Origin: an uncultured virus (IMG/VR IMGVR_UViG_3300027917_000036)
Lineage: Duplodnaviria > Heunggongvirae > Uroviricota > Caudoviricetes
IMG/VR virus record: IMGVR_UViG_3300027917_000036
Reading direction: 5' to 3' (one strand)
Length of the DNA: 64,000 nucleotides
Position 1 is the first letter of the stretch, and every line of letters starts with the position of its first letter. Made by a program: the position numbers and the translations under genes. The notes under the pieces are model-generated. The model saw only the letters and a list, made by a program, of their open reading frames with translations, was not told the DNA's origin and did no database searches. Positions 1 to 64,000 of this stretch are shown here, piece by piece.

Positions 1-1
1 G

Positions 2-1351
2 ATTGGCAAGAATGCTGAAGCATCCCGTAAAAAAGCAGAAGAAGCAGCCAATCGGTTGCAACGACCTGTTGCTGTTGCTGCAAAACCTACAGCATCTCCG
101 GCTGCTCTCGCACAGTCTGAATATGTTAAATTAGTAGAGAATACAAAAACTCTTCTCACGGAATTAGATATTCTATTCCAAAATCATGGTATCAGTGTTC
201 AAGAGTATTATGATAAGCGGATCATGTACGCCAATAAGACTTTTGAAGCCGAAAAAGCAATCCTTGAAAAGCAGGCAGGCGAAGAAGAGAATCTTGATAA
301 GAGGCAAAAGATTCTTGATAAGATTTATCAAATAACGGAGAATCATCAACGTGATCTATTACAGCTGGGAGAAGATAGGCGTAAAGCCGAGCTTGAAGCT
401 GAAGAAAGGCAATCTGCAGCATTAGCAATTATCACTGAGGCAAGAAAAAGAATAGCCTTCACTTCTGCGACTGATTATACAAATCTATTTAGACAGCAAC
501 AATTAGAACTGCAAACAAGACAGCAACAAGAATTGGAAAATTTAAAGAAGCATACAAGTGAAAAAGAAAAAATCGAGGAACTGTCAAACATTCATCGTTT
601 GGAACAAGAAAAACAACTTGCTGATCAGCGTATGCAGATTCAAGACATTGTACTTAATAACATGAAGTCATCTCTTAGTTTTATGGAATCTGCGTTTGGT
701 GATGCTTACGAAGCAAGTGGTAAAAAGATCAAAGAATTCGCCATCGCTCAGAAAGGAATAGCAATAGTACAAACCATGATTTCGACTTATCAGGCTGCCC
801 AAGATGCCTATAGGTCTTTAGTTGGAATACCTTACGTTGGACCAGCACTTGCTGTGGCTGCTGCAGCTGCTGCAATAGCAGCAGGTCTGGCAAGAGTGGC
901 GGTTATCAAGTCTCAGTCGTTCGCTCTTGGTGGTAAAGTTGAAGGCTTTTCACCATCACCAACATCTGATAACATTGTTGCGCGCCTAACTGCTGGTGAA
1001 TATGTGCAACCAGTTGCTGCAGTAAAGAAATATGGTTCCGCGTTTATGGATTCTGTCAGATCGCTTACATTTCCGAAGAACGCAGCCGATGCAATAGTTT
1101 CCCAAATGAAAGTTCCTAATATTCCTGGAAGAGCTTTGGGCGGTTTGGCTTTCGCCGAGGGAGGTGCTGTAGGCAAAGGCCCAGAAGGGATGCCTTCTTC
1201 TGGTGGGCAACCTCAGGAAATTGCAATAGTGAATCTAATGGATCCTAATCTGCTTGATCAATATGTAGGCAGTACTCATGGAAGAAATGTTATGTTTAAC
1301 TTTATGTCACAAAACTCTTATCAAATAAAACAAAGATTGGCAATGGGGTAA
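2..1351 (+). CDS. Tail tape measure protein, C-terminal part (frame open from the window start)
   Basis: Coiled-coil Q/E/K-rich region, AIPYVGPALA-type hydrophobic segment, and FAxGG / LTAGEYV motifs typical of tape-measure C-termini; precedes tail tip genes. Confidence 0.85.
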   Translation: MGKNAEASRKKAEEAANRLQRPVAVAAKPTASPAALAQSEYVKLVENTKTLLTELDILFQNHGISVQEYYDKRIMYANKTFEAEKAILEKQAGEEENLDKRQKILDKIYQITENHQRDLLQLGEDRRKAELEAEERQSAALAIITEARKRIAFTSATDYTNLFRQQQLELQTRQQQELENLKKHTSEKEKIEELSNIHRLEQEKQLADQRMQIQDIVLNNMKSSLSFMESAFGDAYEASGKKIKEFAIAQKGIAIVQTMISTYQAAQDAYRSLVGIPYVGPALAVAAAAAAIAAGLARVAVIKSQSFALGGKVEGFSPSPTSDNIVARLTAGEYVQPVAAVKKYGSAFMDSVRSLTFPKNAADAIVSQMKVPNIPGRALGGLAFAEGGAVGKGPEGMPSSGGQPQEIAIVNLMDPNLLDQYVGSTHGRNVMFNFMSQNSYQIKQRLAMG

Positions 1352-1354
1352 ATC

Positions 1355-2650
1355 ATGGGATATTATGCTACAGGAAGTGTTTCAGGTTTTAACGGTGCCA
1401 GTGGGCTGTTACAGACCATCCTTGGATTAATATGCGGTACTGAAGTATCAGGCGAAACGCTTAGTGGCTCTGGAACCTCATGGTCAGGGACATTGGCGAA
1501 TTATCCGGTTGGCCTTGGGAGGCTCGTGATTAATTATGCGTTTTCTGCGACAAATTACGAAGCATATGATGACGGAGCTGGGAATATTACTGGCACTAAC
1601 ATCAGTAGCGGTAGCATTACTTATTCTACTGGTGCTTATAGCATCACATTTACAGGTACACCTGATGCTGCACCAGAAGCAGATTATATATACGGAGAAG
1701 AGGGTCAAGATTGGAGACAGGAGGATTATCAGAATACGCAAGATGAGAATCAACAGCAAGCATTTAGCGACTGTAAAGAAGTCGTTCTTTCAAATACTGG
1801 TATATCAGGACAGGAAAGTGTAATAGTTGGTATTAGAGAATGGTACTATGCTGCTTCTAATTATTATAATTGGAATTTTAATTGTTATTCTCAATATACT
1901 TCTGGAAATGGTTGGATGCAAAATGCTATTTCTCATGGATTAGATAACTATGATACGACGACTGAAAATTGGACACAACTTCCAGAATTGCTTCTCAATG
2001 ATGATACTATGTATTATTGGGTCTACAGTAATCGCCAACGAATTTTTCTTGCGGTAAAGGTATCTTCGAATTATCATTGTTGCTATCTTGGTTTTGGTCG
2101 TAGATTTGGAACAGTTTCTGAATACCCAACACCTTGTATAGTGTTTGGTAATGGGTATGGAAACATTGCCTATACTACTACTTCTGAGGTTAATCACTTT
2201 CCAGCCTTCCAATTTGCAAATGATAATTATACAAATTCACTTTGTATCGATCCATCCAATAATTATTTATCATGGATTGGGTCTGCAGATATGGGTATTA
2301 TTACAGTCCCAGGAACCAATTTTGATCTTGATGGAAAAACTTGTGAAGCAACTTTAGGTGGTCGATCTATCTTTGTGCCTGTTTTTATAGTGGCAAATAA
2401 TGGAGGCTTTACACGAAGGACACTGTTCGATTATGATGGTGTGTTCCATATTATTGGAGGCGTTCAGTCTGAAGACCTTGTTAATCTTGGTTCTAATAGA
2501 TATCGTGTTTTCCAAGATGGTTTTAGAACTGAATGGAATGATTTTTTGGCAGTGGAAGAAGGTGCTGCGGTCAGTACTACAACGACAACAACAACTACAA
2601 GCACAACAACCACTACCACAACAACTTCTACAACCACGACTACTACTTAG
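1355..2650 (+). CDS. Virion structural (tail) protein with C-terminal poly-Thr tail
   Basis: Position after the tape measure gene; G/S/T/Y-rich; ends in about 25 Thr/Ser residues. Confidence 0.65.
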   Translation: MGYYATGSVSGFNGASGLLQTILGLICGTEVSGETLSGSGTSWSGTLANYPVGLGRLVINYAFSATNYEAYDDGAGNITGTNISSGSITYSTGAYSITFTGTPDAAPEADYIYGEEGQDWRQEDYQNTQDENQQQAFSDCKEVVLSNTGISGQESVIVGIREWYYAASNYYNWNFNCYSQYTSGNGWMQNAISHGLDNYDTTTENWTQLPELLLNDDTMYYWVYSNRQRIFLAVKVSSNYHCCYLGFGRRFGTVSEYPTPCIVFGNGYGNIAYTTTSEVNHFPAFQFANDNYTNSLCIDPSNNYLSWIGSADMGIITVPGTNFDLDGKTCEATLGGRSIFVPVFIVANNGGFTRRTLFDYDGVFHIIGGVQSEDLVNLGSNRYRVFQDGFRTEWNDFLAVEEGAAVSTTTTTTTTSTTTTTTTTSTTTTTT

Positions 2651-2659
2651 GAGACAGTC

Positions 2660-3646
2660 ATGACTTTGTTAAATTATACACATCATACTAATCCAACTTC
2701 TCACCATGATATTATTTCGAAGTTCCGGACCTTTGCTCTGGCAAGAGGTTGGGCTTCGGATTATTATTATAATAATTCGATTCAGTGGGGAGCTACAGGT
2801 AGTAGTCCTCCATATGGTTGGATATCTGGAAGTGAAAGCCATTTGCAGATGTCGATTACTGGTCCTGGATCTCAGAATATTGTTTTCCGGATGATCGGTG
2901 AACACGAACTATCCGATGCTCAACATGAATATGTATATCTCACTGGTGTGGATCCAGATAATGACACTATGGATGGAAATAGTTCTGCTCAACCAGAAGC
3001 AGCGTCACAAGGTGCTTATAATAGTGGTTATACCAATAAGTTCTCCATGTCACCATCTACTGTTCCTAATTTCTGGATCTTTGGAAATGATGAAGTGTTA
3101 ATCGGAGTAGTAGAGGTACAGACTGGGTTTTGCCATTCATGGATGTTGGGTGTTCCAGAATTCTTTGCTGGCAGTGAAGCAGAAGATTGCATGTTCGCTA
3201 TAGTTTCGCAAACTACTAATGCGGTTGTGAAGTGGTATGATGCATTTAATTCAGATTATGCAATGTTCTATGGGCCATCTGATATGGTAGCTGGAGGTTC
3301 TTCCTATAATACTTTTTGGTGGGAAGATGCGGCAGCAAATACACTTGTGAATACTACTATTCGTATGACAAGCTCACAGGTTCAAGGCCAAGGATATTAT
3401 AACGATATGTCTTATGCTGTTAATTTGAACACTTGGTCTGGTAAACGGCCACTTATCAAACCGACTTTGTATGGGCAGAGTAGAACGAGTGGATTAATTC
3501 GACCAATTGGGAATTTACCAGTTTATTATACTGTCTTTCAAGGTTTGGCTCCAGGTGATACTTTGGATTATGGTTCTGAGACTTATATGTTCTTTCCGCA
3601 TTCTTATTTTTATAGGGAATATGGATGGGCAGTGAGGATTGCTTAA
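2660..3646 (+). CDS. Virion structural (tail) protein
   Basis: Tail operon context; SD GGAG upstream. Confidence 0.55.
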   Translation: MTLLNYTHHTNPTSHHDIISKFRTFALARGWASDYYYNNSIQWGATGSSPPYGWISGSESHLQMSITGPGSQNIVFRMIGEHELSDAQHEYVYLTGVDPDNDTMDGNSSAQPEAASQGAYNSGYTNKFSMSPSTVPNFWIFGNDEVLIGVVEVQTGFCHSWMLGVPEFFAGSEAEDCMFAIVSQTTNAVVKWYDAFNSDYAMFYGPSDMVAGGSSYNTFWWEDAAANTLVNTTIRMTSSQVQGQGYYNDMSYAVNLNTWSGKRPLIKPTLYGQSRTSGLIRPIGNLPVYYTVFQGLAPGDTLDYGSETYMFFPHSYFYREYGWAVRIA

Positions 3647-4747
3647 ATGGCTGTATCTGACGGAGTATTCGCTACTAATACACAGACTTCTCAGCAGGCT
3701 CGTTCTGTTAAGCTGGAAGATACTGAAGATTTGTTTGTTGGGGCAGATAGATCTACTCCAATTACTGTAGGCAATGCACGCCCAATTGATGACATATTAG
3801 TAGGCACTGTTATATTTGAATCTACTGCAATGAACCTAATAGTGCGTAATGGTGCTTGGGATCATAAGTTTGGAGATGAACAATTATTTCACCGCGTGTG
3901 GTTTTCGCCAACAGAAATTGATGCAGGATTTATTGTAGAAGATGTCAATCATACGGTGAGTATTTGGAATGCCAATTTTGACCAGATCGTCACATTAACT
4001 GATATTGATGTTGATTCTGCTGACGGCACAACGTTACAATTTGATACGCCACCTGTTGTAGTAAATAAGTTCTGGGAAAAGATTGGAACTCTTACGGTTA
4101 CTGAAGATGGGCCACCGACGCAGAATACTACTTATACATTTACAGTTTCAAGTATTGAATATGATTTAGTAATAACTGGTATTCGTGTTGTAACGTTGGA
4201 GAAAAGCCCGGAATGGACCGATGGTGTCCGTTTCGAAATGGTATTCGAAACGGCCTTAACAGAAAATCGTTGGGCATATGAACAGCGTAGACCGTTGAGG
4301 CCAGATGCATTTCGAAAGACCACTGTAAAATATGTTGGCCAAGGGGTGGATGCACAAAGATTACGGCAGAAGATTATGTATGGGCATGATAAGGTGTATG
4401 GTGTTCCCGTATTTCATGAACCAATAGAATTAGCATCTGACCCACAAAGTAGCAGTACTATCACATCTTCAAATACATTGACTTATTATTGGCATCTTAA
4501 TAATCAGTGTAACTATATCGTGTTATATGACTATTCAACATGGACTGCCGAGATTAAGGAAATTAGTTCTGTTGGGTCAACATCTATTGTATTAGTTAAT
4601 GTAGTGGCAGATTCTTTTGATCCGTTGGTTTCTATAGCATATCCTGTATATATGGGCACAATGGAACAGGCTCGTGTTGTGCAGGAAACTCATGACATCA
4701 TGGCTGTAAGCGTTGAATATAAAGAGTTCTTAATAGGGGATGAATAA
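3647..4747 (+). CDS. Tail assembly / distal tail-like structural protein
   Basis: PEWTDGVR...EQRRPLR motif seen in siphophage tail tip proteins; operon context. Confidence 0.55.
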   Translation: MAVSDGVFATNTQTSQQARSVKLEDTEDLFVGADRSTPITVGNARPIDDILVGTVIFESTAMNLIVRNGAWDHKFGDEQLFHRVWFSPTEIDAGFIVEDVNHTVSIWNANFDQIVTLTDIDVDSADGTTLQFDTPPVVVNKFWEKIGTLTVTEDGPPTQNTTYTFTVSSIEYDLVITGIRVVTLEKSPEWTDGVRFEMVFETALTENRWAYEQRRPLRPDAFRKTTVKYVGQGVDAQRLRQKIMYGHDKVYGVPVFHEPIELASDPQSSSTITSSNTLTYYWHLNNQCNYIVLYDYSTWTAEIKEISSVGSTSIVLVNVVADSFDPLVSIAYPVYMGTMEQARVVQETHDIMAVSVEYKEFLIGDE

Positions 4748-5370
4748 TGGCTGATAGTTTGGCAGATCTTGGTGGCTATGATCTGTTTCCTTTGGAACCA
4801 GATTGGTCTACAAGGCCAACCAATAATTATCGTCTTATGAAAGATTTGTTGAAGTATCCTGGAACAGCAATGTCCCTGAATTCTTTTATTGACTATGTTC
4901 CTCTTTCTTATGAATTAGGTTTTACATTTTCAGAGGAACAGGACATGTACAATATGGCAGATTTCTTTCATGAGAAGAGAGGTCGTGTTCATGCGTTTTG
5001 GTTCAAGGCACCGCATAGAGAGATGACATTATATCAGGGAGCTCTATCTGGTGCTACTTCTCTATATATGGAGCGGAATTTTGCCCATCTTCAATATCAG
5101 GGGCATGAGCGTATTTATATTGACATGAAATCTGAAGATCTTTTAACACGTAAAGTATTGTCTGTTACGGACGATGAAACAAATAATCGTATGTCTGTAG
5201 CAGTGAACACTTCAATCGATCGTGATTTGACTTTAACTAATCATTGGTCTATTGGAAAACTAATTTTTGCAAGATTTAGCGAGGATTCTTTAATCTGGCA
5301 ATTTAAAGCTGCTAAATTGGCGCAGTTAAGTTTTACAGTAACAGAATTGGTGCAGGAGTATCCGTCATGA
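4747..5370 (+). CDS. Distal tail-like protein
   Basis: PDWS and FFHEKRGRVHAFW motifs; adjacent to the BR0599-like gene. Confidence 0.5.
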   Translation: MADSLADLGGYDLFPLEPDWSTRPTNNYRLMKDLLKYPGTAMSLNSFIDYVPLSYELGFTFSEEQDMYNMADFFHEKRGRVHAFWFKAPHREMTLYQGALSGATSLYMERNFAHLQYQGHERIYIDMKSEDLLTRKVLSVTDDETNNRMSVAVNTSIDRDLTLTNHWSIGKLIFARFSEDSLIWQFKAAKLAQLSFTVTELVQEYPS

Positions 5371-6167
5371 CATTGAGTGCAAATTATGCAGCGACTGAAA
5401 TGGAGGGCATGCCTGAATTGTATGAATTTGAATATGGCGGGACGTACGAACGTTATACTTCTTGGCCTAAAGATATACAGTTTCAGGGGCAAACTTTTTC
5501 TTCTCGACCTATACAACGTGGTGGGATTCGGGCTGATCAAGAGTTTAGCGATGCAACTGTTACAATAACAGCACCTGTCGTGAGTGGGTTTGAGAGATAT
5601 GTTCAGGATGAACCTATAGAACCAACTAATGTAATAATCTATCATGCTTTGGAAAGCGATCTGACTGATTTTGCCGTATTGTTTAATGGTCGTGTTATCA
5701 GTGTTACTTTTCAAAATGCACAAGTGGTACAAGCAAAATGTGAATCTCGTGCTAATATTTTAAGTCTTGAATGGCCAAGGGTTACGGTTCAAAGTTATTG
5801 CAATAAAACTATTTATAATGATGAATGTGGTGTTGACGATAGCCTTTATAGGGTTTCGGGAAGTGTTACGGCAATATCTGGAGCCACATATACCGTGAGT
5901 GGATTAAATAGTTTTTCTAATGGATATTTTACAGCTGGATTTGTTGCTTATTTAACGGATAACAGGCTTATCACTAATCATGTTGGGAATGATATTGACT
6001 TGCAGTTGCAGTTCGATAGTCGTGTTGTGGTCGGTACCACTGTAGATGTTTATCCAGGATGCCGTAATAGTCCGGCATTATGTACAACTCGTTTTAATAA
6101 CTTTGATAATTTTCTTGGAATGCCTTATGTCCCAAGTTCTAATCCTGTAATATGGGGTGTGAAGTGA
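5367..6167 (+). CDS. Baseplate hub / tail tip protein, BR0599 (DUF2163)-like
   Basis: C-terminal PGC...C..RFNN..NFLGMPYVP..NP signature with conserved Cys residues. Confidence 0.85.
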   Translation: MTLSANYAATEMEGMPELYEFEYGGTYERYTSWPKDIQFQGQTFSSRPIQRGGIRADQEFSDATVTITAPVVSGFERYVQDEPIEPTNVIIYHALESDLTDFAVLFNGRVISVTFQNAQVVQAKCESRANILSLEWPRVTVQSYCNKTIYNDECGVDDSLYRVSGSVTAISGATYTVSGLNSFSNGYFTAGFVAYLTDNRLITNHVGNDIDLQLQFDSRVVVGTTVDVYPGCRNSPALCTTRFNNFDNFLGMPYVPSSNPVIWGVK

Positions 6168-6655
6168 ATCATGCGTTTGCCGATGATAGCTTGTGGGAAA
6201 AGACTGTACAAGTTTCGCGGTCTTGGATCGGTACTCCTTACCGTCATATGTTTGCCGCGAGGGGTAGAGGTGCTGATTGTACGATGTTCCTTGCAAAAAT
6301 CTTTGAAAGTGTCGGCATCCTCAAAATGCCAAAAATTGAATACTATCCCAAGGATTGGTTTATACATACGGATCAGGAAATCGTCTTGGAAGGTCTTGCT
6401 TCAGCGATAAAGCATTCTATTACGAATGGTTTCTATGCTGAAATGTTCAGGTTTGAAGGGCAGGAATTTTTACGTGGTGATTTGTTATGTTTTGCTTTGA
6501 ACAAAAATGGTATAACTAATCATGCCGGTATGTGGTTGGAAGATAGTCGTATCATTCATAGCATCAATAATCGTGGAGTTTCGATTCTTACTTATCGGCC
6601 GGCACTTTGGAATCATCGTTTGACCAATATTTTTCGTGTCTATAAAGGCGAATAG
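6152..6655 (+). CDS. NlpC/P60 tail-associated peptidase
   Basis: WIGTPYRH...GADC and HAG...IIHS catalytic Cys/His motifs; start may be a few codons later. Confidence 0.9.
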   Translation: MGCEVNHAFADDSLWEKTVQVSRSWIGTPYRHMFAARGRGADCTMFLAKIFESVGILKMPKIEYYPKDWFIHTDQEIVLEGLASAIKHSITNGFYAEMFRFEGQEFLRGDLLCFALNKNGITNHAGMWLEDSRIIHSINNRGVSILTYRPALWNHRLTNIFRVYKGE

Positions 6656-6658
6656 TTT

Positions 6659-8989
6659 ATGGGTATTGAAGCAGCAATAATAATTGGTGTAGCGATTGTC
6701 GTTGGCACATTGGCTGTTATATTTCTTGTGCCTTCTGCTTCTCAAGATGCTATGCATGCTGAAGAGAAGTTGAATATTACAATGGCCAAGGAAGGAACAG
6801 TTGTACCCGTCATTTATGGAACTGTTCGTTTGCCTGGTAATATTGTTTGGTGGGACAATATGCTTTCTGTAGAAATTTATGCAGAAGGAGGCAAGGGTGG
6901 TGGTGATTCGCAAGTCGCTGGATATCGATATTATATTGATATGTGGCAAGTTATTTGCATGGGCAAGGTTGAATTTGTTAAGGCGTATAAAAACGATAAA
7001 GAATATCAACTTGGTACTGGAGATTTTGAGGATGAATATGCAGCATTATTATCAGCTCTGCTTAAGAGTCCTTACAGACTTGAAATGACGGCTGACTGGA
7101 ATGATGGGACCGAGGATACTTATCCAGATTGGGAAGATGCCCCTTCTCCTTATGCTAATAGGATTCCAGGTGTTGCACATATGTGGTTTCAGAGATTTGA
7201 TCTTGGAGAGAATAATACATATGTTCCAACTATACATTATGTAATGAAGAGAGACTTAACAGGATGCCCCATTGGGAATCATACTTTGACATATGGAAAT
7301 AATCCTGCTGCTATCATAGCAGATATGTTATTAAGTGCTGGGGAATTAACATCTTCATTTGATATTGATATGTTCAATGATGCAGCGACTTATTGGTATA
7401 ACAAGGATTATGGTTTGAATATAAGTTTCAATGCGAAGGGAAAGGTAAGAGATCAAATAGCACGTGTCTTATCATATGTTGGTGGTGCTTACGGCAGAAC
7501 GAATGACGATAAACATTATGTGAAAGCGTTTGACCCTAATGACTCAAGCGTAGCCACTTTAAATAAAGAGGACTTTATAGACTTTAATATTACACGTAGA
7601 AACTGGTATGATACTTATAATGATTATAAGGCAACGTTTCTGGATCGCACAAAGGATTATACAGAGCGGACTATAGGTGCCACGAACGTTGCTAATCAAC
7701 GGCTACAAGGACGCTCTAAGCCAATGAGCATTGATTTAAAGGGGTTCATTGATATAACAGCAGCCAGCAAAAGGCTCTGGGAAATCATGAAAACTGAAAG
7801 TTATCCTTATGCTACTCTGGATTTTCGCACAAATATGTCGTTCTTTGAGGTGCTTGTAGGTCAGGTTATTACTATCAACCATAGCGAATATGGTATTTCA
7901 AGTAAGAGGTATCGCATTATATCGAAGGAAGTATCAGATTCAAAAACTAATGAATTGCGATTTAATGCTATACAGATGGTTGAGGATATTATTGATGATA
8001 ACTATATTGAAGGTGGCGATCCATTATGGACACGTCCGGTAGTAGAGCCAGAGGCATTAGTTAAACAGCAATTGTTTGAATTACCATATCATCCTGATTA
8101 TGGGCATGCGCGTGCCTACTTATGCTTATGTGCTCGAGAAAATAGTTTTGAAACTGGATGGAGAACTTTTGTTTCTACAACAGGAACGGATTATCAGAAT
8201 TATGGTGTATTCCAAGGGTGGTCACAGAACGGGACTCTGGATGAAACTTATGTAGCGACGACTAATGAAATTGATGATGATATAGGTATATTATATACAC
8301 CGTATCGTGATGATCCTTTTGTTGATTCGATAGGTCGAGCTGATTTGTTTGCCCTGGAAAGGTACGCTATTATTGGCGATGAGATTATGAAGTTTCAAAC
8401 TGTTACACCAGTAGGCAGTAATTCTTATCGTCTCACTGGGGTTGTTAGAGGTTTGTTCAATACTGATATTGTCCAGCATAATAGTGGCGCCACTATATGG
8501 CTCACGTATCCGCGTCCTGGCAACATCCTAACTGGCGTAGGTGCTGACGATTTCTATGTGAAGTTTGCACCATTTTATGGTGATAACATAATCGATTTAT
8601 CAGATGCTTCAGCTATTCACTTTACTTCGGCAAGTATTGAAGATAAGGCATCAACGCCATGGCCACCTTGTGCTATTAAAGCCACACGTTCGGGTTCCAG
8701 TGTTAGTCTGGAATGGTGGCCAACTAATCAGGATAATCCTGGCGCTGGTATTGTTGCTGCAAGTTCGCAGACAACAACTGTTCCAATGCTATACGATCAG
8801 GATTTTGAAGCTTATAATAGTATTGATGGGATTGGTGCTGTAGCCGTGGTTGACGGCACAACAGACAACTATAATACAGCATCTGGATTTACCTATTATG
8901 TTAGGGCACGTTGGAATGGTCGCGTTTCAGATTGGGTGTCCGTTGTTGTTGGTACGGGCGATGGTGATTATATAGGACCGGTGATTTAA
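6659..8989 (+). CDS. Central tail fibre / tail tip protein (gpJ/GTA-like)
   Basis: VPVIYGTVRLPGNIVW N-terminus, NPAAII motif, EIMKF...LTGVVRGLFNT...H motif. Confidence 0.85.
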   Translation: MGIEAAIIIGVAIVVGTLAVIFLVPSASQDAMHAEEKLNITMAKEGTVVPVIYGTVRLPGNIVWWDNMLSVEIYAEGGKGGGDSQVAGYRYYIDMWQVICMGKVEFVKAYKNDKEYQLGTGDFEDEYAALLSALLKSPYRLEMTADWNDGTEDTYPDWEDAPSPYANRIPGVAHMWFQRFDLGENNTYVPTIHYVMKRDLTGCPIGNHTLTYGNNPAAIIADMLLSAGELTSSFDIDMFNDAATYWYNKDYGLNISFNAKGKVRDQIARVLSYVGGAYGRTNDDKHYVKAFDPNDSSVATLNKEDFIDFNITRRNWYDTYNDYKATFLDRTKDYTERTIGATNVANQRLQGRSKPMSIDLKGFIDITAASKRLWEIMKTESYPYATLDFRTNMSFFEVLVGQVITINHSEYGISSKRYRIISKEVSDSKTNELRFNAIQMVEDIIDDNYIEGGDPLWTRPVVEPEALVKQQLFELPYHPDYGHARAYLCLCARENSFETGWRTFVSTTGTDYQNYGVFQGWSQNGTLDETYVATTNEIDDDIGILYTPYRDDPFVDSIGRADLFALERYAIIGDEIMKFQTVTPVGSNSYRLTGVVRGLFNTDIVQHNSGATIWLTYPRPGNILTGVGADDFYVKFAPFYGDNIIDLSDASAIHFTSASIEDKASTPWPPCAIKATRSGSSVSLEWWPTNQDNPGAGIVAASSQTTTVPMLYDQDFEAYNSIDGIGAVAVVDGTTDNYNTASGFTYYVRARWNGRVSDWVSVVVGTGDGDYIGPVI

Positions 8990-10564
8990 ATGCCTATTTT
9001 TAGCACAACAGAACTTGAGAAGTTGACAGAAAACTGTCAAGGATGGCTTGAAATTCAGGAGCGGAACGCGCGGAAATTGAATGATGTTCTGCTTTATATA
9101 GACGGCATGTTGGATACTAATGCCCCAAGTCCAAGCAATAATGATGCCCTTGCTTGGGATCAAGGTACGAGTAAATTTATAAACGTTCCTTGGGGATCTG
9201 TGATTCCAACAACCACAACTACAAGTACTACAACTACCAGTACGACATCAACAACTGTAACATATACTGGAACTACGACCACGACTACTACAACGACTAC
9301 GACCAGTTCATCTACAACGAGCGACTTTGAACAATATGGTTGCGTATGGAATCCGGAAGATAAGTCGTCGAATATTACTTTGAGCAATGGTAATTTAACA
9401 GCCACTTCCACAAGCACTGCTTGGAAATCTGCAAGAGCCACTTATGGCGTTTCTTCTGGAAAGTGGTATTGGGAAGTAACTATTGACAATCAAGTTACAG
9501 CCACCATGGTTGGAGTATTTAAAATCTCTTCTCCGGTGAATAATTTTGTTGGGTATGATGCAAATGGTTTTGGATACAATGGCCAGACAGGTCAGAAGTT
9601 TACAAATGCAGCCGGATCTGCTTACGGAAATACTTACACCACAAATGATGTGATTGGTGTGGCTCTTGATCTGGATAATGGAAAAATATTCTTTTCCAAA
9701 AATGATGTATGGCAAAATTCCGGCGATCCGGCTGCAGGAACAGGTTTTGCGTTCGATACATTGAGTGGTACATACTTCCCTGGAGCAAGTCCTTATGGGA
9801 ACGCAGGTGCAGTAACGGCGAATTTCGGTGGAAGTGATTTTGCTGGAACTATTCCAAGTGGCTTTGCTGGTCTTTGTGGTTCTGGTACAACGACTACTAC
9901 TACAAGCACTACAACGACGACTACTACTACAACCACAACCACAAGTACCACAACGACTGTAGGAGGGGCAGAAGCCTGGAATGGAAGTGATAAGGGTTCT
10001 AATATTACTTTGAATAATGGTGATCGTGATGCCTTGAAAAGTGGTGGTGCAACATGGACTGGTTCTGGTGTTCGTGGGAAAGTTGGAAAATCCAGTGGTA
10101 AGTGGTATTGGGAGTGCATTCCAGTAGTAGATAACGGCGATCACATGGTTGGAGTAGCTAACACATCTGCAAGCCTTGATAACTATGTTGGATCTGATAC
10201 GAATGGATGGGGTAACTACGGGAACGGAACTTACTATTACAATGGTAGTACAAGCGGAAGCAAACCTACTTTTTCACAAGGTGATGTAGTTCAGGTTGCT
10301 CTTGACATGACAGCTGGAAAAGTCTGGTGGGGAGTTAATGGAAGCTGGGAAGGTGGTAGTGGTGACCCTGCTGCTGGTACTGGGGAAGCTTATTCTGGTC
10401 TTTCAGGAACTCTATATCCAATGGCTTCTCTCTATAGAGATACAGATGAGCAGAGAATTATGACGAAGGGTGCAGAGATGACTTATAATGGTCCTAATGG
10501 ATTTAGCACTTTAGATGGGAATAAAACTTATACAACAACAACAACTACAACCACTACGACATAG
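8990..10564 (+). CDS. Tail fibre / receptor-binding protein with two SPRY (B30.2/ConA-like) domains joined by poly-Thr linkers
   Basis: Two copies of WN..DK.SNITL.NG / SGKWYWE / DVIGVALD / GDPAAGTG; three Thr tracts. Confidence 0.75.
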   Translation: MPIFSTTELEKLTENCQGWLEIQERNARKLNDVLLYIDGMLDTNAPSPSNNDALAWDQGTSKFINVPWGSVIPTTTTTSTTTTSTTSTTVTYTGTTTTTTTTTTTSSSTTSDFEQYGCVWNPEDKSSNITLSNGNLTATSTSTAWKSARATYGVSSGKWYWEVTIDNQVTATMVGVFKISSPVNNFVGYDANGFGYNGQTGQKFTNAAGSAYGNTYTTNDVIGVALDLDNGKIFFSKNDVWQNSGDPAAGTGFAFDTLSGTYFPGASPYGNAGAVTANFGGSDFAGTIPSGFAGLCGSGTTTTTTSTTTTTTTTTTTTSTTTTVGGAEAWNGSDKGSNITLNNGDRDALKSGGATWTGSGVRGKVGKSSGKWYWECIPVVDNGDHMVGVANTSASLDNYVGSDTNGWGNYGNGTYYYNGSTSGSKPTFSQGDVVQVALDMTAGKVWWGVNGSWEGGSGDPAAGTGEAYSGLSGTLYPMASLYRDTDEQRIMTKGAEMTYNGPNGFSTLDGNKTYTTTTTTTTTT

Positions 10565-10572
10565 GATTTAAA

Positions 10573-10773
10573 ATGACTATTTTAACTGATACTCAATTAG
10601 AAACTAATACATATGGGTTGCCTGGTTGGGTTAAAATATATAATGCTAATATTGATAAACTGAACAATTTATTAAGATTGGCTGGGCTGATAGATACAAA
10701 GTTTGATAAGTATGAAGATGATGCCGTATTCATGTGGAACGGTTCAAAATGGGTACTTATTAAATACGATTAA
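10573..10773 (+). CDS. Small tail-associated protein
   Basis: Resembles the N-terminus of 8990..10564 (T.LE...GW..I..N..KLN..L). Confidence 0.5.
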   Translation: MTILTDTQLETNTYGLPGWVKIYNANIDKLNNLLRLAGLIDTKFDKYEDDAVFMWNGSKWVLIKYD

Positions 10774-10783
10774 AGGTTTTATT

Positions 10784-11074
10784 ATGACTGTTCAAACATT
10801 ATCACCAAGTGGATTAAAATATAATCAAGACGGCGATACAGACTGGCTTACAGAGAGCGATACATTTAATTGGACCAGATTAAATAGCACGCTACTTAAG
10901 TTATCAGAATTGCTGGATGTTGATGATGCTGGACTGCAAGTCCAGGACGGATTGTGTTATAATAGTTCATCTGGAAAATGGGAACGGAGAGCGTTGCCTT
11001 CAGGTTATCGTGAGTTGACAACGACCACGACTACTACAACGACTACTACTACAACGACTACTACTACAACTTAA
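10784..11074 (+). CDS. Small tail-associated protein with C-terminal poly-Thr
   Basis: Start moved to MTVQ (ATG 10784); LSELLDVD...L.YNSSSGKW repeat; ends in 19 Thr. Confidence 0.55.
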   Translation: MTVQTLSPSGLKYNQDGDTDWLTESDTFNWTRLNSTLLKLSELLDVDDAGLQVQDGLCYNSSSGKWERRALPSGYRELTTTTTTTTTTTTTTTTTT

Positions 11075-11608
11075 ATGGAGGTTAGAATGGATCTGGACGT
11101 TGTAAATACCGCTTCTCATTTTGATTGGCCAGAGGTTGCAAAAATTGCTGGTGGCGTAAGCATTTCACTATTAGGTATTATAGGAGGGATGATTGGCTAC
11201 TTGTTAAAAAGGCAAGGAATGATTCCTGAACTTAAATTGGCCGTAGATAAGATGAGTGAGAAGTTGACAAACGAGATAAATGACAGGAGGTATTCTGTTG
11301 ATCACGCAATCAGCACGTTTAATAAGGAACTTTCTGAAGAACGTGCTTTTAGTAAAGAAGTGATAAAAGATATTAGTGATAAGTTAGAAAAGAATACCCA
11401 GCAGATTATTGCAAACTTTAAATCCCAATGCACGTTGACCCAGGCAGCGTGCTCTGGGGCTATGGCTAAAGACCTGGAACACTTCGGCAATCGTTTAGAG
11501 CTGAACTGTTCAAAGATAGCAGCTATTCAACGTCAACGCCAAGATAAATGGAAAGAACAGGACAAACTGAATTTGCAATTTACACGCGGTTTGAATAATC
11601 ATAAGTAG
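11075..11608 (+). CDS. Membrane-anchored coiled-coil protein
   Basis: One N-terminal transmembrane (TM) segment followed by coiled coil. Confidence 0.5.
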   Translation: MEVRMDLDVVNTASHFDWPEVAKIAGGVSISLLGIIGGMIGYLLKRQGMIPELKLAVDKMSEKLTNEINDRRYSVDHAISTFNKELSEERAFSKEVIKDISDKLEKNTQQIIANFKSQCTLTQAACSGAMAKDLEHFGNRLELNCSKIAAIQRQRQDKWKEQDKLNLQFTRGLNNHK

Positions 11609-11615
11609 AAAGGAG

Positions 11616-11903
11616 GTGAGAATAATGGAAGATACAATTAATTTTGGCCAGTATGGGTTGACCATCCTGATGACAATAGTGCTTATGATAGTATATAAAT
11701 GCGTTCCAAAAATACCTGATCGCTATAAAGCACTAATAGCAGTGCTTGTCGGGATGGCCTTGGGCGTTGTTTCAATTCCTTATCATGGACATGCTTTTAC
11801 ATTGGTGCGTTTGGTTGATGTCCTGATAGGTGGATTAATGGCTGGTGCGTCGTATAGTGGACTTTATGAATTACAACGAACAGTAACGAAGCCCAGATCG
11901 TAG
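11616..11903 (+). CDS. Holin-like membrane protein
   Basis: About 95 aa, three TM segments, G..AGAS.SGLYE motif, basic C-terminus. Confidence 0.65.
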   Translation: MRIMEDTINFGQYGLTILMTIVLMIVYKCVPKIPDRYKALIAVLVGMALGVVSIPYHGHAFTLVRLVDVLIGGLMAGASYSGLYELQRTVTKPRS

Positions 11904-11917
11904 AGGGTCAAGTTATC

Positions 11918-12364
11918 ATGGAGGTAATCACAATGAACAAAGTATTCACTTTAGGAAAAGTTTTGCAGATATCGTTTTGGTCCCTAATGGTGATACTTAT
12001 TGCTATATACATTATTATGATATCAGCATGTGCCAGTATGGATATTAAGATGTCGCAGGAGAATACTGCTGCGTATTTTAACAAGACATATTTGTCAGAA
12101 CTTGCAAAACAAAAAAGAGATGTGGCTGAACATAATGCTGAGGTTCGTGCCAAACCTGATGGTCAGCTTACGGAGGAAGAGCTAAAAGTTAGAAATGAAA
12201 AGCGTTCCTTCTATGAAAAACGTCAGGAATTACTTGAAAAGGCAAAACCGATGCTGGATCTTTACAATAACTTATTGCTTGGAGATCAGCCAATACCTGA
12301 CGATCTGGAAAATCGGTTGGAACCAATAATCCGTGAACTTGCCGAATTAACTTTAGGCGGTTGA
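11918..12364 (+). CDS. Putative lipoprotein
   Basis: Hydrophobic signal followed by an ISAC lipobox-like motif. Confidence 0.45.
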   Translation: MEVITMNKVFTLGKVLQISFWSLMVILIAIYIIMISACASMDIKMSQENTAAYFNKTYLSELAKQKRDVAEHNAEVRAKPDGQLTEEELKVRNEKRSFYEKRQELLEKAKPMLDLYNNLLLGDQPIPDDLENRLEPIIRELAELTLGG

Positions 12365-12543
12365 AAGGAGGGATTACAATGCCGATAACAGAGGTTGAAA
12401 TGGCAGTTGGTGGAATTATGGCTATCATCCGTTTTCTTCAAATGCAAGGAAAAACGGCCGAAGAAATTAGACAGGTGCTTAAGGAATCTGCAAGACTTGT
12501 GGCGGAGAGTGACCCTGCAACGGATGTGGAACCTATATTATAG
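12361..12543 (+). CDS. Small hypothetical protein
   Basis: ORF with SD AAGGAGG before an internal Met (probable start MPITE). Confidence 0.45.
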   Translation: MKGGITMPITEVEMAVGGIMAIIRFLQMQGKTAEEIRQVLKESARLVAESDPATDVEPIL

Positions 12544-12554
12544 GGAGAGAAAAA

Positions 12555-12998
12555 ATGTTCTTTACATATAAGAACACTGCTTTGTTTGCCCCTGAACAGT
12601 ACGGGTTTCAGCCATGTTGTTTTCACCTTGCAACTCCTGAACAGATAGATAAAGCAATAGGGGTTGGAGGGTGTGGTCCTGGTGGTATTGGTGATTACTT
12701 TGTACCGGATACTATGTATGGACTTAACATTAAACGTGCTTGTATGATCCATGATTGGATGTATCATTATGGGGTCAGCGAGCCAGACAAAGAATTATCA
12801 GATTCCATCTTTCTCAATAACATGATTAGGATCATCAGAGCTAACACAAAAAGTTTATTTCTTAAGATGTTACGGTTGAAAAGAGCAAGAACATACTATT
12901 CATCTGTGAAATACTTTGGTGGTCCGGCATTTTGGGATTCTAAGAATGAGCCGGGAACGATGGCTGAAATTCAAACAGTCATAAGGGGATTATCATGA
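12555..12998 (+). CDS. Phospholipase A2-like / DUF1353-like protein
   Basis: GCGP...ACMIHDWMY...D..F motif. Confidence 0.55.
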   Translation: MFFTYKNTALFAPEQYGFQPCCFHLATPEQIDKAIGVGGCGPGGIGDYFVPDTMYGLNIKRACMIHDWMYHYGVSEPDKELSDSIFLNNMIRIIRANTKSLFLKMLRLKRARTYYSSVKYFGGPAFWDSKNEPGTMAEIQTVIRGLS

Positions 12999-13411
12999 AA
13001 CTGCGAAATTTTTTCATCGCTACCATTATTATGTGGGTTATGGTACTTGCATGTACGTTTGCTCATGCTGGGGATAAGAATTTAACTTTTCAATGGGATC
13101 ATGATGACCCTGTAGCACAGGATGTAGTAGAGTTTCGAATCTATGCTTCAATGGCCTCGGGTGTCTACGATAAGGCGAACGATCTTTTGGAGACAATTCC
13201 GTTTACTGGTGAACAGACCGAATATACGGGATCAGGTGTTCTCACAAGCCAACAAGGCATGACGGTTCGCTGGTACTTCGTAGTTACGGCCGTCGATTCT
13301 GAAGGGAATGAGTCTGGATTTTCTAATGAAGTGTTTGAAGATATAGACTTTGAAGCTCCTGTGTCTCCAGTGAATTTTACTGTCAGGGTTGGAGTGCAAC
13401 CATCGCAATAA
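12995..13411 (+). CDS. Secreted fibronectin type III domain protein
   Basis: Signal peptide ending AHA; LTFQWD...YFVVTAVDSEGNESGFSNEV FN3 signature. Confidence 0.8.
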   Translation: MKLRNFFIATIIMWVMVLACTFAHAGDKNLTFQWDHDDPVAQDVVEFRIYASMASGVYDKANDLLETIPFTGEQTEYTGSGVLTSQQGMTVRWYFVVTAVDSEGNESGFSNEVFEDIDFEAPVSPVNFTVRVGVQPSQ

Positions 13412-13417
13412 GGTAAC

Positions 13418-13502
13418 GCACGTAACGGGCATTATATAAAAGATGGCTCCTTATGAGAGCAAATAAAAAAACAACCAAGCCCGTTACGTGCTTCATAAGG
13501 AG
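13418..13502 (+). promoter_or_regulatory. Putative SD-sequestering RNA pseudoknot
   Basis: 13-bp stem (13418-13430 / 13479-13491); loop segment CTCCTTATGA (13447-13456) is the exact complement of TCATAAGGAG (13493-13502), which contains the SD of the next gene. Confidence 0.5.
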
Positions 13503-13509
13503 ACTTATC

Positions 13510-13869
13510 ATGAAGTGGAAAATCATATCGACAGCATCAGCAATTATGGTGCTCGGTGCGTTTGCTACCACTGTGGTAACTCTGCGTGATAAAGTAGTTA
13601 TGGCTGAGGACATGGTGGTGTTTCAACAAACAATACAAAAGAATTTTGAGATACAACAAAAAGCGATTCAGAAAAACACGATTGAAATGCGAAAGAATGG
13701 TCTTAGGAATGATATTCGTTATGTGCGCGATCAAAAGCTACAGATATTGATGCGTAACAAAGTGAATAGTGAAGCCGATTTGTCTCCGGACCAATATATA
13801 TATTGGAAACAATACGACGATCAGGAAGCTGATTTATGTGATGAACTCAGTGGGCTGACGGGTCAGTGA
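13510..13869 (+). CDS. Membrane-anchored hypothetical protein
   Basis: ATG 13510 after AAGGAG; N-terminal TM segment then coiled coil. Confidence 0.55.
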   Translation: MKWKIISTASAIMVLGAFATTVVTLRDKVVMAEDMVVFQQTIQKNFEIQQKAIQKNTIEMRKNGLRNDIRYVRDQKLQILMRNKVNSEADLSPDQYIYWKQYDDQEADLCDELSGLTGQ

Positions 13870-13986
13870 TCATGATCGTAAAGTTGTTCAATATAAGGTG
13901 GGTATGGTTTGTGGCAACTACTGTTACAACTATTTCAGTGGTTTTGGCAACTTATACAATCAATCTTAGGTGGAGGTAACGAAACT

Positions 13987-16476
13987 ATGGCAATTACATA
14001 CAGTTTAGTTGCAACGGATTGGACGGTTGATAACATTACCGGAAATATCCGTTATACTGGGGATGACCATCATGAGACGTCACCCTCATATGCCACCGTC
14101 ATTGAACTCCATAGATGGCTGGGACAATTGGCTGATGACCAAGCTCCGGCAGATACAAGTGATAAGATGTATATCCCAATTCCGAAGGCGTCGGAACGGT
14201 CGACCGATAATATCATCACACTTGTGAATGGATTTAATATTGACGCTACGGCTGCAGAACATCTATATGATGGGTCGATTATTCAAAATGGCGGTGACGA
14301 AATTTGGGATGGTATTGTTAATTTTGGAAATGCAAGTGTTCAAATCCAGATCATCCAAGATGGTGCTATTATTGCAGATGATTTTTGGAACTATAATTAT
14401 GGCGGCACTGCGACTGGAGGGAGTGGTACTCAGCTTGCAGATACTGGAGCGAGTTGGGATATCGATGAATGGATCGGGTACACTATAAAGAATATTACAG
14501 ATGATGCCCGTGGTATTGCAAGTGACAATGATGGTACTACCATTGATTTTCCTTCTGGAGAACTTTACGGAACTGGTACTTTAGATTTTTCAGCATCTGA
14601 TGCTTATAGGATTGGACAACCTCTTAATCCTGATTCGGCCCAGGGCATTTCCCATCGGTTCTTAATTAAAGTCCGTGAGGATGGTGCTGACATTGACGGT
14701 CGACGACTTATTGGAATTTGTCGAAGACCAGGCAATACTTTTGCTTGGTTCCCGATCAATGGAACGAGTAGAGGCAACAATGTTTTGGCCCTTTCCGATG
14801 CAGCTGATCTTAATTATGATACCGCAAATCAAACCGTTATGGGAGCAACTTGGGACTCTGAGTTCTCTGGCGAGGATCAAGGATTCCAACAGTTTGATGT
14901 TGATGATGACGGTAATAATGAAGATTATTTTGGAAAGCTGACATGGACTGGTACTCATGATATTAACGACTTATACATGAGAGCCATGGGTGAGACTTGT
15001 GATCATGGTGGGTATACTGTTCATGGTTTAGATGGTGAAATCTTGCGTGGTGTTACGCATTCTATTGGATACGACACCGAAACTGGAGGTATTAGTATAA
15101 GTGACTATGATATGTTAGTCTGGGGAACTTATATTAATACAGGTGCTGTGACTGGCGGTCCATTTACCGTTGGTGAAGTGGTTTATGATAATGTGGCTTC
15201 GCCTTCATTTTTTGCTCGGGTGTTATCGGTTGATGGGACGGATACGTCTCTTGTAGTTAGTATCGATTCTGGCACCCTTGGAAATGGTGTAGAAATTATA
15301 GGCGCCAGTTCCGGTGCGACTGCTACTACATCTGCAGATCCAACGGAGGTGACAGGTGGCGGTGTTCTTCACGTGTTAGCTCACGATGCGACCAATGATA
15401 TTCTTTATGTGCAAGTTATCAAAGGAACGATGTGTGCTACTGATGTGACCCTTTATTATGGAGGAACAAACTTAGCAACAGCAGATCATACGGATTATGT
15501 GGTCTCTGAAACGGGCATTGATCCTTTGACAGAATTTACAATTTCCAAGACGGCACCGTATATAGGTGTATCGACTGGAAGTGCAATTATTGGTGCCCAT
15601 GGTGTTGGGATTGATGATGCGAAATTAAATTCTTCAGATTCTGTCATCCCGCTTGGAGAGAGCACACCGATTAATCCTCCATTAACAGTAACCAATACTT
15701 ATTCTGGTCTTGATCTTGTTAATCCCGACCAGATTTTGGTGGCTCCGACAGACGGAACAACGGTTGATGTTAATGGTGATCCAACTATTGGTGCGGCATA
15801 TTTTACAATTAAAACTGCATTGACAGGGGCAGCGGAGACGACTGTTTACGTTGATCAAGATCTTGCCGATAGTGATATTGATACGTGGTTGCCATCATCT
15901 GGTTATATCGATATCGTCAATGACGAAGGGTTGGTTGTAACACATGCTTATTCAGCTTATTCTGGAGCTGCCGATACGTTTACTATTTCATCGTACGACT
16001 TCTCGGGTAGTGGTGTAAACGATTCAGTTTCGGTTGGGAACTATGCCTATGTTTATCAAATGCATCTTACAACGGCTCTTACGACTGGAGCGGAGACAAG
16101 TGCTATCGTAAATGAAATAATTGGAAGTACTCCCGATTCCGGAACAATAAGAATTGTTAATGATGATGGTTTTCACATCAGGCATCCATACTCTGCATAC
16201 GATGACGCCACAGATACTTTCACTATTACAAGTGCTGATTTTTCTGGTGATGGGTTAACGGAACAGGCCAGTATTGGTAGCGGAGTCTATGTGACTTATA
16301 TTGATAAGGCTGCTGCATCTGCCTCTGAGACCTTTACGGCAGTTTATGATGTTGATCTAAATTTGACAGTAGTTGTGCGCGATGGTGGTGGTACGCCGAT
16401 CAAGGAAGATAAAAGACGGCATACTTTTACAAATTCCAATGCAAGTCTCGGTATAACAAGAACAAGTGATACGTAA
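13987..16476 (+). CDS. Large acidic beta-rich virion protein
   Basis: ATG 13987 after GGAGG; D/G/T-rich; internal duplicated module (TALT.GAET...SG.I.IVND.G....H.YSAY....DTFTI). Confidence 0.55.
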   Translation: MAITYSLVATDWTVDNITGNIRYTGDDHHETSPSYATVIELHRWLGQLADDQAPADTSDKMYIPIPKASERSTDNIITLVNGFNIDATAAEHLYDGSIIQNGGDEIWDGIVNFGNASVQIQIIQDGAIIADDFWNYNYGGTATGGSGTQLADTGASWDIDEWIGYTIKNITDDARGIASDNDGTTIDFPSGELYGTGTLDFSASDAYRIGQPLNPDSAQGISHRFLIKVREDGADIDGRRLIGICRRPGNTFAWFPINGTSRGNNVLALSDAADLNYDTANQTVMGATWDSEFSGEDQGFQQFDVDDDGNNEDYFGKLTWTGTHDINDLYMRAMGETCDHGGYTVHGLDGEILRGVTHSIGYDTETGGISISDYDMLVWGTYINTGAVTGGPFTVGEVVYDNVASPSFFARVLSVDGTDTSLVVSIDSGTLGNGVEIIGASSGATATTSADPTEVTGGGVLHVLAHDATNDILYVQVIKGTMCATDVTLYYGGTNLATADHTDYVVSETGIDPLTEFTISKTAPYIGVSTGSAIIGAHGVGIDDAKLNSSDSVIPLGESTPINPPLTVTNTYSGLDLVNPDQILVAPTDGTTVDVNGDPTIGAAYFTIKTALTGAAETTVYVDQDLADSDIDTWLPSSGYIDIVNDEGLVVTHAYSAYSGAADTFTISSYDFSGSGVNDSVSVGNYAYVYQMHLTTALTTGAETSAIVNEIIGSTPDSGTIRIVNDDGFHIRHPYSAYDDATDTFTITSADFSGDGLTEQASIGSGVYVTYIDKAAASASETFTAVYDVDLNLTVVVRDGGGTPIKEDKRRHTFTNSNASLGITRTSDT

Positions 16477-16847
16477 TGCCAAAAAATGTTGAAAAAGTCG
16501 AATGTATTTCTTGCGGTATATGCTGCGGTCATCAAAGGGATTACCCCTTTGGTGGTTGCTCGTATTCAAAAGAAGAACCGATCCCGACAGGAGTGAAAGT
16601 TATACAAGAAGGAGATAACTATCGTATACCTGTTGATAATAACGACGTTTGTATTTATGTAGAAGTTCTTGATAATGGATTTACAAAGTGCAAGATTCAT
16701 GACAAAAAACCATTGATGTGCAAATATTATTATTGTCTGTTAGAACAAAAGATAACTTCGTTGAAAAGAATAATCGAATATCTTGAAAAGAAGTGTGAAA
16801 ACAGACATAGTTTAATCCATTTAGTGAATAGTTTAAAGGTGAGATAA
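16476..16847 (+). CDS. Cys-cluster (YkgJ/CxxCxxCC-like) Zn or Fe-S protein
   Basis: CISCGICC ... C ... CKIHDKKPLMCKYYYC. Confidence 0.75.
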   Translation: MPKNVEKVECISCGICCGHQRDYPFGGCSYSKEEPIPTGVKVIQEGDNYRIPVDNNDVCIYVEVLDNGFTKCKIHDKKPLMCKYYYCLLEQKITSLKRIIEYLEKKCENRHSLIHLVNSLKVR

Positions 16848-16848
16848 G

Positions 16849-18864
16849 ATGGCAACAGCAACTCTTGGTCTTCTGGGCCATACTGAAATAGATGATGCAG
16901 ACGCCAACACTGACTGGACGAATTTTGATACGGCAGATCCTGATATTAAAAAAGAAGGTTCCAATGCAATGGCTGGAATCTTGAGAGCTGATTTGGATGT
17001 GGGATATTGTGATAAGGGAACGGCTCCAGTAACAGCTGCCGATAAGCATGCAAGAATGTGGATCAATACTATTAACGTTCCATACATGGAGGATGAAGCT
17101 GGAGGTGGCTATGAGTTCTACATGTATGACGGTTCTTCTACTCAGTACATTACTGTTTTTAGTTCTGATGATTATTTTGGAGGTTGGTTTAATATAGTAA
17201 TAGATTGTAACTTATACACTTCATTAACCTTGGCCAATGTCCAACGATGGGGAATTAGAGCAAATCATACAAGTAATGCTAAGAATGCGAATAATACTTG
17301 GGTCGATTTCCTGAGATATTCCGATGGCTACTATATAACAGGGGCCACCTCATTTTCAGATCCAGTAACATTGGCAGACGTTGCTATTGCAGATCGCGGA
17401 ACAACTACCCTATATGGATACGGTATAATAGAAGAGGTTGAAGGGGTATATCTTGCATTTGGCGAATTGCAATTAGGTAATAGTACGACAACTACTTATT
17501 TTGAAATGGATGGAGAAGTTCTTGTTTTCACGGACCAACCAGTAGCCGATGGGCTTTACACTATTACTGGGAATGGTAGTGGGGCCAACATACGAATCAT
17601 TGGTTCGACTATCTTGGCAGCAGGTTCAAATGATAATTGTAGGTTTGACGTTGACTTCTCAACAGATAGCCCTAATGACGTAGATTTTTATGGAAACGTT
17701 CTTAATCGGGGTGGGACTTTTCTATTTGCCAGTGGACAGGATGCTTCTGACAATACATATGCGAACTGCGATCAGGTAACCACTTTAGGAGCTGATGTAT
17801 CAGGTTCTTCTTTTATTGAATCGATAGTTGCTGCGGATACTGGTGCTCTGTATTGGAATGCTTCTTATACAGATACCTATATTGATAACTGTGATTTTAC
17901 CATGGGAAGTAATTCTCATCACGCTATCGATTTTGGCACATCAGTAACAAGTAATCTTACGCTAAGAAATTGTGATTTTAATGGGTTTGGGTCTACCGAT
18001 GATTCCAATGATTCCACTATTCGATTCCTGGCAACGTCTGGATCTTTGACATTGAGTTTAGAAAACTGTAGGGTCAATGGTGCAGCCGCATCTGCAAGTA
18101 ACTTTAGCGTGGATGATGCTGCTGGAATAACTGTTACAGTTTCGATTGATCCGGTCACTGTAGAGATTACTTGTGTTACAAAAGATGGAACACCACTCGA
18201 AGATATCAGGGCGTATGGTGCTGCGAGGGCAAAATCAAGCGGGACTGCAACGACAGATACAACGGATAAGTTGGTTGATACTAATGCAACCTTTCAAACC
18301 GATGGGGTGGCTATTAACGATGTAGCATTTAATCAAACTGATGGGACTTCTGCATTAGTAACTGCGGTGGATTCTGAAACTTCATTGTCTCTTGATTCGG
18401 ATGCTTTTCCAGATGGTGATGAAGACTATAGGGTTGGAGGTGCTTTCCCAGTAGAAGATACTGTTACAATAGTGAATAGCGGAACGACTGCTACTGTTAC
18501 ACATACCGGACATGGGATGGCTTCAAATGATTATGTTTATATTGAAGGTGGTAGCTTAGACGAGAACGAAGGGGTATTTCAAATCACCTATATCAATGCC
18601 AATAGTTATAGTTATACAATGGCAAGTTCGCCAGGATCATCTCCTACCGGAACTATTACATCTACGTTTGTAGCATTGTATGGGTTGAGTGATGTGAATG
18701 GTGAAGTATCAACTTCCAGAGTTTATGCGACCCCTCAGCCAATAAGAGGGTGGGCAAGAAATACCGCATCTGGTTCTCCCTATTATCAGGAAGGTGTTAT
18801 CACAGGTACTATCAGTTCAACAGCTGGATTTAGCGGAGCTGCCGTATTGGTGCCAGACGAATAA
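16849..18864 (+). CDS. Virion protein with probable beta-helix region
   Basis: NCDF repeats; TATVTHTGHGM..DYVYI module. Confidence 0.5.
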   Translation: MATATLGLLGHTEIDDADANTDWTNFDTADPDIKKEGSNAMAGILRADLDVGYCDKGTAPVTAADKHARMWINTINVPYMEDEAGGGYEFYMYDGSSTQYITVFSSDDYFGGWFNIVIDCNLYTSLTLANVQRWGIRANHTSNAKNANNTWVDFLRYSDGYYITGATSFSDPVTLADVAIADRGTTTLYGYGIIEEVEGVYLAFGELQLGNSTTTTYFEMDGEVLVFTDQPVADGLYTITGNGSGANIRIIGSTILAAGSNDNCRFDVDFSTDSPNDVDFYGNVLNRGGTFLFASGQDASDNTYANCDQVTTLGADVSGSSFIESIVAADTGALYWNASYTDTYIDNCDFTMGSNSHHAIDFGTSVTSNLTLRNCDFNGFGSTDDSNDSTIRFLATSGSLTLSLENCRVNGAAASASNFSVDDAAGITVTVSIDPVTVEITCVTKDGTPLEDIRAYGAARAKSSGTATTDTTDKLVDTNATFQTDGVAINDVAFNQTDGTSALVTAVDSETSLSLDSDAFPDGDEDYRVGGAFPVEDTVTIVNSGTTATVTHTGHGMASNDYVYIEGGSLDENEGVFQITYINANSYSYTMASSPGSSPTGTITSTFVALYGLSDVNGEVSTSRVYATPQPIRGWARNTASGSPYYQEGVITGTISSTAGFSGAAVLVPDE

Positions 18865-18875
18865 GGAGAAAAAAA

Positions 18876-19154
18876 ATGAGTGAGAAGAGAGCCAAGCAAG
18901 ACAGAAGAATCAAACCTGGAGAATTGGAAAATGTTAAGGCATCTGAAGAAGTTACAAGACGTAATGTTCAGTCCGGCATACAGTTTGCAAACGATACACG
19001 TAAGATGGTACTTGAATTAAAGGTAATGTTTGATGCTTTGCAAAATGGTTTTCTTAATATGAAAAATGAAATTTCTGAATTGAGAAGACAGCTGGCTTTC
19101 GTGCAACAAAGACAAGTAGCAGGAGGCACAAAGGACTATGGCGATCAGCGTTAA
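18876..19154 (+). CDS. Hypothetical coiled-coil protein
   Basis: SD AAGGAG; heptad pattern. Confidence 0.5.
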   Translation: MSEKRAKQDRRIKPGELENVKASEEVTRRNVQSGIQFANDTRKMVLELKVMFDALQNGFLNMKNEISELRRQLAFVQQRQVAGGTKDYGDQR

Positions 19155-20595
19155 CCCAATGACCCATGTGATAACTGTTCCTCAAGCCGATTTGACCCCT
19201 CTTGGTGGTGGATTTTATGAATTAGATCTTGATGACTTCCGGCAATGGCTCAAGGCTTGGGAGGACAACCAAGATTATCCTATAACTATGCTTAAAACGC
19301 ATAACCATAATACAGAAGTAACGATTAGCGGTACTACTTATGCTCGTCTTATAGAAGTGTTGGCTCCTTATACTGTAGAATTTGAGAACGGCCAGTATAC
19401 TATTAATTGCACTGGAGCAAATCATAATCTGGCAGATGTCAAAGTATTAAATCAGGTGTCACTTATCATTAATAATTCGGCAGGTTTGCAGACGGTTATT
19501 CAGGGTTCTGGAGTTACGGAACAAGATAAGACTGATATAGCAGGGCTTTCGGCCACTGCTGTTTGGAATGAACAAGAAGCGGAAGATCTTGAGAGTGATG
19601 TGAATTTTATTAAAGCAGTAGAAGGGGGAAGATGGAAAATATTTGCCTCCGAATTTCAACAGAGGTTTTATGATGAAGACAATGTAACAGAGATTGCTCG
19701 ATTTAGATTATTGGATTCTGACGGCAACCCTTCTGTTACTGATGTGTATGAACGTGTTAGAATGACCACTACTACAACGACATCAACAACAACCACAAGC
19801 ACAACAACCACAACTACAAGCACAAGTACTACAAGCACAAGTACTACAACGACAACAACAACTACAACAACCAGTTCTTCAACGACTGAACCATACCTTG
19901 TTTTTGAGGATGACTTTGCCGGAAGTTCTTTGGACACCGGAAAATGGACGGAATCCAATAATCAAACGGCTTCCGTTACCGTCAACAACCAATTGGAATT
20001 GAACACCGGAACCGGGACGGCCCATTGTGGGGCGCATGTTTATACTGATGATAACTTCAGTAAAACCAAAATTATCAAGTTGACTTGTGAATGGAAAGCC
20101 GGAACAAATCACTATAGTTCGGCTTGGTCCCCAAGGATTGATATTTGTAAGCCTACAGCAGGAAGAGATAGCAATTATGGGTCTCGTGATGAGTACTTTG
20201 TTAGTTTATTCTTAAGAAGCTACTTAGACACAACCGATGTAGAAGAAATTTCTTTCCGTGAAACAGTTACTGGAGTGTCGCCATTTACTACTTTGGATGA
20301 AACTAATACTCCTGGCTTTGATGAATTGATATGGCATGATGTGACGATAACTATTAATAGTTATACAAGGGTTTTCCATGTAAATATTGATGATTATTGG
20401 ACACTGAATGGTACCATTGGTTCATCTGCTTGGTCTAATATAGGTAGTACTTTTAAAATTGAATTGGGGAATAATAATTTTGAACGGGTTGATACGGAAT
20501 ATTTCCGCAATCTTAAATTGTATTTAATCCCAACAACAACGACAACTACTACTACAACTACAACTACTACTACAACTACAACGAGTACAACTTAA
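19138..20595 (+). CDS. Virion protein with lectin-like domain flanked by poly-Thr tracts
   Basis: About 40-residue Thr/Ser tract, LVFEDDF..SLDT.KW ConA-like start, C-terminal Thr tail. Confidence 0.6.
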   Translation: MAISVNPMTHVITVPQADLTPLGGGFYELDLDDFRQWLKAWEDNQDYPITMLKTHNHNTEVTISGTTYARLIEVLAPYTVEFENGQYTINCTGANHNLADVKVLNQVSLIINNSAGLQTVIQGSGVTEQDKTDIAGLSATAVWNEQEAEDLESDVNFIKAVEGGRWKIFASEFQQRFYDEDNVTEIARFRLLDSDGNPSVTDVYERVRMTTTTTTSTTTTSTTTTTTSTSTTSTSTTTTTTTTTTSSSTTEPYLVFEDDFAGSSLDTGKWTESNNQTASVTVNNQLELNTGTGTAHCGAHVYTDDNFSKTKIIKLTCEWKAGTNHYSSAWSPRIDICKPTAGRDSNYGSRDEYFVSLFLRSYLDTTDVEEISFRETVTGVSPFTTLDETNTPGFDELIWHDVTITINSYTRVFHVNIDDYWTLNGTIGSSAWSNIGSTFKIELGNNNFERVDTEYFRNLKLYLIPTTTTTTTTTTTTTTTTTSTT

Positions 20596-20608
20596 CGGAG
20601 GGATTATT

Positions 20609-21178
20609 ATGGGAGGGAATTTACAAGATAAACTAACAAGAGCTGGAGTCATGATGGAATATGGCCATCATGAAAATCACGATGGAAAATTATTTTCTAT
20701 AAACTATTCAAAAACTGGAGTAGGTGCTGCTGGAACTTTGGAGGTTCGGTTATCCACGGTAGCCGGAAAAACGTTTCTTCATGCTCTTCCTTCTATATAT
20801 GCGTCGGCAGGATGTGATGTAGAAGTATTTGAGCATACGACAAAGACTCATGTTGGTGGGAATGCGCTGACGGCAAAAAATAAAAATCGTAATTATCACG
20901 CCAGAACGTTGTCAGCTTTGAGTCAGGCTTGCCATACTCCTGGTGGATCTGAGACTCCAGCAGCATTGTTTAATTGGAGAGTCGGAGGATTCCGTGCTGC
21001 TGGAGATAGAAGAGCGGTTAATGAAATAGTTCTCAAGCAAGATGCCGCTTATTCGTTTGTTGTAACAGCGGATGGTGCTGGAACGGATATTAATTTCGAT
21101 TTGACTATGTATGAAAAGCCTGATCCGTTCTTTACAACCACAACAACGACAACTACTACTACAACCACAACGACATAG
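20609..21178 (+). CDS. Hypothetical (virion) protein with C-terminal poly-Thr
   Basis: Ends in 14 Thr; SD GGAGG. Confidence 0.55.
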   Translation: MGGNLQDKLTRAGVMMEYGHHENHDGKLFSINYSKTGVGAAGTLEVRLSTVAGKTFLHALPSIYASAGCDVEVFEHTTKTHVGGNALTAKNKNRNYHARTLSALSQACHTPGGSETPAALFNWRVGGFRAAGDRRAVNEIVLKQDAAYSFVVTADGAGTDINFDLTMYEKPDPFFTTTTTTTTTTTTTT

Positions 21179-21183
21179 TAGTC

Positions 21184-21837
21184 ATGGCGAAGCGAATTAT
21201 TATCACCCCTATGGGTGGGCATGGAACAACTTATCTTATTGGCAGAGCAAACTTTTGTAAACGGCCTGATACTATATGGGGTGAAAGCCCTGATATAACT
21301 AAAAAGCCGCATCTGGACAAGGTGAGGGCTTGGAGGGGACGGTCAGGCGGTCATCAACTGGATGTTAATAAGACCATAGAACAGAATCTGGTTGATATGA
21401 TAACTTCATCAAAGTACTCTGTTTTATTGTGTGGTCGTTGTTCTATTAATAAGAAGTTTTTGACTGATAATTCTATTCATGCGATTTGTTTGGTAAGACA
21501 TCCGGCAAATGCTTACGTGTCTTACTTATCACATCAGCATCCAGAACACGCAGCAAGGTTTGGTGGTTTTAATAAGATTAAGGCTGTTCATTTTTGGGCA
21601 AGACATTGGAATGCAATAGTAGATGATTTCTTATCTTCCGATAATCCTATTGTGCGATATGAATATCTCGAACAGGATCTTCCTGATATTGATAGATATT
21701 GGAAGTCAGTAATAAGCCGATGGAGACCAAATATGAATAGTCATAAAGAGATGGACCTTCGAACAGAAGAAGCTCTCTGTGAAGCCGTTCGGAAGAACTT
21801 TTACTTAATTTATGATAAGTGGGAAATATGGCGGTAA
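21184..21837 (+). CDS. Sulfotransferase-like protein
   Basis: PMGGHGTTYL (5'-PSB-like), LVRHPANAYVS (3'-PB) and VRYE motifs. Confidence 0.7.
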   Translation: MAKRIIITPMGGHGTTYLIGRANFCKRPDTIWGESPDITKKPHLDKVRAWRGRSGGHQLDVNKTIEQNLVDMITSSKYSVLLCGRCSINKKFLTDNSIHAICLVRHPANAYVSYLSHQHPEHAARFGGFNKIKAVHFWARHWNAIVDDFLSSDNPIVRYEYLEQDLPDIDRYWKSVISRWRPNMNSHKEMDLRTEEALCEAVRKNFYLIYDKWEIWR

Positions 21838-21971
21838 ATCCTATCATAACACGTGGGTATGGTGATAACTCTTTGATTATCACTCGTGGGTATGGTGCTT
21901 TACGTGAAGTTATTAGTGCTATTGTATCGGCACCTATATTAGTATTTAAACGTATTGTAAGAAAAGGATAA
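21828..21971 (+). CDS. Small 47-aa protein not in the ORF track, with a tandem IITRGYG repeat
   Basis: Manual translation: MAVNPIITRGYGDNSLIITRGYGALREVISAIVSAPILVFKRIVRKG; fills the intergenic gap exactly. Confidence 0.55.
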   Translation: MAVNPIITRGYGDNSLIITRGYGALREVISAIVSAPILVFKRIVRKG

Positions 21972-21975
21972 GATC

Positions 21976-22293
21976 ATGGCTCTCGAAAAATTTACAAAAC
22001 AACCATGGGAGGAGTTTGTCATCGCTGGCTCTATTGAAAAAGTTGTAGACGAGGGCGAACTTATCGATTTGCCAAATTGTGCTGTCACAGCAGTAGATAC
22101 AAGCGATGATTCAGACTCGACCTCCGAGGTTATCAACACCCCGACAATTGAAAAAGATGATACAAACCATTATTTAAAAGTCCAAGTTATTGGAGGGGCG
22201 CATCAAGAAGATCATAAGATCACATTTAAGATTGCAACAGATGCTAATAATCAATATGAGATCGATGTGCTTATGAAAGTAAGGGAGACATAA
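21976..22293 (+). CDS. Phage fibre/tail adaptor-like protein
   Basis: FTKQPWEE N-terminus; V.GG....YKIT-like C-terminal pattern. Confidence 0.5.
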   Translation: MALEKFTKQPWEEFVIAGSIEKVVDEGELIDLPNCAVTAVDTSDDSDSTSEVINTPTIEKDDTNHYLKVQVIGGAHQEDHKITFKIATDANNQYEIDVLMKVRET

Positions 22294-22294
22294 A

Positions 22295-22945
22295 ATGGCT
22301 TTCGTTACTATGTGGAATCCAAGTGATAAGAATGCAGATATCACTTTATCAAATGAGAATTTAACGGCACTACAGGCTGCGGCAAGCATTGGATGGATTA
22401 CCGTAAGGAATGTAACTTCCAAGTCTTCCGGTAAATGGTATATGGAATTGGTTGTTGATAATAGCGGAGGTGTAGGGCTGGAAGATATGATTTTTGGCCT
22501 TGCGGATTCAGCTTTATCTTTGAATACTTTTGTTGGGAATTCGCCAGCTTCATGGGGATATCATGGCCCAAATGGTTATACATATCACAATGGTTCCGCA
22601 ACTGCATATGGAACCATTTGGCAAACTGGTGATGTAATTGGATGCGCTTTCGATATGGGAACAGGGAAAATTTGGTTCGCAAGGAATAACGTATGGCAAA
22701 ATTCCGGCGATCCGGTTGCGCAAACAAATGAGGCTTATTCCAATTTGGCAGGGACATTATATCCTGCTATTTCAATGTATAGACCTGGACAGCAATTGAG
22801 TGGTATATTTGCCGATGATTATTTAACTTATACACCACCAGTAGGTTATCTACCATTAGAGATATTAGAACTGACTGAACCTATTTTGGTTTTTGAACGA
22901 CAAAAAATCCAAAAAGTGTTTATATATGAAAAGGTAAAAGGGTAA
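22295..22945 (+). CDS. SPRY-domain protein (paralog of the domains in 8990..10564)
   Basis: WNPSDK..ITLSN, SGKWYME, GDVIGCAFD and WQNSGDP motifs. Confidence 0.75.
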   Translation: MAFVTMWNPSDKNADITLSNENLTALQAAASIGWITVRNVTSKSSGKWYMELVVDNSGGVGLEDMIFGLADSALSLNTFVGNSPASWGYHGPNGYTYHNGSATAYGTIWQTGDVIGCAFDMGTGKIWFARNNVWQNSGDPVAQTNEAYSNLAGTLYPAISMYRPGQQLSGIFADDYLTYTPPVGYLPLEILELTEPILVFERQKIQKVFIYEKVKG

Positions 22946-23052
22946 AATATGTTATAATAGAAGGGTAAAAAGGAGGTTGTGTAGTGCTTAATAATAAGCA
23001 CGTGTCTATTCATAATAGAAACCCATTGAGGGAAACAAAATGAAGGAGGATA

Positions 23053-24492
23053 GTGATGAAAGACGATGTTAAAAAAATGATGGAGAATGCACAGAAGGAA
23101 GCGCACAAAAAAGTTAAACAAATTGTCAAGGAGGATAAGTCGGAACAAAAGGAGAAGAAAGAGGATCAACAAGATCGTCCAGCAATTGGGATATTTACTA
23201 ATTTTACAGGATTCAATCCAGGGTACTCCCTGACCGGTATTGTTAGGGATCAGTGTATTATGCTTGATGAATACGGGCATGATGTATATTTGTTTACCAA
23301 TGAAGAATGCCCTGCCGATGATCTAACAAAGAAACGTCTTAAATTCCCTGCCAATGTTAAGATTGTACCAATCTTTCCACAAGGCCACCTTGATGATTAT
23401 CAAACGGCAAAGGATTTTGCTGATAAGCATATGGAACTTGCACAAAAGGTGGCTGCCCTAACTCATGAGCATATTGAGAAGTTTAAAATCAAGTTTGCTT
23501 TCACTCATGATTGGATATTTACTGGGTGGAACCTTCCGTATTCTGTCGCTATCCATATGCTTAAGGATAAGGTGAATATTAAGTGGCTTCATTGGATACA
23601 TAGTACGCCAAACCCTCCTCTCAAAGATTGGTGGTACATTAAACGCTATGGCCCTGATCATAAGATTATTTTTCCAAACCAAACCGAGAGGACACGTGTG
23701 GCTGAAGCTTATCGTGGCGATCACGGGGATGTTCGTATCATCCCGCATATCAAGGATCCACGTATATGGTTTGACTTCACTGAAGAAGCGAAGCGTTTTA
23801 TAAGGGATTTCCCACTTATGATGACTGCTGATGCTCTTCAAGTTTATCCGGCATCATCTGATCGACTATTCGCGAAACGGATAGATATACCAATAAGGAT
23901 TTTTGGTGAATGGAAGAAACTTGGTCTCAGTGTATGTTTGGTGATCGCTAATCAGTGGGCCAGACCTGAAAAGGCAAGGGAAGAAATTGATAAGTATCTC
24001 AATCTTGGGCAACATTATGCCCTGATACCAGACAAGGAACTCATATTCACATCACGTTGGGAAAGCGAATTTGAGGATGGGCTAACTCAACCAATCCTGA
24101 GAGACCTTATGCTTCTCAGTAATATATTTATTTACCCAACAAGGGAAGAATCTTTTGGGCTTGTTGGGCCGGAAGCTGCGCTGAACGGCTGCTTCATGGT
24201 TTTGAATAGAAGCCTCCAGATGATGTGTGAAGTATTTGACAACACTGGTCTCTATCTGGATTTTGGTTCTCATCATAATATTGCACCACGGATGGATTTT
24301 GAAAGTCCTGATATCACCGCATTCCAGGAGTATGCGCGACTTATTGCTGGTAGATGTGCCCAGGATTATTCATTTCAAACCAAGACACTTGCTCGGATCC
24401 GTTATAACTATAATACTTTGTATCGTAGGTGTTATGACCCGATAATGGCTGAGTCTGCATTGTGGAAAGGAGGTTGGGCTGGTGGGAAATAA
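23053..24492 (+). CDS. GT-B (GT4-like) glycosyltransferase
   Basis: IFIYPTREESFGLVGPEAA motif; THDWI. Confidence 0.85.
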   Translation: MMKDDVKKMMENAQKEAHKKVKQIVKEDKSEQKEKKEDQQDRPAIGIFTNFTGFNPGYSLTGIVRDQCIMLDEYGHDVYLFTNEECPADDLTKKRLKFPANVKIVPIFPQGHLDDYQTAKDFADKHMELAQKVAALTHEHIEKFKIKFAFTHDWIFTGWNLPYSVAIHMLKDKVNIKWLHWIHSTPNPPLKDWWYIKRYGPDHKIIFPNQTERTRVAEAYRGDHGDVRIIPHIKDPRIWFDFTEEAKRFIRDFPLMMTADALQVYPASSDRLFAKRIDIPIRIFGEWKKLGLSVCLVIANQWARPEKAREEIDKYLNLGQHYALIPDKELIFTSRWESEFEDGLTQPILRDLMLLSNIFIYPTREESFGLVGPEAALNGCFMVLNRSLQMMCEVFDNTGLYLDFGSHHNIAPRMDFESPDITAFQEYARLIAGRCAQDYSFQTKTLARIRYNYNTLYRRCYDPIMAESALWKGGWAGGK

Positions 24493-25699
24493 AATAATTA
24501 TCAATAGTTTCAATGGTATTGGTGATCTATTATTTGTAACGCCAACTATTGCACGCATGAAGAAAACTTATGGTGATCGAGTTCATATTTCTGTACATAC
24601 TAATTATCCTATGCTTTTAGAAGGAAACCCTTATGTTGATAATATTCAAGTAAAAAAGCATGCAGATGGAATATTTCTTGGATATCCAGACCCTATACAT
24701 GGGAAGTGGCCTAATACACATCATATTTACTCAGATTGGCAAATTGTTCAAAAAGCTACGGGTCTTGAATGTACTATGCCAGAGCTGAAGCCAGAACTAT
24801 ATTGCCACCATGATGAACCAACTCATGGGCAGATTGGCGTTCAGGTATTGCACAAAGGACATTGGGATGGGAAGAAGGTATGGCCAAAGTTCGATGAGTT
24901 ATCAAAACGTGATGGCTTCTTCCCTATACCTCATTTTTCTGGAACAACTAAAATTTTAGATCTTGTGCAATATATTCAACGGGCCAAACTTGTAGTATGT
25001 GCAGAAGGAGGGATATCACATATAGCACGTGCTGTTGAAACTCCTGCTATTGTTATCTATGGAGGATTTGCTTCACCAAAGTGGAATGGATATGAAGATC
25101 ACGTAAATATAACAAACGAAAAACATTGCTCATTTTGTTATAGTCCAAGGCCATGTGATAATGAAGTTCATAAAATCTGTATGAAAGAGATAACAGTGGA
25201 ACAAGTTATCCGTGCTGCGAATGGATTGCTTTCAAGAATTAGTGAATTGGAAGATCATAATGCTATGCAGTTTGTGAGGGATGATGCAATTGAGTGGTGT
25301 CGTGGTAATGGTATCGATGTTGGTGCTGGAAATAATCCTTTACCTGGAGCACGTTGGGTTGATGATGATTTCCCGGAAGATGCTAATAATATTGATGCGA
25401 AAGATAATAGTTTAGATTTTGTTTTTTCTTCTCATTGTCTTGAACATTTAAACGATCCTTTGGGTGCGCTTAGAGAGTGGGTCAGGGTGCTGAAGCCAGG
25501 AGGGATATTGTATTTATACCTTCCGCATCCTGACTATGCGAGATGGCGTAGTAAGAATTTACAATTTCACAAGTGGGATTTTAGTGTTTCATTAGTTACT
25601 TCGCTATTCAATGATCTTATTAAAAACATGGAATTGCTTGAAATAGTGGAGAAAGATTATTATTTTGGGCAAAAATATATTTTTCGAAAGGAAGTATAA
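24482..25699 (+). CDS. GT9 (heptosyltransferase-like) glycosyltransferase fused to a class I SAM methyltransferase
   Basis: GIGDLLFVTP, EGGISHIARAV.TPAIVIYG, CM.EITVEQV; then IDVGAG, DFVFSSHCLEH, RVLKPGG. Confidence 0.85.
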   Translation: MGNKIIINSFNGIGDLLFVTPTIARMKKTYGDRVHISVHTNYPMLLEGNPYVDNIQVKKHADGIFLGYPDPIHGKWPNTHHIYSDWQIVQKATGLECTMPELKPELYCHHDEPTHGQIGVQVLHKGHWDGKKVWPKFDELSKRDGFFPIPHFSGTTKILDLVQYIQRAKLVVCAEGGISHIARAVETPAIVIYGGFASPKWNGYEDHVNITNEKHCSFCYSPRPCDNEVHKICMKEITVEQVIRAANGLLSRISELEDHNAMQFVRDDAIEWCRGNGIDVGAGNNPLPGARWVDDDFPEDANNIDAKDNSLDFVFSSHCLEHLNDPLGALREWVRVLKPGGILYLYLPHPDYARWRSKNLQFHKWDFSVSLVTSLFNDLIKNMELLEIVEKDYYFGQKYIFRKEV

Positions 25700-26475
25700 T
25701 GACCAATCTAAAAGCGGATGCTGTTGATTATCGTATTGCGATGAGAAGAGTTGCAGAAGCAGGAGAGGAGGCACTATACCGTTTTTATAAATGCGGCAAT
25801 AATTTTGAAAAACGATCGAAAGTATTTGATTCTCAAATTATGCCATTTGTTGAGAAGTATGGTACATTGAGACGGTCGGCTTGTCTGGATATTGGTTATG
25901 GTCCAGGTGCTCTTGTATTATCGGCATTGTCACATTTTAACATATCATGTGGTGTAGATGTTCATCAGGAAATGGAATTTATATTGGATATTTTACATCG
26001 TAAATGTGAAGAGCAGGGGATACGAAAAGGGTATATATGGTTAAAATCAACGGAACGTGATACTATTCCATTTGATACAAACTCTATGGATCTTGTTTAT
26101 TCATGGACAGTGTTTATGCACCTTGGTGATATCACTATAGCCGATTCTTATCTTAAGGAAACGTTCAGGGTGCTGAGGCCAGGAGGCCTTGCAGTGATCT
26201 ATTTTGCCAGGATTCAACGTAGTAAGAAAAGACAGACAAAAGAAGAATGGAAGCATGATATAAAACATGAACAATTTGAATGGTTGCAGAAAGATAATGT
26301 GAAAATTCAGAAGATCAATTTAACAATTTCCATGAAATGGATGGTTAATCGTTGTAAGGAGATAGGGTTTGAGGTATTGGAAGAGACCGCGTCAACTATT
26401 AACATTCATGAAATAACTTATTATTGCGGACAACATGGGGTTGTCCTTAGAAAACCGAGGGAGGAGCAATTATGA
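25699..26475 (+). CDS. Class I SAM-dependent methyltransferase
   Basis: LDIGYGPG, DLVYSWTVFMH, RVLRPGG. Confidence 0.85.
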   Translation: MTNLKADAVDYRIAMRRVAEAGEEALYRFYKCGNNFEKRSKVFDSQIMPFVEKYGTLRRSACLDIGYGPGALVLSALSHFNISCGVDVHQEMEFILDILHRKCEEQGIRKGYIWLKSTERDTIPFDTNSMDLVYSWTVFMHLGDITIADSYLKETFRVLRPGGLAVIYFARIQRSKKRQTKEEWKHDIKHEQFEWLQKDNVKIQKINLTISMKWMVNRCKEIGFEVLEETASTINIHEITYYCGQHGVVLRKPREEQL

Positions 26476-27485
26476 AAGATCTTTCTGTAATAATACCTCA
26501 CGTCAATGAGTGGCCACAAATACTCTGGACAGTGAGAAGTATTCAACAGGAACTTAACAGGAAGGGAATCAATTATGAAATTATCACAATCGATAATTAT
26601 TGCGAAGAGGTTTCTTTACAGGGGCATCGTAGAGACCCCTCTGAAGGAGCTCTGAAGGCAGCGATGGGCGGTAATAGTTGGCTCAAGGCTTTAACATACA
26701 CCGAGAAGTTATCACATTGGAATGCCAAAATATTTGGAATAGATCATGCCGAAGCTGATATATTATTTTTTGCTGATGCACATACTTGCCCAGCACGTGG
26801 TAGTGTAGATTCTATGTTTGAGCATTATGTTGATAATTGGAAAAAATTGAAAGGTAGTATTCATCTACCATTAACTTATCAGCTGCTTGAATGGCATAGG
26901 CAGATATACGGATTAGATTATGATCTTGATAAAGGAACTTTGCATTATAGGTTCGTTTCTTTTCCAAAGGATGTTGATATTGTTTTTCAGGTGCCATGTA
27001 TGAGCACATGCGGGATGATGATTCATCGTGAATATTACGAAGCGTTTGGTGGTTGGAGCCCTGAGCTTGGCATATATGGAGGAGGAGAGAATCTTATCAA
27101 TTTTGCGATGGGAATGCTTGGTCTTAAAAAATGGATCTATAGGCCAGGAACGTTATTCCATCATGCTGGTGATCCAAAAGGATGGAACAAGATAGGGACT
27201 AATCGGAGATACCATTGGTACTGGCTGGATCACTTGCGTAATAGGACTATTGCTGCTTATATATATGGAGGGAAAGAGTGGGCTGAGAAGTTCCTTTCAA
27301 ATTGCGATGGTGTGAACACTGAATTTAAAGGTAAAACTATATTAGAAATTTTGTTAGATGATGTGTTTGAATCTTGTGAAGAGCACAGGTCAATTGTAAA
27401 ATCAGCGCAAGTTTTTACGGTCGAAGAATGGGTGTCTATATGGGAGAGGGAACAATGGATAACGAGAAGTTTAGCCAATACCTAA
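26472..27485 (+). CDS. GT-A glycosyltransferase resembling polypeptide GalNAc-transferases (GT2/GT27-like)
   Basis: LSVIIPHVNE, DxH motif (FADAH), GGWSPELGIYGGGENL resembling the GT27 GG.D..M..WGGENLE motif. Confidence 0.75.
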   Translation: MKDLSVIIPHVNEWPQILWTVRSIQQELNRKGINYEIITIDNYCEEVSLQGHRRDPSEGALKAAMGGNSWLKALTYTEKLSHWNAKIFGIDHAEADILFFADAHTCPARGSVDSMFEHYVDNWKKLKGSIHLPLTYQLLEWHRQIYGLDYDLDKGTLHYRFVSFPKDVDIVFQVPCMSTCGMMIHREYYEAFGGWSPELGIYGGGENLINFAMGMLGLKKWIYRPGTLFHHAGDPKGWNKIGTNRRYHWYWLDHLRNRTIAAYIYGGKEWAEKFLSNCDGVNTEFKGKTILEILLDDVFESCEEHRSIVKSAQVFTVEEWVSIWEREQWITRSLANT

Positions 27486-27856
27486 AAAAGTTTGAAAAGA
27501 AGGTACTTATTGCTGGGATGGAGCAGGGCATACTATCAGCTACAGACAGGATGGTGCCGATCAAACCTGGACGTCTTAATACTACCGCTTTTGGTCAGGC
27601 ATTAGGTGAAAACTTTGATTACCATGAACCGTTGGCTTTTGATTATTATGGCATGCTAAAGAAGTCTTCAGGGTTTGTTGGCTTGTGGCGTAAGTATGCT
27701 GATAGATTTGAAATCAAGTCGGCGCTGGCACCAGTTATACATTTTGCCTCTGTCAAAGTTGAGCATATCAACAATCTCGATCCTGATCTTGTTTTGGATT
27801 TTGTTGCATTCAAAAAGAAACTTGTTGAACTACGTAACTTCAACAATAATAAGTAA
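27428..27856 (+). CDS. Hypothetical protein
   Basis: Last ORF of the + operon; start probably MDNEK. Confidence 0.45.
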   Translation: MGVYMGEGTMDNEKFSQYLKKFEKKVLIAGMEQGILSATDRMVPIKPGRLNTTAFGQALGENFDYHEPLAFDYYGMLKKSSGFVGLWRKYADRFEIKSALAPVIHFASVKVEHINNLDPDLVLDFVAFKKKLVELRNFNNNK

Positions 27857-27857
27857 T

Positions 27858-27952
27858 CATCCTGCGAGGAGGGCGCAGGGTGCGTGCCACCCAGGCAAGG
27901 TTTGGGTTTCCACCTCCTTCCCCAGAACTTGTCTTGGGTGGCTTATTTTTTT
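27858..27952 (+). terminator. Hairpins plus U-tract at the convergence of the two operons
   Basis: CATCCTGCG/CGCAGGGTG hairpin, then GCCACCCA...TGGGTGGC stem followed by TTATTTTTTT. Confidence 0.55.
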
Positions 27953-28569
27953 CTACGTGTAATAGTTCTTTTGCGAAGGAATTTTGGTTTGCAGCATTTT
28001 AGAAAAGCATCGAGGCGAGAGAATACAATGGTCACTTTGCGTTTCCTGTTGGCCAATGCAATTGTATCTATTACATGATTGCTTCCAGTAGTTAACCTCA
28101 CAAATTGAAATAGACTCATAGCAATACAAGGTTCTTTGCGATCACGTTTGAATATAATCCAAACAAGATTACGATTATGCAATAGCCGTTCATTTTCGGC
28201 TTTATCCCACCATTGCCAGAATACAAGTTCATGCTTTCTTCCCTTCATATTAGTATCCAATAAACTCAGGATTTCTAATTGTTTCCCTCCTTTCTTTTTC
28301 TTTTTACCTGTTGACTTTGACTTTACTTGCATTCCGCCAAAGCCACGTTTTATTTCTATGAGTACTTGTGCTGTAAGTGGTTTACCAATAGGGTCGAGAG
28401 CCATAACGTCGCCGGCACTATCATGTGTTTCCATAAGTTTTTTCATTCTGGTTGTGGCTCTGGCTCCTGACCCTGCTGTTCTCCAGAAGATATCATCCCT
28501 TTTGTGATAAGTCCACCAAAGGGATAACTGTTTACAAACTTCTCGTTCATAATCCCCACCCTTGCCCAT
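27943..28569 (-). CDS. Holliday junction resolvase (PD-(D/E)xK)
   Basis: GKGGDYEREVCKQLS...GDV...IEIKRG. Confidence 0.8.
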   Translation of the reverse strand: MGKGGDYEREVCKQLSLWWTYHKRDDIFWRTAGSGARATTRMKKLMETHDSAGDVMALDPIGKPLTAQVLIEIKRGFGGMQVKSKSTGKKKKKGGKQLEILSLLDTNMKGRKHELVFWQWWDKAENERLLHNRNLVWIIFKRDRKEPCIAMSLFQFVRLTTGSNHVIDTIALANRKRKVTIVFSRLDAFLKCCKPKFLRKRTITRRKK

Positions 28570-28916
28570 TAGTCTGTTTTCCTTTCTCCTCCAATGATTT
28601 GGTGTCGAGGCTGAATAACTGAGACAACTCTGTTAATATAGCCGAGGATACCCTCTAATGTGGTATGGCCAAGCAGCAAGATACCTATATATAAGCGAGC
28701 GCCACATTTATCACACTTATCGCTGACGATCTCGGCGACGTTTTTAGTAAATGGCTTCATGTCAATAATAGTAGGCTGATTGCATTTGCTGCATATGACT
28801 TGTGGACGCACATCTTGTTGCCCTGGAAATTGTATAAGTCGTCTTCCAGGTTTGGATTTGTCTTTAATGATTTTTGGTTTAACAGGTAATCTACTGGTGT
28901 CTATTTCGTTTGACAT
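28569..28916 (-). CDS. Zinc-ribbon hypothetical protein
   Basis: CSKC...CDKC. Confidence 0.5.
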   Translation of the reverse strand: MSNEIDTSRLPVKPKIIKDKSKPGRRLIQFPGQQDVRPQVICSKCNQPTIIDMKPFTKNVAEIVSDKCDKCGARLYIGILLLGHTTLEGILGYINRVVSVIQPRHQIIGGERKTD

Positions 28917-29440
28917 TATAATCTCCTTTCTTCCCTTGCGACATATTCTATTGATTGTTCTTCACTTAATACCGTTGGAGGTTTGTTTATTTGGTCTTGT
29001 AGTAGGCAAAGAGCCAGAAGACTATAGACGGAGAGATCAAGATATGAGTCTTCCAACGGTTCGTCTAATACAAAGTGTTTTCCGGATCTTCTATTCAAGA
29101 CCTTAATCCGTGACCAGTTATCATGCATCTTTAGATGAATTCCACTTACTGGGGCCATATTAAATTCCAACGGTCCCTCGATAAGATTTTTCAGTGGCCT
29201 TCCATCTTCTCCTGAATAGTCAAGATTTTTTGTGATATGGGTATAAGCCATTTTTCCTAAAAGTTCAAAGAAGTAAGGGTGGCCTGGGAATGGTTTAACG
29301 AGATTTTGCCTGTCCATTATTACTCTGAATGCGAAGTTATGTAAATCCACTTCAATAGTAATCTTTAAAGTATCTTCTTTAATTCCACATCCAGTTCCAG
29401 CGTTGGCAGATTCCTCACAATTGATTTTATTATTTTGCAT
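28916..29440 (-). CDS. Nucleotide modification associated domain 1 (DUF1599-like) protein
   Basis: KNLDY...GI..KMHD..SRI...DEPLEDSYLDLSVYS. Confidence 0.7.
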   Translation of the reverse strand: MQNNKINCEESANAGTGCGIKEDTLKITIEVDLHNFAFRVIMDRQNLVKPFPGHPYFFELLGKMAYTHITKNLDYSGEDGRPLKNLIEGPLEFNMAPVSGIHLKMHDNWSRIKVLNRRSGKHFVLDEPLEDSYLDLSVYSLLALCLLQDQINKPPTVLSEEQSIEYVAREERRL

Positions 29441-29565
29441 TTTCTTTGCTCCTCTCTATATCGTTCTTTCCAGCACCAAGGACATAGCCCTTCCGTAGAT
29501 ATTCCTCTAACACCTGCGTATGCAGGTTTATTACATTGTGGATTTATGCACTCTACTCGTTTCAT
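29365..29565 (-). CDS. Small Zn-finger protein
   Basis: CINPQC...CPWC. Confidence 0.45.
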   Translation of the reverse strand: MKRVECINPQCNKPAYAGVRGISTEGLCPWCWKERYREEQRKCKIIKSIVRNLPTLELDVELKKIL

Positions 29566-29567
29566 TG

Positions 29568-30248
29568 TTAAAACTTACCATAAATGATATACTTTTGATA
29601 TATATCATCAAAGATAACAGGAATAGATGCATGTGCTTGTCTTAATAGTTCAGCCATAATAAGTTTCATTTGTGGATGTGCAGCCGGACTGACTCTCAGA
29701 TTAAATATATGCCTCCATTCACGGAAATTGGCCGTTGTAACAATTTCTGTTTTAAGGCTATTTGGTAGAACTGATCGAGCATGTTCGGGACGCCATCCTT
29801 CTTTTATAAGTTCTTTGTACCTCCTTTCATCATCTTGCAAAGCATAAAACCAGATACGTTCTGCACGTGTTGACATCACTTCTTGCCTTTCAGAAAGTCC
29901 TGCTCCGTTATATTCTCCAGGTTCTATCTTTTTTGCCCATGGAGGTATGATAAATTCAACGCCTCCTTTGTAATTGCAATATCGCGTAGACTCTTGAGAG
30001 AATGCACAGAGCCGATGCCTTACAAGTTCATGTGATACGCCACGGTCAATTATAAATCGAACAGTCATGGCCGAGTGTTCGATAACACTTTCGTGGCCTC
30101 TTTTTAGGAGCATCTTGGCAAACTGTATTGCAGAGTTTTCACTTATAAGATCTTCAGATTTATAACAAGTTCTTCCTGCCTGTTCGATAAGTGTCAGGTC
30201 TCTACCGAATACTGCTTCTATCTCCACCCTTGCATATGACAGTATCAT
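29568..30248 (-). CDS. thyX: FAD-dependent thymidylate synthase
   Basis: GHESVIEH, ELVRHRLCAFSQESTRY, ARSVLPN, N.REWRH. Confidence 0.97.
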   Translation of the reverse strand: MILSYARVEIEAVFGRDLTLIEQAGRTCYKSEDLISENSAIQFAKMLLKRGHESVIEHSAMTVRFIIDRGVSHELVRHRLCAFSQESTRYCNYKGGVEFIIPPWAKKIEPGEYNGAGLSERQEVMSTRAERIWFYALQDDERRYKELIKEGWRPEHARSVLPNSLKTEIVTTANFREWRHIFNLRVSPAAHPQMKLIMAELLRQAHASIPVIFDDIYQKYIIYGKF

Positions 30249-30360
30249 TTCTTATCCTCCTATTAATAGTTTAATAGTTAATGGCCTTGCACTCCCTCTC
30301 ATCCCTCTGAGAACTCTACTTTTATTGTTTAGTTCTATCTACGGAGGGAGTGCAAGTTGA

Positions 30361-30585
30361 TTAAGTTATTAGATACTTTGCATTTATAGAAGTGAACAGT
30401 ATCTTTTCAATTTCATGTTTTCTTCCACTTTTTGCTTTTTTATGGACATATGATTCGGTTATAATACCATTGATCCAAAGATGCCCATCAGTTACTTCTT
30501 TTAATTTGTTTTGTGCTTTATCAATAGCCGATATGATTTCTTCTCTTAAATCATATTCGATTTGTCTAATGTTTTCAAAGTCCAT
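30361..30585 (-). CDS. Hypothetical protein
   Basis: ORF in operon, SD GGAGG. Confidence 0.45.
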   Translation of the reverse strand: MDFENIRQIEYDLREEIISAIDKAQNKLKEVTDGHLWINGIITESYVHKKAKSGRKHEIEKILFTSINAKYLIT

Positions 30586-30806
30586 TATACAAGCCTCCTT
30601 GTTTCAGCAAACCATAGCGGAATAGTAATAATGTTATCGTCGTAATCTATATTATCTATAATGCTTTTTGGCACCCAGATTGTGTTATCACCAAGGTCGA
30701 ATAGTATGGCAAATTCCGTTTCTTTGATTACCTTGTCAAAATCAACTTCATATAGTATTCCAACCCTATCTTGTTCTTTTATCATTTCCACCTCCCTATC
30801 CCCCAT
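30585..30806 (-). CDS. Hypothetical protein
   Basis: ETEFAILFD...WVPKS motif common in small phage proteins. Confidence 0.5.
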   Translation of the reverse strand: MGDREVEMIKEQDRVGILYEVDFDKVIKETEFAILFDLGDNTIWVPKSIIDNIDYDDNIITIPLWFAETRRLV

Positions 30807-30843
30807 ATTCGATAAGACTTTTGTAAAGGCAAATCAAATGCTT

Positions 30844-31089
30844 TTATTCCCCCCTTGTTTTTTGTGACCACATTTCGAAGGATGGCTGCGGTCTTTCTAT
30901 AGCAGTTTTATATTCCATCCATCTTTTGTGTTCATTAGTATATCCCCACATAATAATACCGCAGAGAATACAAACAGCAGTCAATAGTATTGCTATTAAT
31001 GGTAAGTTCATTTTCTCCTCCTTATTATTACACGATTGTTTTTGATAACTTCTATGGTTGAATGTTTTTTTCCATGCCTCACTCGCCAT
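30844..31089 (-). CDS. Small membrane protein (start probably MNLPL)
   Basis: Single TM segment. Confidence 0.4.
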   Translation of the reverse strand: MASEAWKKTFNHRSYQKQSCNNKEEKMNLPLIAILLTAVCILCGIIMWGYTNEHKRWMEYKTAIERPQPSFEMWSQKTRGE

Positions 31090-31655
31090 GCCCTGTCACT
31101 TATATCAATGAGTTCCCAGTCATTAGTAACAAGAATAACTTGGAACTGTAGCTTATGACTTAAATGCTTAAGCATCATGCCAGCCTTGGTCATGAGTGTT
31201 CCAATAAAACGAAAGGGTTCATCGAATATAAAAACGTTCCGTGAGCGCGGTATCTCTAATGTCCAGAGGACTATTCGCAATGCTACGCCTATTATATCAA
31301 GGAGACCGCCTCCGTTGTCGTCTTTTGGGCTAAACTCTTCGCCGTCTTCGATTATTATTGGTTTGGCAAGAGTCTTATTTGAATGTTCATAAAACTGAAT
31401 AACAAACTCAAACGGCCTTGCGAACACTGCCTGTATTGCCATTGTGACAAGAGTTTCCACGTGTTTCTTAAAATTAGATTGTGTTAGTTTCGTGATTTCT
31501 ATAAGTATAAGCCTTGCCTGTTCTACTGCTTTTGCTTCGCGACGTAACTTTTTTATTTTCCTACGATTCTTACTTCGTTCATTCACCAGTAGCATCTTGT
31601 CGGCTATTAACTTATCAAATTCTTGTCTAAGATCCCTTGCGGTCGAGCTCATCAT
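31008..31655 (-). CDS. Rad50/SbcC-like ABC ATPase, C-terminal half
   Basis: Signature GGGLLD, Walker B FIFDEPF, QVILVT. Confidence 0.8.
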   Translation of the reverse strand: MMSSTARDLRQEFDKLIADKMLLVNERSKNRRKIKKLRREAKAVEQARLILIEITKLTQSNFKKHVETLVTMAIQAVFARPFEFVIQFYEHSNKTLAKPIIIEDGEEFSPKDDNGGGLLDIIGVALRIVLWTLEIPRSRNVFIFDEPFRFIGTLMTKAGMMLKHLSHKLQFQVILVTNDWELIDISDRAWRVRHGKKHSTIEVIKNNRVIIRRRK

Positions 31656-31914
31656 ATACTCCGTCTAATATAGATTCGGCTTCGCGATGAAATGCTTTTT
31701 CTTTCTTTTCAAGTTTCGCCAATTCTTCATCAATCGAAGAGAGCCGTTGTTTTGCTTTATTCGGGCTTGTCTTGTATTTTTTTCTCAATACCGAAGAGAA
31801 TTCGTGCATGCGCCTTTCACAGACCTTTATTTCTGTACTCACTGCTTCCAACTTTTCACGGAACATCTCAATGGATTCTTTAAACTTATCCATTCTATCT
31901 ATTTGTTTTTTCAT
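31627..31914 (-). CDS. Coiled-coil protein (possible middle piece of split Rad50)
   Basis: Heptad-rich; lies between the Mre11-like gene and the Rad50 C-terminal gene. Confidence 0.5.
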   Translation of the reverse strand: MKKQIDRMDKFKESIEMFREKLEAVSTEIKVCERRMHEFSSVLRKKYKTSPNKAKQRLSSIDEELAKLEKKEKAFHREAESILDGVYDELDRKGS

Positions 31915-32821
31915 TACTCATGACCTCTTCTAATACCAGCTTAACTTCGTCTGATACTATATTTTCCTTGAGATACAGTTTGATGTTTGTTTCTACTTTG
32001 GACCCCATACGAGCTTTTTGTTTAACGATATTTCTAATAAGATCATCGAATTCACTGCCTACATTTATCTTAGATTTTAGGTGCTCTCTGCTCAGTACAG
32101 ATGTCCCTTTTGCATGAGGAATTTCTTTATGCGTCATTGTGTTCTTTTCTGGATCATAGATATATATACCTGGGTGATGGTGCCATATATTATATTCAGT
32201 TGCTTCATAACGGATTAATGGTCCAGTGTTTACCATGAACCGTTTGAGTTTTTCCAGATAGAATTTTCTATGTATATCTCCAGCCAATATTACTCTGTAT
32301 CTTTTATTCCGTACGAGGAAACGCCAAGCATCAGAATATTTCTGGTTTGGGTATAATTCATGTGTCGCTAATGATTTGTGTATTACAAGGATATTTTTAT
32401 CCTTGGCTTTTGGTTTTGGAATCGGTTCTTTCCACCCAGCTCCATATACTTTAAATCCATTGATAACTGTTGGTTTAGAGTTAAGAACTGTAAGCCTATT
32501 GGTGGTGGCTAAAATACCCATATTTGTAGCTGTTTTCTTTATATCAGCATATAGATACATATCATGTTGCCCAAAGACAGTATATATTCTGGCTTTTGGG
32601 TATTTGTTCAATAACTTTATCAAACGAAATAATAAGTTCCATCCGCGTGGTGTATGTGTTAGATCACCAGCGATTAGTATAGGCCATTCTTTGCGATGTG
32701 CTAATCTTAATATGTAGGTGAATTTGCGGAAGAACACTTCTTCTAAGTTATCAAGTCTGGCGACTGGTGTTTGATTAGTAGCGTGCGTATCGCTAAGTAG
32801 TATAAAGTTCTTTGATCCCAT
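31895..32821 (-). CDS. Mre11/SbcD-like metallophosphoesterase nuclease
   Basis: SDTH, AGDL, GQHD, GDIH and NTGP motifs. Confidence 0.85.
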   Translation of the reverse strand: MGSKNFILLSDTHATNQTPVARLDNLEEVFFRKFTYILRLAHRKEWPILIAGDLTHTPRGWNLLFRLIKLLNKYPKARIYTVFGQHDMYLYADIKKTATNMGILATTNRLTVLNSKPTVINGFKVYGAGWKEPIPKPKAKDKNILVIHKSLATHELYPNQKYSDAWRFLVRNKRYRVILAGDIHRKFYLEKLKRFMVNTGPLIRYEATEYNIWHHHPGIYIYDPEKNTMTHKEIPHAKGTSVLSREHLKSKINVGSEFDDLIRNIVKQKARMGSKVETNIKLYLKENIVSDEVKLVLEEVMSNEKTNR

Positions 32822-33767
32822 GTTCTATGCTCCTAATGTTTTTCACTTTTCCAAAACAGAATGGGCATAATCCAGCTTCTTGTAATACCCTTACATATTC
32901 TTTCTGTGTTTTAAGTAATAAGTGTTTGCTTTTTTCAATCTTTTTCTTTTCTTGTAGTATATCAAAAAGTAGATCCTTTTCTTCTAATAACCGTTCGATC
33001 TTTCGAATAACTAATTCCATTTTATCTAATACGTTTCCGGCTTTAAGATATGCCTTGTAACGTTTGATTTCTATTTCAGTGTCTTCGATCTCGGCGAGTA
33101 TATTTTCAATATTGGAATATTCTTCTTCAAGTTTTAACCGCCGTTTTTCTGCCCTATGAAATTTTATGATTAGTTTGCCAGCACGTTCTATACCTTTATA
33201 TTTCTGGACCTGTCTTGCTGTGGAAGCATATTCTTCTCGAACCATTTTAAGTTGCATTTTAATGGCTGCGCTTCGCCTTGTCAATTGTTTAATCCAGCCA
33301 TCAGCGTCTTCTGCATTAGTAATGCTATTGATTGCTCTTGATATTTCTGGTCCAGAGTTTGATATTAAAAAATGTGGGTCCAACTGTTCTTGAATATTAA
33401 TATCCGACATATTGATTAGTTTGGCTACTACGTCTGGAATTGTAGTACCAGCACGATACTTTGTTGTTTCTTTTTGTGTTTTAACAATATATAGATTTTC
33501 TTTTTTACTTTTATATCTTGTAATGGAAATGTTATTATCAAATAGCACTTCTACGTAAGTGACATCTTCCTTAGTATATTTATGATGGAAGCGAAAACCC
33601 ATAGGTCTATTTTTGATAACCCATTCCAATGCTCGTATGATCGCTGTCTTCCCTGCTTGGCTGTACCCTACGATTGCATTAATGCCTGGAGAGAGATCCA
33701 ACACAATATGACGATACGGCTGAAAGTTATGAATAGTTATTCTAATAATCATTTGTACCATCCGCAT
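32793..33767 (-). CDS. Rad50/SbcC-like ATPase, N-terminal half with zinc hook
   Basis: IHNFQ, Walker A GYSQAGKT, Q-loop, coiled coil, terminal CPFC. Confidence 0.85.
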   Translation of the reverse strand: MRMVQMIIRITIHNFQPYRHIVLDLSPGINAIVGYSQAGKTAIIRALEWVIKNRPMGFRFHHKYTKEDVTYVEVLFDNNISITRYKSKKENLYIVKTQKETTKYRAGTTIPDVVAKLINMSDINIQEQLDPHFLISNSGPEISRAINSITNAEDADGWIKQLTRRSAAIKMQLKMVREEYASTARQVQKYKGIERAGKLIIKFHRAEKRRLKLEEEYSNIENILAEIEDTEIEIKRYKAYLKAGNVLDKMELVIRKIERLLEEKDLLFDILQEKKKIEKSKHLLLKTQKEYVRVLQEAGLCPFCFGKVKNIRSIEHGIKELYTT

Positions 33768-34030
33768 TTAGGTCTTATTATGCCTTGTTCTCTTCGCAAG
33801 CGTTTACGTAACTCTCTTCTAACGTGCCTTCTTATCATGATGTCGTCTCTTGTTTGGTTCGCAAGTTTTTTTATACGCTGTAACCCTATGCGTATTTTTA
33901 CCCCTGCTGCATCAGAACTTTTACGCGAATCAAACCGTTGAATTTCCTTCCGCAACCCGTTGATAATATCAATAATTTTATCTGTACTTTCCTCCACGGA
34001 TCGCGGTGACCCAACCTCGTCGTATGCCAT
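33749..34030 (-). CDS. Histone H1/Hc1-like small basic protein
   Basis: DAAGVKIRIGLQRIKKLA pattern. Confidence 0.5.
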   Translation of the reverse strand: MAYDEVGSPRSVEESTDKIIDIINGLRKEIQRFDSRKSSDAAGVKIRIGLQRIKKLANQTRDDIMIRRHVRRELRKRLRREQGIIRPKCGWYK

Positions 34031-34039
34031 CGCGAGCTC

Positions 34040-35017
34040 CTATATTAGATTGAATACCTTTTTCCATTCAGCAAACTTTTCTTCCTTTAAGAACGATATG
34101 AACCGATATTTATCGAAAACTTTTAGGAACTTTTTACGAGAAGGATTGTTTCTACGAGTAATAAGATGCCCTATATCTTCGGGCCTATAAGGGATTGTAA
34201 CGATCGGCAAGTTTCGACTTATCACCTCCTTCCCCTGCTTGGATGTAATAGCATCGTATATTTTCCCTGATGTTATTTCGCCACGTAAGTATTTCGTTGC
34301 TTTGGATGTTGTCTTCTTTGGATCGGAGACTCCTGCAATCCCAATAACACCATCTGTTTCGCAACCACCTATAGCCTTGGCCATTGGCCATTGATATGGT
34401 TCTATTCCATATTGTTTTCTGAACGTATCAATTGTAATAGTTTTCTTTTTTGTTAAGTTATAAACCCTGCATCTGTCTAATAGCTGATACATATCAGAAT
34501 CATTTGAAACAACGATTATGTCATAGTTATGTTTTCGGTGTAAACGTTCAACCCAGTAAGCAATAATATCATCGGCCTCGTAAAATGGTTTCCAATAATT
34601 CTTATGCAGACCCATTTCTGGCAAAACATCATTACGCAATACAAGGCTCTGTTCAATCATCCCTTTGCGGTCTGCTTTTTGTTGTGGTGTTCGCTTGTCT
34701 TTGCGGTGCTGTTTATAAGGAGCATAGTCTTTCTCTCTATGTGTGCGCCCACCGTCCCATGTCGTAATAAAATATTTCGGTTGGAACCTTTGTGATAACT
34801 TTAGCAACTGATACAGGTAGCCGTATATTACACCAGTTGGCTGTCCATTATACGACAACATACCCATTGTGTAAAATGCTGCATAGATAAGGTTGCTGGA
34901 ATCAAGAATTAATACAGTCTCTTTAGAATCTTTTCTTCCTTTGAAGGACGTCGTCTTTAAAAGACTGTTCAATTTTGTGCCAGACCTTTTCAGTTTCTTT
35001 TTGGAGTTCTTCCTCAA
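34040..35017 (-). CDS. 5'-3' exonuclease / flap endonuclease (Pol I N-terminal-like)
   Basis: LILDSSN, YAPYKQHR, YEADD, SNDSDMYQL, D.VIGIAGV; start inferred at TTG 35017 after GAGGAG. Confidence 0.85.
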   Translation of the reverse strand: MRKNSKKKLKRSGTKLNSLLKTTSFKGRKDSKETVLILDSSNLIYAAFYTMGMLSYNGQPTGVIYGYLYQLLKLSQRFQPKYFITTWDGGRTHREKDYAPYKQHRKDKRTPQQKADRKGMIEQSLVLRNDVLPEMGLHKNYWKPFYEADDIIAYWVERLHRKHNYDIIVVSNDSDMYQLLDRCRVYNLTKKKTITIDTFRKQYGIEPYQWPMAKAIGGCETDGVIGIAGVSDPKKTTSKATKYLRGEITSGKIYDAITSKQGKEVISRNLPIVTIPYRPEDIGHLITRRNNPSRKKFLKVFDKYRFISFLKEEKFAEWKKVFNLI

Positions 35018-36029
35018 GACCATTCTCCTCAATGTATTTAATAAAGCGTTTACGTCCGAATTCTTTGCCTTGAAAATTAATAGTACCTTTCCCCCATATA
35101 TAATCAATCATAGAATCAATGTCATCAAGGCCATAATCGTATAAGATTGTGAATTCACTTTCTCGAAATGGTTTGGCTACTTTGGAACGTTCTACTTTCA
35201 CTTCAGATTTGATGCCTGTCACTCGCTTTTGCCCTGACTTTGTGTGACGCATCTTTTCAACTTCTCTGATCCATGCAACCTGATGGGTATAGAAGTCCAG
35301 AGCTTTACCACCAGCGCGATAGGTTTTCTTTCCAAAAGTGGCGCCAATTTTTGTTCTTACTTGTGAAATGATAATAACCGTTGCATCAACGCGATTGTTT
35401 TGCATTGCTTTTGATAAGTACCGGAACCAGTCGCTTGCAAACTTTTGTTTTTCTAATTGGTAAGAACCTCCCTGTTCTGTATCTTCTTTGATACTTTTGT
35501 CCATCCGTTTTTCGCCAGCTTCTGTACCGAGTGCATCCCAAGAATCAATAATATATAATAAGTGATGTCCTGGTTCTAATTTACTTATGCGCCTTAAAAC
35601 ATCACGGCCCATGTGTTCAACCGTTTTGCTGCAACACCATGTAACTTTTTTATTGAAGGCTCTTCCGTACATATCAGTGATAGGAAAATCCATTGCTCCT
35701 TCAACATTGTTATACACTATATCAAATTTTGTGACCTTCTTAAAGATTTGTGAAACTACTTTTAGAATATTTGTAAACACCCAAAACGCTGCTTCCAGGG
35801 CAAGAACAGTTTTCCCACTACTGCCATCGCCGACAATATTGACAATACGTGCTCTTGCCCACCCTCCCTTTGGGCCATACCCACTGAGAGCAAGGTTCAA
35901 TGTAGTACTGCCAGATCCGATAAACTCTACTGGGCTTTGCTTTTCTTTCTTTCTTCTTTTAATACTTTGTTTAACGGAATTGGCATTTCTTCGGGTAGTA
36001 TCTCCTCTTCTGTTGATTTTACGTCCCAT
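34923..36029 (-). CDS. recA: RecA/UvsX recombinase
   Basis: GDGSSGKT, IIDSWDAL, IISQVRTKIG, GGKALDFY, KVAKPFR. Confidence 0.9.
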   Translation of the reverse strand: MGRKINRRGDTTRRNANSVKQSIKRRKKEKQSPVEFIGSGSTTLNLALSGYGPKGGWARARIVNIVGDGSSGKTVLALEAAFWVFTNILKVVSQIFKKVTKFDIVYNNVEGAMDFPITDMYGRAFNKKVTWCCSKTVEHMGRDVLRRISKLEPGHHLLYIIDSWDALGTEAGEKRMDKSIKEDTEQGGSYQLEKQKFASDWFRYLSKAMQNNRVDATVIIISQVRTKIGATFGKKTYRAGGKALDFYTHQVAWIREVEKMRHTKSGQKRVTGIKSEVKVERSKVAKPFRESEFTILYDYGLDDIDSMIDYIWGKGTINFQGKEFGRKRFIKYIEENGLEEELQKETEKVWHKIEQSFKDDVLQRKKRF

Positions 36030-36215
36030 GATTCCTCCATCTCCAAAGGGCCGATTTCCTCCGTTATATGTTTTTCTCCGTTCAATAATCGTTCATTCCT
36101 AAAGTCTTGCGCTGCTTCATACTCTTTTACCTTAGACCAGTCCTGATGCAGGAGTCCTTTATTAGGAAGAAACAAATTGCCCGTACGTGCCAGTAGCTCG
36201 ATGCCTTTCATTGTG

Positions 36216-36458
36216 CTACACCTCCTTTCCAGCATCACGTAATTTGTTTTCTTCTAATGCATGAATATGCAGATGTTTGATAATAGATACTTTCAGGTTT
36301 CTAAGTGCAACACGGAGTTCTGCCACTTCATAAGTAAGTGACCCCTCTGTTACTGCCAATACGTCTCTATCACTTACACTTTCAGGTATATTGGTCATTT
36401 TACGTATCTCCGCAGCAATCTTTTCCAACTCCTTTTGTCTTACTTTATTCCTTTCCAT
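36216..36458 (-). CDS. Hypothetical protein
   Basis: ORF in operon. Confidence 0.4.
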   Translation of the reverse strand: MERNKVRQKELEKIAAEIRKMTNIPESVSDRDVLAVTEGSLTYEVAELRVALRNLKVSIIKHLHIHALEENKLRDAGKEV

Positions 36459-36524
36459 AACATTATACCCTCGCCTGTATTAAACCCTGTGAGTGCTTAA
36501 TACGGTCCTTCTATAAGGTTTTAT

Positions 36525-37721
36525 TTATTCCTCCAGTCCCATTTCTTCCATGATCATTTCCCGTAGTTCGTCTTCATCATCCGCATCATCAGGATCAACC
36601 TCAAGATTATTTTTCTTGATGAACCTTTTCAGTTTAGTAGTATTCATATCTTCCAACTTATCGATGAGCTCTTCTTTCTCTTCATCGGAGAGTTCATTGT
36701 CGTCATCGTCATCGTCATCATCTCCAGGTTCATTAGAACGTTCTTCGATTGCTTCTTTGATGGCTTCTACGGCATCATCCAGGTCCATGCGTTTTTTGAT
36801 CTTAACATCTAATTCATAGTTTTCTATAAATTCTTTGAGATCTTCTTTCACATCGTCCAGATCATCTTCACCATCAACAATCTCATCCAGCTCTTCGAGA
36901 ATATCAGAGGAGGAATCGTCTGGTTTCGATGATTCCTTTTTCTTGCTCCCTTTATCATCACCACCTGCATATGCCTCAGCCACCTCATCATATTCAGGAA
37001 TGTGGACTATTTCATCGAGGGTGAAAGCATCATCGAATAGAGCATCATCAATCTCATAATCCCTATCATCAAAGGCAAAACCAATAGCGGATGGATAGTC
37101 GTTTTTGCTTTTGGCCGGCTCCGTGGTCCAATTAATGCATTTGCCTTTCTTGGGATGTACAAAATTAATAGTCTTATCTCTTTTACCATGACGGCCTTTT
37201 TTCTTGCTAATGGCCATGACGTGTTTTTCAAAATAGTGCCAACTGACGTCGAAGACCTGTATACCCTTTTCTTCTTCACCCTTATCATATAGGATAATAT
37301 TGTATAAGTTCCTACGTTTGGGAAATAGTGCTTTCCAAACTTTTTCGTCAGCTCCCTTTTCCCTCAGTCTCTGCCGATGCTCACAGATAGGGCATTTCTT
37401 GTTGAACATTTCTGCCAAACACAAATACATCATGTTATTAGGGCCAACGTTTGGATGTGCCCAATATTCATACGTATAAGTGGGATCGCCTTCATCAACG
37501 AGAGGATCATATTTGCCGGCAGTGTAAGGGATCACGTCGGCAGAGTGATCGCCATCTTTTAGGCGCACCATAGGCACCGATTCATCTGCAATAATGTTTT
37601 TAATACGACCTTGGGTTCTGTCTTGTCCGGTTTTAATCCTCTTTTCAAGAGCATCGCCCATGCTTTTTCTCTTGTCTCTTCTGCTTTTCATCGATTTGTT
37701 TCCTTTCTTTTTCTTTGCCAT
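36525..37721 (-). CDS. Single-stranded DNA-binding protein (gp32-like) with acidic C-terminus
   Basis: H...C...CPICE Zn motif, RNLYNII, long D/E-rich tail. Confidence 0.7.
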   Translation of the reverse strand: MAKKKKGNKSMKSRRDKRKSMGDALEKRIKTGQDRTQGRIKNIIADESVPMVRLKDGDHSADVIPYTAGKYDPLVDEGDPTYTYEYWAHPNVGPNNMMYLCLAEMFNKKCPICEHRQRLREKGADEKVWKALFPKRRNLYNIILYDKGEEEKGIQVFDVSWHYFEKHVMAISKKKGRHGKRDKTINFVHPKKGKCINWTTEPAKSKNDYPSAIGFAFDDRDYEIDDALFDDAFTLDEIVHIPEYDEVAEAYAGGDDKGSKKKESSKPDDSSSDILEELDEIVDGEDDLDDVKEDLKEFIENYELDVKIKKRMDLDDAVEAIKEAIEERSNEPGDDDDDDDDNELSDEEKEELIDKLEDMNTTKLKRFIKKNNLEVDPDDADDEDELREMIMEEMGLEE

Positions 37722-37783
37722 TTTTATTTCCTCCTTTTTTTCATTGGATAAAATTGTGCCATGATTTTGGCATCGCCCTCACA

Positions 37784-37975
37784 TTATTCATCTTTATTCT
37801 TTTCATTTTTCTGGTCCTTTGATAACTTTATAGTCAGTCGATTAAACTCTTCGTGAAATGATCTGGCAAATCCAGCACCAGCCAATCTTGCTGCAATGTA
37901 TACAGCAACGCATCCAGCAACTGTTATACCGCCAATCTTAAGAGCCGATAATAATGCATGAATAAATGTTTCCAC
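37784..37975 (-). CDS. Small membrane protein
   Basis: Hydrophobic segment. Confidence 0.4.
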   Translation of the reverse strand: METFIHALLSALKIGGITVAGCVAVYIAARLAGAGFARSFHEEFNRLTIKLSKDQKNEKNKDE

Positions 37976-38469
37976 TATTTTCCTCTTTTTAAATCTTTTA
38001 GGATATCTTTCTTTGTACGTCTGGTCATAATTTCTTTATGTTCAACATCTATACGTGGTTCTATAAAATGTAACTGTAAATTTAAATCGACAAGTTTTTC
38101 CAACATCTTCTTACGATGATTAAATGCAATTTGAGCATTCTTAAGAATTCTTTCGTCATGACATGCATTTCTGTATAGGCGAGTGAGACGGAGAACTCGC
38201 GCATCTTTTGTGACTGCAAGTTTAATAGCACCTTCTGTTGCCTTGCCGTCTGGTATGTCGTACTCATCAGGATTCTTGCGTACTTCCAAATCCACTTCGG
38301 CCCTTAACAATTCCAACTTATCACGGATCCGTTCTTTTTCAGTGGTTGCTTCCGCTGCTTTGTTTGCCCATTCCATAAATAATTGGGGTTGTTCTAATAG
38401 TTCTGTATCCAGAGCAAACTTATCAATTCTAACAGCTCTGTACCCTATTTTGTCGCGTTTCTTTTTCAT
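37975..38469 (-). CDS. UvsY-like recombination mediator
   Basis: Helical; ATEGAIK..V..D...AF..RK.ML pattern; lies next to SSB. Confidence 0.5.
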   Translation of the reverse strand: MKKKRDKIGYRAVRIDKFALDTELLEQPQLFMEWANKAAEATTEKERIRDKLELLRAEVDLEVRKNPDEYDIPDGKATEGAIKLAVTKDARVLRLTRLYRNACHDERILKNAQIAFNHRKKMLEKLVDLNLQLHFIEPRIDVEHKEIMTRRTKKDILKDLKRGK

Positions 38470-38483
38470 ATTATTATTATACC

Positions 38484-41400
38484 TTATTTTAAGGCTTTAT
38501 ATAGATTAGCAAAACTCTTGATAGCTGCCGTGAAATAGTGTTTATTGTCAGGATTATGCAAAACAAATGATGGATGTACTGACCAGACTATCCAGCAACC
38601 ATGGCTTTCATCCCATGTAATAGACCCACTTATACCTACGATGCCGCTCTTCTTTCCGGTAAAGAATTCTTGTGATGTGTTTCCAAATGCTAAGATAATA
38701 ATAGGGTTTACCTCCTTGATTTCTCGCCTGATAAATTTTGAGCACACCTTAATCTGTTCGCTGTTTGGTTTTCTACTTATACTTGGATAACACTTGTTGA
38801 TATTTGTGATATGGAACATCGCCCTTCTCAATTTATATTGTTTTAATTCTGTCCATATCATATTGCCTGATCGGCCTATAAAACCTTTGCCTTTACGATC
38901 TTCATCTGGCCCAGGAGCTTCACCAGTGATAATAACATTTATTCTTCCTGGACTTGGATGAACAGGAGCCGATGCTTGATCGCGTAGCTCACAATCGTGG
39001 CATCTTGATAAGTTATTATGACCTTCGAATGCAATATTATTAATTAATCGTTTGCGTGGCTTATATTTTGTTATGGCTGCCAGATCACCATGTACTATAC
39101 GTTCCATGCGGTCAAGACGTATAGAACCAAATATCTTTGATAACTGCGGATAAGCGTTTTTAGCAGATGTAACAATACGGAATTCAAACAGGTCTTTAAC
39201 GCTTTGGCTGATGTTGGTTTGTTGGACAGTAACGTCGTAAGCACCGATACTTTTTAATAGCTTGCCCATTTGTCCCTTGTGTTGCTGAACAGTAGGCGTT
39301 TCTTTTTTATTAAAGAACTTTGTGATCCCATTTTTATTATTGGATTGGGCTGCTGTTATTGCTTTCTTTTCTCCAAGCCCTTTTACTTCTATGAATGGAA
39401 CAAATAATTGTCGTCCTCTTGCGCGCCAGACAAAGGGATCACTAATGCCGACTTTTGGCAATACTAATACAAGTCCTAAACGATATGCCTCTTCTACTAA
39501 TTCAGCTTTCTTTTTTTGAGCACCATGGGTAAGGCTTGCGCAAATAAATTCTGTTGGGTAGTACTGTTTTAACCATCCGCACCAATAACCAAGGATAGCA
39601 TATTCTACGGAATGTGACTTATTAAAACCATAACGTGCCCATTCTTGCAATCCTTCCCAGAATTCATCCGCTTCCGTGCGGTTAAATATCTTTTCTTTGA
39701 TGCAACCTTTAATAAAAGTCTTACGATACTGTTCGAATTCTTTTGGGTCTCTTTTCTTTCCAATAATCTTTCTAATTTTATCTGCTGTACTATAAGGAAG
39801 TCCAGCCACCTTGCTGATAATAGACATGACTTGTTCTTGATATACCAATAGACCATAAGTTTCTTTTGTTAATTCTTCATATACTTCATGCCTTCTATTC
39901 CATTCCTTTCCATTTTTCCTCTTAATATATTCTTCTGTCATGCCAGAAGCCGATGGGCCTGGACGTACGAGAGCAAGGCTTGCAGTAACATGGGAAAATG
40001 TTAGTTTTCCCATTTCTGTTAGTAAACTTGTCATGGCCCAAGTATTCATTTGAAATAGACCAACAGTATGCCCATCACTTATATTTTTAAAAACTTTTTC
40101 ATCGTCTAAAGGTATTGTTGTAAGATCAATATCTTTATTATAGTTATCTTTGATAAGTTTTTTTGTTTCGCTTAGAATGGATAAGAGTTTTAACCCAAGG
40201 GCATCGATCTTTAATAGGCCAACATATTCAGTATCTTCTTTCTCCCAGTTGACAAGTGTTACGCCGTCACGTTCTAATAAATTGCATCTTCCTGTTTGGC
40301 CTATAGGGGAACGGCTCACAACGATTGCTGCAGCATGTTGGCTGTAACCACGTACCTGCCCTTCGAGCCTTTTTGCATATTTTATTACATGCGGATATTC
40401 ATTGGCAAACTCTTGCCCTTCAGGATATTCATCGATAACATCTTGAATAGCATCATCGGTGTCTGTTTCATCTATTAGTTTAGCGAACCTATCAACTTCT
40501 CCATCTGGTACTTCGAAAACACGAGCAACGTCACGTACTACCGATCTTCCTTTTAACCTATTAAAACTGCTTACGCCAGCAATATTATTTTCACCATACA
40601 TTTCCTCAAGATGCTGTCTAACAAGATGCCTCTTAGTATGTTCAAAATCAATATCAATATCTGGCAAGTCTATACGATCTTCGCTAATGAAACGGCTGAA
40701 CAGTAATCCATGTTCAATAGGGTCGACCGATGTGATGCCCATTAGATAAGCTATTAGTGATCCTCCAACTGATCCTCTTCCTGGACCAACAAGAATATTA
40801 TTCTCCTTGCACCAAGCGATTAGTTCCCAGACTATTAGAAAGTAGCGGACAAATTTTTTCTTGATAATAAGATTTAGTTCTTCTTTAAATCTGCTGATGT
40901 ACTGAGGAGCACTGTTCATGTCCTTACCGAATATCTTTTTAAAGTTATCATGGCATAGGTTAATCATAAATGCTGGTTCAGCCGTGAGATGAATGCCACG
41001 ACCCTTAACACGAGGTAGCTTGACGGGCATTTGTTTGATTGTAAATCCAGAACACTTCTCAGCCAGTTCTATTGTATTATCAAGACTTTCGTCCACAAGT
41101 TTAGGTTTTAATTCTCCCTGTTTTCTGTAGGCTCTTCTCATATCCCGCTCTGAGCGAAGATATAAGCCTGTGAATGTAAAGCGAAAGCGTTTTGGGTCTT
41201 TCCACTTGGCTTTACTTTGAATGGCCAATAATACTTCTTGTGCCTTGGCATCGCCACGTTTAATATAATGGCAGTCGTTTGTGGAAATAAGTTTTCCTCC
41301 ATACTTTTGTGCAAGTTTTATAACTTTTGCATTTGCATCTAATTGCTGAGGCATGTTATGGGGCATAATCTCAAAATATAGATCCGGGCCCAACCTATCA

Positions 41401-41840
41401 TAAAGTTTTTTTAATAATATCAATCCAAACTTGCCAAATATAAATGTAGCAATGCATGCGGTGCTAACTACAAGACCTTCGCAGTTATTTAATAATTGGT
41501 CATGTAATATCCTTGGTCGATAATAAAAGTTTTCGAGATTGGCAGAAGTGAGAAGTTTGGTCAGGTTTTGAAAACCCGTTTCGTTCTTGATGAATAAACA
41601 AATATGCCTACGTTCCTTGCTATCATGGTCATCTGTCAAGTATGCTTCGCATCCAAGAACAGGCTTAATACCTGCTTTGTGGCAAGCACTTTGAAATTTG
41701 ATAAGTCCGTCTATATTCCCATGGTCAGTTGATGCCAGATACTTTTGACCTAAAAATGCTGCACGTTCTGCATAGTCTTTGGCTGTACCCAATCCATCCA
41801 GTTGAGAATATTCGGTATGAACGTGTAGATTGCAAAACAT
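38484..41840 (-). CDS. dnaE: DNA polymerase III alpha subunit fused to a C-terminal family-4 uracil-DNA glycosylase domain
   Basis: PHP HVHTEYSQLDG/TDHG, GPGRGSVGGSL, PDIDIDF, GFNKSHS; C-terminus CxxCxL, GEAPGPDE, FIGRSG, NINKCYP, HPSF. Confidence 0.92.
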   Translation of the reverse strand: MFCNLHVHTEYSQLDGLGTAKDYAERAAFLGQKYLASTDHGNIDGLIKFQSACHKAGIKPVLGCEAYLTDDHDSKERRHICLFIKNETGFQNLTKLLTSANLENFYYRPRILHDQLLNNCEGLVVSTACIATFIFGKFGLILLKKLYDRLGPDLYFEIMPHNMPQQLDANAKVIKLAQKYGGKLISTNDCHYIKRGDAKAQEVLLAIQSKAKWKDPKRFRFTFTGLYLRSERDMRRAYRKQGELKPKLVDESLDNTIELAEKCSGFTIKQMPVKLPRVKGRGIHLTAEPAFMINLCHDNFKKIFGKDMNSAPQYISRFKEELNLIIKKKFVRYFLIVWELIAWCKENNILVGPGRGSVGGSLIAYLMGITSVDPIEHGLLFSRFISEDRIDLPDIDIDFEHTKRHLVRQHLEEMYGENNIAGVSSFNRLKGRSVVRDVARVFEVPDGEVDRFAKLIDETDTDDAIQDVIDEYPEGQEFANEYPHVIKYAKRLEGQVRGYSQHAAAIVVSRSPIGQTGRCNLLERDGVTLVNWEKEDTEYVGLLKIDALGLKLLSILSETKKLIKDNYNKDIDLTTIPLDDEKVFKNISDGHTVGLFQMNTWAMTSLLTEMGKLTFSHVTASLALVRPGPSASGMTEEYIKRKNGKEWNRRHEVYEELTKETYGLLVYQEQVMSIISKVAGLPYSTADKIRKIIGKKRDPKEFEQYRKTFIKGCIKEKIFNRTEADEFWEGLQEWARYGFNKSHSVEYAILGYWCGWLKQYYPTEFICASLTHGAQKKKAELVEEAYRLGLVLVLPKVGISDPFVWRARGRQLFVPFIEVKGLGEKKAITAAQSNNKNGITKFFNKKETPTVQQHKGQMGKLLKSIGAYDVTVQQTNISQSVKDLFEFRIVTSAKNAYPQLSKIFGSIRLDRMERIVHGDLAAITKYKPRKRLINNIAFEGHNNLSRCHDCELRDQASAPVHPSPGRINVIITGEAPGPDEDRKGKGFIGRSGNMIWTELKQYKLRRAMFHITNINKCYPSISRKPNSEQIKVCSKFIRREIKEVNPIIILAFGNTSQEFFTGKKSGIVGISGSITWDESHGCWIVWSVHPSFVLHNPDNKHYFTAAIKSFANLYKALK

Positions 41841-41865
41841 AATATGTACCCCTATTAATTATACA

Positions 41866-43224
41866 TTATTTTATAAAAGAGGATATTCCTTTTTTAGAAC
41901 GTTGCTTTCCAAAGAATTCAACGAGGTCTTTTTCGCCATCCGTGATAAGTTTTACATTGGTACTGCCTTTTTCTAATTTCCCAAAAAAACCAGTAGATTT
42001 ACCATTGGCCATATCTATATATTGCTGAGCAACACGTACGCGATCAAAATGCTGCAAAAGACGAAAGTTATTATGCTGTATAAAGTGTGCCTCATTTGGC
42101 TTTAACGAATTCGCATAATCAACTATATCGGCGAATTCTCGAGGCGTTGCATTATACGGAATCATGATATAGTTTTTATTCGGTGTGAATATAACTCCTT
42201 CACCTTTAGCATTATCAGCAACACCAAGATTCCTGGCGACTGGAATGCACCCTTGTAACATACCGTCCGTTGTAACACGATTGAAATGATCGCCATGTTT
42301 AGCGAACGATTTATTCCAGCTTGGGTCGATAAGACAGCGAACACTTTTTAAGATGCGGTCGCGTTTTGCCTCTATTATCCATCCAAGCCAATTCATACCA
42401 TAATCCATTGCACGATTGAATATGCGTTCTGTTCCATCTTTGCCAATGTAATCGGGATCTTCTTTTTTTCTTGCAAAATATTCAGGCTTGCATTTATCTT
42501 TGCTTGTCATATAGGCATATTCAATCCCACCACCAGCAACATACTTCTTTAGGTGTGCTGGCATATAAGGAATTGCACGTATTAAGTCATCAACGTGCTT
42601 CCATCCTTTGAATGTTTGCAGGCTTAAGAATCCTGGAGTTCGTTGATTATATTTCTTCTTATATTTTTTGCTTGTGTCGTGTGGGCTGAATATAAGAGCG
42701 CGAGGCGTTGCAATGTTTTTAGCGATCCTGTAACCGCACACATGGTTACAACCAAACCCGTCAAAGTATTTCAACACGGCAGTGATATGCGGATAAGTGA
42801 ATAGATGCCCATCACGAAAAACACTGACATTCTTATCGCAAGACCCATATAGGTGAAGCCAATGTGGGTTACCTTTATTTTCTACGTTCTTGCGAGGTAC
42901 CGGCATTTCCCATAATATCATATCATACTTAGATAGTACGTCTGCCGATCGTTTTGCCAGCTCTTCATCCTTATATGATAAGTACCATTTCTTGTCTAAT
43001 CGCCAGCCATTATACTGATGGAATATACCGAAAGCACCTTGTGTCCATCCATCCTTTCTTTTAAGACCGCTGATATCAGGGTTCTTAGTAGGTGCCTTTT
43101 TTGGTGTGAGAATGTAATAGTGAACAGTATGTCCTAATTCTCTAAATCCATGGGCACAGTTTTCAAGATGATTAACTATTCCACCAAGATTGTTTATCAT
43201 ATACATAGTTATTGCAATCTTCAT
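41866..43224 (-). CDS. GT-B glycosyltransferase (candidate DNA glycosyltransferase)
   Basis: NLGGIVNH N-terminus, FKGWKHVDDLIRA, IDPSW, GCIPV; located in the replication cluster. Confidence 0.65.
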   Translation of the reverse strand: MKIAITMYMINNLGGIVNHLENCAHGFRELGHTVHYYILTPKKAPTKNPDISGLKRKDGWTQGAFGIFHQYNGWRLDKKWYLSYKDEELAKRSADVLSKYDMILWEMPVPRKNVENKGNPHWLHLYGSCDKNVSVFRDGHLFTYPHITAVLKYFDGFGCNHVCGYRIAKNIATPRALIFSPHDTSKKYKKKYNQRTPGFLSLQTFKGWKHVDDLIRAIPYMPAHLKKYVAGGGIEYAYMTSKDKCKPEYFARKKEDPDYIGKDGTERIFNRAMDYGMNWLGWIIEAKRDRILKSVRCLIDPSWNKSFAKHGDHFNRVTTDGMLQGCIPVARNLGVADNAKGEGVIFTPNKNYIMIPYNATPREFADIVDYANSLKPNEAHFIQHNNFRLLQHFDRVRVAQQYIDMANGKSTGFFGKLEKGSTNVKLITDGEKDLVEFFGKQRSKKGISSFIK

Positions 43225-44843
43225 AGGTAGTCTCCTATTGTTTTTTGTTTTTTGCCAGTGAGTATCTCTATTAATGCATCGTATACTCTGCTCTGTTTTT
43301 GCCCTTTATATATTATAGCATTGCTTTCTTCGTTAAACGTAGTGAAAGGTCTTCCGGGTTTTTTTGTCTGCCGAGCAAGTAAGATGCTTGCGCATATGTT
43401 TTGTCCTCTTCGAAATTTGAATTGGCCTTTTGTTACTATATCACCAATAGAATCTGGCACCTTAAAATCATAAAAGTCTTTGCATTCAGGAATCTCTGTG
43501 ATCGGATCAAAACCTCTTTCAGTGGCAAAATTAATACCACGACTTATCTGCATAAGTTCCTTGAGATCATTAATGTTAAATCGTTCTGTTTCGAGAAAGA
43601 ATGCTTGTGTATTGATAGGGTCGTAATCGTCGGTGATATACCCTGCCTCCAGGCATCGCTCGAATAGAGGTGTACCTTTATTTAATCTGAAATGACTTGC
43701 CCATATACGTCCTTTTACCTTGGCTATATCAAACATGGTTTGTAGCATAGAATGAATAGTTTCTTTAAATGGATATCCCAATATAATCTGTGCTGGAGGG
43801 TTCTTTTCTGGCCAATGTTTAATACCGATATTCCAGTATTTAGGAGTATTTTCTTTCTTCATATCTTTTAATACTTCAGGATTAGTGCTTTCAATAGGAA
43901 AAGTCATTTGTCGAAATCCGGCTTTCCACATGAGCTCACAGAGTTCCTTATCTGCTGTAGCATATACAGGGATTCCATGGCTAACATACAAACGGATCTT
44001 AGGCATTTTGTCGATAATGAATTTACAGATTGCCTTGAGATGTTCAATACCTTTTTTACCTGGGCATGGATTATCATCTTCTATTACGAATTTGTGGACT
44101 TTCCATTGTTTGTAGTAGTGTTCAATTTCCTTCTGAACCCTATGTACAGATTTATTCCGCCAAACGCGCCCTTGTATAAGGAATGATCCGCAGAATGAAC
44201 ATTTATGCGGACACCCACGACTGAATGTAACATAAAGCTCTCTCGTCTCGCGGTTGTCAAGGAGAAGTGCGCGGTTGGGAAAAGGTAGTGAATCCATGTC
44301 TTCAATAAATGAAGCCCTTGATTTAGAACCTTCTGTAGGTTTGATAATAGCCTCATGTCTTTCTCCTTTTAAAAATTGAAGGAACGGCTCTTCTCCTTCT
44401 CCAATACATACATAGTCAGCTTGTGAATATTTAGCAACATGCTCTGGAAACGCAGTAGCATGTGGGCCACCAAGCACCACGATAGATCTTGGGATAAAGT
44501 GTTTGATAAGTTCTATCAGTCTATATGCCCCTGTCCAATTACTACTCATTAATGAACTTACACCGATAATTTTATTATACGTACGATGGTTCATACGTAA
44601 CCATTTTCTTATTTGCAAGTCTGTCCAGCCAAAACGGAAATAATTAGATTGGCCTGTTTTTAATTGCGTAGGCCTATTGGTCTTTCTTTTCTTTGGTGGA
44701 TATGATAAGTCCAGGACACGCGATTCTATCCCATGCTTTTCAAGGTATGCGGCAATATATAATGGTCCAATAGGAAAAGGACTTCTTTTTACAAGATAGT
44801 TCTTCCCTTCGAATGGAGGGTATAATATAAGTACTGGCTTCAT
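43221..44843 (-). CDS. Cobalamin-dependent radical SAM enzyme
   Basis: PIGPLYIAAYL, VVLGGPHAT, DYVCIGEGE (B12-binding); SRGCPHKCSFC. Confidence 0.9.
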   Translation of the reverse strand: MKPVLILYPPFEGKNYLVKRSPFPIGPLYIAAYLEKHGIESRVLDLSYPPKKRKTNRPTQLKTGQSNYFRFGWTDLQIRKWLRMNHRTYNKIIGVSSLMSSNWTGAYRLIELIKHFIPRSIVVLGGPHATAFPEHVAKYSQADYVCIGEGEEPFLQFLKGERHEAIIKPTEGSKSRASFIEDMDSLPFPNRALLLDNRETRELYVTFSRGCPHKCSFCGSFLIQGRVWRNKSVHRVQKEIEHYYKQWKVHKFVIEDDNPCPGKKGIEHLKAICKFIIDKMPKIRLYVSHGIPVYATADKELCELMWKAGFRQMTFPIESTNPEVLKDMKKENTPKYWNIGIKHWPEKNPPAQIILGYPFKETIHSMLQTMFDIAKVKGRIWASHFRLNKGTPLFERCLEAGYITDDYDPINTQAFFLETERFNINDLKELMQISRGINFATERGFDPITEIPECKDFYDFKVPDSIGDIVTKGQFKFRRGQNICASILLARQTKKPGRPFTTFNEESNAIIYKGQKQSRVYDALIEILTGKKQKTIGDYL

Positions 44844-44852
44844 TGTGATCTC

Positions 44853-46265
44853 CTATCTGGTAAGGTCTATTCCTTCTTTGGCCCAGCGGTCTTCGTATTC
44901 GCTTGGTGAATATTTATATACAAGATTCCCTTCATTATCGAGCAATGAAGGCATTAGTTGTCCATGAAAATAGTTTCTTGGGTTTCCTGGTGATTTAATA
45001 TTATTCCAGCATGTACGGGCAGCTTCGAGATAGGTAAATTTCCTTCTTTCAGAAGCTGTTTTGTTAGTAACAGAAACATGGTCTTGTGCTAATGTATGAT
45101 CCAATAGATAAGTATCTTCATCTGGTAAGAATACTTTATCAAAGTGAAGTTTTAATATACGCCCTTTTTTGTGATATTCACGACGCGCCTCTTTTAGCCA
45201 ATATGTGAGTTGATTAGTAGTCCAGTTTTCAAGTTCAGGATTGTCGGGATAATCATCAGGCATGCCGCAACACGAGCCAGACATATTTAATTCTTTGAAA
45301 TCTGGATCGCTGATGCCCAATATTAAATCATGTTTGAGACAAAATTTATATATCTTTTTGACAAACTGTTCTTTGACTAATCTGTTCAATCGCATATATC
45401 CACCACGTTCACTTGGGCTGAGATCTTTGAAATAAGACATAATATCTTTAGTGCCGATAAGTTTCTGCAACCACCGATATCTTCTCATAAGTCCTTCATT
45501 TGAACGCATATCAAGAGCGAAGAACTCAAGGCTGACAGCACTGATACCTGCTTCCAGGCATCGCTCTAACAACTCATCGAGACTGTGATCTGTTATACCT
45601 ATAATGAAAGGCCGTAAGCGTAGGATTGTGTAATATCCCATATCACTTAATAGTTTAATGGCCTTTATTCTCTTGCTTGGTACTGGAACACCTATTTCCA
45701 CTTGACGCCCCAACTTATCATCGGCGGTAACGAGTGAAATTTGAAATGCAAAATTCTTATGTTTTGCACTCTTTTCAAACAATTTCATAAACTGAGGTCT
45801 GAATATACCGCTACCTTTGAAACTGAATAGCGTGGGATATTTAAGACGTGCCAAACCCTTGCATATTTCATAACCGATACCATTCGTCTTTTCGAAATTG
45901 CAAAAAGGATCAGCCAACCCTCCCCAATGTAATAGAAATCGTTTATGATAAAAGTGTTTATGGTAAATGCGTCCGCGACTTTCGACTGGGTTGCCAGATA
46001 AAGCACTGACAAGTTTCTTGGGATTAACCGAATGAAGTTTAGCATTGAAACTTGGATTGTTAGTCTTAAACATATAGGCAAAACAATATGTACAACCCAA
46101 GGAACAATGTGAAAAATGATCGAATGTACAAGGCATCGAACAGTCCATGAATTCACTGCTGACCCTTGGGCTTGCGTATGTTTGGGACTTGGCTGTCATT
46201 TTAAGCCCTTTATTGTCCCGAACAAACTTCATACTTTCTTCAAATATTTCATCTTGTTTTGCCAT
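44853..46265 (-). CDS. Radical SAM enzyme (SPL-like)
   Basis: CSLGCTYCF; GGLADPF; LRLRPFI; C-terminal SCCG. Confidence 0.85.
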   Translation of the reverse strand: MAKQDEIFEESMKFVRDNKGLKMTAKSQTYASPRVSSEFMDCSMPCTFDHFSHCSLGCTYCFAYMFKTNNPSFNAKLHSVNPKKLVSALSGNPVESRGRIYHKHFYHKRFLLHWGGLADPFCNFEKTNGIGYEICKGLARLKYPTLFSFKGSGIFRPQFMKLFEKSAKHKNFAFQISLVTADDKLGRQVEIGVPVPSKRIKAIKLLSDMGYYTILRLRPFIIGITDHSLDELLERCLEAGISAVSLEFFALDMRSNEGLMRRYRWLQKLIGTKDIMSYFKDLSPSERGGYMRLNRLVKEQFVKKIYKFCLKHDLILGISDPDFKELNMSGSCCGMPDDYPDNPELENWTTNQLTYWLKEARREYHKKGRILKLHFDKVFLPDEDTYLLDHTLAQDHVSVTNKTASERRKFTYLEAARTCWNNIKSPGNPRNYFHGQLMPSLLDNEGNLVYKYSPSEYEDRWAKEGIDLTR

Positions 46266-46651
46266 TACCGTCTCCTGATTTTCCTTTTGTTAATAATAAG
46301 TTTGTTGGTCTTTTCATTCCAGACAAATTCGCCAGATTCAAGTTTTTTAATAACTTCCATGAATAGATTGATATCATAGGTATTGTTATCAATGTAAGTG
46401 TTTACACGTATAAATTTGCCAAGACGTTCTATATCTTTAGAATGTGGGAACGTCATAAACAATGTTCGTTTTTTAAAGGTCGTTGCCCTCGGCTTTGGGC
46501 CCTTGTATACAGGAATCGGTTGTGGTTTCAGAAGAGCTTGTTCTATCTCTCTGATTTCCTTGTCCGTCTTCCCGTCTATCATCGCCATGAACTTCTCCAT
46601 TACTTGTTCCTGGCGACTCTTCTTGCTCCCTATCATTTTTGTTATGTCCAT
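46265..46651 (-). CDS. Hypothetical protein
   Basis: Abuts the radical SAM gene; ends KRKIRRR. Confidence 0.55.
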   Translation of the reverse strand: MDITKMIGSKKSRQEQVMEKFMAMIDGKTDKEIREIEQALLKPQPIPVYKGPKPRATTFKKRTLFMTFPHSKDIERLGKFIRVNTYIDNNTYDINLFMEVIKKLESGEFVWNEKTNKLIINKRKIRRR

Positions 46652-46961
46652 CTCGTTCCCTTCTCTCTATAGCGTATTGACATTTTTCTCCATCTTCTTT
46701 TGAACAATAGGATCCACTGATATCTGAATTGCAAGCACAGAATGGGCCATCCTTACTTTCCGTTGGATAGAACTCACATGGTTCTCCAAAGAAAGACTCA
46801 GCTATACATTTTCTAATTTGGTAGTCTATTTCGTTGGATGCTCCCGTCATTGTTGACCAATAGGATTCAGGTTCTTGGGCACTGATTAATATACGTTTGT
46901 AGTAGTCAGTTTGTGCTACAGACTTTTTATAAATACGAACGGTTAAACTTATATGGAACAT
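46473..46961 (-). CDS. Cys-containing hypothetical protein
   Basis: SD GGAG; 3' part overlaps the next gene. Confidence 0.35.
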   Translation of the reverse strand: MFHISLTVRIYKKSVAQTDYYKRILISAQEPESYWSTMTGASNEIDYQIRKCIAESFFGEPCEFYPTESKDGPFCACNSDISGSYCSKEDGEKCQYAIERRERDGHNKNDREQEESPGTSNGEVHGDDRREDGQGNQRDRTSSSETTTDSCIQGPKAEGNDL

Positions 46962-46970
46962 ATCAATCTC

Positions 46971-47261
46971 CTATAATCTCTTATATAAAGCCAGTATATC
47001 CCTATCCATGTCTTCCATTTTTTTAGTAAGTTCTAATATAGACTTTTTTATTTTCTCAATATCTTCAGCGTTCTTTTGCATAATGGTTGTGGCTTCTTTA
47101 TCTTTTGAGAAATTCACACAATTCCCGTCTGGATTTAGATGGAGTGGATCTGGGCATTCACAAATGAGTTTCCCTTCGCTCCACCCTTCATGGCGGTTGA
47201 ACTTGTTATGTTTACAACTATCCATGTTACAATAAACGGGTTGTGAGTAGTCACGTGACAT
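46971..47261 (-). CDS. Cys-rich small protein (DUF1540-like)
   Basis: VYCNMDSCKHN...C...C. Confidence 0.5.
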   Translation of the reverse strand: MSRDYSQPVYCNMDSCKHNKFNRHEGWSEGKLICECPDPLHLNPDGNCVNFSKDKEATTIMQKNAEDIEKIKKSILELTKKMEDMDRDILALYKRL

Positions 47262-47263
47262 TG

Positions 47264-47635
47264 TTATTCTCCTTTCTTTAATCCAAAGAACTGTTCGGGT
47301 TTATGCCCCATTTTTCTTAGTAGGTCTATTGTCTCGCGTGCGTGACGTTCGTTACAGTTAAGAGCATTGGCCACTTTATCAACGAGCTTCGGTTCTGTTC
47401 TTTTTGTTACTTTTGCATAATTAATGTATGGTGCCCTTCCAAGTTTTTTAAAACCATAGTTATACATTGCCACTATGGCCCATTTAGGTAAACGCGCCAT
47501 AAAGCGATTTAATTCAGATACGAACAAAAAAGTTTTCGGATAAAAACTCAAGAATCTATTCAGCATATATGGGTTGCTTATTGTGTCAACCTTTTTAGTA
47601 AATACGTCATTCAGCTCGTCAAATAGTTTACCCAT
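47264..47635 (-). CDS. Clamp loader small subunit (gp62-like)
   Basis: PYMLNRFLS motif; directly downstream of the clamp loader ATPase. Confidence 0.65.
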   Translation of the reverse strand: MGKLFDELNDVFTKKVDTISNPYMLNRFLSFYPKTFLFVSELNRFMARLPKWAIVAMYNYGFKKLGRAPYINYAKVTKRTEPKLVDKVANALNCNERHARETIDLLRKMGHKPEQFFGLKKGE

Positions 47636-47643
47636 AGAACCTC

Positions 47644-48594
47644 TTAGAAAGTGATATCAGTTTCAAGCAAATTAGCAGTGTCTACCAGGCAAGCAACGAA
47701 GTTAATTTCTCGATCGGCTACTGTTCTGTCTCTGTATAAGTATTCAGCAATAGATACGATTATCTCAGGCTGTATATCGTCGGGGCATGTATTTACAAAC
47801 TTTTCGAATAGTAATCTATATAGCCAAACAAAATCGGTTGATCCAGCTATTATCTGTCTGATCTTCCTGATATCTCCCTTACCAAGAAGCTTAATAATAT
47901 CACCACCACGATTGAACGCACTCAAAGCATTTTTTATTTTGAACTTTCCTCCTATACTACATGCTTGGAGATTATTCACTATGGTTCGCATATCTGGATA
48001 GAAACGCTTGACAATCTTATCCACATCCATTTTATCGTATCGTATCTTCTCCTTGTCTAATATATTTTGTGCCCACCCAATAACCATAACAAGATCCATA
48101 TTTGTGAATTCCAGCTGAACACATCTGGAAACAATAGGTCTTATCATATGGTCGAAATTATTAGCAGTGAATATAAACCGGCAGTTAGAGTGATAAGTTT
48201 CAATAGTGTTTTTTAATGCCATCTGAGCGTCCGCTGTAAGCCCGTCAGCTTCATCGAATAATACTACGTTTAACTTATCACCCTGATGCTTGGATGCGGC
48301 GAACTGTTTCACCCTCGTCTTGATAGTGCCAACGCCACGATCACTACTGCTGGCATTGAGGATCAAAGAGGCACCAGCGCAACTATCGATCAGTATCCGT
48401 GCAACAGTAGTCTTACCACTGCCGGCAGGGCCATGAAACAATAGATGGGGGATTTCTCGCTGCCGAAGAAAACTTCTCAAGGGTTTTTTAGTTTTTATTG
48501 GTAGCACCAATTCCTTGAGATGTTTTGCTCTGTGCTTCTCGTACCAAATAAGGTTTTGCATTATTCTCCTCCGCTGATAGGTGTCAAGGCCCAA
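47644..48594 (-). CDS. Clamp loader AAA+ subunit (RFC/gp44-like)
   Basis: WYEKHR, GPAGSGKTT, LNASS.RG, DEADGL, SRC motif. Confidence 0.92.
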   Translation of the reverse strand: MGLDTYQRRRIMQNLIWYEKHRAKHLKELVLPIKTKKPLRSFLRQREIPHLLFHGPAGSGKTTVARILIDSCAGASLILNASSSDRGVGTIKTRVKQFAASKHQGDKLNVVLFDEADGLTADAQMALKNTIETYHSNCRFIFTANNFDHMIRPIVSRCVQLEFTNMDLVMVIGWAQNILDKEKIRYDKMDVDKIVKRFYPDMRTIVNNLQACSIGGKFKIKNALSAFNRGGDIIKLLGKGDIRKIRQIIAGSTDFVWLYRLLFEKFVNTCPDDIQPEIIVSIAEYLYRDRTVADREINFVACLVDTANLLETDITF

Positions 48595-49343
48595 CTTACC
48601 TTATCACTTTCTATCATAATAGGTGCTTCCTGAGCAAAGTAAAGTATAGGTTCATCTTTAATATCTAACACTTGGAATATCTTAGATAAGTGTTCACCGT
48701 TGATAAGTAAAGACACATCGTCTTCGGCATCGTCTATTGTTTCGACTTCTGCATCGAATGATAATTCCATTTGATGATCGGTGTCAGCACCGCAGATAAA
48801 GCTGATACTTTCGTCAGAATATTTAAGACGGGTATCTGGTGTTGATAACATTCCTATATAGCTTAAGAAGTCTTTTGTGAACGATGCATTTAAAGGAACA
48901 CTATATTCCATCATACTTTTGATCTTCTTATAAGGGTCCTCGTCGTCTTCATCCATTGATAGTTTAGTACCGATTAAACTGGGATCGGTTAATAAGTAAT
49001 CCAGTCTACGCTTGCCATCTTTTCGTGATACTTTGAGATGATTAGCATCTGTTTTGATTGGTATGTTCTTATCCTTTGTCAGTGAACTTAGAAATCTGAT
49101 AAGTAGATCAATATTTCCTAAACCAAATTCATTGTTGATAGATTTAGACATCACTGGTTCAAAGCCCATAATGATAAGACTATTCGTGATATCTACTGCC
49201 ATCACAGATCCAACTCCTCTGTTCACTTCAAGAAGACAATCTTCGATAACACCACCAAGATGGACGCAGCGTAGAAGTTTTAAGAGGCCATCCTTGATAA
49301 TAAAGGAATCACTCTTATCTTTGTTTCTACGTTTAATTGCCAT
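48561..49343 (-). CDS. Putative sliding clamp (PCNA/gp45-like)
   Basis: About 260 aa, acidic, adjacent to the clamp loader, ends ..LTP; start moved to MAIKRR after GGAGGG. Confidence 0.6.
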   Translation of the reverse strand: MAIKRRNKDKSDSFIIKDGLLKLLRCVHLGGVIEDCLLEVNRGVGSVMAVDITNSLIIMGFEPVMSKSINNEFGLGNIDLLIRFLSSLTKDKNIPIKTDANHLKVSRKDGKRRLDYLLTDPSLIGTKLSMDEDDEDPYKKIKSMMEYSVPLNASFTKDFLSYIGMLSTPDTRLKYSDESISFICGADTDHQMELSFDAEVETIDDAEDDVSLLINGEHLSKIFQVLDIKDEPILYFAQEAPIMIESDKVSWALTPISGGE

Positions 49344-49368
49344 GTTACCCTCCATTTTTGACGGATAC

Positions 49369-49404
49369 AAAAAAAAGAGGCAAGGGTAGCTATCCCTTGC
49401 CTCT
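49369..49404 (-). terminator. Rho-independent terminator
   Basis: AGAGGCAAGGG/CCCTTGCCTCT 11-bp stem with a U8 tail on the - strand. Confidence 0.85.
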
Positions 49405-49451
49405 ATGGTTAATTATCCACCGTTTAAATCCTCAGCTGAAGACCTGAACGA

Positions 49452-50348
49452 CTATTCGTCGTCATCGTCATCGGCCGCATTGGCCAGGATGAAGGTAACA
49501 TTCTCGTCGCCACCTGTCATTTTGGCCATAACAGGAACAGCACTTGAGACCTTGCGCATAACTGTTCGCAGTACGAGACCATGAAGAGCACCTGCGTCCT
49601 TATCTTTAATTTCGGACGCAACCTCTTGCAGGTCACCAATCGCAGCACCATCACTGCCGGCATCCTTAATAGCCGAGTAGAGAGCACCGGGAAGAGTACC
49701 AGACCTCAGGCCTTTTGGAAGTTTTTCACCCTTGTCTTTTTTCTTCTTTTTGGTGGACTTATCCTTTTTGCCTTTCTTTGAGGACTTATCCTTTTTAGTG
49801 GGTTTTTCCTTTTTGGCCTTTTTGCCTTTCTTTCCCTTCTTGCTGGGCTTATCTTTCTTTTCAGCCTTTTGGCCTTTCTTGCCCTTTTTGCCTTTTTTGT
49901 CGGCTTTTTTCTTGGATGCCTTTTCCTTTTCTTCCATGGCATCCACGATCTCTTCGATCACATCATCGAGGTTGGATTTCTTGACGGGAGTTTCGATCTC
50001 ATCTTCGAGGTCGTTTTCTTCGATGAAGGCTTTAATTTCTTTGACGGACATCTCGTTAAGTTTATCTTCGAGATCTTCTTCCTCTCCGTCCTCATCGGTG
50101 TCCTCATCGGTGTCCTCATCGGTGTCCTCGTCGTCACCGTCCTCAATCTTGGCCAACAGCTCTTCGTAGAAATCGATGATTTCATCATCTACTTCATCGA
50201 TCTTGCCGTCATCATCGATCTCTTCGATCGCTTGAATAAAGTCCTCTTGTAGTTCTTCCTGTTCAGAATTGAGATCAATCTCTTCTTCTGTCAGGTCCAA
50301 CTTGTTAAGGGCTTTGGCCATCTTCTTGAGTTCTTTCAAACTTGCCAT
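49452..50348 (-). CDS. Acidic / Lys-rich low-complexity protein
   Basis: D/E-rich N-terminal half, K-rich middle, SD GGAGG, own terminator. Confidence 0.7.
   Translation of the reverse strand: MASLKELKKMAKALNKLDLTEEEIDLNSEQEELQEDFIQAIEEIDDDGKIDEVDDEIIDFYEELLAKIEDGDDEDTDEDTDEDTDEDGEEEDLEDKLNEMSVKEIKAFIEENDLEDEIETPVKKSNLDDVIEEIVDAMEEKEKASKKKADKKGKKGKKGQKAEKKDKPSKKGKKGKKAKKEKPTKKDKSSKKGKKDKSTKKKKKDKGEKLPKGLRSGTLPGALYSAIKDAGSDGAAIGDLQEVASEIKDKDAGALHGLVLRTVMRKVSSAVPVMAKMTGGDENVTFILANAADDDDDE
50088..50129. repeat. 12-bp coding tandem repeat (GTCCTCATCGGT x3.5; DTDE repeats)
   Basis: Directly visible. Confidence 0.85.
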
Positions 50349-50414
50349 GATGTGTTCCTCCTATAAAATTGGATTAATAAAGTAAACCTTTTCTTACCAC
50401 TATTATATCACATT

Positions 50415-52025
50415 TTATCTTTTTCTTTTACCACCTCCTTTTTCTAAGGATACGTTGAATGTATCCGTTTTTAAATGCCATGCGGCATTTTCCATAAAGG
50501 CATCGGCCGTAGCGAATCGTTGTGTAACCATTACCTCTTTAGATAGAGAGAACGGAGCATGCCTATGGAATAGTACCGCTATCCTGGCCAACTGCAAATC
50601 ATGTTCATTTTTAGTTTGGTTAATTGCTATTCGAACATCCAGATGGCTATCTTTGGTTTTGCTCTCGCTCGTGGACATTTGGTCAAGAGACCGTTGCGTT
50701 CTACCAGCTTTATTGGCCTGATCCGCAGTGATTAATAAACAGTCCAATTCACCAGCCAGTCTTGACGCCTTCTTCCATGATCTATCTATATTAATCCGCT
50801 CGTCCTTATAGCCTTCTGATGCCAAGATATCTAAATAGTCATATATTAGAATCTCGGGTTTCCACTGCGACTTCTCAATATATCTTAGAATAAAGTCCCT
50901 TGTCTCGTCGAACGTCTTGCTGAAACGAGGGAAACACTTTATTCTAAGATTATTCAGGCCGAAGTATTTGTTATCACGTAATGCACGTTTAAAACGCATT
51001 TTGTTAAGTACTCTAAATCTATCCCGTGCAAACCATATTGTAGGGACATAACGCTTGGTGCGCGCAGCATTCTTTCTGCCAGCGCGGTCCATACATTGTG
51101 TACATACTTTCCACGTCTTACGATGCTGTAAAAAGTAAACAACCTCATTATCTTTCTTGAATAGAGGTTTTTTCCTTTTTAGTTTGCACGTTCCATATTG
51201 ATTATTTTCACAATCCAGGATTGGAAACACAATACGCCCAGCATTAAATGGCATAGCTGTTTGGCTAATACGCCTCCTTGCCCTGCTTCTTGCAACCCTA
51301 TTGTTCAACTCAAAATTCATCATAAGTACTTTTCGTTTTTGACGAATAGCTGCTTGATAAGCAATCTCACCGAGGAAATAAGATTTCCCTACCTTTTCTA
51401 TTCCTGTAACCGCCACAAGCCAAGACTTCTCAAGTGGGCCGATAATTTTACCCAAATCTCCATCAAACCTGTAAACACCACTGATGGCTTGACTATCCCA
51501 GTCTTGTTTAACATCTTCCTTGCTAAAAACTTGGATAACACTATCGTCCTCATCTTCTGCTGATATAGGGGAGTATGAGCGATATATTTCCTCTGCCCCA
51601 TCAGGGTCACCAGCGTCAAGCTTGCTTTGTACCTTTTCCAACTTATCAGATATTTCACGTTCTCGAAGAAAGCTGATTAACACTTCCTTGATAATAAACT
51701 GTGGTTCTATGCTGTCGTTCTCAACGTACTCCTCAGCGACCCTATCCAGGGCCGTTTCTATCACTTCTACACTTTCTTCTTGGATGTTTTTACTTTTCCT
51801 ATCAAAGATTTTTTGGATCGTTGATTTTGGTGCTTTTTGGTAATCAGCATAATATTTAACAAGCCATTGGAAAACTGGCCTGTAATGTGGTGAAAAGTGT
51901 TTTGTCTTTAGGATATTACTTTTGTATTTAGCATAGCACGTTGACAAAACAGAGTCCAGCATTATCATGCCACCAAGAAGAATGTACTCGTCGTCAGAGC
52001 CTTTATAGGAAGTCATTTCGAGCAT
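50415..52025 (-). CDS. Replicative DnaB-like helicase
   Basis: GIEKVGKS Walker A, NFEL, IYDYLDIL, LITADQAN. Confidence 0.8.
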   Translation of the reverse strand: MLEMTSYKGSDDEYILLGGMIMLDSVLSTCYAKYKSNILKTKHFSPHYRPVFQWLVKYYADYQKAPKSTIQKIFDRKSKNIQEESVEVIETALDRVAEEYVENDSIEPQFIIKEVLISFLREREISDKLEKVQSKLDAGDPDGAEEIYRSYSPISAEDEDDSVIQVFSKEDVKQDWDSQAISGVYRFDGDLGKIIGPLEKSWLVAVTGIEKVGKSYFLGEIAYQAAIRQKRKVLMMNFELNNRVARSRARRRISQTAMPFNAGRIVFPILDCENNQYGTCKLKRKKPLFKKDNEVVYFLQHRKTWKVCTQCMDRAGRKNAARTKRYVPTIWFARDRFRVLNKMRFKRALRDNKYFGLNNLRIKCFPRFSKTFDETRDFILRYIEKSQWKPEILIYDYLDILASEGYKDERINIDRSWKKASRLAGELDCLLITADQANKAGRTQRSLDQMSTSESKTKDSHLDVRIAINQTKNEHDLQLARIAVLFHRHAPFSLSKEVMVTQRFATADAFMENAAWHLKTDTFNVSLEKGGGKRKR

Positions 52026-52034
52026 TGCTATATC

Positions 52035-52934
52035 CTAATCTATTATTTTTATATCCGATAAATTCTCATAGAGACCCCACCGAACGAGTTCTTTGGGTAA
52101 AGTCTTTTTCCAAAAATGATCCGTTGATAAATACCTTGATAAGTCGTCAGGCTTAAAACCTTTTGGGTATTCGTTAAAAAAGTAATCAATCCTTTGAATT
52201 ATATCTGTTCGATTGATATGGTTTGCATCGCAAAATTTGATAAGTCGTTCACTTGCGGAAATTAAACAGTTTTGATCTTTAGCTGTTATCTTTATGTTTT
52301 CCCAATTAGTATATCGGCGCCAAACCATTTCAAGCGTTCCGGTAATATTGGGATTCCTATCAGGTCTTATGTATGAGAACTTTTTCTGGAGGTGATGTGA
52401 TCCTTGTAAACACTCTGTCATAAATGATCTTAGTTTTAACTTTTCTATTTTTGGAATTGTAGATTGGATTTCAACAGTCTTTTTATCAAGACGAAAGAAT
52501 TGTGGAAGTGTAATTTTACTGAGGCCAGGAACCCGTGAATAATACCGCCCGATATACCATCGTTGTTGTAACATATGGTGACAACGATCCATGCTACTTA
52601 TCACATTTTGAAAACCATGACGATCCACTGCCTGTTTTAATCGCATCATTCCAGATTGTACTACCTTGCTATCGCCAGAACGATGTTGTACAAATGGTCT
52701 TCCTAAACTATTCCAATGCTGGAAAGCTGCCTTGGTATAGGAGCTGTAATATTTAGGGACACTTGTTTCACGTTTACGTTTTTGATTATGTTTATCTATG
52801 CTTGCTGATAAGTTATCAAATCGTTTTAAAGTCCTACGTGTAATTTTATTTTTAACATCTGCTTTACGTAGTATTCGCCCACTGCCGATGCCTAAGACAG
52901 GTGGTATACCTCTTGGTTGCAGAACGTATCGCAT
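52035..52934 (-). CDS. Hypothetical basic protein (possible replication initiator)
   Basis: Upstream of the helicase, next to the inverted-repeat region. Confidence 0.45.
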   Translation of the reverse strand: MRYVLQPRGIPPVLGIGSGRILRKADVKNKITRRTLKRFDNLSASIDKHNQKRKRETSVPKYYSSYTKAAFQHWNSLGRPFVQHRSGDSKVVQSGMMRLKQAVDRHGFQNVISSMDRCHHMLQQRWYIGRYYSRVPGLSKITLPQFFRLDKKTVEIQSTIPKIEKLKLRSFMTECLQGSHHLQKKFSYIRPDRNPNITGTLEMVWRRYTNWENIKITAKDQNCLISASERLIKFCDANHINRTDIIQRIDYFFNEYPKGFKPDDLSRYLSTDHFWKKTLPKELVRWGLYENLSDIKIID

Positions 52935-52971
52935 AATCCTCCTCCCGAAAAGGTTTTCACACTTTCCAAAA

Positions 52972-53155
52972 TGTCTTTACTAACACCCCTACGGGGTGTT
53001 AGATAAAGACAAGTTTTTTGAGGAATAATTTAAATCAAAAAAAACCATTCATTCTTAGAGAAGATTATCGGCTGGATGGGAAGTTCCAAAGATGTGTCCG
53101 GCCAGGGAAGTATCTTTGCTGAAGCCGATAATCTTCTCTAAAAACAAATGGTTTT
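52972..53155. repeat. Intergenic inverted repeats
   Basis: TAACACCCC-TAC-GGGGTGTTA hairpin (52981-53001) and a 19-bp perfect IR (53055-53073 / 53123-53141). Confidence 0.8.
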
Positions 53156-53263
53156 CTCGGCCGGAACTTATCAATGAAACGAGTTTCTATTATACACGTT
53201 TTAACTTATAACACAAGGAATATTTTTTAACCTGTAATAACAATAAGTTACAATGTAGTAGTT

Positions 53264-53494
53264 CTACTGGATGGGGAATAACCATGTTTCTGAAATATCT
53301 CCAAACCATTGACATTCATGACATACCAGGATATCACTTGTTTCCTCATTCACAAAAGACATATTTGTAGAATGACATTGTGGGCATGTAGCGATATGTG
53401 GAACACCACCATGATACTCGAATATTTCATCTGCAGTCATTTCATCACGTGGTTTTAAGGCCACTCGTATAGAATTAGAACCAAAGTTTTTCAT
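53264..53494 (-). CDS. Zinc-ribbon protein
   Basis: CPQC...CHEC. Confidence 0.55.
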   Translation of the reverse strand: MKNFGSNSIRVALKPRDEMTADEIFEYHGGVPHIATCPQCHSTNMSFVNEETSDILVCHECQWFGDISETWLFPIQ

Positions 53495-54417
53495 CGTCTC
53501 CCCTCCTGAAAGTTGATAATGCTTTTTAATTGTTCACCTTGTGTAATAGTCAAAGCACCAGGATCTTCAGCGATCTTTAACTTAACAATATGAACTTCCC
53601 CTACAAGAGGCGCCACTTCTCGCGCCAGCCGTCTTATCGCTCTATTCCCTGCTGTATCAGGGTCAAGAAGGATAAAGTATTTATGAATTTTTTTCTTCAT
53701 AATAAGTTTTATTTGGTTCATTGAATAATTCAACCCCATAAAACTTATCGCACCATCACCAAGCTTCCAGACATCGATAGGGCCTTCAACATGGATAGCA
53801 TCGCTTCCTTCTTGTAAGTTATCATAGTTATATACAAGATTGTTTGTTGTAATTAAACATTCTTCAGGAGAAGCATCCATGTACTTGGTACCATCCATAC
53901 CTTCTATAATGCCCCTGCTTGTGAAGCAGACGAGTTTCCCGCTTAGAAAAATAGGGATGATAATACGGAACTTATATTTTCCTATCTTATAGCATGCGCG
54001 TAACTGATATTTTCTTATCACCGTACGTGGATTAAAGCCTCTATTCTTTAAATAGTTTTTATGGATTTCAGGAAAATATTTTGTCGCCTCCCGAGGCAGC
54101 CATACTCTTCTTCGTGGTGAGGCAGCCACATCGGAAGGAGGGGAGTTATGGCTGACGCCATCCTCGGAAGACGACGGGCGCAGAGCTCTTAGAGTTTTAT
54201 CGGCATGCGTGTTGCCGACGAGCTCCACTATGAGTTCTCTGAGACTATGTCCTTTGCATTGCCAGCAATGGACGCGAAGGTCCCTCTTCCGTATGCCCAA
54301 GTGATTAGAGCGATCTGAACAGAATGGGCATTGAATATTTACCCATCCTTTTGAGACGTTTTTCCCAGATGTCCAGTACGGAATACCTTCATTATCTAAT
54401 AATTGTATTATATCCAT
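53491..54417 (-). CDS. DNA primase (Zn finger plus TOPRIM)
   Basis: CPFC..HL...CWQC, RIIIPI, VEGPIDV, LDPD, DPG. Confidence 0.88.
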   Translation of the reverse strand: MDIIQLLDNEGIPYWTSGKNVSKGWVNIQCPFCSDRSNHLGIRKRDLRVHCWQCKGHSLRELIVELVGNTHADKTLRALRPSSSEDGVSHNSPPSDVAASPRRRVWLPREATKYFPEIHKNYLKNRGFNPRTVIRKYQLRACYKIGKYKFRIIIPIFLSGKLVCFTSRGIIEGMDGTKYMDASPEECLITTNNLVYNYDNLQEGSDAIHVEGPIDVWKLGDGAISFMGLNYSMNQIKLIMKKKIHKYFILLDPDTAGNRAIRRLAREVAPLVGEVHIVKLKIAEDPGALTITQGEQLKSIINFQEGRR

Positions 54418-55805
54418 TTTTCCTTAGCATATACTGATAAACGTGCAATGCTATGTTGCGCAAGATATGGATAAGGATCCAGGAAGTCAACTAACTCTAT
54501 TACCTTTTTCGTGACTGTAGTTCTAAAACCACGACCGATAGCTTGAATAGTTCCCTTATCATCCTTCATTCCATAAGCCAAAATAACTTTATTCAGGGAT
54601 GGAATATTAACTCCTTCTTTCCATACCCGAGAAGCAATAACGATCTGTTTCTTACCCAGTGCCAATTGGTTCTTAATTTTGACGCGCCTCTCCGAAGGAG
54701 TTTCGCCATATACGAAAGGAGCCTTAATACCGTTCTTTTTTAAGAGGTCCTTAAGGATTTTTCCATGGTCCGTATATTCGATAATGATAAGAACAGTTTC
54801 GTTCTTTTTAATAGTGCGCCGAACCTCCCTGACAATAAGTCTATTGCGGATTTTGTTATTTGTTATGCAAATATTATAATACTTTTTAAAAGATTTTCCT
54901 TTTGAACACTCCGCATCCAATTTATCATCGAATGGTACTGGTAAGATGGTGATTTTTGGTTTCGCCAATATACCTCTCTTAATTCCTTGCGATCTTTTCA
55001 GTTCTGCAATAATAGGGCCGAACAACCCTTCATTGACCAGCGCGCCACGTTGTTTATTAGGAGCCGTAGCTGTCATGCCCAAACGTCCTGGTGCTAAGCA
55101 GTGTCGTAGAACCGTGCCGTAACGGCTATCCTCTTTATGTACATGATGTGCTTCGTCAACCATAACTATATCAAATTGAGAAATCCTTGTTTCGAGATCT
55201 AATTTCTCTACACTTTGAATAGTTGAAGCAACTATTGCAGAATTATGCAAACCACGTGGTGGATCATAACCACCACGAAGTTTGACAAGTCTATTGGCGA
55301 AGCCATAAATCTTGGCTTCTTTTGTAAACTGTTCTAATAAGTCCAGAGTATGGCATAGCCACAGGATTCTACATTGTGGCCACATAGAGGCAACTCCAAG
55401 TTCTATAATAGTTTTTCCACTACCCGTCGGGAATAGTATCATCCCTCTTTGGTACTTTGCAATCTTACAAAACGCTTTCTTTTGATCTGGACGAAAAGTT
55501 ATGCCTGGAAGGGCAGGTTGAATAGGTTCAGGCAAGCACTCCAGCGACCCATTAACCTGTAGTGTTTCCTTCGTTTTACCTATGGCCTTTTCGACCCGAG
55601 GTAGTAGTCCTGATAAAAAGGTGCCACCAGTGCCTTCTCTGCCAGTGATTAGATGCCTGGTGACAACCTCTTTACCTTTTACACCGAATCGATTGCGCTT
55701 CCGCACCACGTCCTCGTAAGAAAGAGATTTTTTGATAAGTTTGCGTGCCTCTTTATTTGCCTTACAATGGACAACATCAAGGATTTTTATAGTTGGTTTA
55801 CCCAT
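54408..55805 (-). CDS. SF2 DEAH helicase (UvsW-like)
   Basis: PTGSGKT, VDEAHH, GMTAT, EGVNIPSL, QAIGRGFR. Confidence 0.9.
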   Translation of the reverse strand: MGKPTIKILDVVHCKANKEARKLIKKSLSYEDVVRKRNRFGVKGKEVVTRHLITGREGTGGTFLSGLLPRVEKAIGKTKETLQVNGSLECLPEPIQPALPGITFRPDQKKAFCKIAKYQRGMILFPTGSGKTIIELGVASMWPQCRILWLCHTLDLLEQFTKEAKIYGFANRLVKLRGGYDPPRGLHNSAIVASTIQSVEKLDLETRISQFDIVMVDEAHHVHKEDSRYGTVLRHCLAPGRLGMTATAPNKQRGALVNEGLFGPIIAELKRSQGIKRGILAKPKITILPVPFDDKLDAECSKGKSFKKYYNICITNNKIRNRLIVREVRRTIKKNETVLIIIEYTDHGKILKDLLKKNGIKAPFVYGETPSERRVKIKNQLALGKKQIVIASRVWKEGVNIPSLNKVILAYGMKDDKGTIQAIGRGFRTTVTKKVIELVDFLDPYPYLAQHSIARLSVYAKEKWI

Positions 55806-56152
55806 CGTGCTACCTCTTTAATAGTTATGTCAGCAATGAAACGGCTATACCATAACTTTGAGAAGTAATTGCGTATAGCAGTTCGGCTATACTGTTTTCT
55901 TTTTGGTGTTTTTAACAGGTCTGCAATTTCTATTGGTGCGTTGAGAATAATAGCTATCATCTCTTTTGCCTCTGCACTCAGCCTGTTATAATTCTCCATT
56001 TTGATAAGTAACAATTCTGGAGAAAGATCCGGAGCCGTAAGGATACTATAGTGATTGTCCTCTTCCGGATTGCCTTCGTCGATAGGTAGAAAATCACCAT
56101 ACATAGCATTAAAACCTTTAATGTAGTAATCGGCCACTACCCTCTTCGGCAT
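55787..56152 (-). CDS. Hypothetical protein
   Basis: ORF in operon. Confidence 0.5.
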   Translation of the reverse strand: MPKRVVADYYIKGFNAMYGDFLPIDEGNPEEDNHYSILTAPDLSPELLLIKMENYNRLSAEAKEMIAIILNAPIEIADLLKTPKRKQYSRTAIRNYFSKLWYSRFIADITIKEVARWVNQL

Positions 56153-56592
56153 TTGTCCCTCCTTGTGATGACCCGTTTTTCTTTACGACGTGTTATCTTT
56201 CTTGGCTTCTTTCGTCGCGTGATTTGCTTGCGAACAGTGACAAGTTTCTTCCTTCTTTTTATTTTTCTCGGTGGAAGTTTAATTTCGGAATTCTTAACCA
56301 AGAATTCCAATTCCTTGTCGAACTGGCGACACCTTGAACAGTTTCTATTATCGCGCTTTCGCGCATATCGCCTTCTATTTAGGCACTGTTCAAAAGTTAA
56401 ATAGCAACTATAAGTGTCGCACCAGAAAAATCTAACAAGTTGACGACGTAAGCAAGAATCATTATTTGCTACCCATTTTTTGTTCTTTGGACATTTTCTT
56501 TTAATGATTGTATTTTTACTGCCCTCTTTAAGATGCCTTACGTCGCCGTGTCGCCAGTGTTCACAATAATAGCAAGTGAATTTTGGTTTCAC
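56137..56592 (-). CDS. Cys-rich basic protein with repeated (R/K)xI(T/K)RR motifs
   Basis: CYYCEHW and other Cys pairs; four IxRR repeats; SD AAGGAGG right after ribozyme 1. Confidence 0.65.
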   Translation of the reverse strand: MKPKFTCYYCEHWRHGDVRHLKEGSKNTIIKRKCPKNKKWVANNDSCLRRQLVRFFWCDTYSCYLTFEQCLNRRRYARKRDNRNCSRCRQFDKELEFLVKNSEIKLPPRKIKRRKKLVTVRKQITRRKKPRKITRRKEKRVITRRDKCRRG

Positions 56593-56610
56593 GTGTGCCT
56601 CCTTTCTGTC

Positions 56611-56672
56611 AGCTGCCTCATCAGTACCGTAGCGCCACCTACGGCAGACGGTGCCGAAGCACCGTTTCGGCT
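56611..56672 (-). ncRNA. Type II hammerhead ribozyme 1
   Basis: AGCC-GAAAC-GGUGC(UUCG)GCACC-GUC^UGCCGUAG(GUGGCG)CUACGGUA-CUGAUGA-GGC; predicted cut 3' of position 56647. Confidence 0.92.
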
Positions 56673-57864
56673 AATCCAGAATGTGCATTTTGTATAAGTC
56701 TTGTTCTTCTGGTCCGCCCATTACTATGGTGATAACTTGTCCTTTCTTTCTAACAAGTTTACGGATGGTACTCCGTACACGAGATGTAGCCTTCTTTTTA
56801 TCAAGATGATGTTTAACCATAACACTTTCGACGATTTCTGTTAAGCTGGAACCGTTTGATTTTTGAAGCTCCTGGACGATAGTCATGGAAGGGCCATCCT
56901 TTTTAAAACCGAGCTTGCGTGTTTTCTTTTTCTTCATTTCTTTGCGTTGATCACGGCGAGTTATCTTTTTGTGGTAAACAGTTCGCCTTTTGATTTTTCG
57001 CTTTGGTTTTTCTTCAGCCTTGGTTTTACGTCGGCTAATCTTTCTGACTGGCTTGGCTTTCTCTGCGATCTTATCTTTACGAGAAGGATCAAATAGATTC
57101 TCTGGAACTGTTTTCCCTATAAAGGAAAAACAGTCTGCCACGCATTGACGCGCCTCTGTTACAAACCCTTCAGGCAACTTTTCACCACGTGCCCAGCGGT
57201 TATCCATTCTATTCAACTTAATAATAGAAAGGATGGCAACCTCTTTAGGAATGTTTTCGAATAATATTTTTTCCGATGGTTCGTGATAGACCAACATACT
57301 TTCGCCGCGACCTATCACTTTTGGGATTAAATACCAGTCGATTCCTTCCCTGATAACAACGTCTCGGTCTTCGACCTTTTTCCTGCCAGTTGCCCTTTCC
57401 GGAGGTTTTTTCTTACTTTTAACCTTTTTCTTTTTAGGTGCTACAGGAACCTTTTTGTCAGGAGTATCCATGATTTTCTTCACGGCCTTTTTGTCTTCCT
57501 TGGCTTTCTTTTCTTTCGCCAGCTGGGCCTTCGTTTTTTTCTTTTTCTTTGGAGGCTCCTTCTTTTTTGTTTTGGGTTTTTTGGCAGGTGGCGCTTTCTT
57601 TTTGGTTGGTGGTTTTTCCTTGGTTGGTTTGTCTTTGGATGCTTCAGGCACGAGCTCCTTGTATAGACTGTACTTCTGGCATTTCGGGCAATCGATATCT
57701 TTTCCTGATAACTTATCATCGTCGAGAACAAGAGTTTCCTTGTTACAACGAGCGTAACCATCATGATGGAAATGAACCCGTTTGCCGTTCATTGCCTTGC
57801 CTATCTGCCAGTCGATTGCTGGGGATACTACCCCATTATCATTGGTTGGTTGATTCTGTTCCAT
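56671..57864 (-). CDS. Lys-rich protein with Zn motif and probable C-terminal winged helix
   Basis: Start moved to MEQNQ after AGGAGG; H..C...CPKC; K/P-rich linker; IxRR repeats. Confidence 0.6.
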   Translation of the reverse strand: MEQNQPTNDNGVVSPAIDWQIGKAMNGKRVHFHHDGYARCNKETLVLDDDKLSGKDIDCPKCQKYSLYKELVPEASKDKPTKEKPPTKKKAPPAKKPKTKKKEPPKKKKKTKAQLAKEKKAKEDKKAVKKIMDTPDKKVPVAPKKKKVKSKKKPPERATGRKKVEDRDVVIREGIDWYLIPKVIGRGESMLVYHEPSEKILFENIPKEVAILSIIKLNRMDNRWARGEKLPEGFVTEARQCVADCFSFIGKTVPENLFDPSRKDKIAEKAKPVRKISRRKTKAEEKPKRKIKRRTVYHKKITRRDQRKEMKKKKTRKLGFKKDGPSMTIVQELQKSNGSSLTEIVESVMVKHHLDKKKATSRVRSTIRKLVRKKGQVITIVMGGPEEQDLYKMHILD

Positions 57865-58060
57865 GACTATCCTCCTGTCCTGAGTTTTTATAAAAGTGAT
57901 AAGCACGTTTTCCCGCCATGGCTTGTTTCTTCTGAAAGCATGGATAGCAAACATCAGCCGTTGGCTTCTGTTCAACTATTCGCTGTTTCAACCTTCTTTT
58001 ACAAGCATGGTTGGAACACTTTACATCACTGAGCACATTGTACTTGTATGCTTTCTTCAT
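57839..58060 (-). CDS. Small Zn-finger protein
   Basis: CSNHAC...CYPC; SD AAGGAGG after ribozyme 2. Confidence 0.55.
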   Translation of the reverse strand: MKKAYKYNVLSDVKCSNHACKRRLKQRIVEQKPTADVCYPCFQKKQAMAGKRAYHFYKNSGQEDSHGTESTNQ

Positions 58061-58077
58061 AAAACTCCCTCCTTTTT

Positions 58078-58146
58078 GTGGCTACCATCATCGGCACCAT
58101 GGCACCACCCATGGTGGACAGGGGCGCACAGACCCCTGTTTCGGCT
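58078..58146 (-). ncRNA. Type II hammerhead ribozyme 2
   Basis: AGCC-GAAAC-AGGGG..CCCCU-GUC^CACCAUGG(GUGGUG)CCAUGGUG-CCGAUGA-U-GGU-AGCCAC; cut after 58117. Confidence 0.88.
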
Positions 58147-58163
58147 GTATTAATTATAACTTA

Positions 58164-58415
58164 TTATAGTCTTTTCCCGGTGGCCTTGAGTACTTGTAGA
58201 TTATCTATTACATTGGCCATGCAGAAGTCACATCGCTTATATCGCAAATTATCATCTTCATCCAGAGTTGATAACAAATTACGATAGAAAGCAATGCACT
58301 TGCCATCAGGATCGAGAAGCATCTGGCATCTTGGGCTGCACAGATTATCGCTTGTCCTGATTTTTACATGAATGCGAGTTTCTTCGTCCGGTACTCTTGG
58401 CACTTGAACAGTCAT
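58164..58415 (-). CDS. Small Cys-rich protein
   Basis: CSPRC...C...RCDFC; SD GGAGG. Confidence 0.55.
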   Translation of the reverse strand: MTVQVPRVPDEETRIHVKIRTSDNLCSPRCQMLLDPDGKCIAFYRNLLSTLDEDDNLRYKRCDFCMANVIDNLQVLKATGKRL

Positions 58416-58490
58416 GATTAATACCTCCCTATAAATTGCCGGATTAGACTTGTCATTCTATCACACTGGAAGCAAAATGACAAGGAATAA

Positions 58491-58557
58491 ATGGGCTATC
58501 ATCTTCAGTGCCCTGTTACCCATGCAGAGCAGACGGTGCCGGAGCACCGTTTCGAAT
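58491..58557 (-). ncRNA. Type II hammerhead ribozyme 3
   Basis: UUC-GAAAC-GGUGC(UCCG)GCACC-GUC^UGCUCUG(CAUGGGUAA)CAGGGCA-CUGAAGA-U-GAU-AGCCCAU; cut after 58532. Confidence 0.85.
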
Positions 58558-58829
58558 TAACAGAAATCATCATAGGAACCAAGCGCAGTCCAGTACATTA
58601 TACGCTCTCTGCGACCGCTAATCTTTTTGTAAGTCTTTCTTGCTCTATCCTGAGTAAGCCAGTCTATATCAAAACTTTTCCTCATAATGCCTACTCTGAA
58701 ATAGATGCGATCGTTTTCGACTGGATATCCAGGTACCATAGAAGGAGCGTAATAGTTTGCGCTTCCAATCACTATTGCGCATCCGTTTTCCAGCCATCCA
58801 ACTTGCTCGATTTCCATTTGCGGATTCAT
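58557..58829 (-). CDS. Hypothetical early protein
   Basis: SD AAGGAGG; bounded by ribozymes 4 and 3. Confidence 0.6.
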   Translation of the reverse strand: MNPQMEIEQVGWLENGCAIVIGSANYYAPSMVPGYPVENDRIYFRVGIMRKSFDIDWLTQDRARKTYKKISGRRERIMYWTALGSYDDFC

Positions 58830-58854
58830 GATAATCCCTCCTTTAATTGTGATT

Positions 58855-58932
58855 TAGGCTACCTCATCGGTGAATAGTTGCCTACACTATTCAGACGATC
58901 GTTGGGAATCAGCCCCAACGACCGTTTCGGCT
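58855..58932 (-). ncRNA. Type II hammerhead ribozyme 4
   Basis: AGCC-GAAAC-GGUCGUUGGG..CCCAACGAUC-GUC^UGAAUAG(UGUAGGCAA)CUAUUCA-CCGAUGA-GGU-AGCCUA; cut after 58894. Confidence 0.88.
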
Positions 58933-58951
58933 TGCTGATGATGGATATGGT

Positions 58952-59329
58952 TTATTTGCGATTAATAACGACTTCTATAAATGCAGCAATATCAGTCGCA
59001 ATAGCATCCATCTGAGAAGTTAATGCTTTCAGGTCCGTAGCTTTCTTGCCAAGGGCGCGGACCTTTCCACTGTTGATTGTCTTATTGATAGATTCCACTT
59101 GCTTTGCGATTTTAGCAGTGGACTTCTCAAAGACATTCAGTTCGGAGCCAAGCATAGCAAGGAGCCTGTCGGGTTGTGCTTTTGGGGACCTTGCTTTTCT
59201 TGTTTTGGCTTTTTCCCTGCGAGCTGCGCGTTTGGCCTTGGCCTCTGCGATCTGCTCTGGAGTCCTTTTGGTGCGAGTAGTTTTTCTCTTTTTAGGTGCT
59301 ACTTTCTTTTTTTCTTTTTTCTTTGCCAT
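58952..59329 (-). CDS. Lys/Arg-rich histone-like protein with coiled coil
   Basis: MAKKKEKKKVAPKKRK...; SD AAGGAGG. Confidence 0.65.
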   Translation of the reverse strand: MAKKKEKKKVAPKKRKTTRTKRTPEQIAEAKAKRAARREKAKTRKARSPKAQPDRLLAMLGSELNVFEKSTAKIAKQVESINKTINSGKVRALGKKATDLKALTSQMDAIATDIAAFIEVVINRK

Positions 59330-59346
59330 GATAAGTTCCTCCTTAT

Positions 59347-59413
59347 GTGGCTACCATCATCAGCATCGCAGAGCCACCTGCGATGGACGGGGACCAAAGT
59401 CCCCGTTTCGGCT
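59347..59413 (-). ncRNA. Type II hammerhead ribozyme 5
   Basis: AGCC-GAAAC-GGGGAC(UUUG)GUCCCC-GUC^CAUCGCAG(GUGGCU)CUGCGAUG-CUGAUGA-U-GGU-AGCCAC; cut after 59386. Confidence 0.92.
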
Positions 59414-59727
59414 TACGCGAACATATTGTTAATGTGGATTTCAGGCATCCTATATAGCTGGAACCATGCCTTAAGAATAGGCGTAACAACTACATAATTC
59501 GTGACCTGTGCTTCTTCCAGAGCAAGAAGCATGAATCCCTTAACGATAAGTGGATCAAGGTTTTGAGCCAACAGGTACGAAGGGATGCTTGGACTGTCCA
59601 CATGCCTACCATCCGCTATAAAGCCATCTTTGATTTTCTTAAGATAACTTTTTGCGTAACTGATAAAAGTTGGTTGGCAATAATCAACAATCTGTCCAAT
59701 GAGTTGAGTTGTCAGGTTAATACCCAT
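59413..59727 (-). CDS. Hypothetical early protein
   Basis: Start moved to MGINL after AAGGAGG. Confidence 0.6.
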   Translation of the reverse strand: MGINLTTQLIGQIVDYCQPTFISYAKSYLKKIKDGFIADGRHVDSPSIPSYLLAQNLDPLIVKGFMLLALEEAQVTNYVVVTPILKAWFQLYRMPEIHINNMFA

Positions 59728-59757
59728 AACGCTTTCCTCCTTTAAATCTAAATAGTT

Positions 59758-59825
59758 TGTGACTGCCATCATCAGTACCTCGCCGTCACACGAGGCAGAC
59801 GGTGCCCAAGGGCACCGTTTCGGCT
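59758..59825 (-). ncRNA. Type II hammerhead ribozyme 6
   Basis: AGCC-GAAAC-GGUGCC(CUUG)GGCACC-GUC^UGCCUCG(UGUGACGG)CGAGGUA-CUGAUGA-U-GGC-AGUCACA; cut after 59798. Confidence 0.92.
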
Positions 59826-59844
59826 ATACTTATTATAACAGTTT

Positions 59845-60159
59845 TTACAGTTTTTCGTCTTTGAACGCGATGGTTCCTAATACTTTCAAGGCCATAGCAA
59901 CACTATTGTTCAGGCTGATTTTCCCGACGTATAAGTTATGCTGTTTTCCCTTATATGTTACAAAAATCGTTTCTTCTTTTTGGTCGAAAGGTTTGATCTT
60001 ATCCAGTGGCGGGAAGATTGTAAGTTCTGGCCTCGTCATTTTGACGAACCATAGATCGAAGGCATCGATAGCCTTCATTTTGCTTGTGAATACTCCCAGG
60101 ATTTCTCCATCTTCTTTGATTACCCAAATATCCGTTTGTTGTCTAATGTTCTTTCCCAT
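59845..60159 (-). CDS. Hypothetical early protein
   Basis: SD AAGGAGG. Confidence 0.6.
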   Translation of the reverse strand: MGKNIRQQTDIWVIKEDGEILGVFTSKMKAIDAFDLWFVKMTRPELTIFPPLDKIKPFDQKEETIFVTYKGKQHNLYVGKISLNNSVAMALKVLGTIAFKDEKL

Positions 60160-60184
60160 AATAATCCCTCCTTAATAAATTGTT

Positions 60185-60250
60185 TGGCTACCATCTTCAG
60201 CACCACAGCACCACCTGTGGTGGACGACCGCCATTGGCGGTCGTTTCGGC
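60185..60250 (-). ncRNA. Type II hammerhead ribozyme 7
   Basis: GCC-GAAAC-GACCGCC(AAU)GGCGGUC-GUC^CACCACAG(GUGGUG)CUGUGGUG-CUGAAGA-U-GGU-AGCCA; cut after 60223. Confidence 0.9.
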
Positions 60251-60252
60251 GA

Positions 60253-60336
60253 TTAAACATACCCGAAAATTGCACGTTTAATTATAACGTAACCTAAAAA
60301 ACATCCCAGACAAAATAGCAAAATTATACCTAACAT
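60253..60336 (-). CDS. 27-aa hydrophobic peptide not in the ORF track
   Basis: MLGIILLFCLGCFLGYVIIKRAIFGYV; SD AAGGAGG; stop immediately before ribozyme 7. Confidence 0.6.
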   Translation of the reverse strand: MLGIILLFCLGCFLGYVIIKRAIFGYV

Positions 60337-60349
60337 GACTTCCCCTCCT

Positions 60350-60697
60350 TTAAGATCGAAGCCCATAGAACGTAACCATATGAAGGGCTTCTAATGTTGC
60401 GCCATTTAGTTTACCAAGATTCCGTTTTAGAGTTTTCCAGTACTCATGGTCCCAACCATAAACATTGTCCTCGGCGAGACGGTTAATAATTCCGTCTACC
60501 ATGTTGGTTTTTTCCATTGATGATTTTGGGCTTTGCCGCATGTTAATGCTTTTCTTCATGATTGCCATTGTTTCTACGGCATCATCCTTGTCATCAGTGA
60601 AGTACGATTTATCTTCGATAACTTTTCCATCTTCGATCCATCGAACTTCATACTCGCCCCATTGTTTTCTTTCGACAAGTTTCAATTGGATCCCCAT
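60350..60697 (-). CDS. Hypothetical early protein
   Basis: EY.VRW......SYFTDDKDDA motif; SD AAGGAGG. Confidence 0.6.
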   Translation of the reverse strand: MGIQLKLVERKQWGEYEVRWIEDGKVIEDKSYFTDDKDDAVETMAIMKKSINMRQSPKSSMEKTNMVDGIINRLAEDNVYGWDHEYWKTLKRNLGKLNGATLEALHMVTFYGLRS

Positions 60698-60763
60698 AAT
60701 TCCCTCCTTGTTTATGATGCGTTCCAGTAGGACGATAACTACTACTGGAACGCAAATGGGCTG

Positions 60764-61036
60764 TTATTTTTTAGGTCTTACATAATCGAAGGTCAGCCAT
60801 CCCTTGCGATTATCCGGGCCAGTACGCTGGAATACTCCTTGAGCACCATAATGCAGATTATAGTGTTCAACAAGTTCCTGGAGGAGGTCGTCGGTAAAGA
60901 TATAATACCCTGCCTCAAGGAATTTTAATTCCTCTTCGGTTGACAGGGGATTAAACCGTTTTGCAATTACTCTGGTCACTGCGTTCTTATCGTCGTCAAT
61001 TCCCAGAACTTTTGCTACCCATACCCGTTTTCCCAT
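60764..61036 (-). CDS. Hypothetical early protein
   Basis: Start moved to MGKRV after AAGGAGG. Confidence 0.6.
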   Translation of the reverse strand: MGKRVWVAKVLGIDDDKNAVTRVIAKRFNPLSTEEELKFLEAGYYIFTDDLLQELVEHYNLHYGAQGVFQRTGPDNRKGWLTFDYVRPKK

Positions 61037-61060
61037 GGTACTCCTCCTTTCAAATGAGGA

Positions 61061-61127
61061 ACCTGCCTCATCAGCACGTGGAGGTAATCCCACGTGGACT
61101 ATTCACCCGGAGGTGAATAGTTTCGGC
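61061..61127 (-). ncRNA. Type II hammerhead ribozyme 8
   Basis: GCC-GAAAC-UAUUCACC(UCCG)GGUGAAUA-GUC^CACGUGG(GAUUACCU)CCACGUG-CUGAUGA-GGC-AGGU; cut after 61097. Confidence 0.92.
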
Positions 61128-61129
61128 GT

Positions 61130-61300
61130 TTAATTGTTATCCTCAGCCCTGCGTTTCCAGAAACGCACATTCGCATCGGCGTCTTTGCAACGTCGGGCCC
61201 AGCGTACCACAGCAGCCTTAGATTTTGACTGTTCAACCTTTTTAGCACAAAAGGCACGCTTTTCTTCCCAGAACTTAACATTCGCTTCTGCAGTGTTCAT
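61130..61300 (-). CDS. 56-aa basic protein not in the ORF track
   Basis: MNTAEANVKFWEEKR...ADANVRFWKRRAEDNN; SD AAGGAG; internal A.ANV.FW repeat. Confidence 0.6.
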   Translation of the reverse strand: MNTAEANVKFWEEKRAFCAKKVEQSKSKAAVVRWARRCKDADANVRFWKRRAEDNN

Positions 61301-61312
61301 AGCTAAACTCCT

Positions 61313-61582
61313 TTAATCGTTGATACAACTTCTCACTTTGTGATCAATGACACGCCAGCCAAAAGAAGCCCATCGCCCTTCAGTTGGTTTCCATCCTTTG
61401 CTGGCAATAGCGGATATAGTCGCTTTTCTTGGCTCCAAATATTCAGGATCCGTATGATCCATCATAATTGCGAAAACGTCCTCTGAATAAGTTGGCCAAC
61501 AACTGTTATACCGCAACATATCCACAGGAAATATACCGCTGCCTTCAACTATAAATCTGTGCATAAACATTTTTGTTGCCAT
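61313..61582 (-). CDS. Hypothetical early protein
   Basis: F.VEGSG.FP.DMLRY..CWP...PT.GRWASFGW.V; SD AAGGAGG. Confidence 0.65.
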   Translation of the reverse strand: MATKMFMHRFIVEGSGIFPVDMLRYNSCWPTYSEDVFAIMMDHTDPEYLEPRKATISAIASKGWKPTEGRWASFGWRVIDHKVRSCIND

Positions 61583-61612
61583 AATAAATCCCTCCTTGTG
61601 ATAAATCGATTT

Positions 61613-61678
61613 TGAGCCACCTCATCGGCGCATGGAGCTCATCTCATGCGGACAGGGACCGAAGCCCCTGTTTCGGCA
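61613..61678 (-). ncRNA. Type II hammerhead ribozyme 9
   Basis: GCC-GAAAC-AGGGGC(UUCG)GUCCCU-GUC^CGCAUG(AGAUGAGCUC)CAUGCG-CCGAUGA-GGU-GGCUCA; cut after 61651. Confidence 0.88.
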
Positions 61679-61679
61679 T

Positions 61680-61880
61680 TTAGTGAACAGTGTAACCTCT
61701 GTTCTTTAGGATTGTGTGCCAGATACCCAATTTATATGGATTAGTCATCCTTTGGGTACGAAGATTAATATGTTGCATAATCTTCTCATCGCTATCGGCA
61801 AATTTCTTCTCAATATTTTCGAGCCTGAAAATTGCCTTTTCCACTTCCTTTAATGTTCTTTCTGCTGTCATAGTTTTCAT
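61680..61880 (-). CDS. Hypothetical early protein
   Basis: SD AAGGAGG; bounded by ribozymes 10 and 9. Confidence 0.6.
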   Translation of the reverse strand: MKTMTAERTLKEVEKAIFRLENIEKKFADSDEKIMQHINLRTQRMTNPYKLGIWHTILKNRGYTVH

Positions 61881-61904
61881 GATAAGTTTCCTCCTTAAAA
61901 TATT

Positions 61905-61976
61905 TTGACCTGCCTCATCGGCAGTACGGCGGTCAATCCGTACTGGACGGGGATCTTAGCGATCCCCGTTTCGGCT
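61905..61976 (-). ncRNA. Type II hammerhead ribozyme 10
   Basis: AGCC-GAAAC-GGGGAUC(GCUAA)GAUCCCC-GUC^CAGUACGG(AUUGACCG)CCGUACUG-CCGAUGA-GGC-AGGUCAA; cut after 61946. Confidence 0.9.
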
Positions 61977-61977
61977 C

Positions 61978-62433
61978 TTATGATTTGTTCTCATAAACAA
62001 ATGGTTCCGCTGTTCTGACACTCCCAAGGTCATCACAGCATACAAATCCTTCAAGATGTTTTGGATGGAGTTTGTAGGGAAGGAACAGCATCCAGACAAG
62101 CAAGTCTTCTCGCTTCTCAAATTCTTTTAAATAGACAAAGACCTTCTCGTCGTCATAGCGGTCTATTAAGTCCATTTCCACTGTTTTATCATCTATAATA
62201 ATAACAATATCATAAATGTTATAAGTGGTGAACAGAACGGCTTCGCCAATCATCGGGCTTTCGCTTTCACAGCCAGCATAACATTCCCAGTCCTCTTCGC
62301 TAAAGGGCTTGAACATCATATCCTTAAATCGTGGAGTAGAATGTCGAATGTCACGCACCATAGCTGCTATGCGCTTGCCAGATTCCCTAATAGAACCCCA
62401 ATCTTTGCTTAACTGTTCAATTGTTTTTTCCAT
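61978..62433 (-). CDS. Hypothetical early protein
   Basis: SD AAGGAGG; bounded by ribozymes 11 and 10. Confidence 0.6.
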   Translation of the reverse strand: MEKTIEQLSKDWGSIRESGKRIAAMVRDIRHSTPRFKDMMFKPFSEEDWECYAGCESESPMIGEAVLFTTYNIYDIVIIIDDKTVEMDLIDRYDDEKVFVYLKEFEKREDLLVWMLFLPYKLHPKHLEGFVCCDDLGSVRTAEPFVYENKS

Positions 62434-62465
62434 CGTAAATCCCTCCTTAAAATAAATTAATATTA

Positions 62466-62533
62466 GACTGCCTCATCGGCGTGAACCCGTCACGGCTCAC
62501 GGACTGTTACCCCGAAGGGTAACAGTTTCGGCT
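62466..62533 (-). ncRNA. Type II hammerhead ribozyme 11
   Basis: AGCC-GAAAC-UGUUACCC(UUCG)GGGUAACA-GUC^CGUGAGCC(GUGACG)GGUUCACG-CCGAUGA-GGC-AGUC; cut after 62502. Confidence 0.88.
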
Positions 62534-63809
62534 TATAGGAGGATTTATCGGAGGATTAATGCATCAGCCTGCGATCCTACTGAAATTCGGATCGGTTCTT
62601 CCCAAAATTCCAACGGGATTCTCTGTTGCGGTTTTCTGGCATCCAAACCCGTGCGCGGTTGGACTAAGATGTTGTGGGGATTTAGAACTGATGGCTCACT
62701 TTACCACATGCTTTATCGGGAAAGGCCTCGCGTCCCATGCCAGACGCGGTCCACGGTTTTATCCATGGCTAATCCTTTCTGGTTTTCGTAAAATTCGATA
62801 AGTTTTTATAGTGAAAAACCGTTTTAGGAAGGAGCCCTATTTTTTGCACGGCAGGGACAAAACCATACCGGAGGGAAAATCGGGTGGGATAAAACTAAGC
62901 TATTCAACGGTTAAAAACGCTATCTTAAAACCTTATGAGAAGGATAACAAATCCAGAGGTTTTTGTTTTCCCTTGACCGCCCAGCCCGTTATCCTTAGGA
63001 ACCCAAGGGAGGGAGTCGCTGGAGCCCGACTCCCTGTATACATTATCGACATTTTTACACAAAAAACAAGGACCTGAGGGCATTTTAAAGGCTAAAAAGG
63101 GCCTCCAGAATCCTCCAGAAGGAAAAAAGGCCCGAAAACGCCTATTTTTACCCCTTCTATACCTAAAAAAGCGCATGTAGGCCGTTTTTCGTCCTCTCTG
63201 GACCGATATAAAATGCCCGAAAACCTAAAATGCCAAAAAAAGTCCTTTTTTAGCTATATTTTAGCTATAAGATAGCTGTTTTCACGATTAAATCTAAGTA
63301 AATCAAACTAAAAAATCAAACTCAGCCCTTCCCCATTTAGGGCTAAAAAAGCCCTAAAAACGGTTAAAAAGCCTTCCGAAATGCCGCTGCCCTACTTATC
63401 GTTTAGTCGCTAAAATAAGGATGTGAACAGTCCTGAGAGGATCCAGAATGAACAGTCGGGATAGGGCCGTAAAAGGGCTATAGGTTAAAAAAAAGCGCAA
63501 ACGCTAAAGGGGTGAAAAGCGTTGCGTTACGTGTTGCACGGTTACGGGTGAAGGGCTGCGTGCGTGGTGGTGGTACAGAGGGATGGGTTTTTTAGGATGA
63601 ACTCGCGCCACCTTCCCCCACGGCCACGGCCTATAGTTTGACGTTAATCCCATGCCGATGTGACCGGACACATCCGGAACATCCTGTATGTGTAAATTAT
63701 CCTTGTTTATATAGTCTGTTCAACTTATCATATAGCCTCTTGGAAATCCGTGTATGAACACGGTAAATGGTTATGTGCCTGGATGGCTTATTTTCTAACA
63801 GAGGGAGTG

Positions 63810-64000
63810 ATGCCAAGTCCCCGAAAATATAACAAGAGTATATCCCGTCGACCGCAAGATAAAAAGCGAAAGAGGAATGCTACGTTCACACGTCTCGCCA
63901 GAAAGATTATTTACGAGGCACTTGGAGCGCGAATGCCTATTAACAGAGCGACAGAGCTTGCAGGTATTTCGCCTGACGTGTATAGGGACTGGATGGACAA
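63810..64000 (+). CDS. Probable terminase small subunit (partial, HTH)
   Basis: Manual translation MPSPRKYNKSISRR...IIYEALGARMPINRATELAGISPDVYRDWMD; HTH pattern; first gene on the structural strand after a long non-coding region. Confidence 0.5.
   Translation, partial: MPSPRKYNKSISRRPQDKKRKRNATFTRLARKIIYEALGARMPINRATELAGISPDVYRDWMD

What the first reader, a model, noticed from the sequence alone, without database searches (positions are those of the whole stretch)
56611..62533. Array of 11 type II hammerhead ribozymes punctuating a phage early operon
Seen: 11 intergenic elements on the - (coding) strand share the order NCC/UUC-GAAAC-[stem III hairpin]-GUC-[stem I hairpin]-CYGAWGA-(U)-GGY/GAU. 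Each lies just after an upstream stop codon (several overlap it) or leader and shortly before the next SD. Stem sequences mostly differ yet stay paired, so structure rather than sequence is conserved. Established: this is the hammerhead core (CUGANGA, GAAA, NUH) in the type II permutation. Inference: the phage cuts its own early polycistronic RNA into mono- or oligocistronic units with no host nuclease, an RNA-catalysed analogue of T7 early-mRNA processing by RNase III. Individual phage hammerheads are known, but I am not aware of a gene-by-gene array of this density.
Basis: partly seen in the sequence, partly recalled or inferred. Interest (0 to 1): 0.95.

Follow-up and report, generated by a model that had tools for sequence, protein, structure and literature searches.

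The report
Hammerhead ribozyme array between phage genes
Eleven small self-cutting RNA motifs (type II hammerhead ribozymes) do sit between the small early genes of this uncultivated phage and most likely chop its long messages into hairpin-capped pieces; the layout was first described in 2011 and is shared by this phage's relatives, so it is a large, clean example of a known kind.

Summary
All 11 elements are on the minus strand at the stated places. My independent parse gives the same 11 cut sites.

- **Identification:** 7 of 11 pass Rfam's Hammerhead_II cut-off. The other 4 are missed even at E<=10. A model built only from other genomes' elements finds all 11 at 47-69 bits, with the next hit at 12.7.
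- **Structure:** stems covary strongly (97.4% of cells paired, 0 of 500 shuffles). The type II pseudoknot covaries too.
- **Core variant:** 5 of 11 carry U4C (CCGAUGA), against 2 of 43 in relatives.
- **Best reading (inferred; no RNA data exist):** self-cleavage turns the transcripts into 7 single-gene and 3 two- or three-gene pieces, each with a terminal hairpin at both ends.
- **Not new in kind:** Perreault et al. 2011 described clustered hammerheads flanking single prophage genes and proposed this role. This scan met similar arrays before on other DNA.
- **Added here:** it is a clade trait. Five related phage records carry 8-13 same-strand hammerheads upstream of the replication genes, while the genes between them turn over.
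- **One operon?** Doubtful, because a strong internal promoter lies after element 9.

The parts
62461..62535 (-). E1, type II hammerhead with U4C core (CCGAUGA). Cut after 62502. Lies between the non-coding leader and the first gene.
   Evidence: 57.8 bits with the relatives-only model. Not found by Rfam. Stem III 10 bp, stem I 8 bp, pseudoknot only 3 bp.
61903..61978 (-). E2, type II hammerhead with U4C core. Cut after 61946.
   Evidence: 53.9 bits. Not found by Rfam. Pseudoknot UUGACC/GGUCAA, 6 bp. Stop codon 61978-61980 lies 2 nt before stem II.
61610..61680 (-). E3, type II hammerhead with U4C core. Cut after 61651.
   Evidence: 50.1 bits. Not found by Rfam. Pseudoknot 6 bp.
61056..61130 (-). 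E4, type II hammerhead with canonical core. Cut after 61097.
   Evidence: Rfam 37.3 bits. (47.1 bits).
60182..60253 (-). E5, type II hammerhead with core CUGAAGA and an extra U after A9. Cut after 60223.
   Evidence: Rfam 52.5 bits..
59757..59827 (-). E6, type II hammerhead with canonical core and an extra U after A9. Cut after 59798. Preceded by TGTTATAAT, an extended -10-like motif.
   Evidence: Rfam 62.2 bits..
59345..59415 (-). E7, type II hammerhead with canonical core. Cut after 59386. The stop codon abuts stem II.
   Evidence: Rfam 51.4 bits. Pseudoknot GUGGCU/AGCCAC, 6 bp. (69.1 bits).
58852..58934 (-). E8, type II hammerhead with U4C core and a 13-bp stem III. Cut after 58894.
   Evidence: 55.0 bits. 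Not found by Rfam.
58490..58559 (-). E9, type II hammerhead with stem II UUC/GAU and core CUGAAGA. Cut after 58532. Followed by a promoter, not by a Shine-Dalgarno.
   Evidence: Rfam 42.7 bits..
58076..58148 (-). E10, type II hammerhead with U4C core and an extra U after A9. Cut after 58117. Preceded by two TATAAT motifs.
   Evidence: Rfam 49.9 bits despite U4C..
56606..56674 (-). E11, type II hammerhead with canonical core. Cut after 56647. The stop codon TAG overlaps stem II by 1 nt. The position is conserved in 4 relatives.
   Evidence: Rfam 61.6 bits. The conserved ~400-aa gene is followed by a hammerhead in L125, L134, L135 and L132.
58455..58483 (-). Internal promoter-like site, TTGTCA-17-TAGAAT with TG, inside a 9-bp inverted repeat that may be an operator.
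   Evidence: 10 of 12 matches, TG present. (palindrome dG -12.1, z -3.1). Function not shown.
60718..60754 (-). Perfect 12-bp hairpin in the one long intergenic slot that has no hammerhead.
   Evidence: dG -22.9 kcal/mol, z -4.4. No Rfam match at E<=10.
56671..62433 (-). Fourteen genes in ten ribozyme-bounded segments: 61978-62433; 61680-61880; 61313-61582 and 61130-61300; 60764-61036, 60350-60697 and 60253-60336; 59845-60159; 59413-59727; 58952-59329; 58557-58829; 58164-58415; 57839-58060 and 56671-57864.
   Evidence: ORFs, with starts chosen by the Shine-Dalgarno seen. No Pfam family passes its cut-off. Two weak-to-moderate PHROG families of unknown function.

Best explanation
**What it is**
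- The 11 elements are functional type II hammerhead ribozymes.
- They are transcribed as part of the minus-strand messages that run from a ~1.1 kb non-coding head region, through 14 small genes of unknown function, into the replication genes.

**How each folds and cuts**
- Each folds as soon as it is transcribed: stem III hairpin, stem I hairpin, a 2-3 bp open stem II, and a pseudoknot between loop I and the 3' tail.
- It cuts itself after the C of GUC.

**What the cut leaves**
- The upstream RNA ends 6-8 nt (7 cases) or about 27-29 nt (3 cases) past its stop codon, in a stable hairpin. It carries one unpaired C and, by hammerhead chemistry, a 2',3'-cyclic phosphate.
- The downstream RNA starts with a fully paired hairpin and a 5'-hydroxyl, followed within 12-26 nt by the next Shine-Dalgarno.
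- The message is thereby turned into 7 single-gene and 3 two- or three-gene mRNAs.

**What that probably achieves (inferred)**
- Both ends of each piece are capped against exonucleases and 5'-end-dependent decay.
- Translation start regions no longer depend on what lies upstream.
- That suits a region whose gene cassettes turn over quickly.

**Shown versus inferred**
- Shown: the motifs, their covariation, their placement, and their conservation across a phage clade.
- Inferred: transcription, cleavage, the stabilising or insulating effect, the 'early' timing, and slower cutting by the five U4C copies.
For: **Motif identity**
- Rfam passes 7 of 11.
- The relatives-only model finds 11 of 11 at 47-69 bits, against 12.7 for the best other hit.

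**Invariant parts (11 of 11)**
- GAAA, the A15.1-U16.1 pair, GUC, and C3, G5, A6, G8, A9.

**Selection on structure**
- Within the array: 97.4% of cells paired, 17 of 21 pairs with changes on both sides, 0 of 500 shuffles as high, slid controls 30-48%.
- Across 43 distinct elements of six related phages: 94.5% paired, covariation 0.921 against 0.215 for shuffles, 0 of 500.

**Pseudoknot**
- Summed helix length 55 against 38.6 +/- 2.6 for shuffled tails, 0 of 2000 as high.
- Own tails average 5.0 bp, other elements' tails 3.65 bp.
- At least 4 bp in 10 of 11.

**Product ends**
- 3' hairpins of -12.1 to -20.3 kcal/mol with 1 unpaired nt.
- 5' hairpins of -7.1 to -13.0 kcal/mol with 0 unpaired nt.

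**Placement**
- All on the coding strand, at gene boundaries.
- None elsewhere in the 64 kb.
- No convincing minus-strand terminator inside the array.

**Clade conservation**
- Of 7 helicase relatives at >=44% identity that have upstream DNA, 5 carry same-strand arrays.
- Whole records hold 13, 11, 11, 9 and 8 copies, each set confined to one region.
- The module 'stop, ribozyme, Shine-Dalgarno' recurs: a stop triplet within 15 nt upstream in 41 of 43, and a Shine-Dalgarno-like motif within 40 nt in 38 of 43.
- The hammerhead after the conserved ~400-aa gene keeps its place in 4 relatives while its stems change.
- Only 5 of 17 upstream ORFs have a homologue in any relative.

**Published precedent**
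- Triple arrangements cleave in vitro, and one cleaves in E. coli (PMC3088659, passages).
- Three type II hammerheads cleave in Desulfovibrio vulgaris cells (PMC8782182, abstract and passages).
- The engineered ribozyme insulator RiboJ raises transcript about twofold and protein 2-10-fold in E. coli (PMC6206723, abstract).
Against: - There is no RNA evidence of any kind. No RNA run is listed for this DNA, and the host is unknown.
- Five of 11 cores are U4C. Perreault et al. cite this change as 'considerably' lowering activity in vitro, and Rfam misses four of those five.
- E1's pseudoknot is only 3 bp. Published deletions from 6 to 4 bp cost about 20-fold in rate.
- The internal promoter after E9, and the TATAAT motifs before E6 and E10, mean that part of the 'processing' may be 5'-leader trimming rather than cutting of a polycistron.
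- In MFE folds of the cut leaders, part of the Shine-Dalgarno is paired in several, and all of it in E4. Freed translation starts are therefore not evident from folding.
- From my own knowledge: a 5'-hydroxyl is destabilising in hosts with RNase J, as shown for the glmS ribozyme product in Bacillus. The sign of the stability effect depends on the unknown host.
- Two sister phages (L130, L136) do without hammerheads.
Confidence: 0.75

Rival explanations
1. Only about half of the array still cuts. The five U4C elements (E1, E2, E3, E8, E10) are crippled or dead ribozymes. They would be kept only as hairpins, or be in the course of decay, so real processing happens at about six sites.
For: U4C is cited as considerably lowering activity in vitro (PMC3088659 Discussion). 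Rfam fails on 4 of the 5. U4C is rare elsewhere: 2 of 43 in relatives and 6 of 69 in other viral loci. E1 also has the weakest pseudoknot.
Against: - The U4C copies keep every other invariant nucleotide, full stems, and pseudoknots of 5-6 bp in 4 of 5.
- They score 50-59 bits with the relatives-only model.
- They are not recent duplicates of each other: mean identity within the set is 0.51, against 0.52 for the other pairs. The change was therefore either fixed several times or spread among otherwise diverged copies.
- The same paper notes that a U4C viroid stays infectious.
- Enrichment to 5 of 11 (Fisher p 0.002) fits tolerance or selection better than decay, although it does not exclude decay.
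Confidence: 0.25
2. The U4C copies are deliberately slow ribozymes. Fast (CUGA) and slow (CCGA) cutters would set different ratios of joined to separated messages along the array, and so tune the relative dosage or timing of the early genes.
For: The enrichment is significant against relatives and against other viral hammerheads. The three 5'-most elements are all U4C. All other features are conserved.
Against: There are no kinetic data. The pattern (E1, E2, E3, E8, E10) has no obvious link to gene content. Relatives manage with almost none (2 of 43). Spread by copying between neighbouring elements could give the same picture without selection.
Confidence: 0.15
3. The elements matter mainly as cassette borders. 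The shared ribozyme and Shine-Dalgarno sequences would serve as short homologies at which phages swap early genes, with RNA cleavage being secondary.
For: Gene content turns over while the punctuation stays: 5 of 17 ORFs are shared with any relative, and the small ones sit in other slots.
Against: Stems differ between copies (median pairwise identity 0.51). Only about 8 + 7 core bases plus the Shine-Dalgarno are shared, which is poor homology. Compensatory changes in stems and in the pseudoknot show selection on the RNA fold. The two roles do not exclude each other.
Confidence: 0.1
4. Segments released with a 5'-OH and a 2',3'-cyclic phosphate are joined by an RtcB-type ligase, or by the ribozyme's reverse reaction, into circular mRNAs.
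For: The end chemistry fits RtcB (own knowledge). The two halves of a type II hammerhead are self-contained hairpins, and stem II (GCC/GGY) is the same in 10 of 11, so a ligated circle would rebuild a ribozyme.
Against: Perreault et al. looked for spliced or circular products and saw none (data not shown in the paper). Every segment has a stop codon. Segment lengths show no pattern. A previous follow-up of this scan judged the same idea a coincidence on other DNA (e1-5924080).
Confidence: 0.04

Closest known systems
Clustered hammerhead ribozymes flanking genes in prophages (Perreault et al. 2011, PLoS Comput Biol, PMC3088659; for example the Agrobacterium tumefaciens triple arrangement around ardA)
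   Same: - Type II topology with the loop I to 3' tail pseudoknot and a short stem II.
- Sits between phage genes on the coding strand.
- Several per transcript, bounding single genes or short blocks.
- Proposed role: processing long phage transcripts into single-gene mRNAs (passages read).
   Different: - Copy number: 11 in 5.9 kb here, and 8-13 in relatives, against the triple arrangements tested there. I could not see their Figure 3.
- Here the array is a conserved trait of a clade of roughly 76-87 kb lytic-looking phages, upstream of the replication module.
- U4C is present in 5 of 11.
- No cleavage data exist here.
RNase III processing of the phage T7 early transcript
   Same: - A long early transcript is cut between genes into discrete mRNAs.
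- Each cut leaves a hairpin at the 3' end of the upstream mRNA, which stabilises it.
   Different: - T7 uses a host protein enzyme acting on double-stranded hairpins. It leaves 5'-phosphate and 3'-OH ends.
- Here the RNA would cut itself. It would leave 5'-OH and 2',3'-cyclic phosphate ends, with hairpins on both sides of the cut.
Engineered ribozyme insulators such as RiboJ (Clifton et al. 2018, PMC6206723, abstract read; original design recalled from Lou et al. 2012, not read)
   Same: A hammerhead placed between the upstream context and the ribosome-binding site removes the variable 5' part, leaves a hairpin at the new 5' end, and raises and standardises expression. E6 and E10, directly behind TATAAT motifs, have the same order: promoter-like motif, ribozyme, Shine-Dalgarno.
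   Different: RiboJ is a type III satellite-RNA hammerhead with an added hairpin, used singly. Here there are natural type II elements, 11 in series, which also form the 3' end of the gene before them.
Type II hammerheads shown to cleave in vivo in Desulfovibrio vulgaris (cyPhyRNA-seq, PMC8782182, abstract and passages)
   Same: Same Rfam family, located near phage-like and hypothetical genes. This is evidence that such elements cut in cells.
   Different: Those are three dispersed copies, not an array.
Earlier notes of this scan on other DNA (e1-3417227: 11 type II hammerheads in an uncultivated phage; e1-5924080: five in one operon)
   Same: Same kind of array, and the same verdict (a known kind, common in viral metagenomes).
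   Different: A different genome. No look-alike of this window or of its helicase is in the scan's records.

Membership tests
Hammerhead ribozyme, type II (Rfam RF02276) | Core strand C3-U4-G5-A6-N7-G8-A9 | tested here: inconclusive
   Six of 11 are canonical (CUGAUGA or CUGAAGA). Five of 11 have C at position 4 (E1, E2, E3, E8, E10). U4C is a known natural variant with lowered activity.
Hammerhead ribozyme, type II (Rfam RF02276) | Core strand G12-A13-A14 with the A15.1-U16.1 pair | tested here: met
   GAAA is invariant in 11 of 11. The pair in columns 10-40 is AU in 11 of 11.
Hammerhead ribozyme, type II (Rfam RF02276) | Cleavage triplet NUH (H not G) | tested here: met
   GUC in 11 of 11.
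Hammerhead ribozyme, type II (Rfam RF02276) | Three helices around the core, with stems I and III closed by loops and stem II open (the type II permutation) | tested here: met
   Stem III 7-13 bp, stem I 6-9 bp, stem II 2-3 bp open, in 11 of 11. Covariation: 0 of 500 shuffles as high.
Hammerhead ribozyme, type II (Rfam RF02276) | Pseudoknot of four or more pairs between loop I and the 3' tail (present in the majority of type II members, per Perreault 2011) | tested here: met
   At least 4 bp in 10 of 11 and at least 5 bp in 7 of 11; E1 has 3 bp. The sum of 55 compares with 38.6 +/- 2.6 for shuffled tails, 0 of 2000 as high.
Hammerhead ribozyme, type II (Rfam RF02276) | Score at or above the family's gathering cut-off (37 bits) | tested here: inconclusive
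   Seven of 11 pass. Four of 11 are not reported even at E<=10. All 11 score 47-69 bits with a model built from relatives' elements.
Hammerhead ribozyme, type II (Rfam RF02276) | Mg2+-dependent self-cleavage giving 2',3'-cyclic phosphate and 5'-OH ends | not testable with these tools
   No RNA run holds this DNA. This needs in vitro transcription or end-mapping.
Clustered phage hammerheads that bound genes (Perreault et al. 2011) | Several hammerheads close together on one strand, flanking single genes or short gene blocks of a phage | tested here: met
   Eleven copies bound 10 segments holding 14 genes, and 7 segments hold one gene. Phage identity comes from PHROGs.

The most novel reading that the evidence does not exclude
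A clade of roughly 76-87 kb uncultivated phages has kept an array of 8-13 type II hammerheads as a plug-and-play expression platform for fast-changing early genes. It has done so over a divergence that leaves their helicases only 38-50% identical.

- Each ribozyme would act as a two-sided insulator. It gives the gene before it a hairpin-capped 3' end with a cyclic phosphate, placed 6-8 nt after the stop codon. It gives the gene after it a standard hairpin-capped 5'-OH leader with a Shine-Dalgarno. Any newly captured cassette would then be expressed and protected regardless of its neighbours.
- Sister phages would fill the same slots with another self-cleaving class (pistol-like modules in L130) or with plain hairpins.
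- In this phage, a set of slow U4C variants would additionally grade how far the message is separated.
Probability: 0.3. Interest if true: 0.6.

Novelty: new member of a known kind. Interest (0 to 1): 0.4.

Why it matters
The biological purpose of bacterial and phage self-cleaving ribozymes is still called elusive or unknown in the reviews I read (PMC6765202; PMC10085705 introduction).

This phage and its relatives offer an unusually clean comparative system for that question:
- There are 8-13 ribozymes per genome in one transcription region.
- One ribozyme sits at a position conserved across relatives.
- The genes between the ribozymes turn over quickly.
- Sister genomes fill the same slots with something else.
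- There is a natural series of canonical and U4C cores.

That makes the 'processing, stabilising and insulating' hypothesis directly testable with reporter operons. The find itself does not change what is known. It extends a 2011 observation in scale and shows that the arrangement is inherited within a phage clade.

Tried and rejected
- **RNA evidence.** The look-up of sequencing runs listed no RNA holder, only three DNA runs of marine sediment metagenomes. Laying their contigs showed the same phage with essentially no variation in the ribozymes, so there was no natural-variation test.
- **Own assembly.** It is not held. G001 is a 23 kb near-identical fragment carrying E9-E11 only.
- **Cultured relatives.** blastn of the array against GenBank phages gave no match. 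The DnaE-type polymerase is below 40% identical to any listed phage, so no host could be inferred. There is no tRNA in the window.
- **Close relatives by a single protein.** Only G001 was found. An alignment of 40 helicases was needed to reach relatives.
- **G002, G003 and G004 as relatives.** G002 shares only a 37%-identical polymerase on the strand opposite its array, and no helicase match. G003 and G004 share neither.
- **Other ribozyme classes in the window.** None at E<=10 in 54-64 kb.
- **Circular mRNA idea.** Segment lengths are 556, 295, 554, 874, 425, 412, 492, 362, 415 and 1470 nt. They show no multiple-of-3 or other pattern.
- **U4C copies as recent duplicates.** Rejected: mean identity within the set is 0.51, against 0.52 for the other pairs.
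- **First parsing script for the relatives.** It used lazy matching and mis-called many stems. It was redone by enumeration (after a script error).
- **Ambros and Flores 1998 (the U4C source).** Not held, so the U4C statement rests on Perreault's sentence alone.
- **Census limits.** The counts are a sample, not a census.
- **Literature.** Five full-text searches found no paper describing arrays larger than the 2011 triple arrangements. Perreault's Figure 3 and supplements were not seen and may show larger ones.

Full report
**1. Is it there?**

Yes. On the minus strand of 56.6-62.5 kb a loose regex for the hammerhead core order (GAAA ... GUH ... C[UC]GANGA) picks out 11 places with stems. The other regex hits, on both strands, lie in coding sequence and have no stems.

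Enumerating every split point for the best stem III and stem I hairpins gives GUC in all 11. It places cleavage after 62502, 61946, 61651, 61097, 60223, 59798, 59386, 58894, 58532, 58117 and 56647.

Rfam's Hammerhead_II model (RF02276, cut-off 37 bits) passes 7 of 11, at 62.2 down to 37.3 bits. The other four (E1, E2, E3, E8) are not reported even at E<=10. All four carry CCGAUGA instead of CUGAUGA. E10 has the same change but still scores 49.9 bits.

**2. Is it more than chance?**

On an alignment of the 11 copies, 97.4% of 196 cells form standard pairs. Seventeen of 21 pairs change on both sides, and no shuffle out of 500 reaches the observed values. Sliding the partner by 1-3 columns drops pairing to 30-48%.

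The type II tertiary contact is a pseudoknot between loop I and the tail after stem II. It is present with different sequences in different copies, for example UUGACC/GGUCAA, GUGGCU/AGCCAC and AUGGGU/GCCCAU.
- The summed helix length is 55, against 38.6 +/- 2.6 for shuffled tails (0 of 2000 as high).
- An element's own tail pairs better than other elements' tails (5.0 against 3.65 bp).
- It reaches at least 4 bp in 10 of 11. E1 has only 3 bp.

A covariance model built from the 11 (R1) finds nothing else in the 64 kb with filters off; the next hit scores 12.7 bits. That test is circular. So I built a second model only from 44 elements found in six other phage genomes (R2). It recovers all 11 at 47.1-69.1 bits, and again the next hit scores 12.7 bits. 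The 44 elements had been collected with R1. Rfam independently passes 22 elements in the four of those six relatives it was run on.

**3. Anatomy**

- Stem III is 7-13 bp, stem I is 6-9 bp and stem II is 3 bp (GCC with GGY).
- The exception is E9, which has UUC with GAU. That subtype recurs in relatives L127 and L132.
- Five copies have an extra U between A9 and stem II. This is common: 36 of 69 other viral type II hammerheads have it.
- Seven of the ten elements that follow a gene start 0-2 nt after, or overlapping, the stop codon. E6, E8 and E10 have 21-23 nt spacers.
- An AAGGAG Shine-Dalgarno follows the core by 12-26 nt in 10 of 11.
- The 11 cuts bound ten segments with 14 genes. Seven segments hold one gene, two hold two and one holds three.
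- None of the 14 proteins reaches a Pfam cut-off. Two have PHROG families of unknown function.

**4. Context**

The window is a tailed phage. The tape measure and tail genes are on the plus strand. A DnaE-type polymerase, clamp loader, DnaB, primase, helicase, recombinase and exonucleases are on the minus strand. The array sits at the head of that minus-strand block, behind about 1.1 kb without convincing genes. The label 'early' is therefore a reasonable inference, but it is not shown.

The array is probably not one operon.
- Right after E9 there is no Shine-Dalgarno. Instead there is a TTGTCA-17-TAGAAT site with an upstream TG, set in a 9-bp inverted repeat.
- E6 and E10 are directly preceded by TATAATAAGT. 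For E6 this is part of TGTTATAAT. In both, the -10-like hexamer ends 6 nt before the A that precedes stem II.
- If those are promoters, these two ribozymes would trim a 5' leader of about 30 nt rather than separate cistrons. I did not establish that they are promoters.

The source is a marine sediment metagenome. No RNA run is listed, and the host is unknown.

**5. How it most likely works**

By hammerhead chemistry (established knowledge), each cut leaves a 2',3'-cyclic phosphate upstream and a 5'-hydroxyl downstream.

The type II permutation splits the ribozyme into two self-contained hairpins.
- The upstream product would end in stem III, at -12.1 to -20.3 kcal/mol with one unpaired C.
- The downstream product would begin with stem I, at -7.1 to -13.0 kcal/mol with no unpaired 5' nucleotide.
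- In seven cases only 6-8 nt separate the stop codon from the 3' hairpin.

I infer that each processed mRNA is capped by a hairpin at both ends, and that its translation start no longer depends on upstream sequence. Two parallels exist. One is the hairpins left by RNase III in T7 early mRNAs (own knowledge). The other is engineered ribozyme insulators: RiboJ raises transcript about twofold and protein 2-10-fold in E. coli (PMC6206723, abstract).

Points against the inference:
- MFE folds of the cut leaders leave part of the Shine-Dalgarno paired in several cases, and all of it in E4.
- In hosts with RNase J, a 5'-hydroxyl can speed decay (own knowledge).

**6. The U4C cores**

Five of 11 cores (E1, E2, E3, E8, E10) have C at position 4. 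In relatives this is 2 of 43, and in other viral loci 6 of 69. Fisher's test gives p = 0.0025 and 0.0019 respectively.

Perreault et al. state that U4C 'considerably decreases activity in vitro' yet still permits viroid infectivity. They cite Ambros and Flores 1998. I could not read that source.

The U4C copies are no more alike than other pairs (0.51 against 0.52 mean identity), and they keep all other features. They may be slow, dead or compensated. Only kinetics can tell.

**7. Relatives**

The helicase next to the array has hundreds of relatives at 40-52% identity, on contigs of up to about 110 kb. I fetched 79 viral loci with up to 10 kb flanks and searched them with R1.
- Hits occur in only six loci. 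All are on the helicase strand and upstream of it: L135 11, L134 10, L125 9, L127 6, L126 4 (only 5.9 kb of upstream DNA held) and L132 4.
- Of the 7 loci at >=44% identity that have upstream DNA, 5 carry arrays. L130 and L136 do not, and they have no Rfam family at the gathering threshold.
- Whole records hold 13 (87 kb, complete), 11, 11, 9 and 8 copies. Each set is confined to one region and one strand.

The module is the same in the relatives: a stop triplet within 15 nt upstream in 41 of 43, and a Shine-Dalgarno-like motif within 40 nt downstream in 38 of 43. Across 43 distinct elements, 94.5% of cells pair (slid controls 35-45%; 0 of 500 shuffles reach the covariation score). That alignment was fitted to the model, which favours the structure.

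Gene content is not conserved. Only 5 of 17 upstream ORFs have a homologue in any relative, and the three small ones sit in other slots. In contrast, the hammerhead that follows the conserved ~400-aa gene (E11) keeps its place in L125, L134, L135 and L132, with quite different stems.

**8. Beyond the clade**

I searched 80 of its loci (78 contigs, +/-4 kb flanks) with R1.
- 45 contigs have at least 1 hit.
- 14 have at least 2, 5 have at least 3 and 4 have at least 4.
- 2 have at least 7, and 1 has 11.

The 11-copy contig (G002, 67.6 kb) also gives 11 Rfam hits at E<=1, of which 3 are over the cut-off. It shares only a 37%-identical polymerase with this phage.

**9. What is known**

Perreault et al. 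2011 (passages read) discovered natural type II hammerheads and their pseudoknot. [quoted passage not shown] Later reviews say that ribozymes cluster near each other and near phage genes, and that the reason is unknown (PMC6765202; PMC10085705).

This scan had already met such arrays on other DNA (e1-3417227, e1-5924080). No look-alike of this window is in its records.

**10. Verdict**

This is a new member of a known kind.

It has three useful extras:
- The array is inherited within a phage clade.
- One ribozyme position is conserved across relatives.
- U4C cores are unusually frequent here.

Interest 0.4.

Noticed in passing
L130:3175-3287, 3501-3605, 4577-4677, 6118-6219, 7198-7302 and 8122-8184: A sister phage (helicase 44% identical) has no hammerheads. 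Its slots hold a repeated ~100-nt module instead. Four copies give sub-threshold Pistol ribozyme matches (RF02679: 29.1, 27.1, 24.0 and 21.5 bits against a cut-off of 34.5). The matches cover AUAAAU, the P2 helix, UUAAG, the P3 hairpin and the GU junction, but P1 is weak. These may be a pistol variant in the same slots. L136 has pairs of strong hairpins there instead.
   Followed up: partly
window 60718-60754 (-): A perfect 12-bp hairpin (fold of 60698-60766: -22.9 kcal/mol, z -4.4) fills the only long intergenic slot of the array that has no hammerhead. It has no Rfam match. It might be a substrate for a host double-strand RNase, or a stabiliser.
   Followed up: partly
window 58455-58483 (-): A strong sigma-70-type promoter-like site (TTGTCA, 17 nt, TAGAAT, with TG) lies inside a 9-bp inverted repeat, directly after E9 and before gene 58164-58415. 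It looks like a repressor-controlled internal promoter.
   Followed up: partly
window 59828-59850 and 58149-58175 (-): E6 and E10 are each preceded by TATAATAAGT, which for E6 is part of TGTTATAAT. The -10-like hexamer ends 6 nt before the A in front of stem II. A transcript could therefore start at the first base of the ribozyme, which would then remove the triphosphate leader. Relatives show TATAAT just before some hammerheads too (L125:7816, L134:7886). This could equally be tandem stop codons in AT-rich spacers.
   Followed up: no
window 62540-63700: About 1.1 kb upstream of E1 has no convincing gene. It is rich in short repeats: four copies of a 15-mer like AAAATGCCCGAAAA on the plus strand, a 17-mer pair 25 nt apart, and several T-runs after GC-rich words. 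It may be a regulatory, origin or genome-end region.
   Followed up: no
L135:4512-4602: One hammerhead of a relative has GAUAA in place of GAAA, which looks like the U13a insertion variant that Perreault et al. found active.
   Followed up: no
window 56671-57864 (-): A 397-aa protein with a long lysine-rich middle and CxxC pairs is the only array gene conserved in most relatives, and it always lies just before a hammerhead or the replication genes. No family passes: DUF1178 scores 18 bits against a cut-off of 31.6.
   Followed up: no
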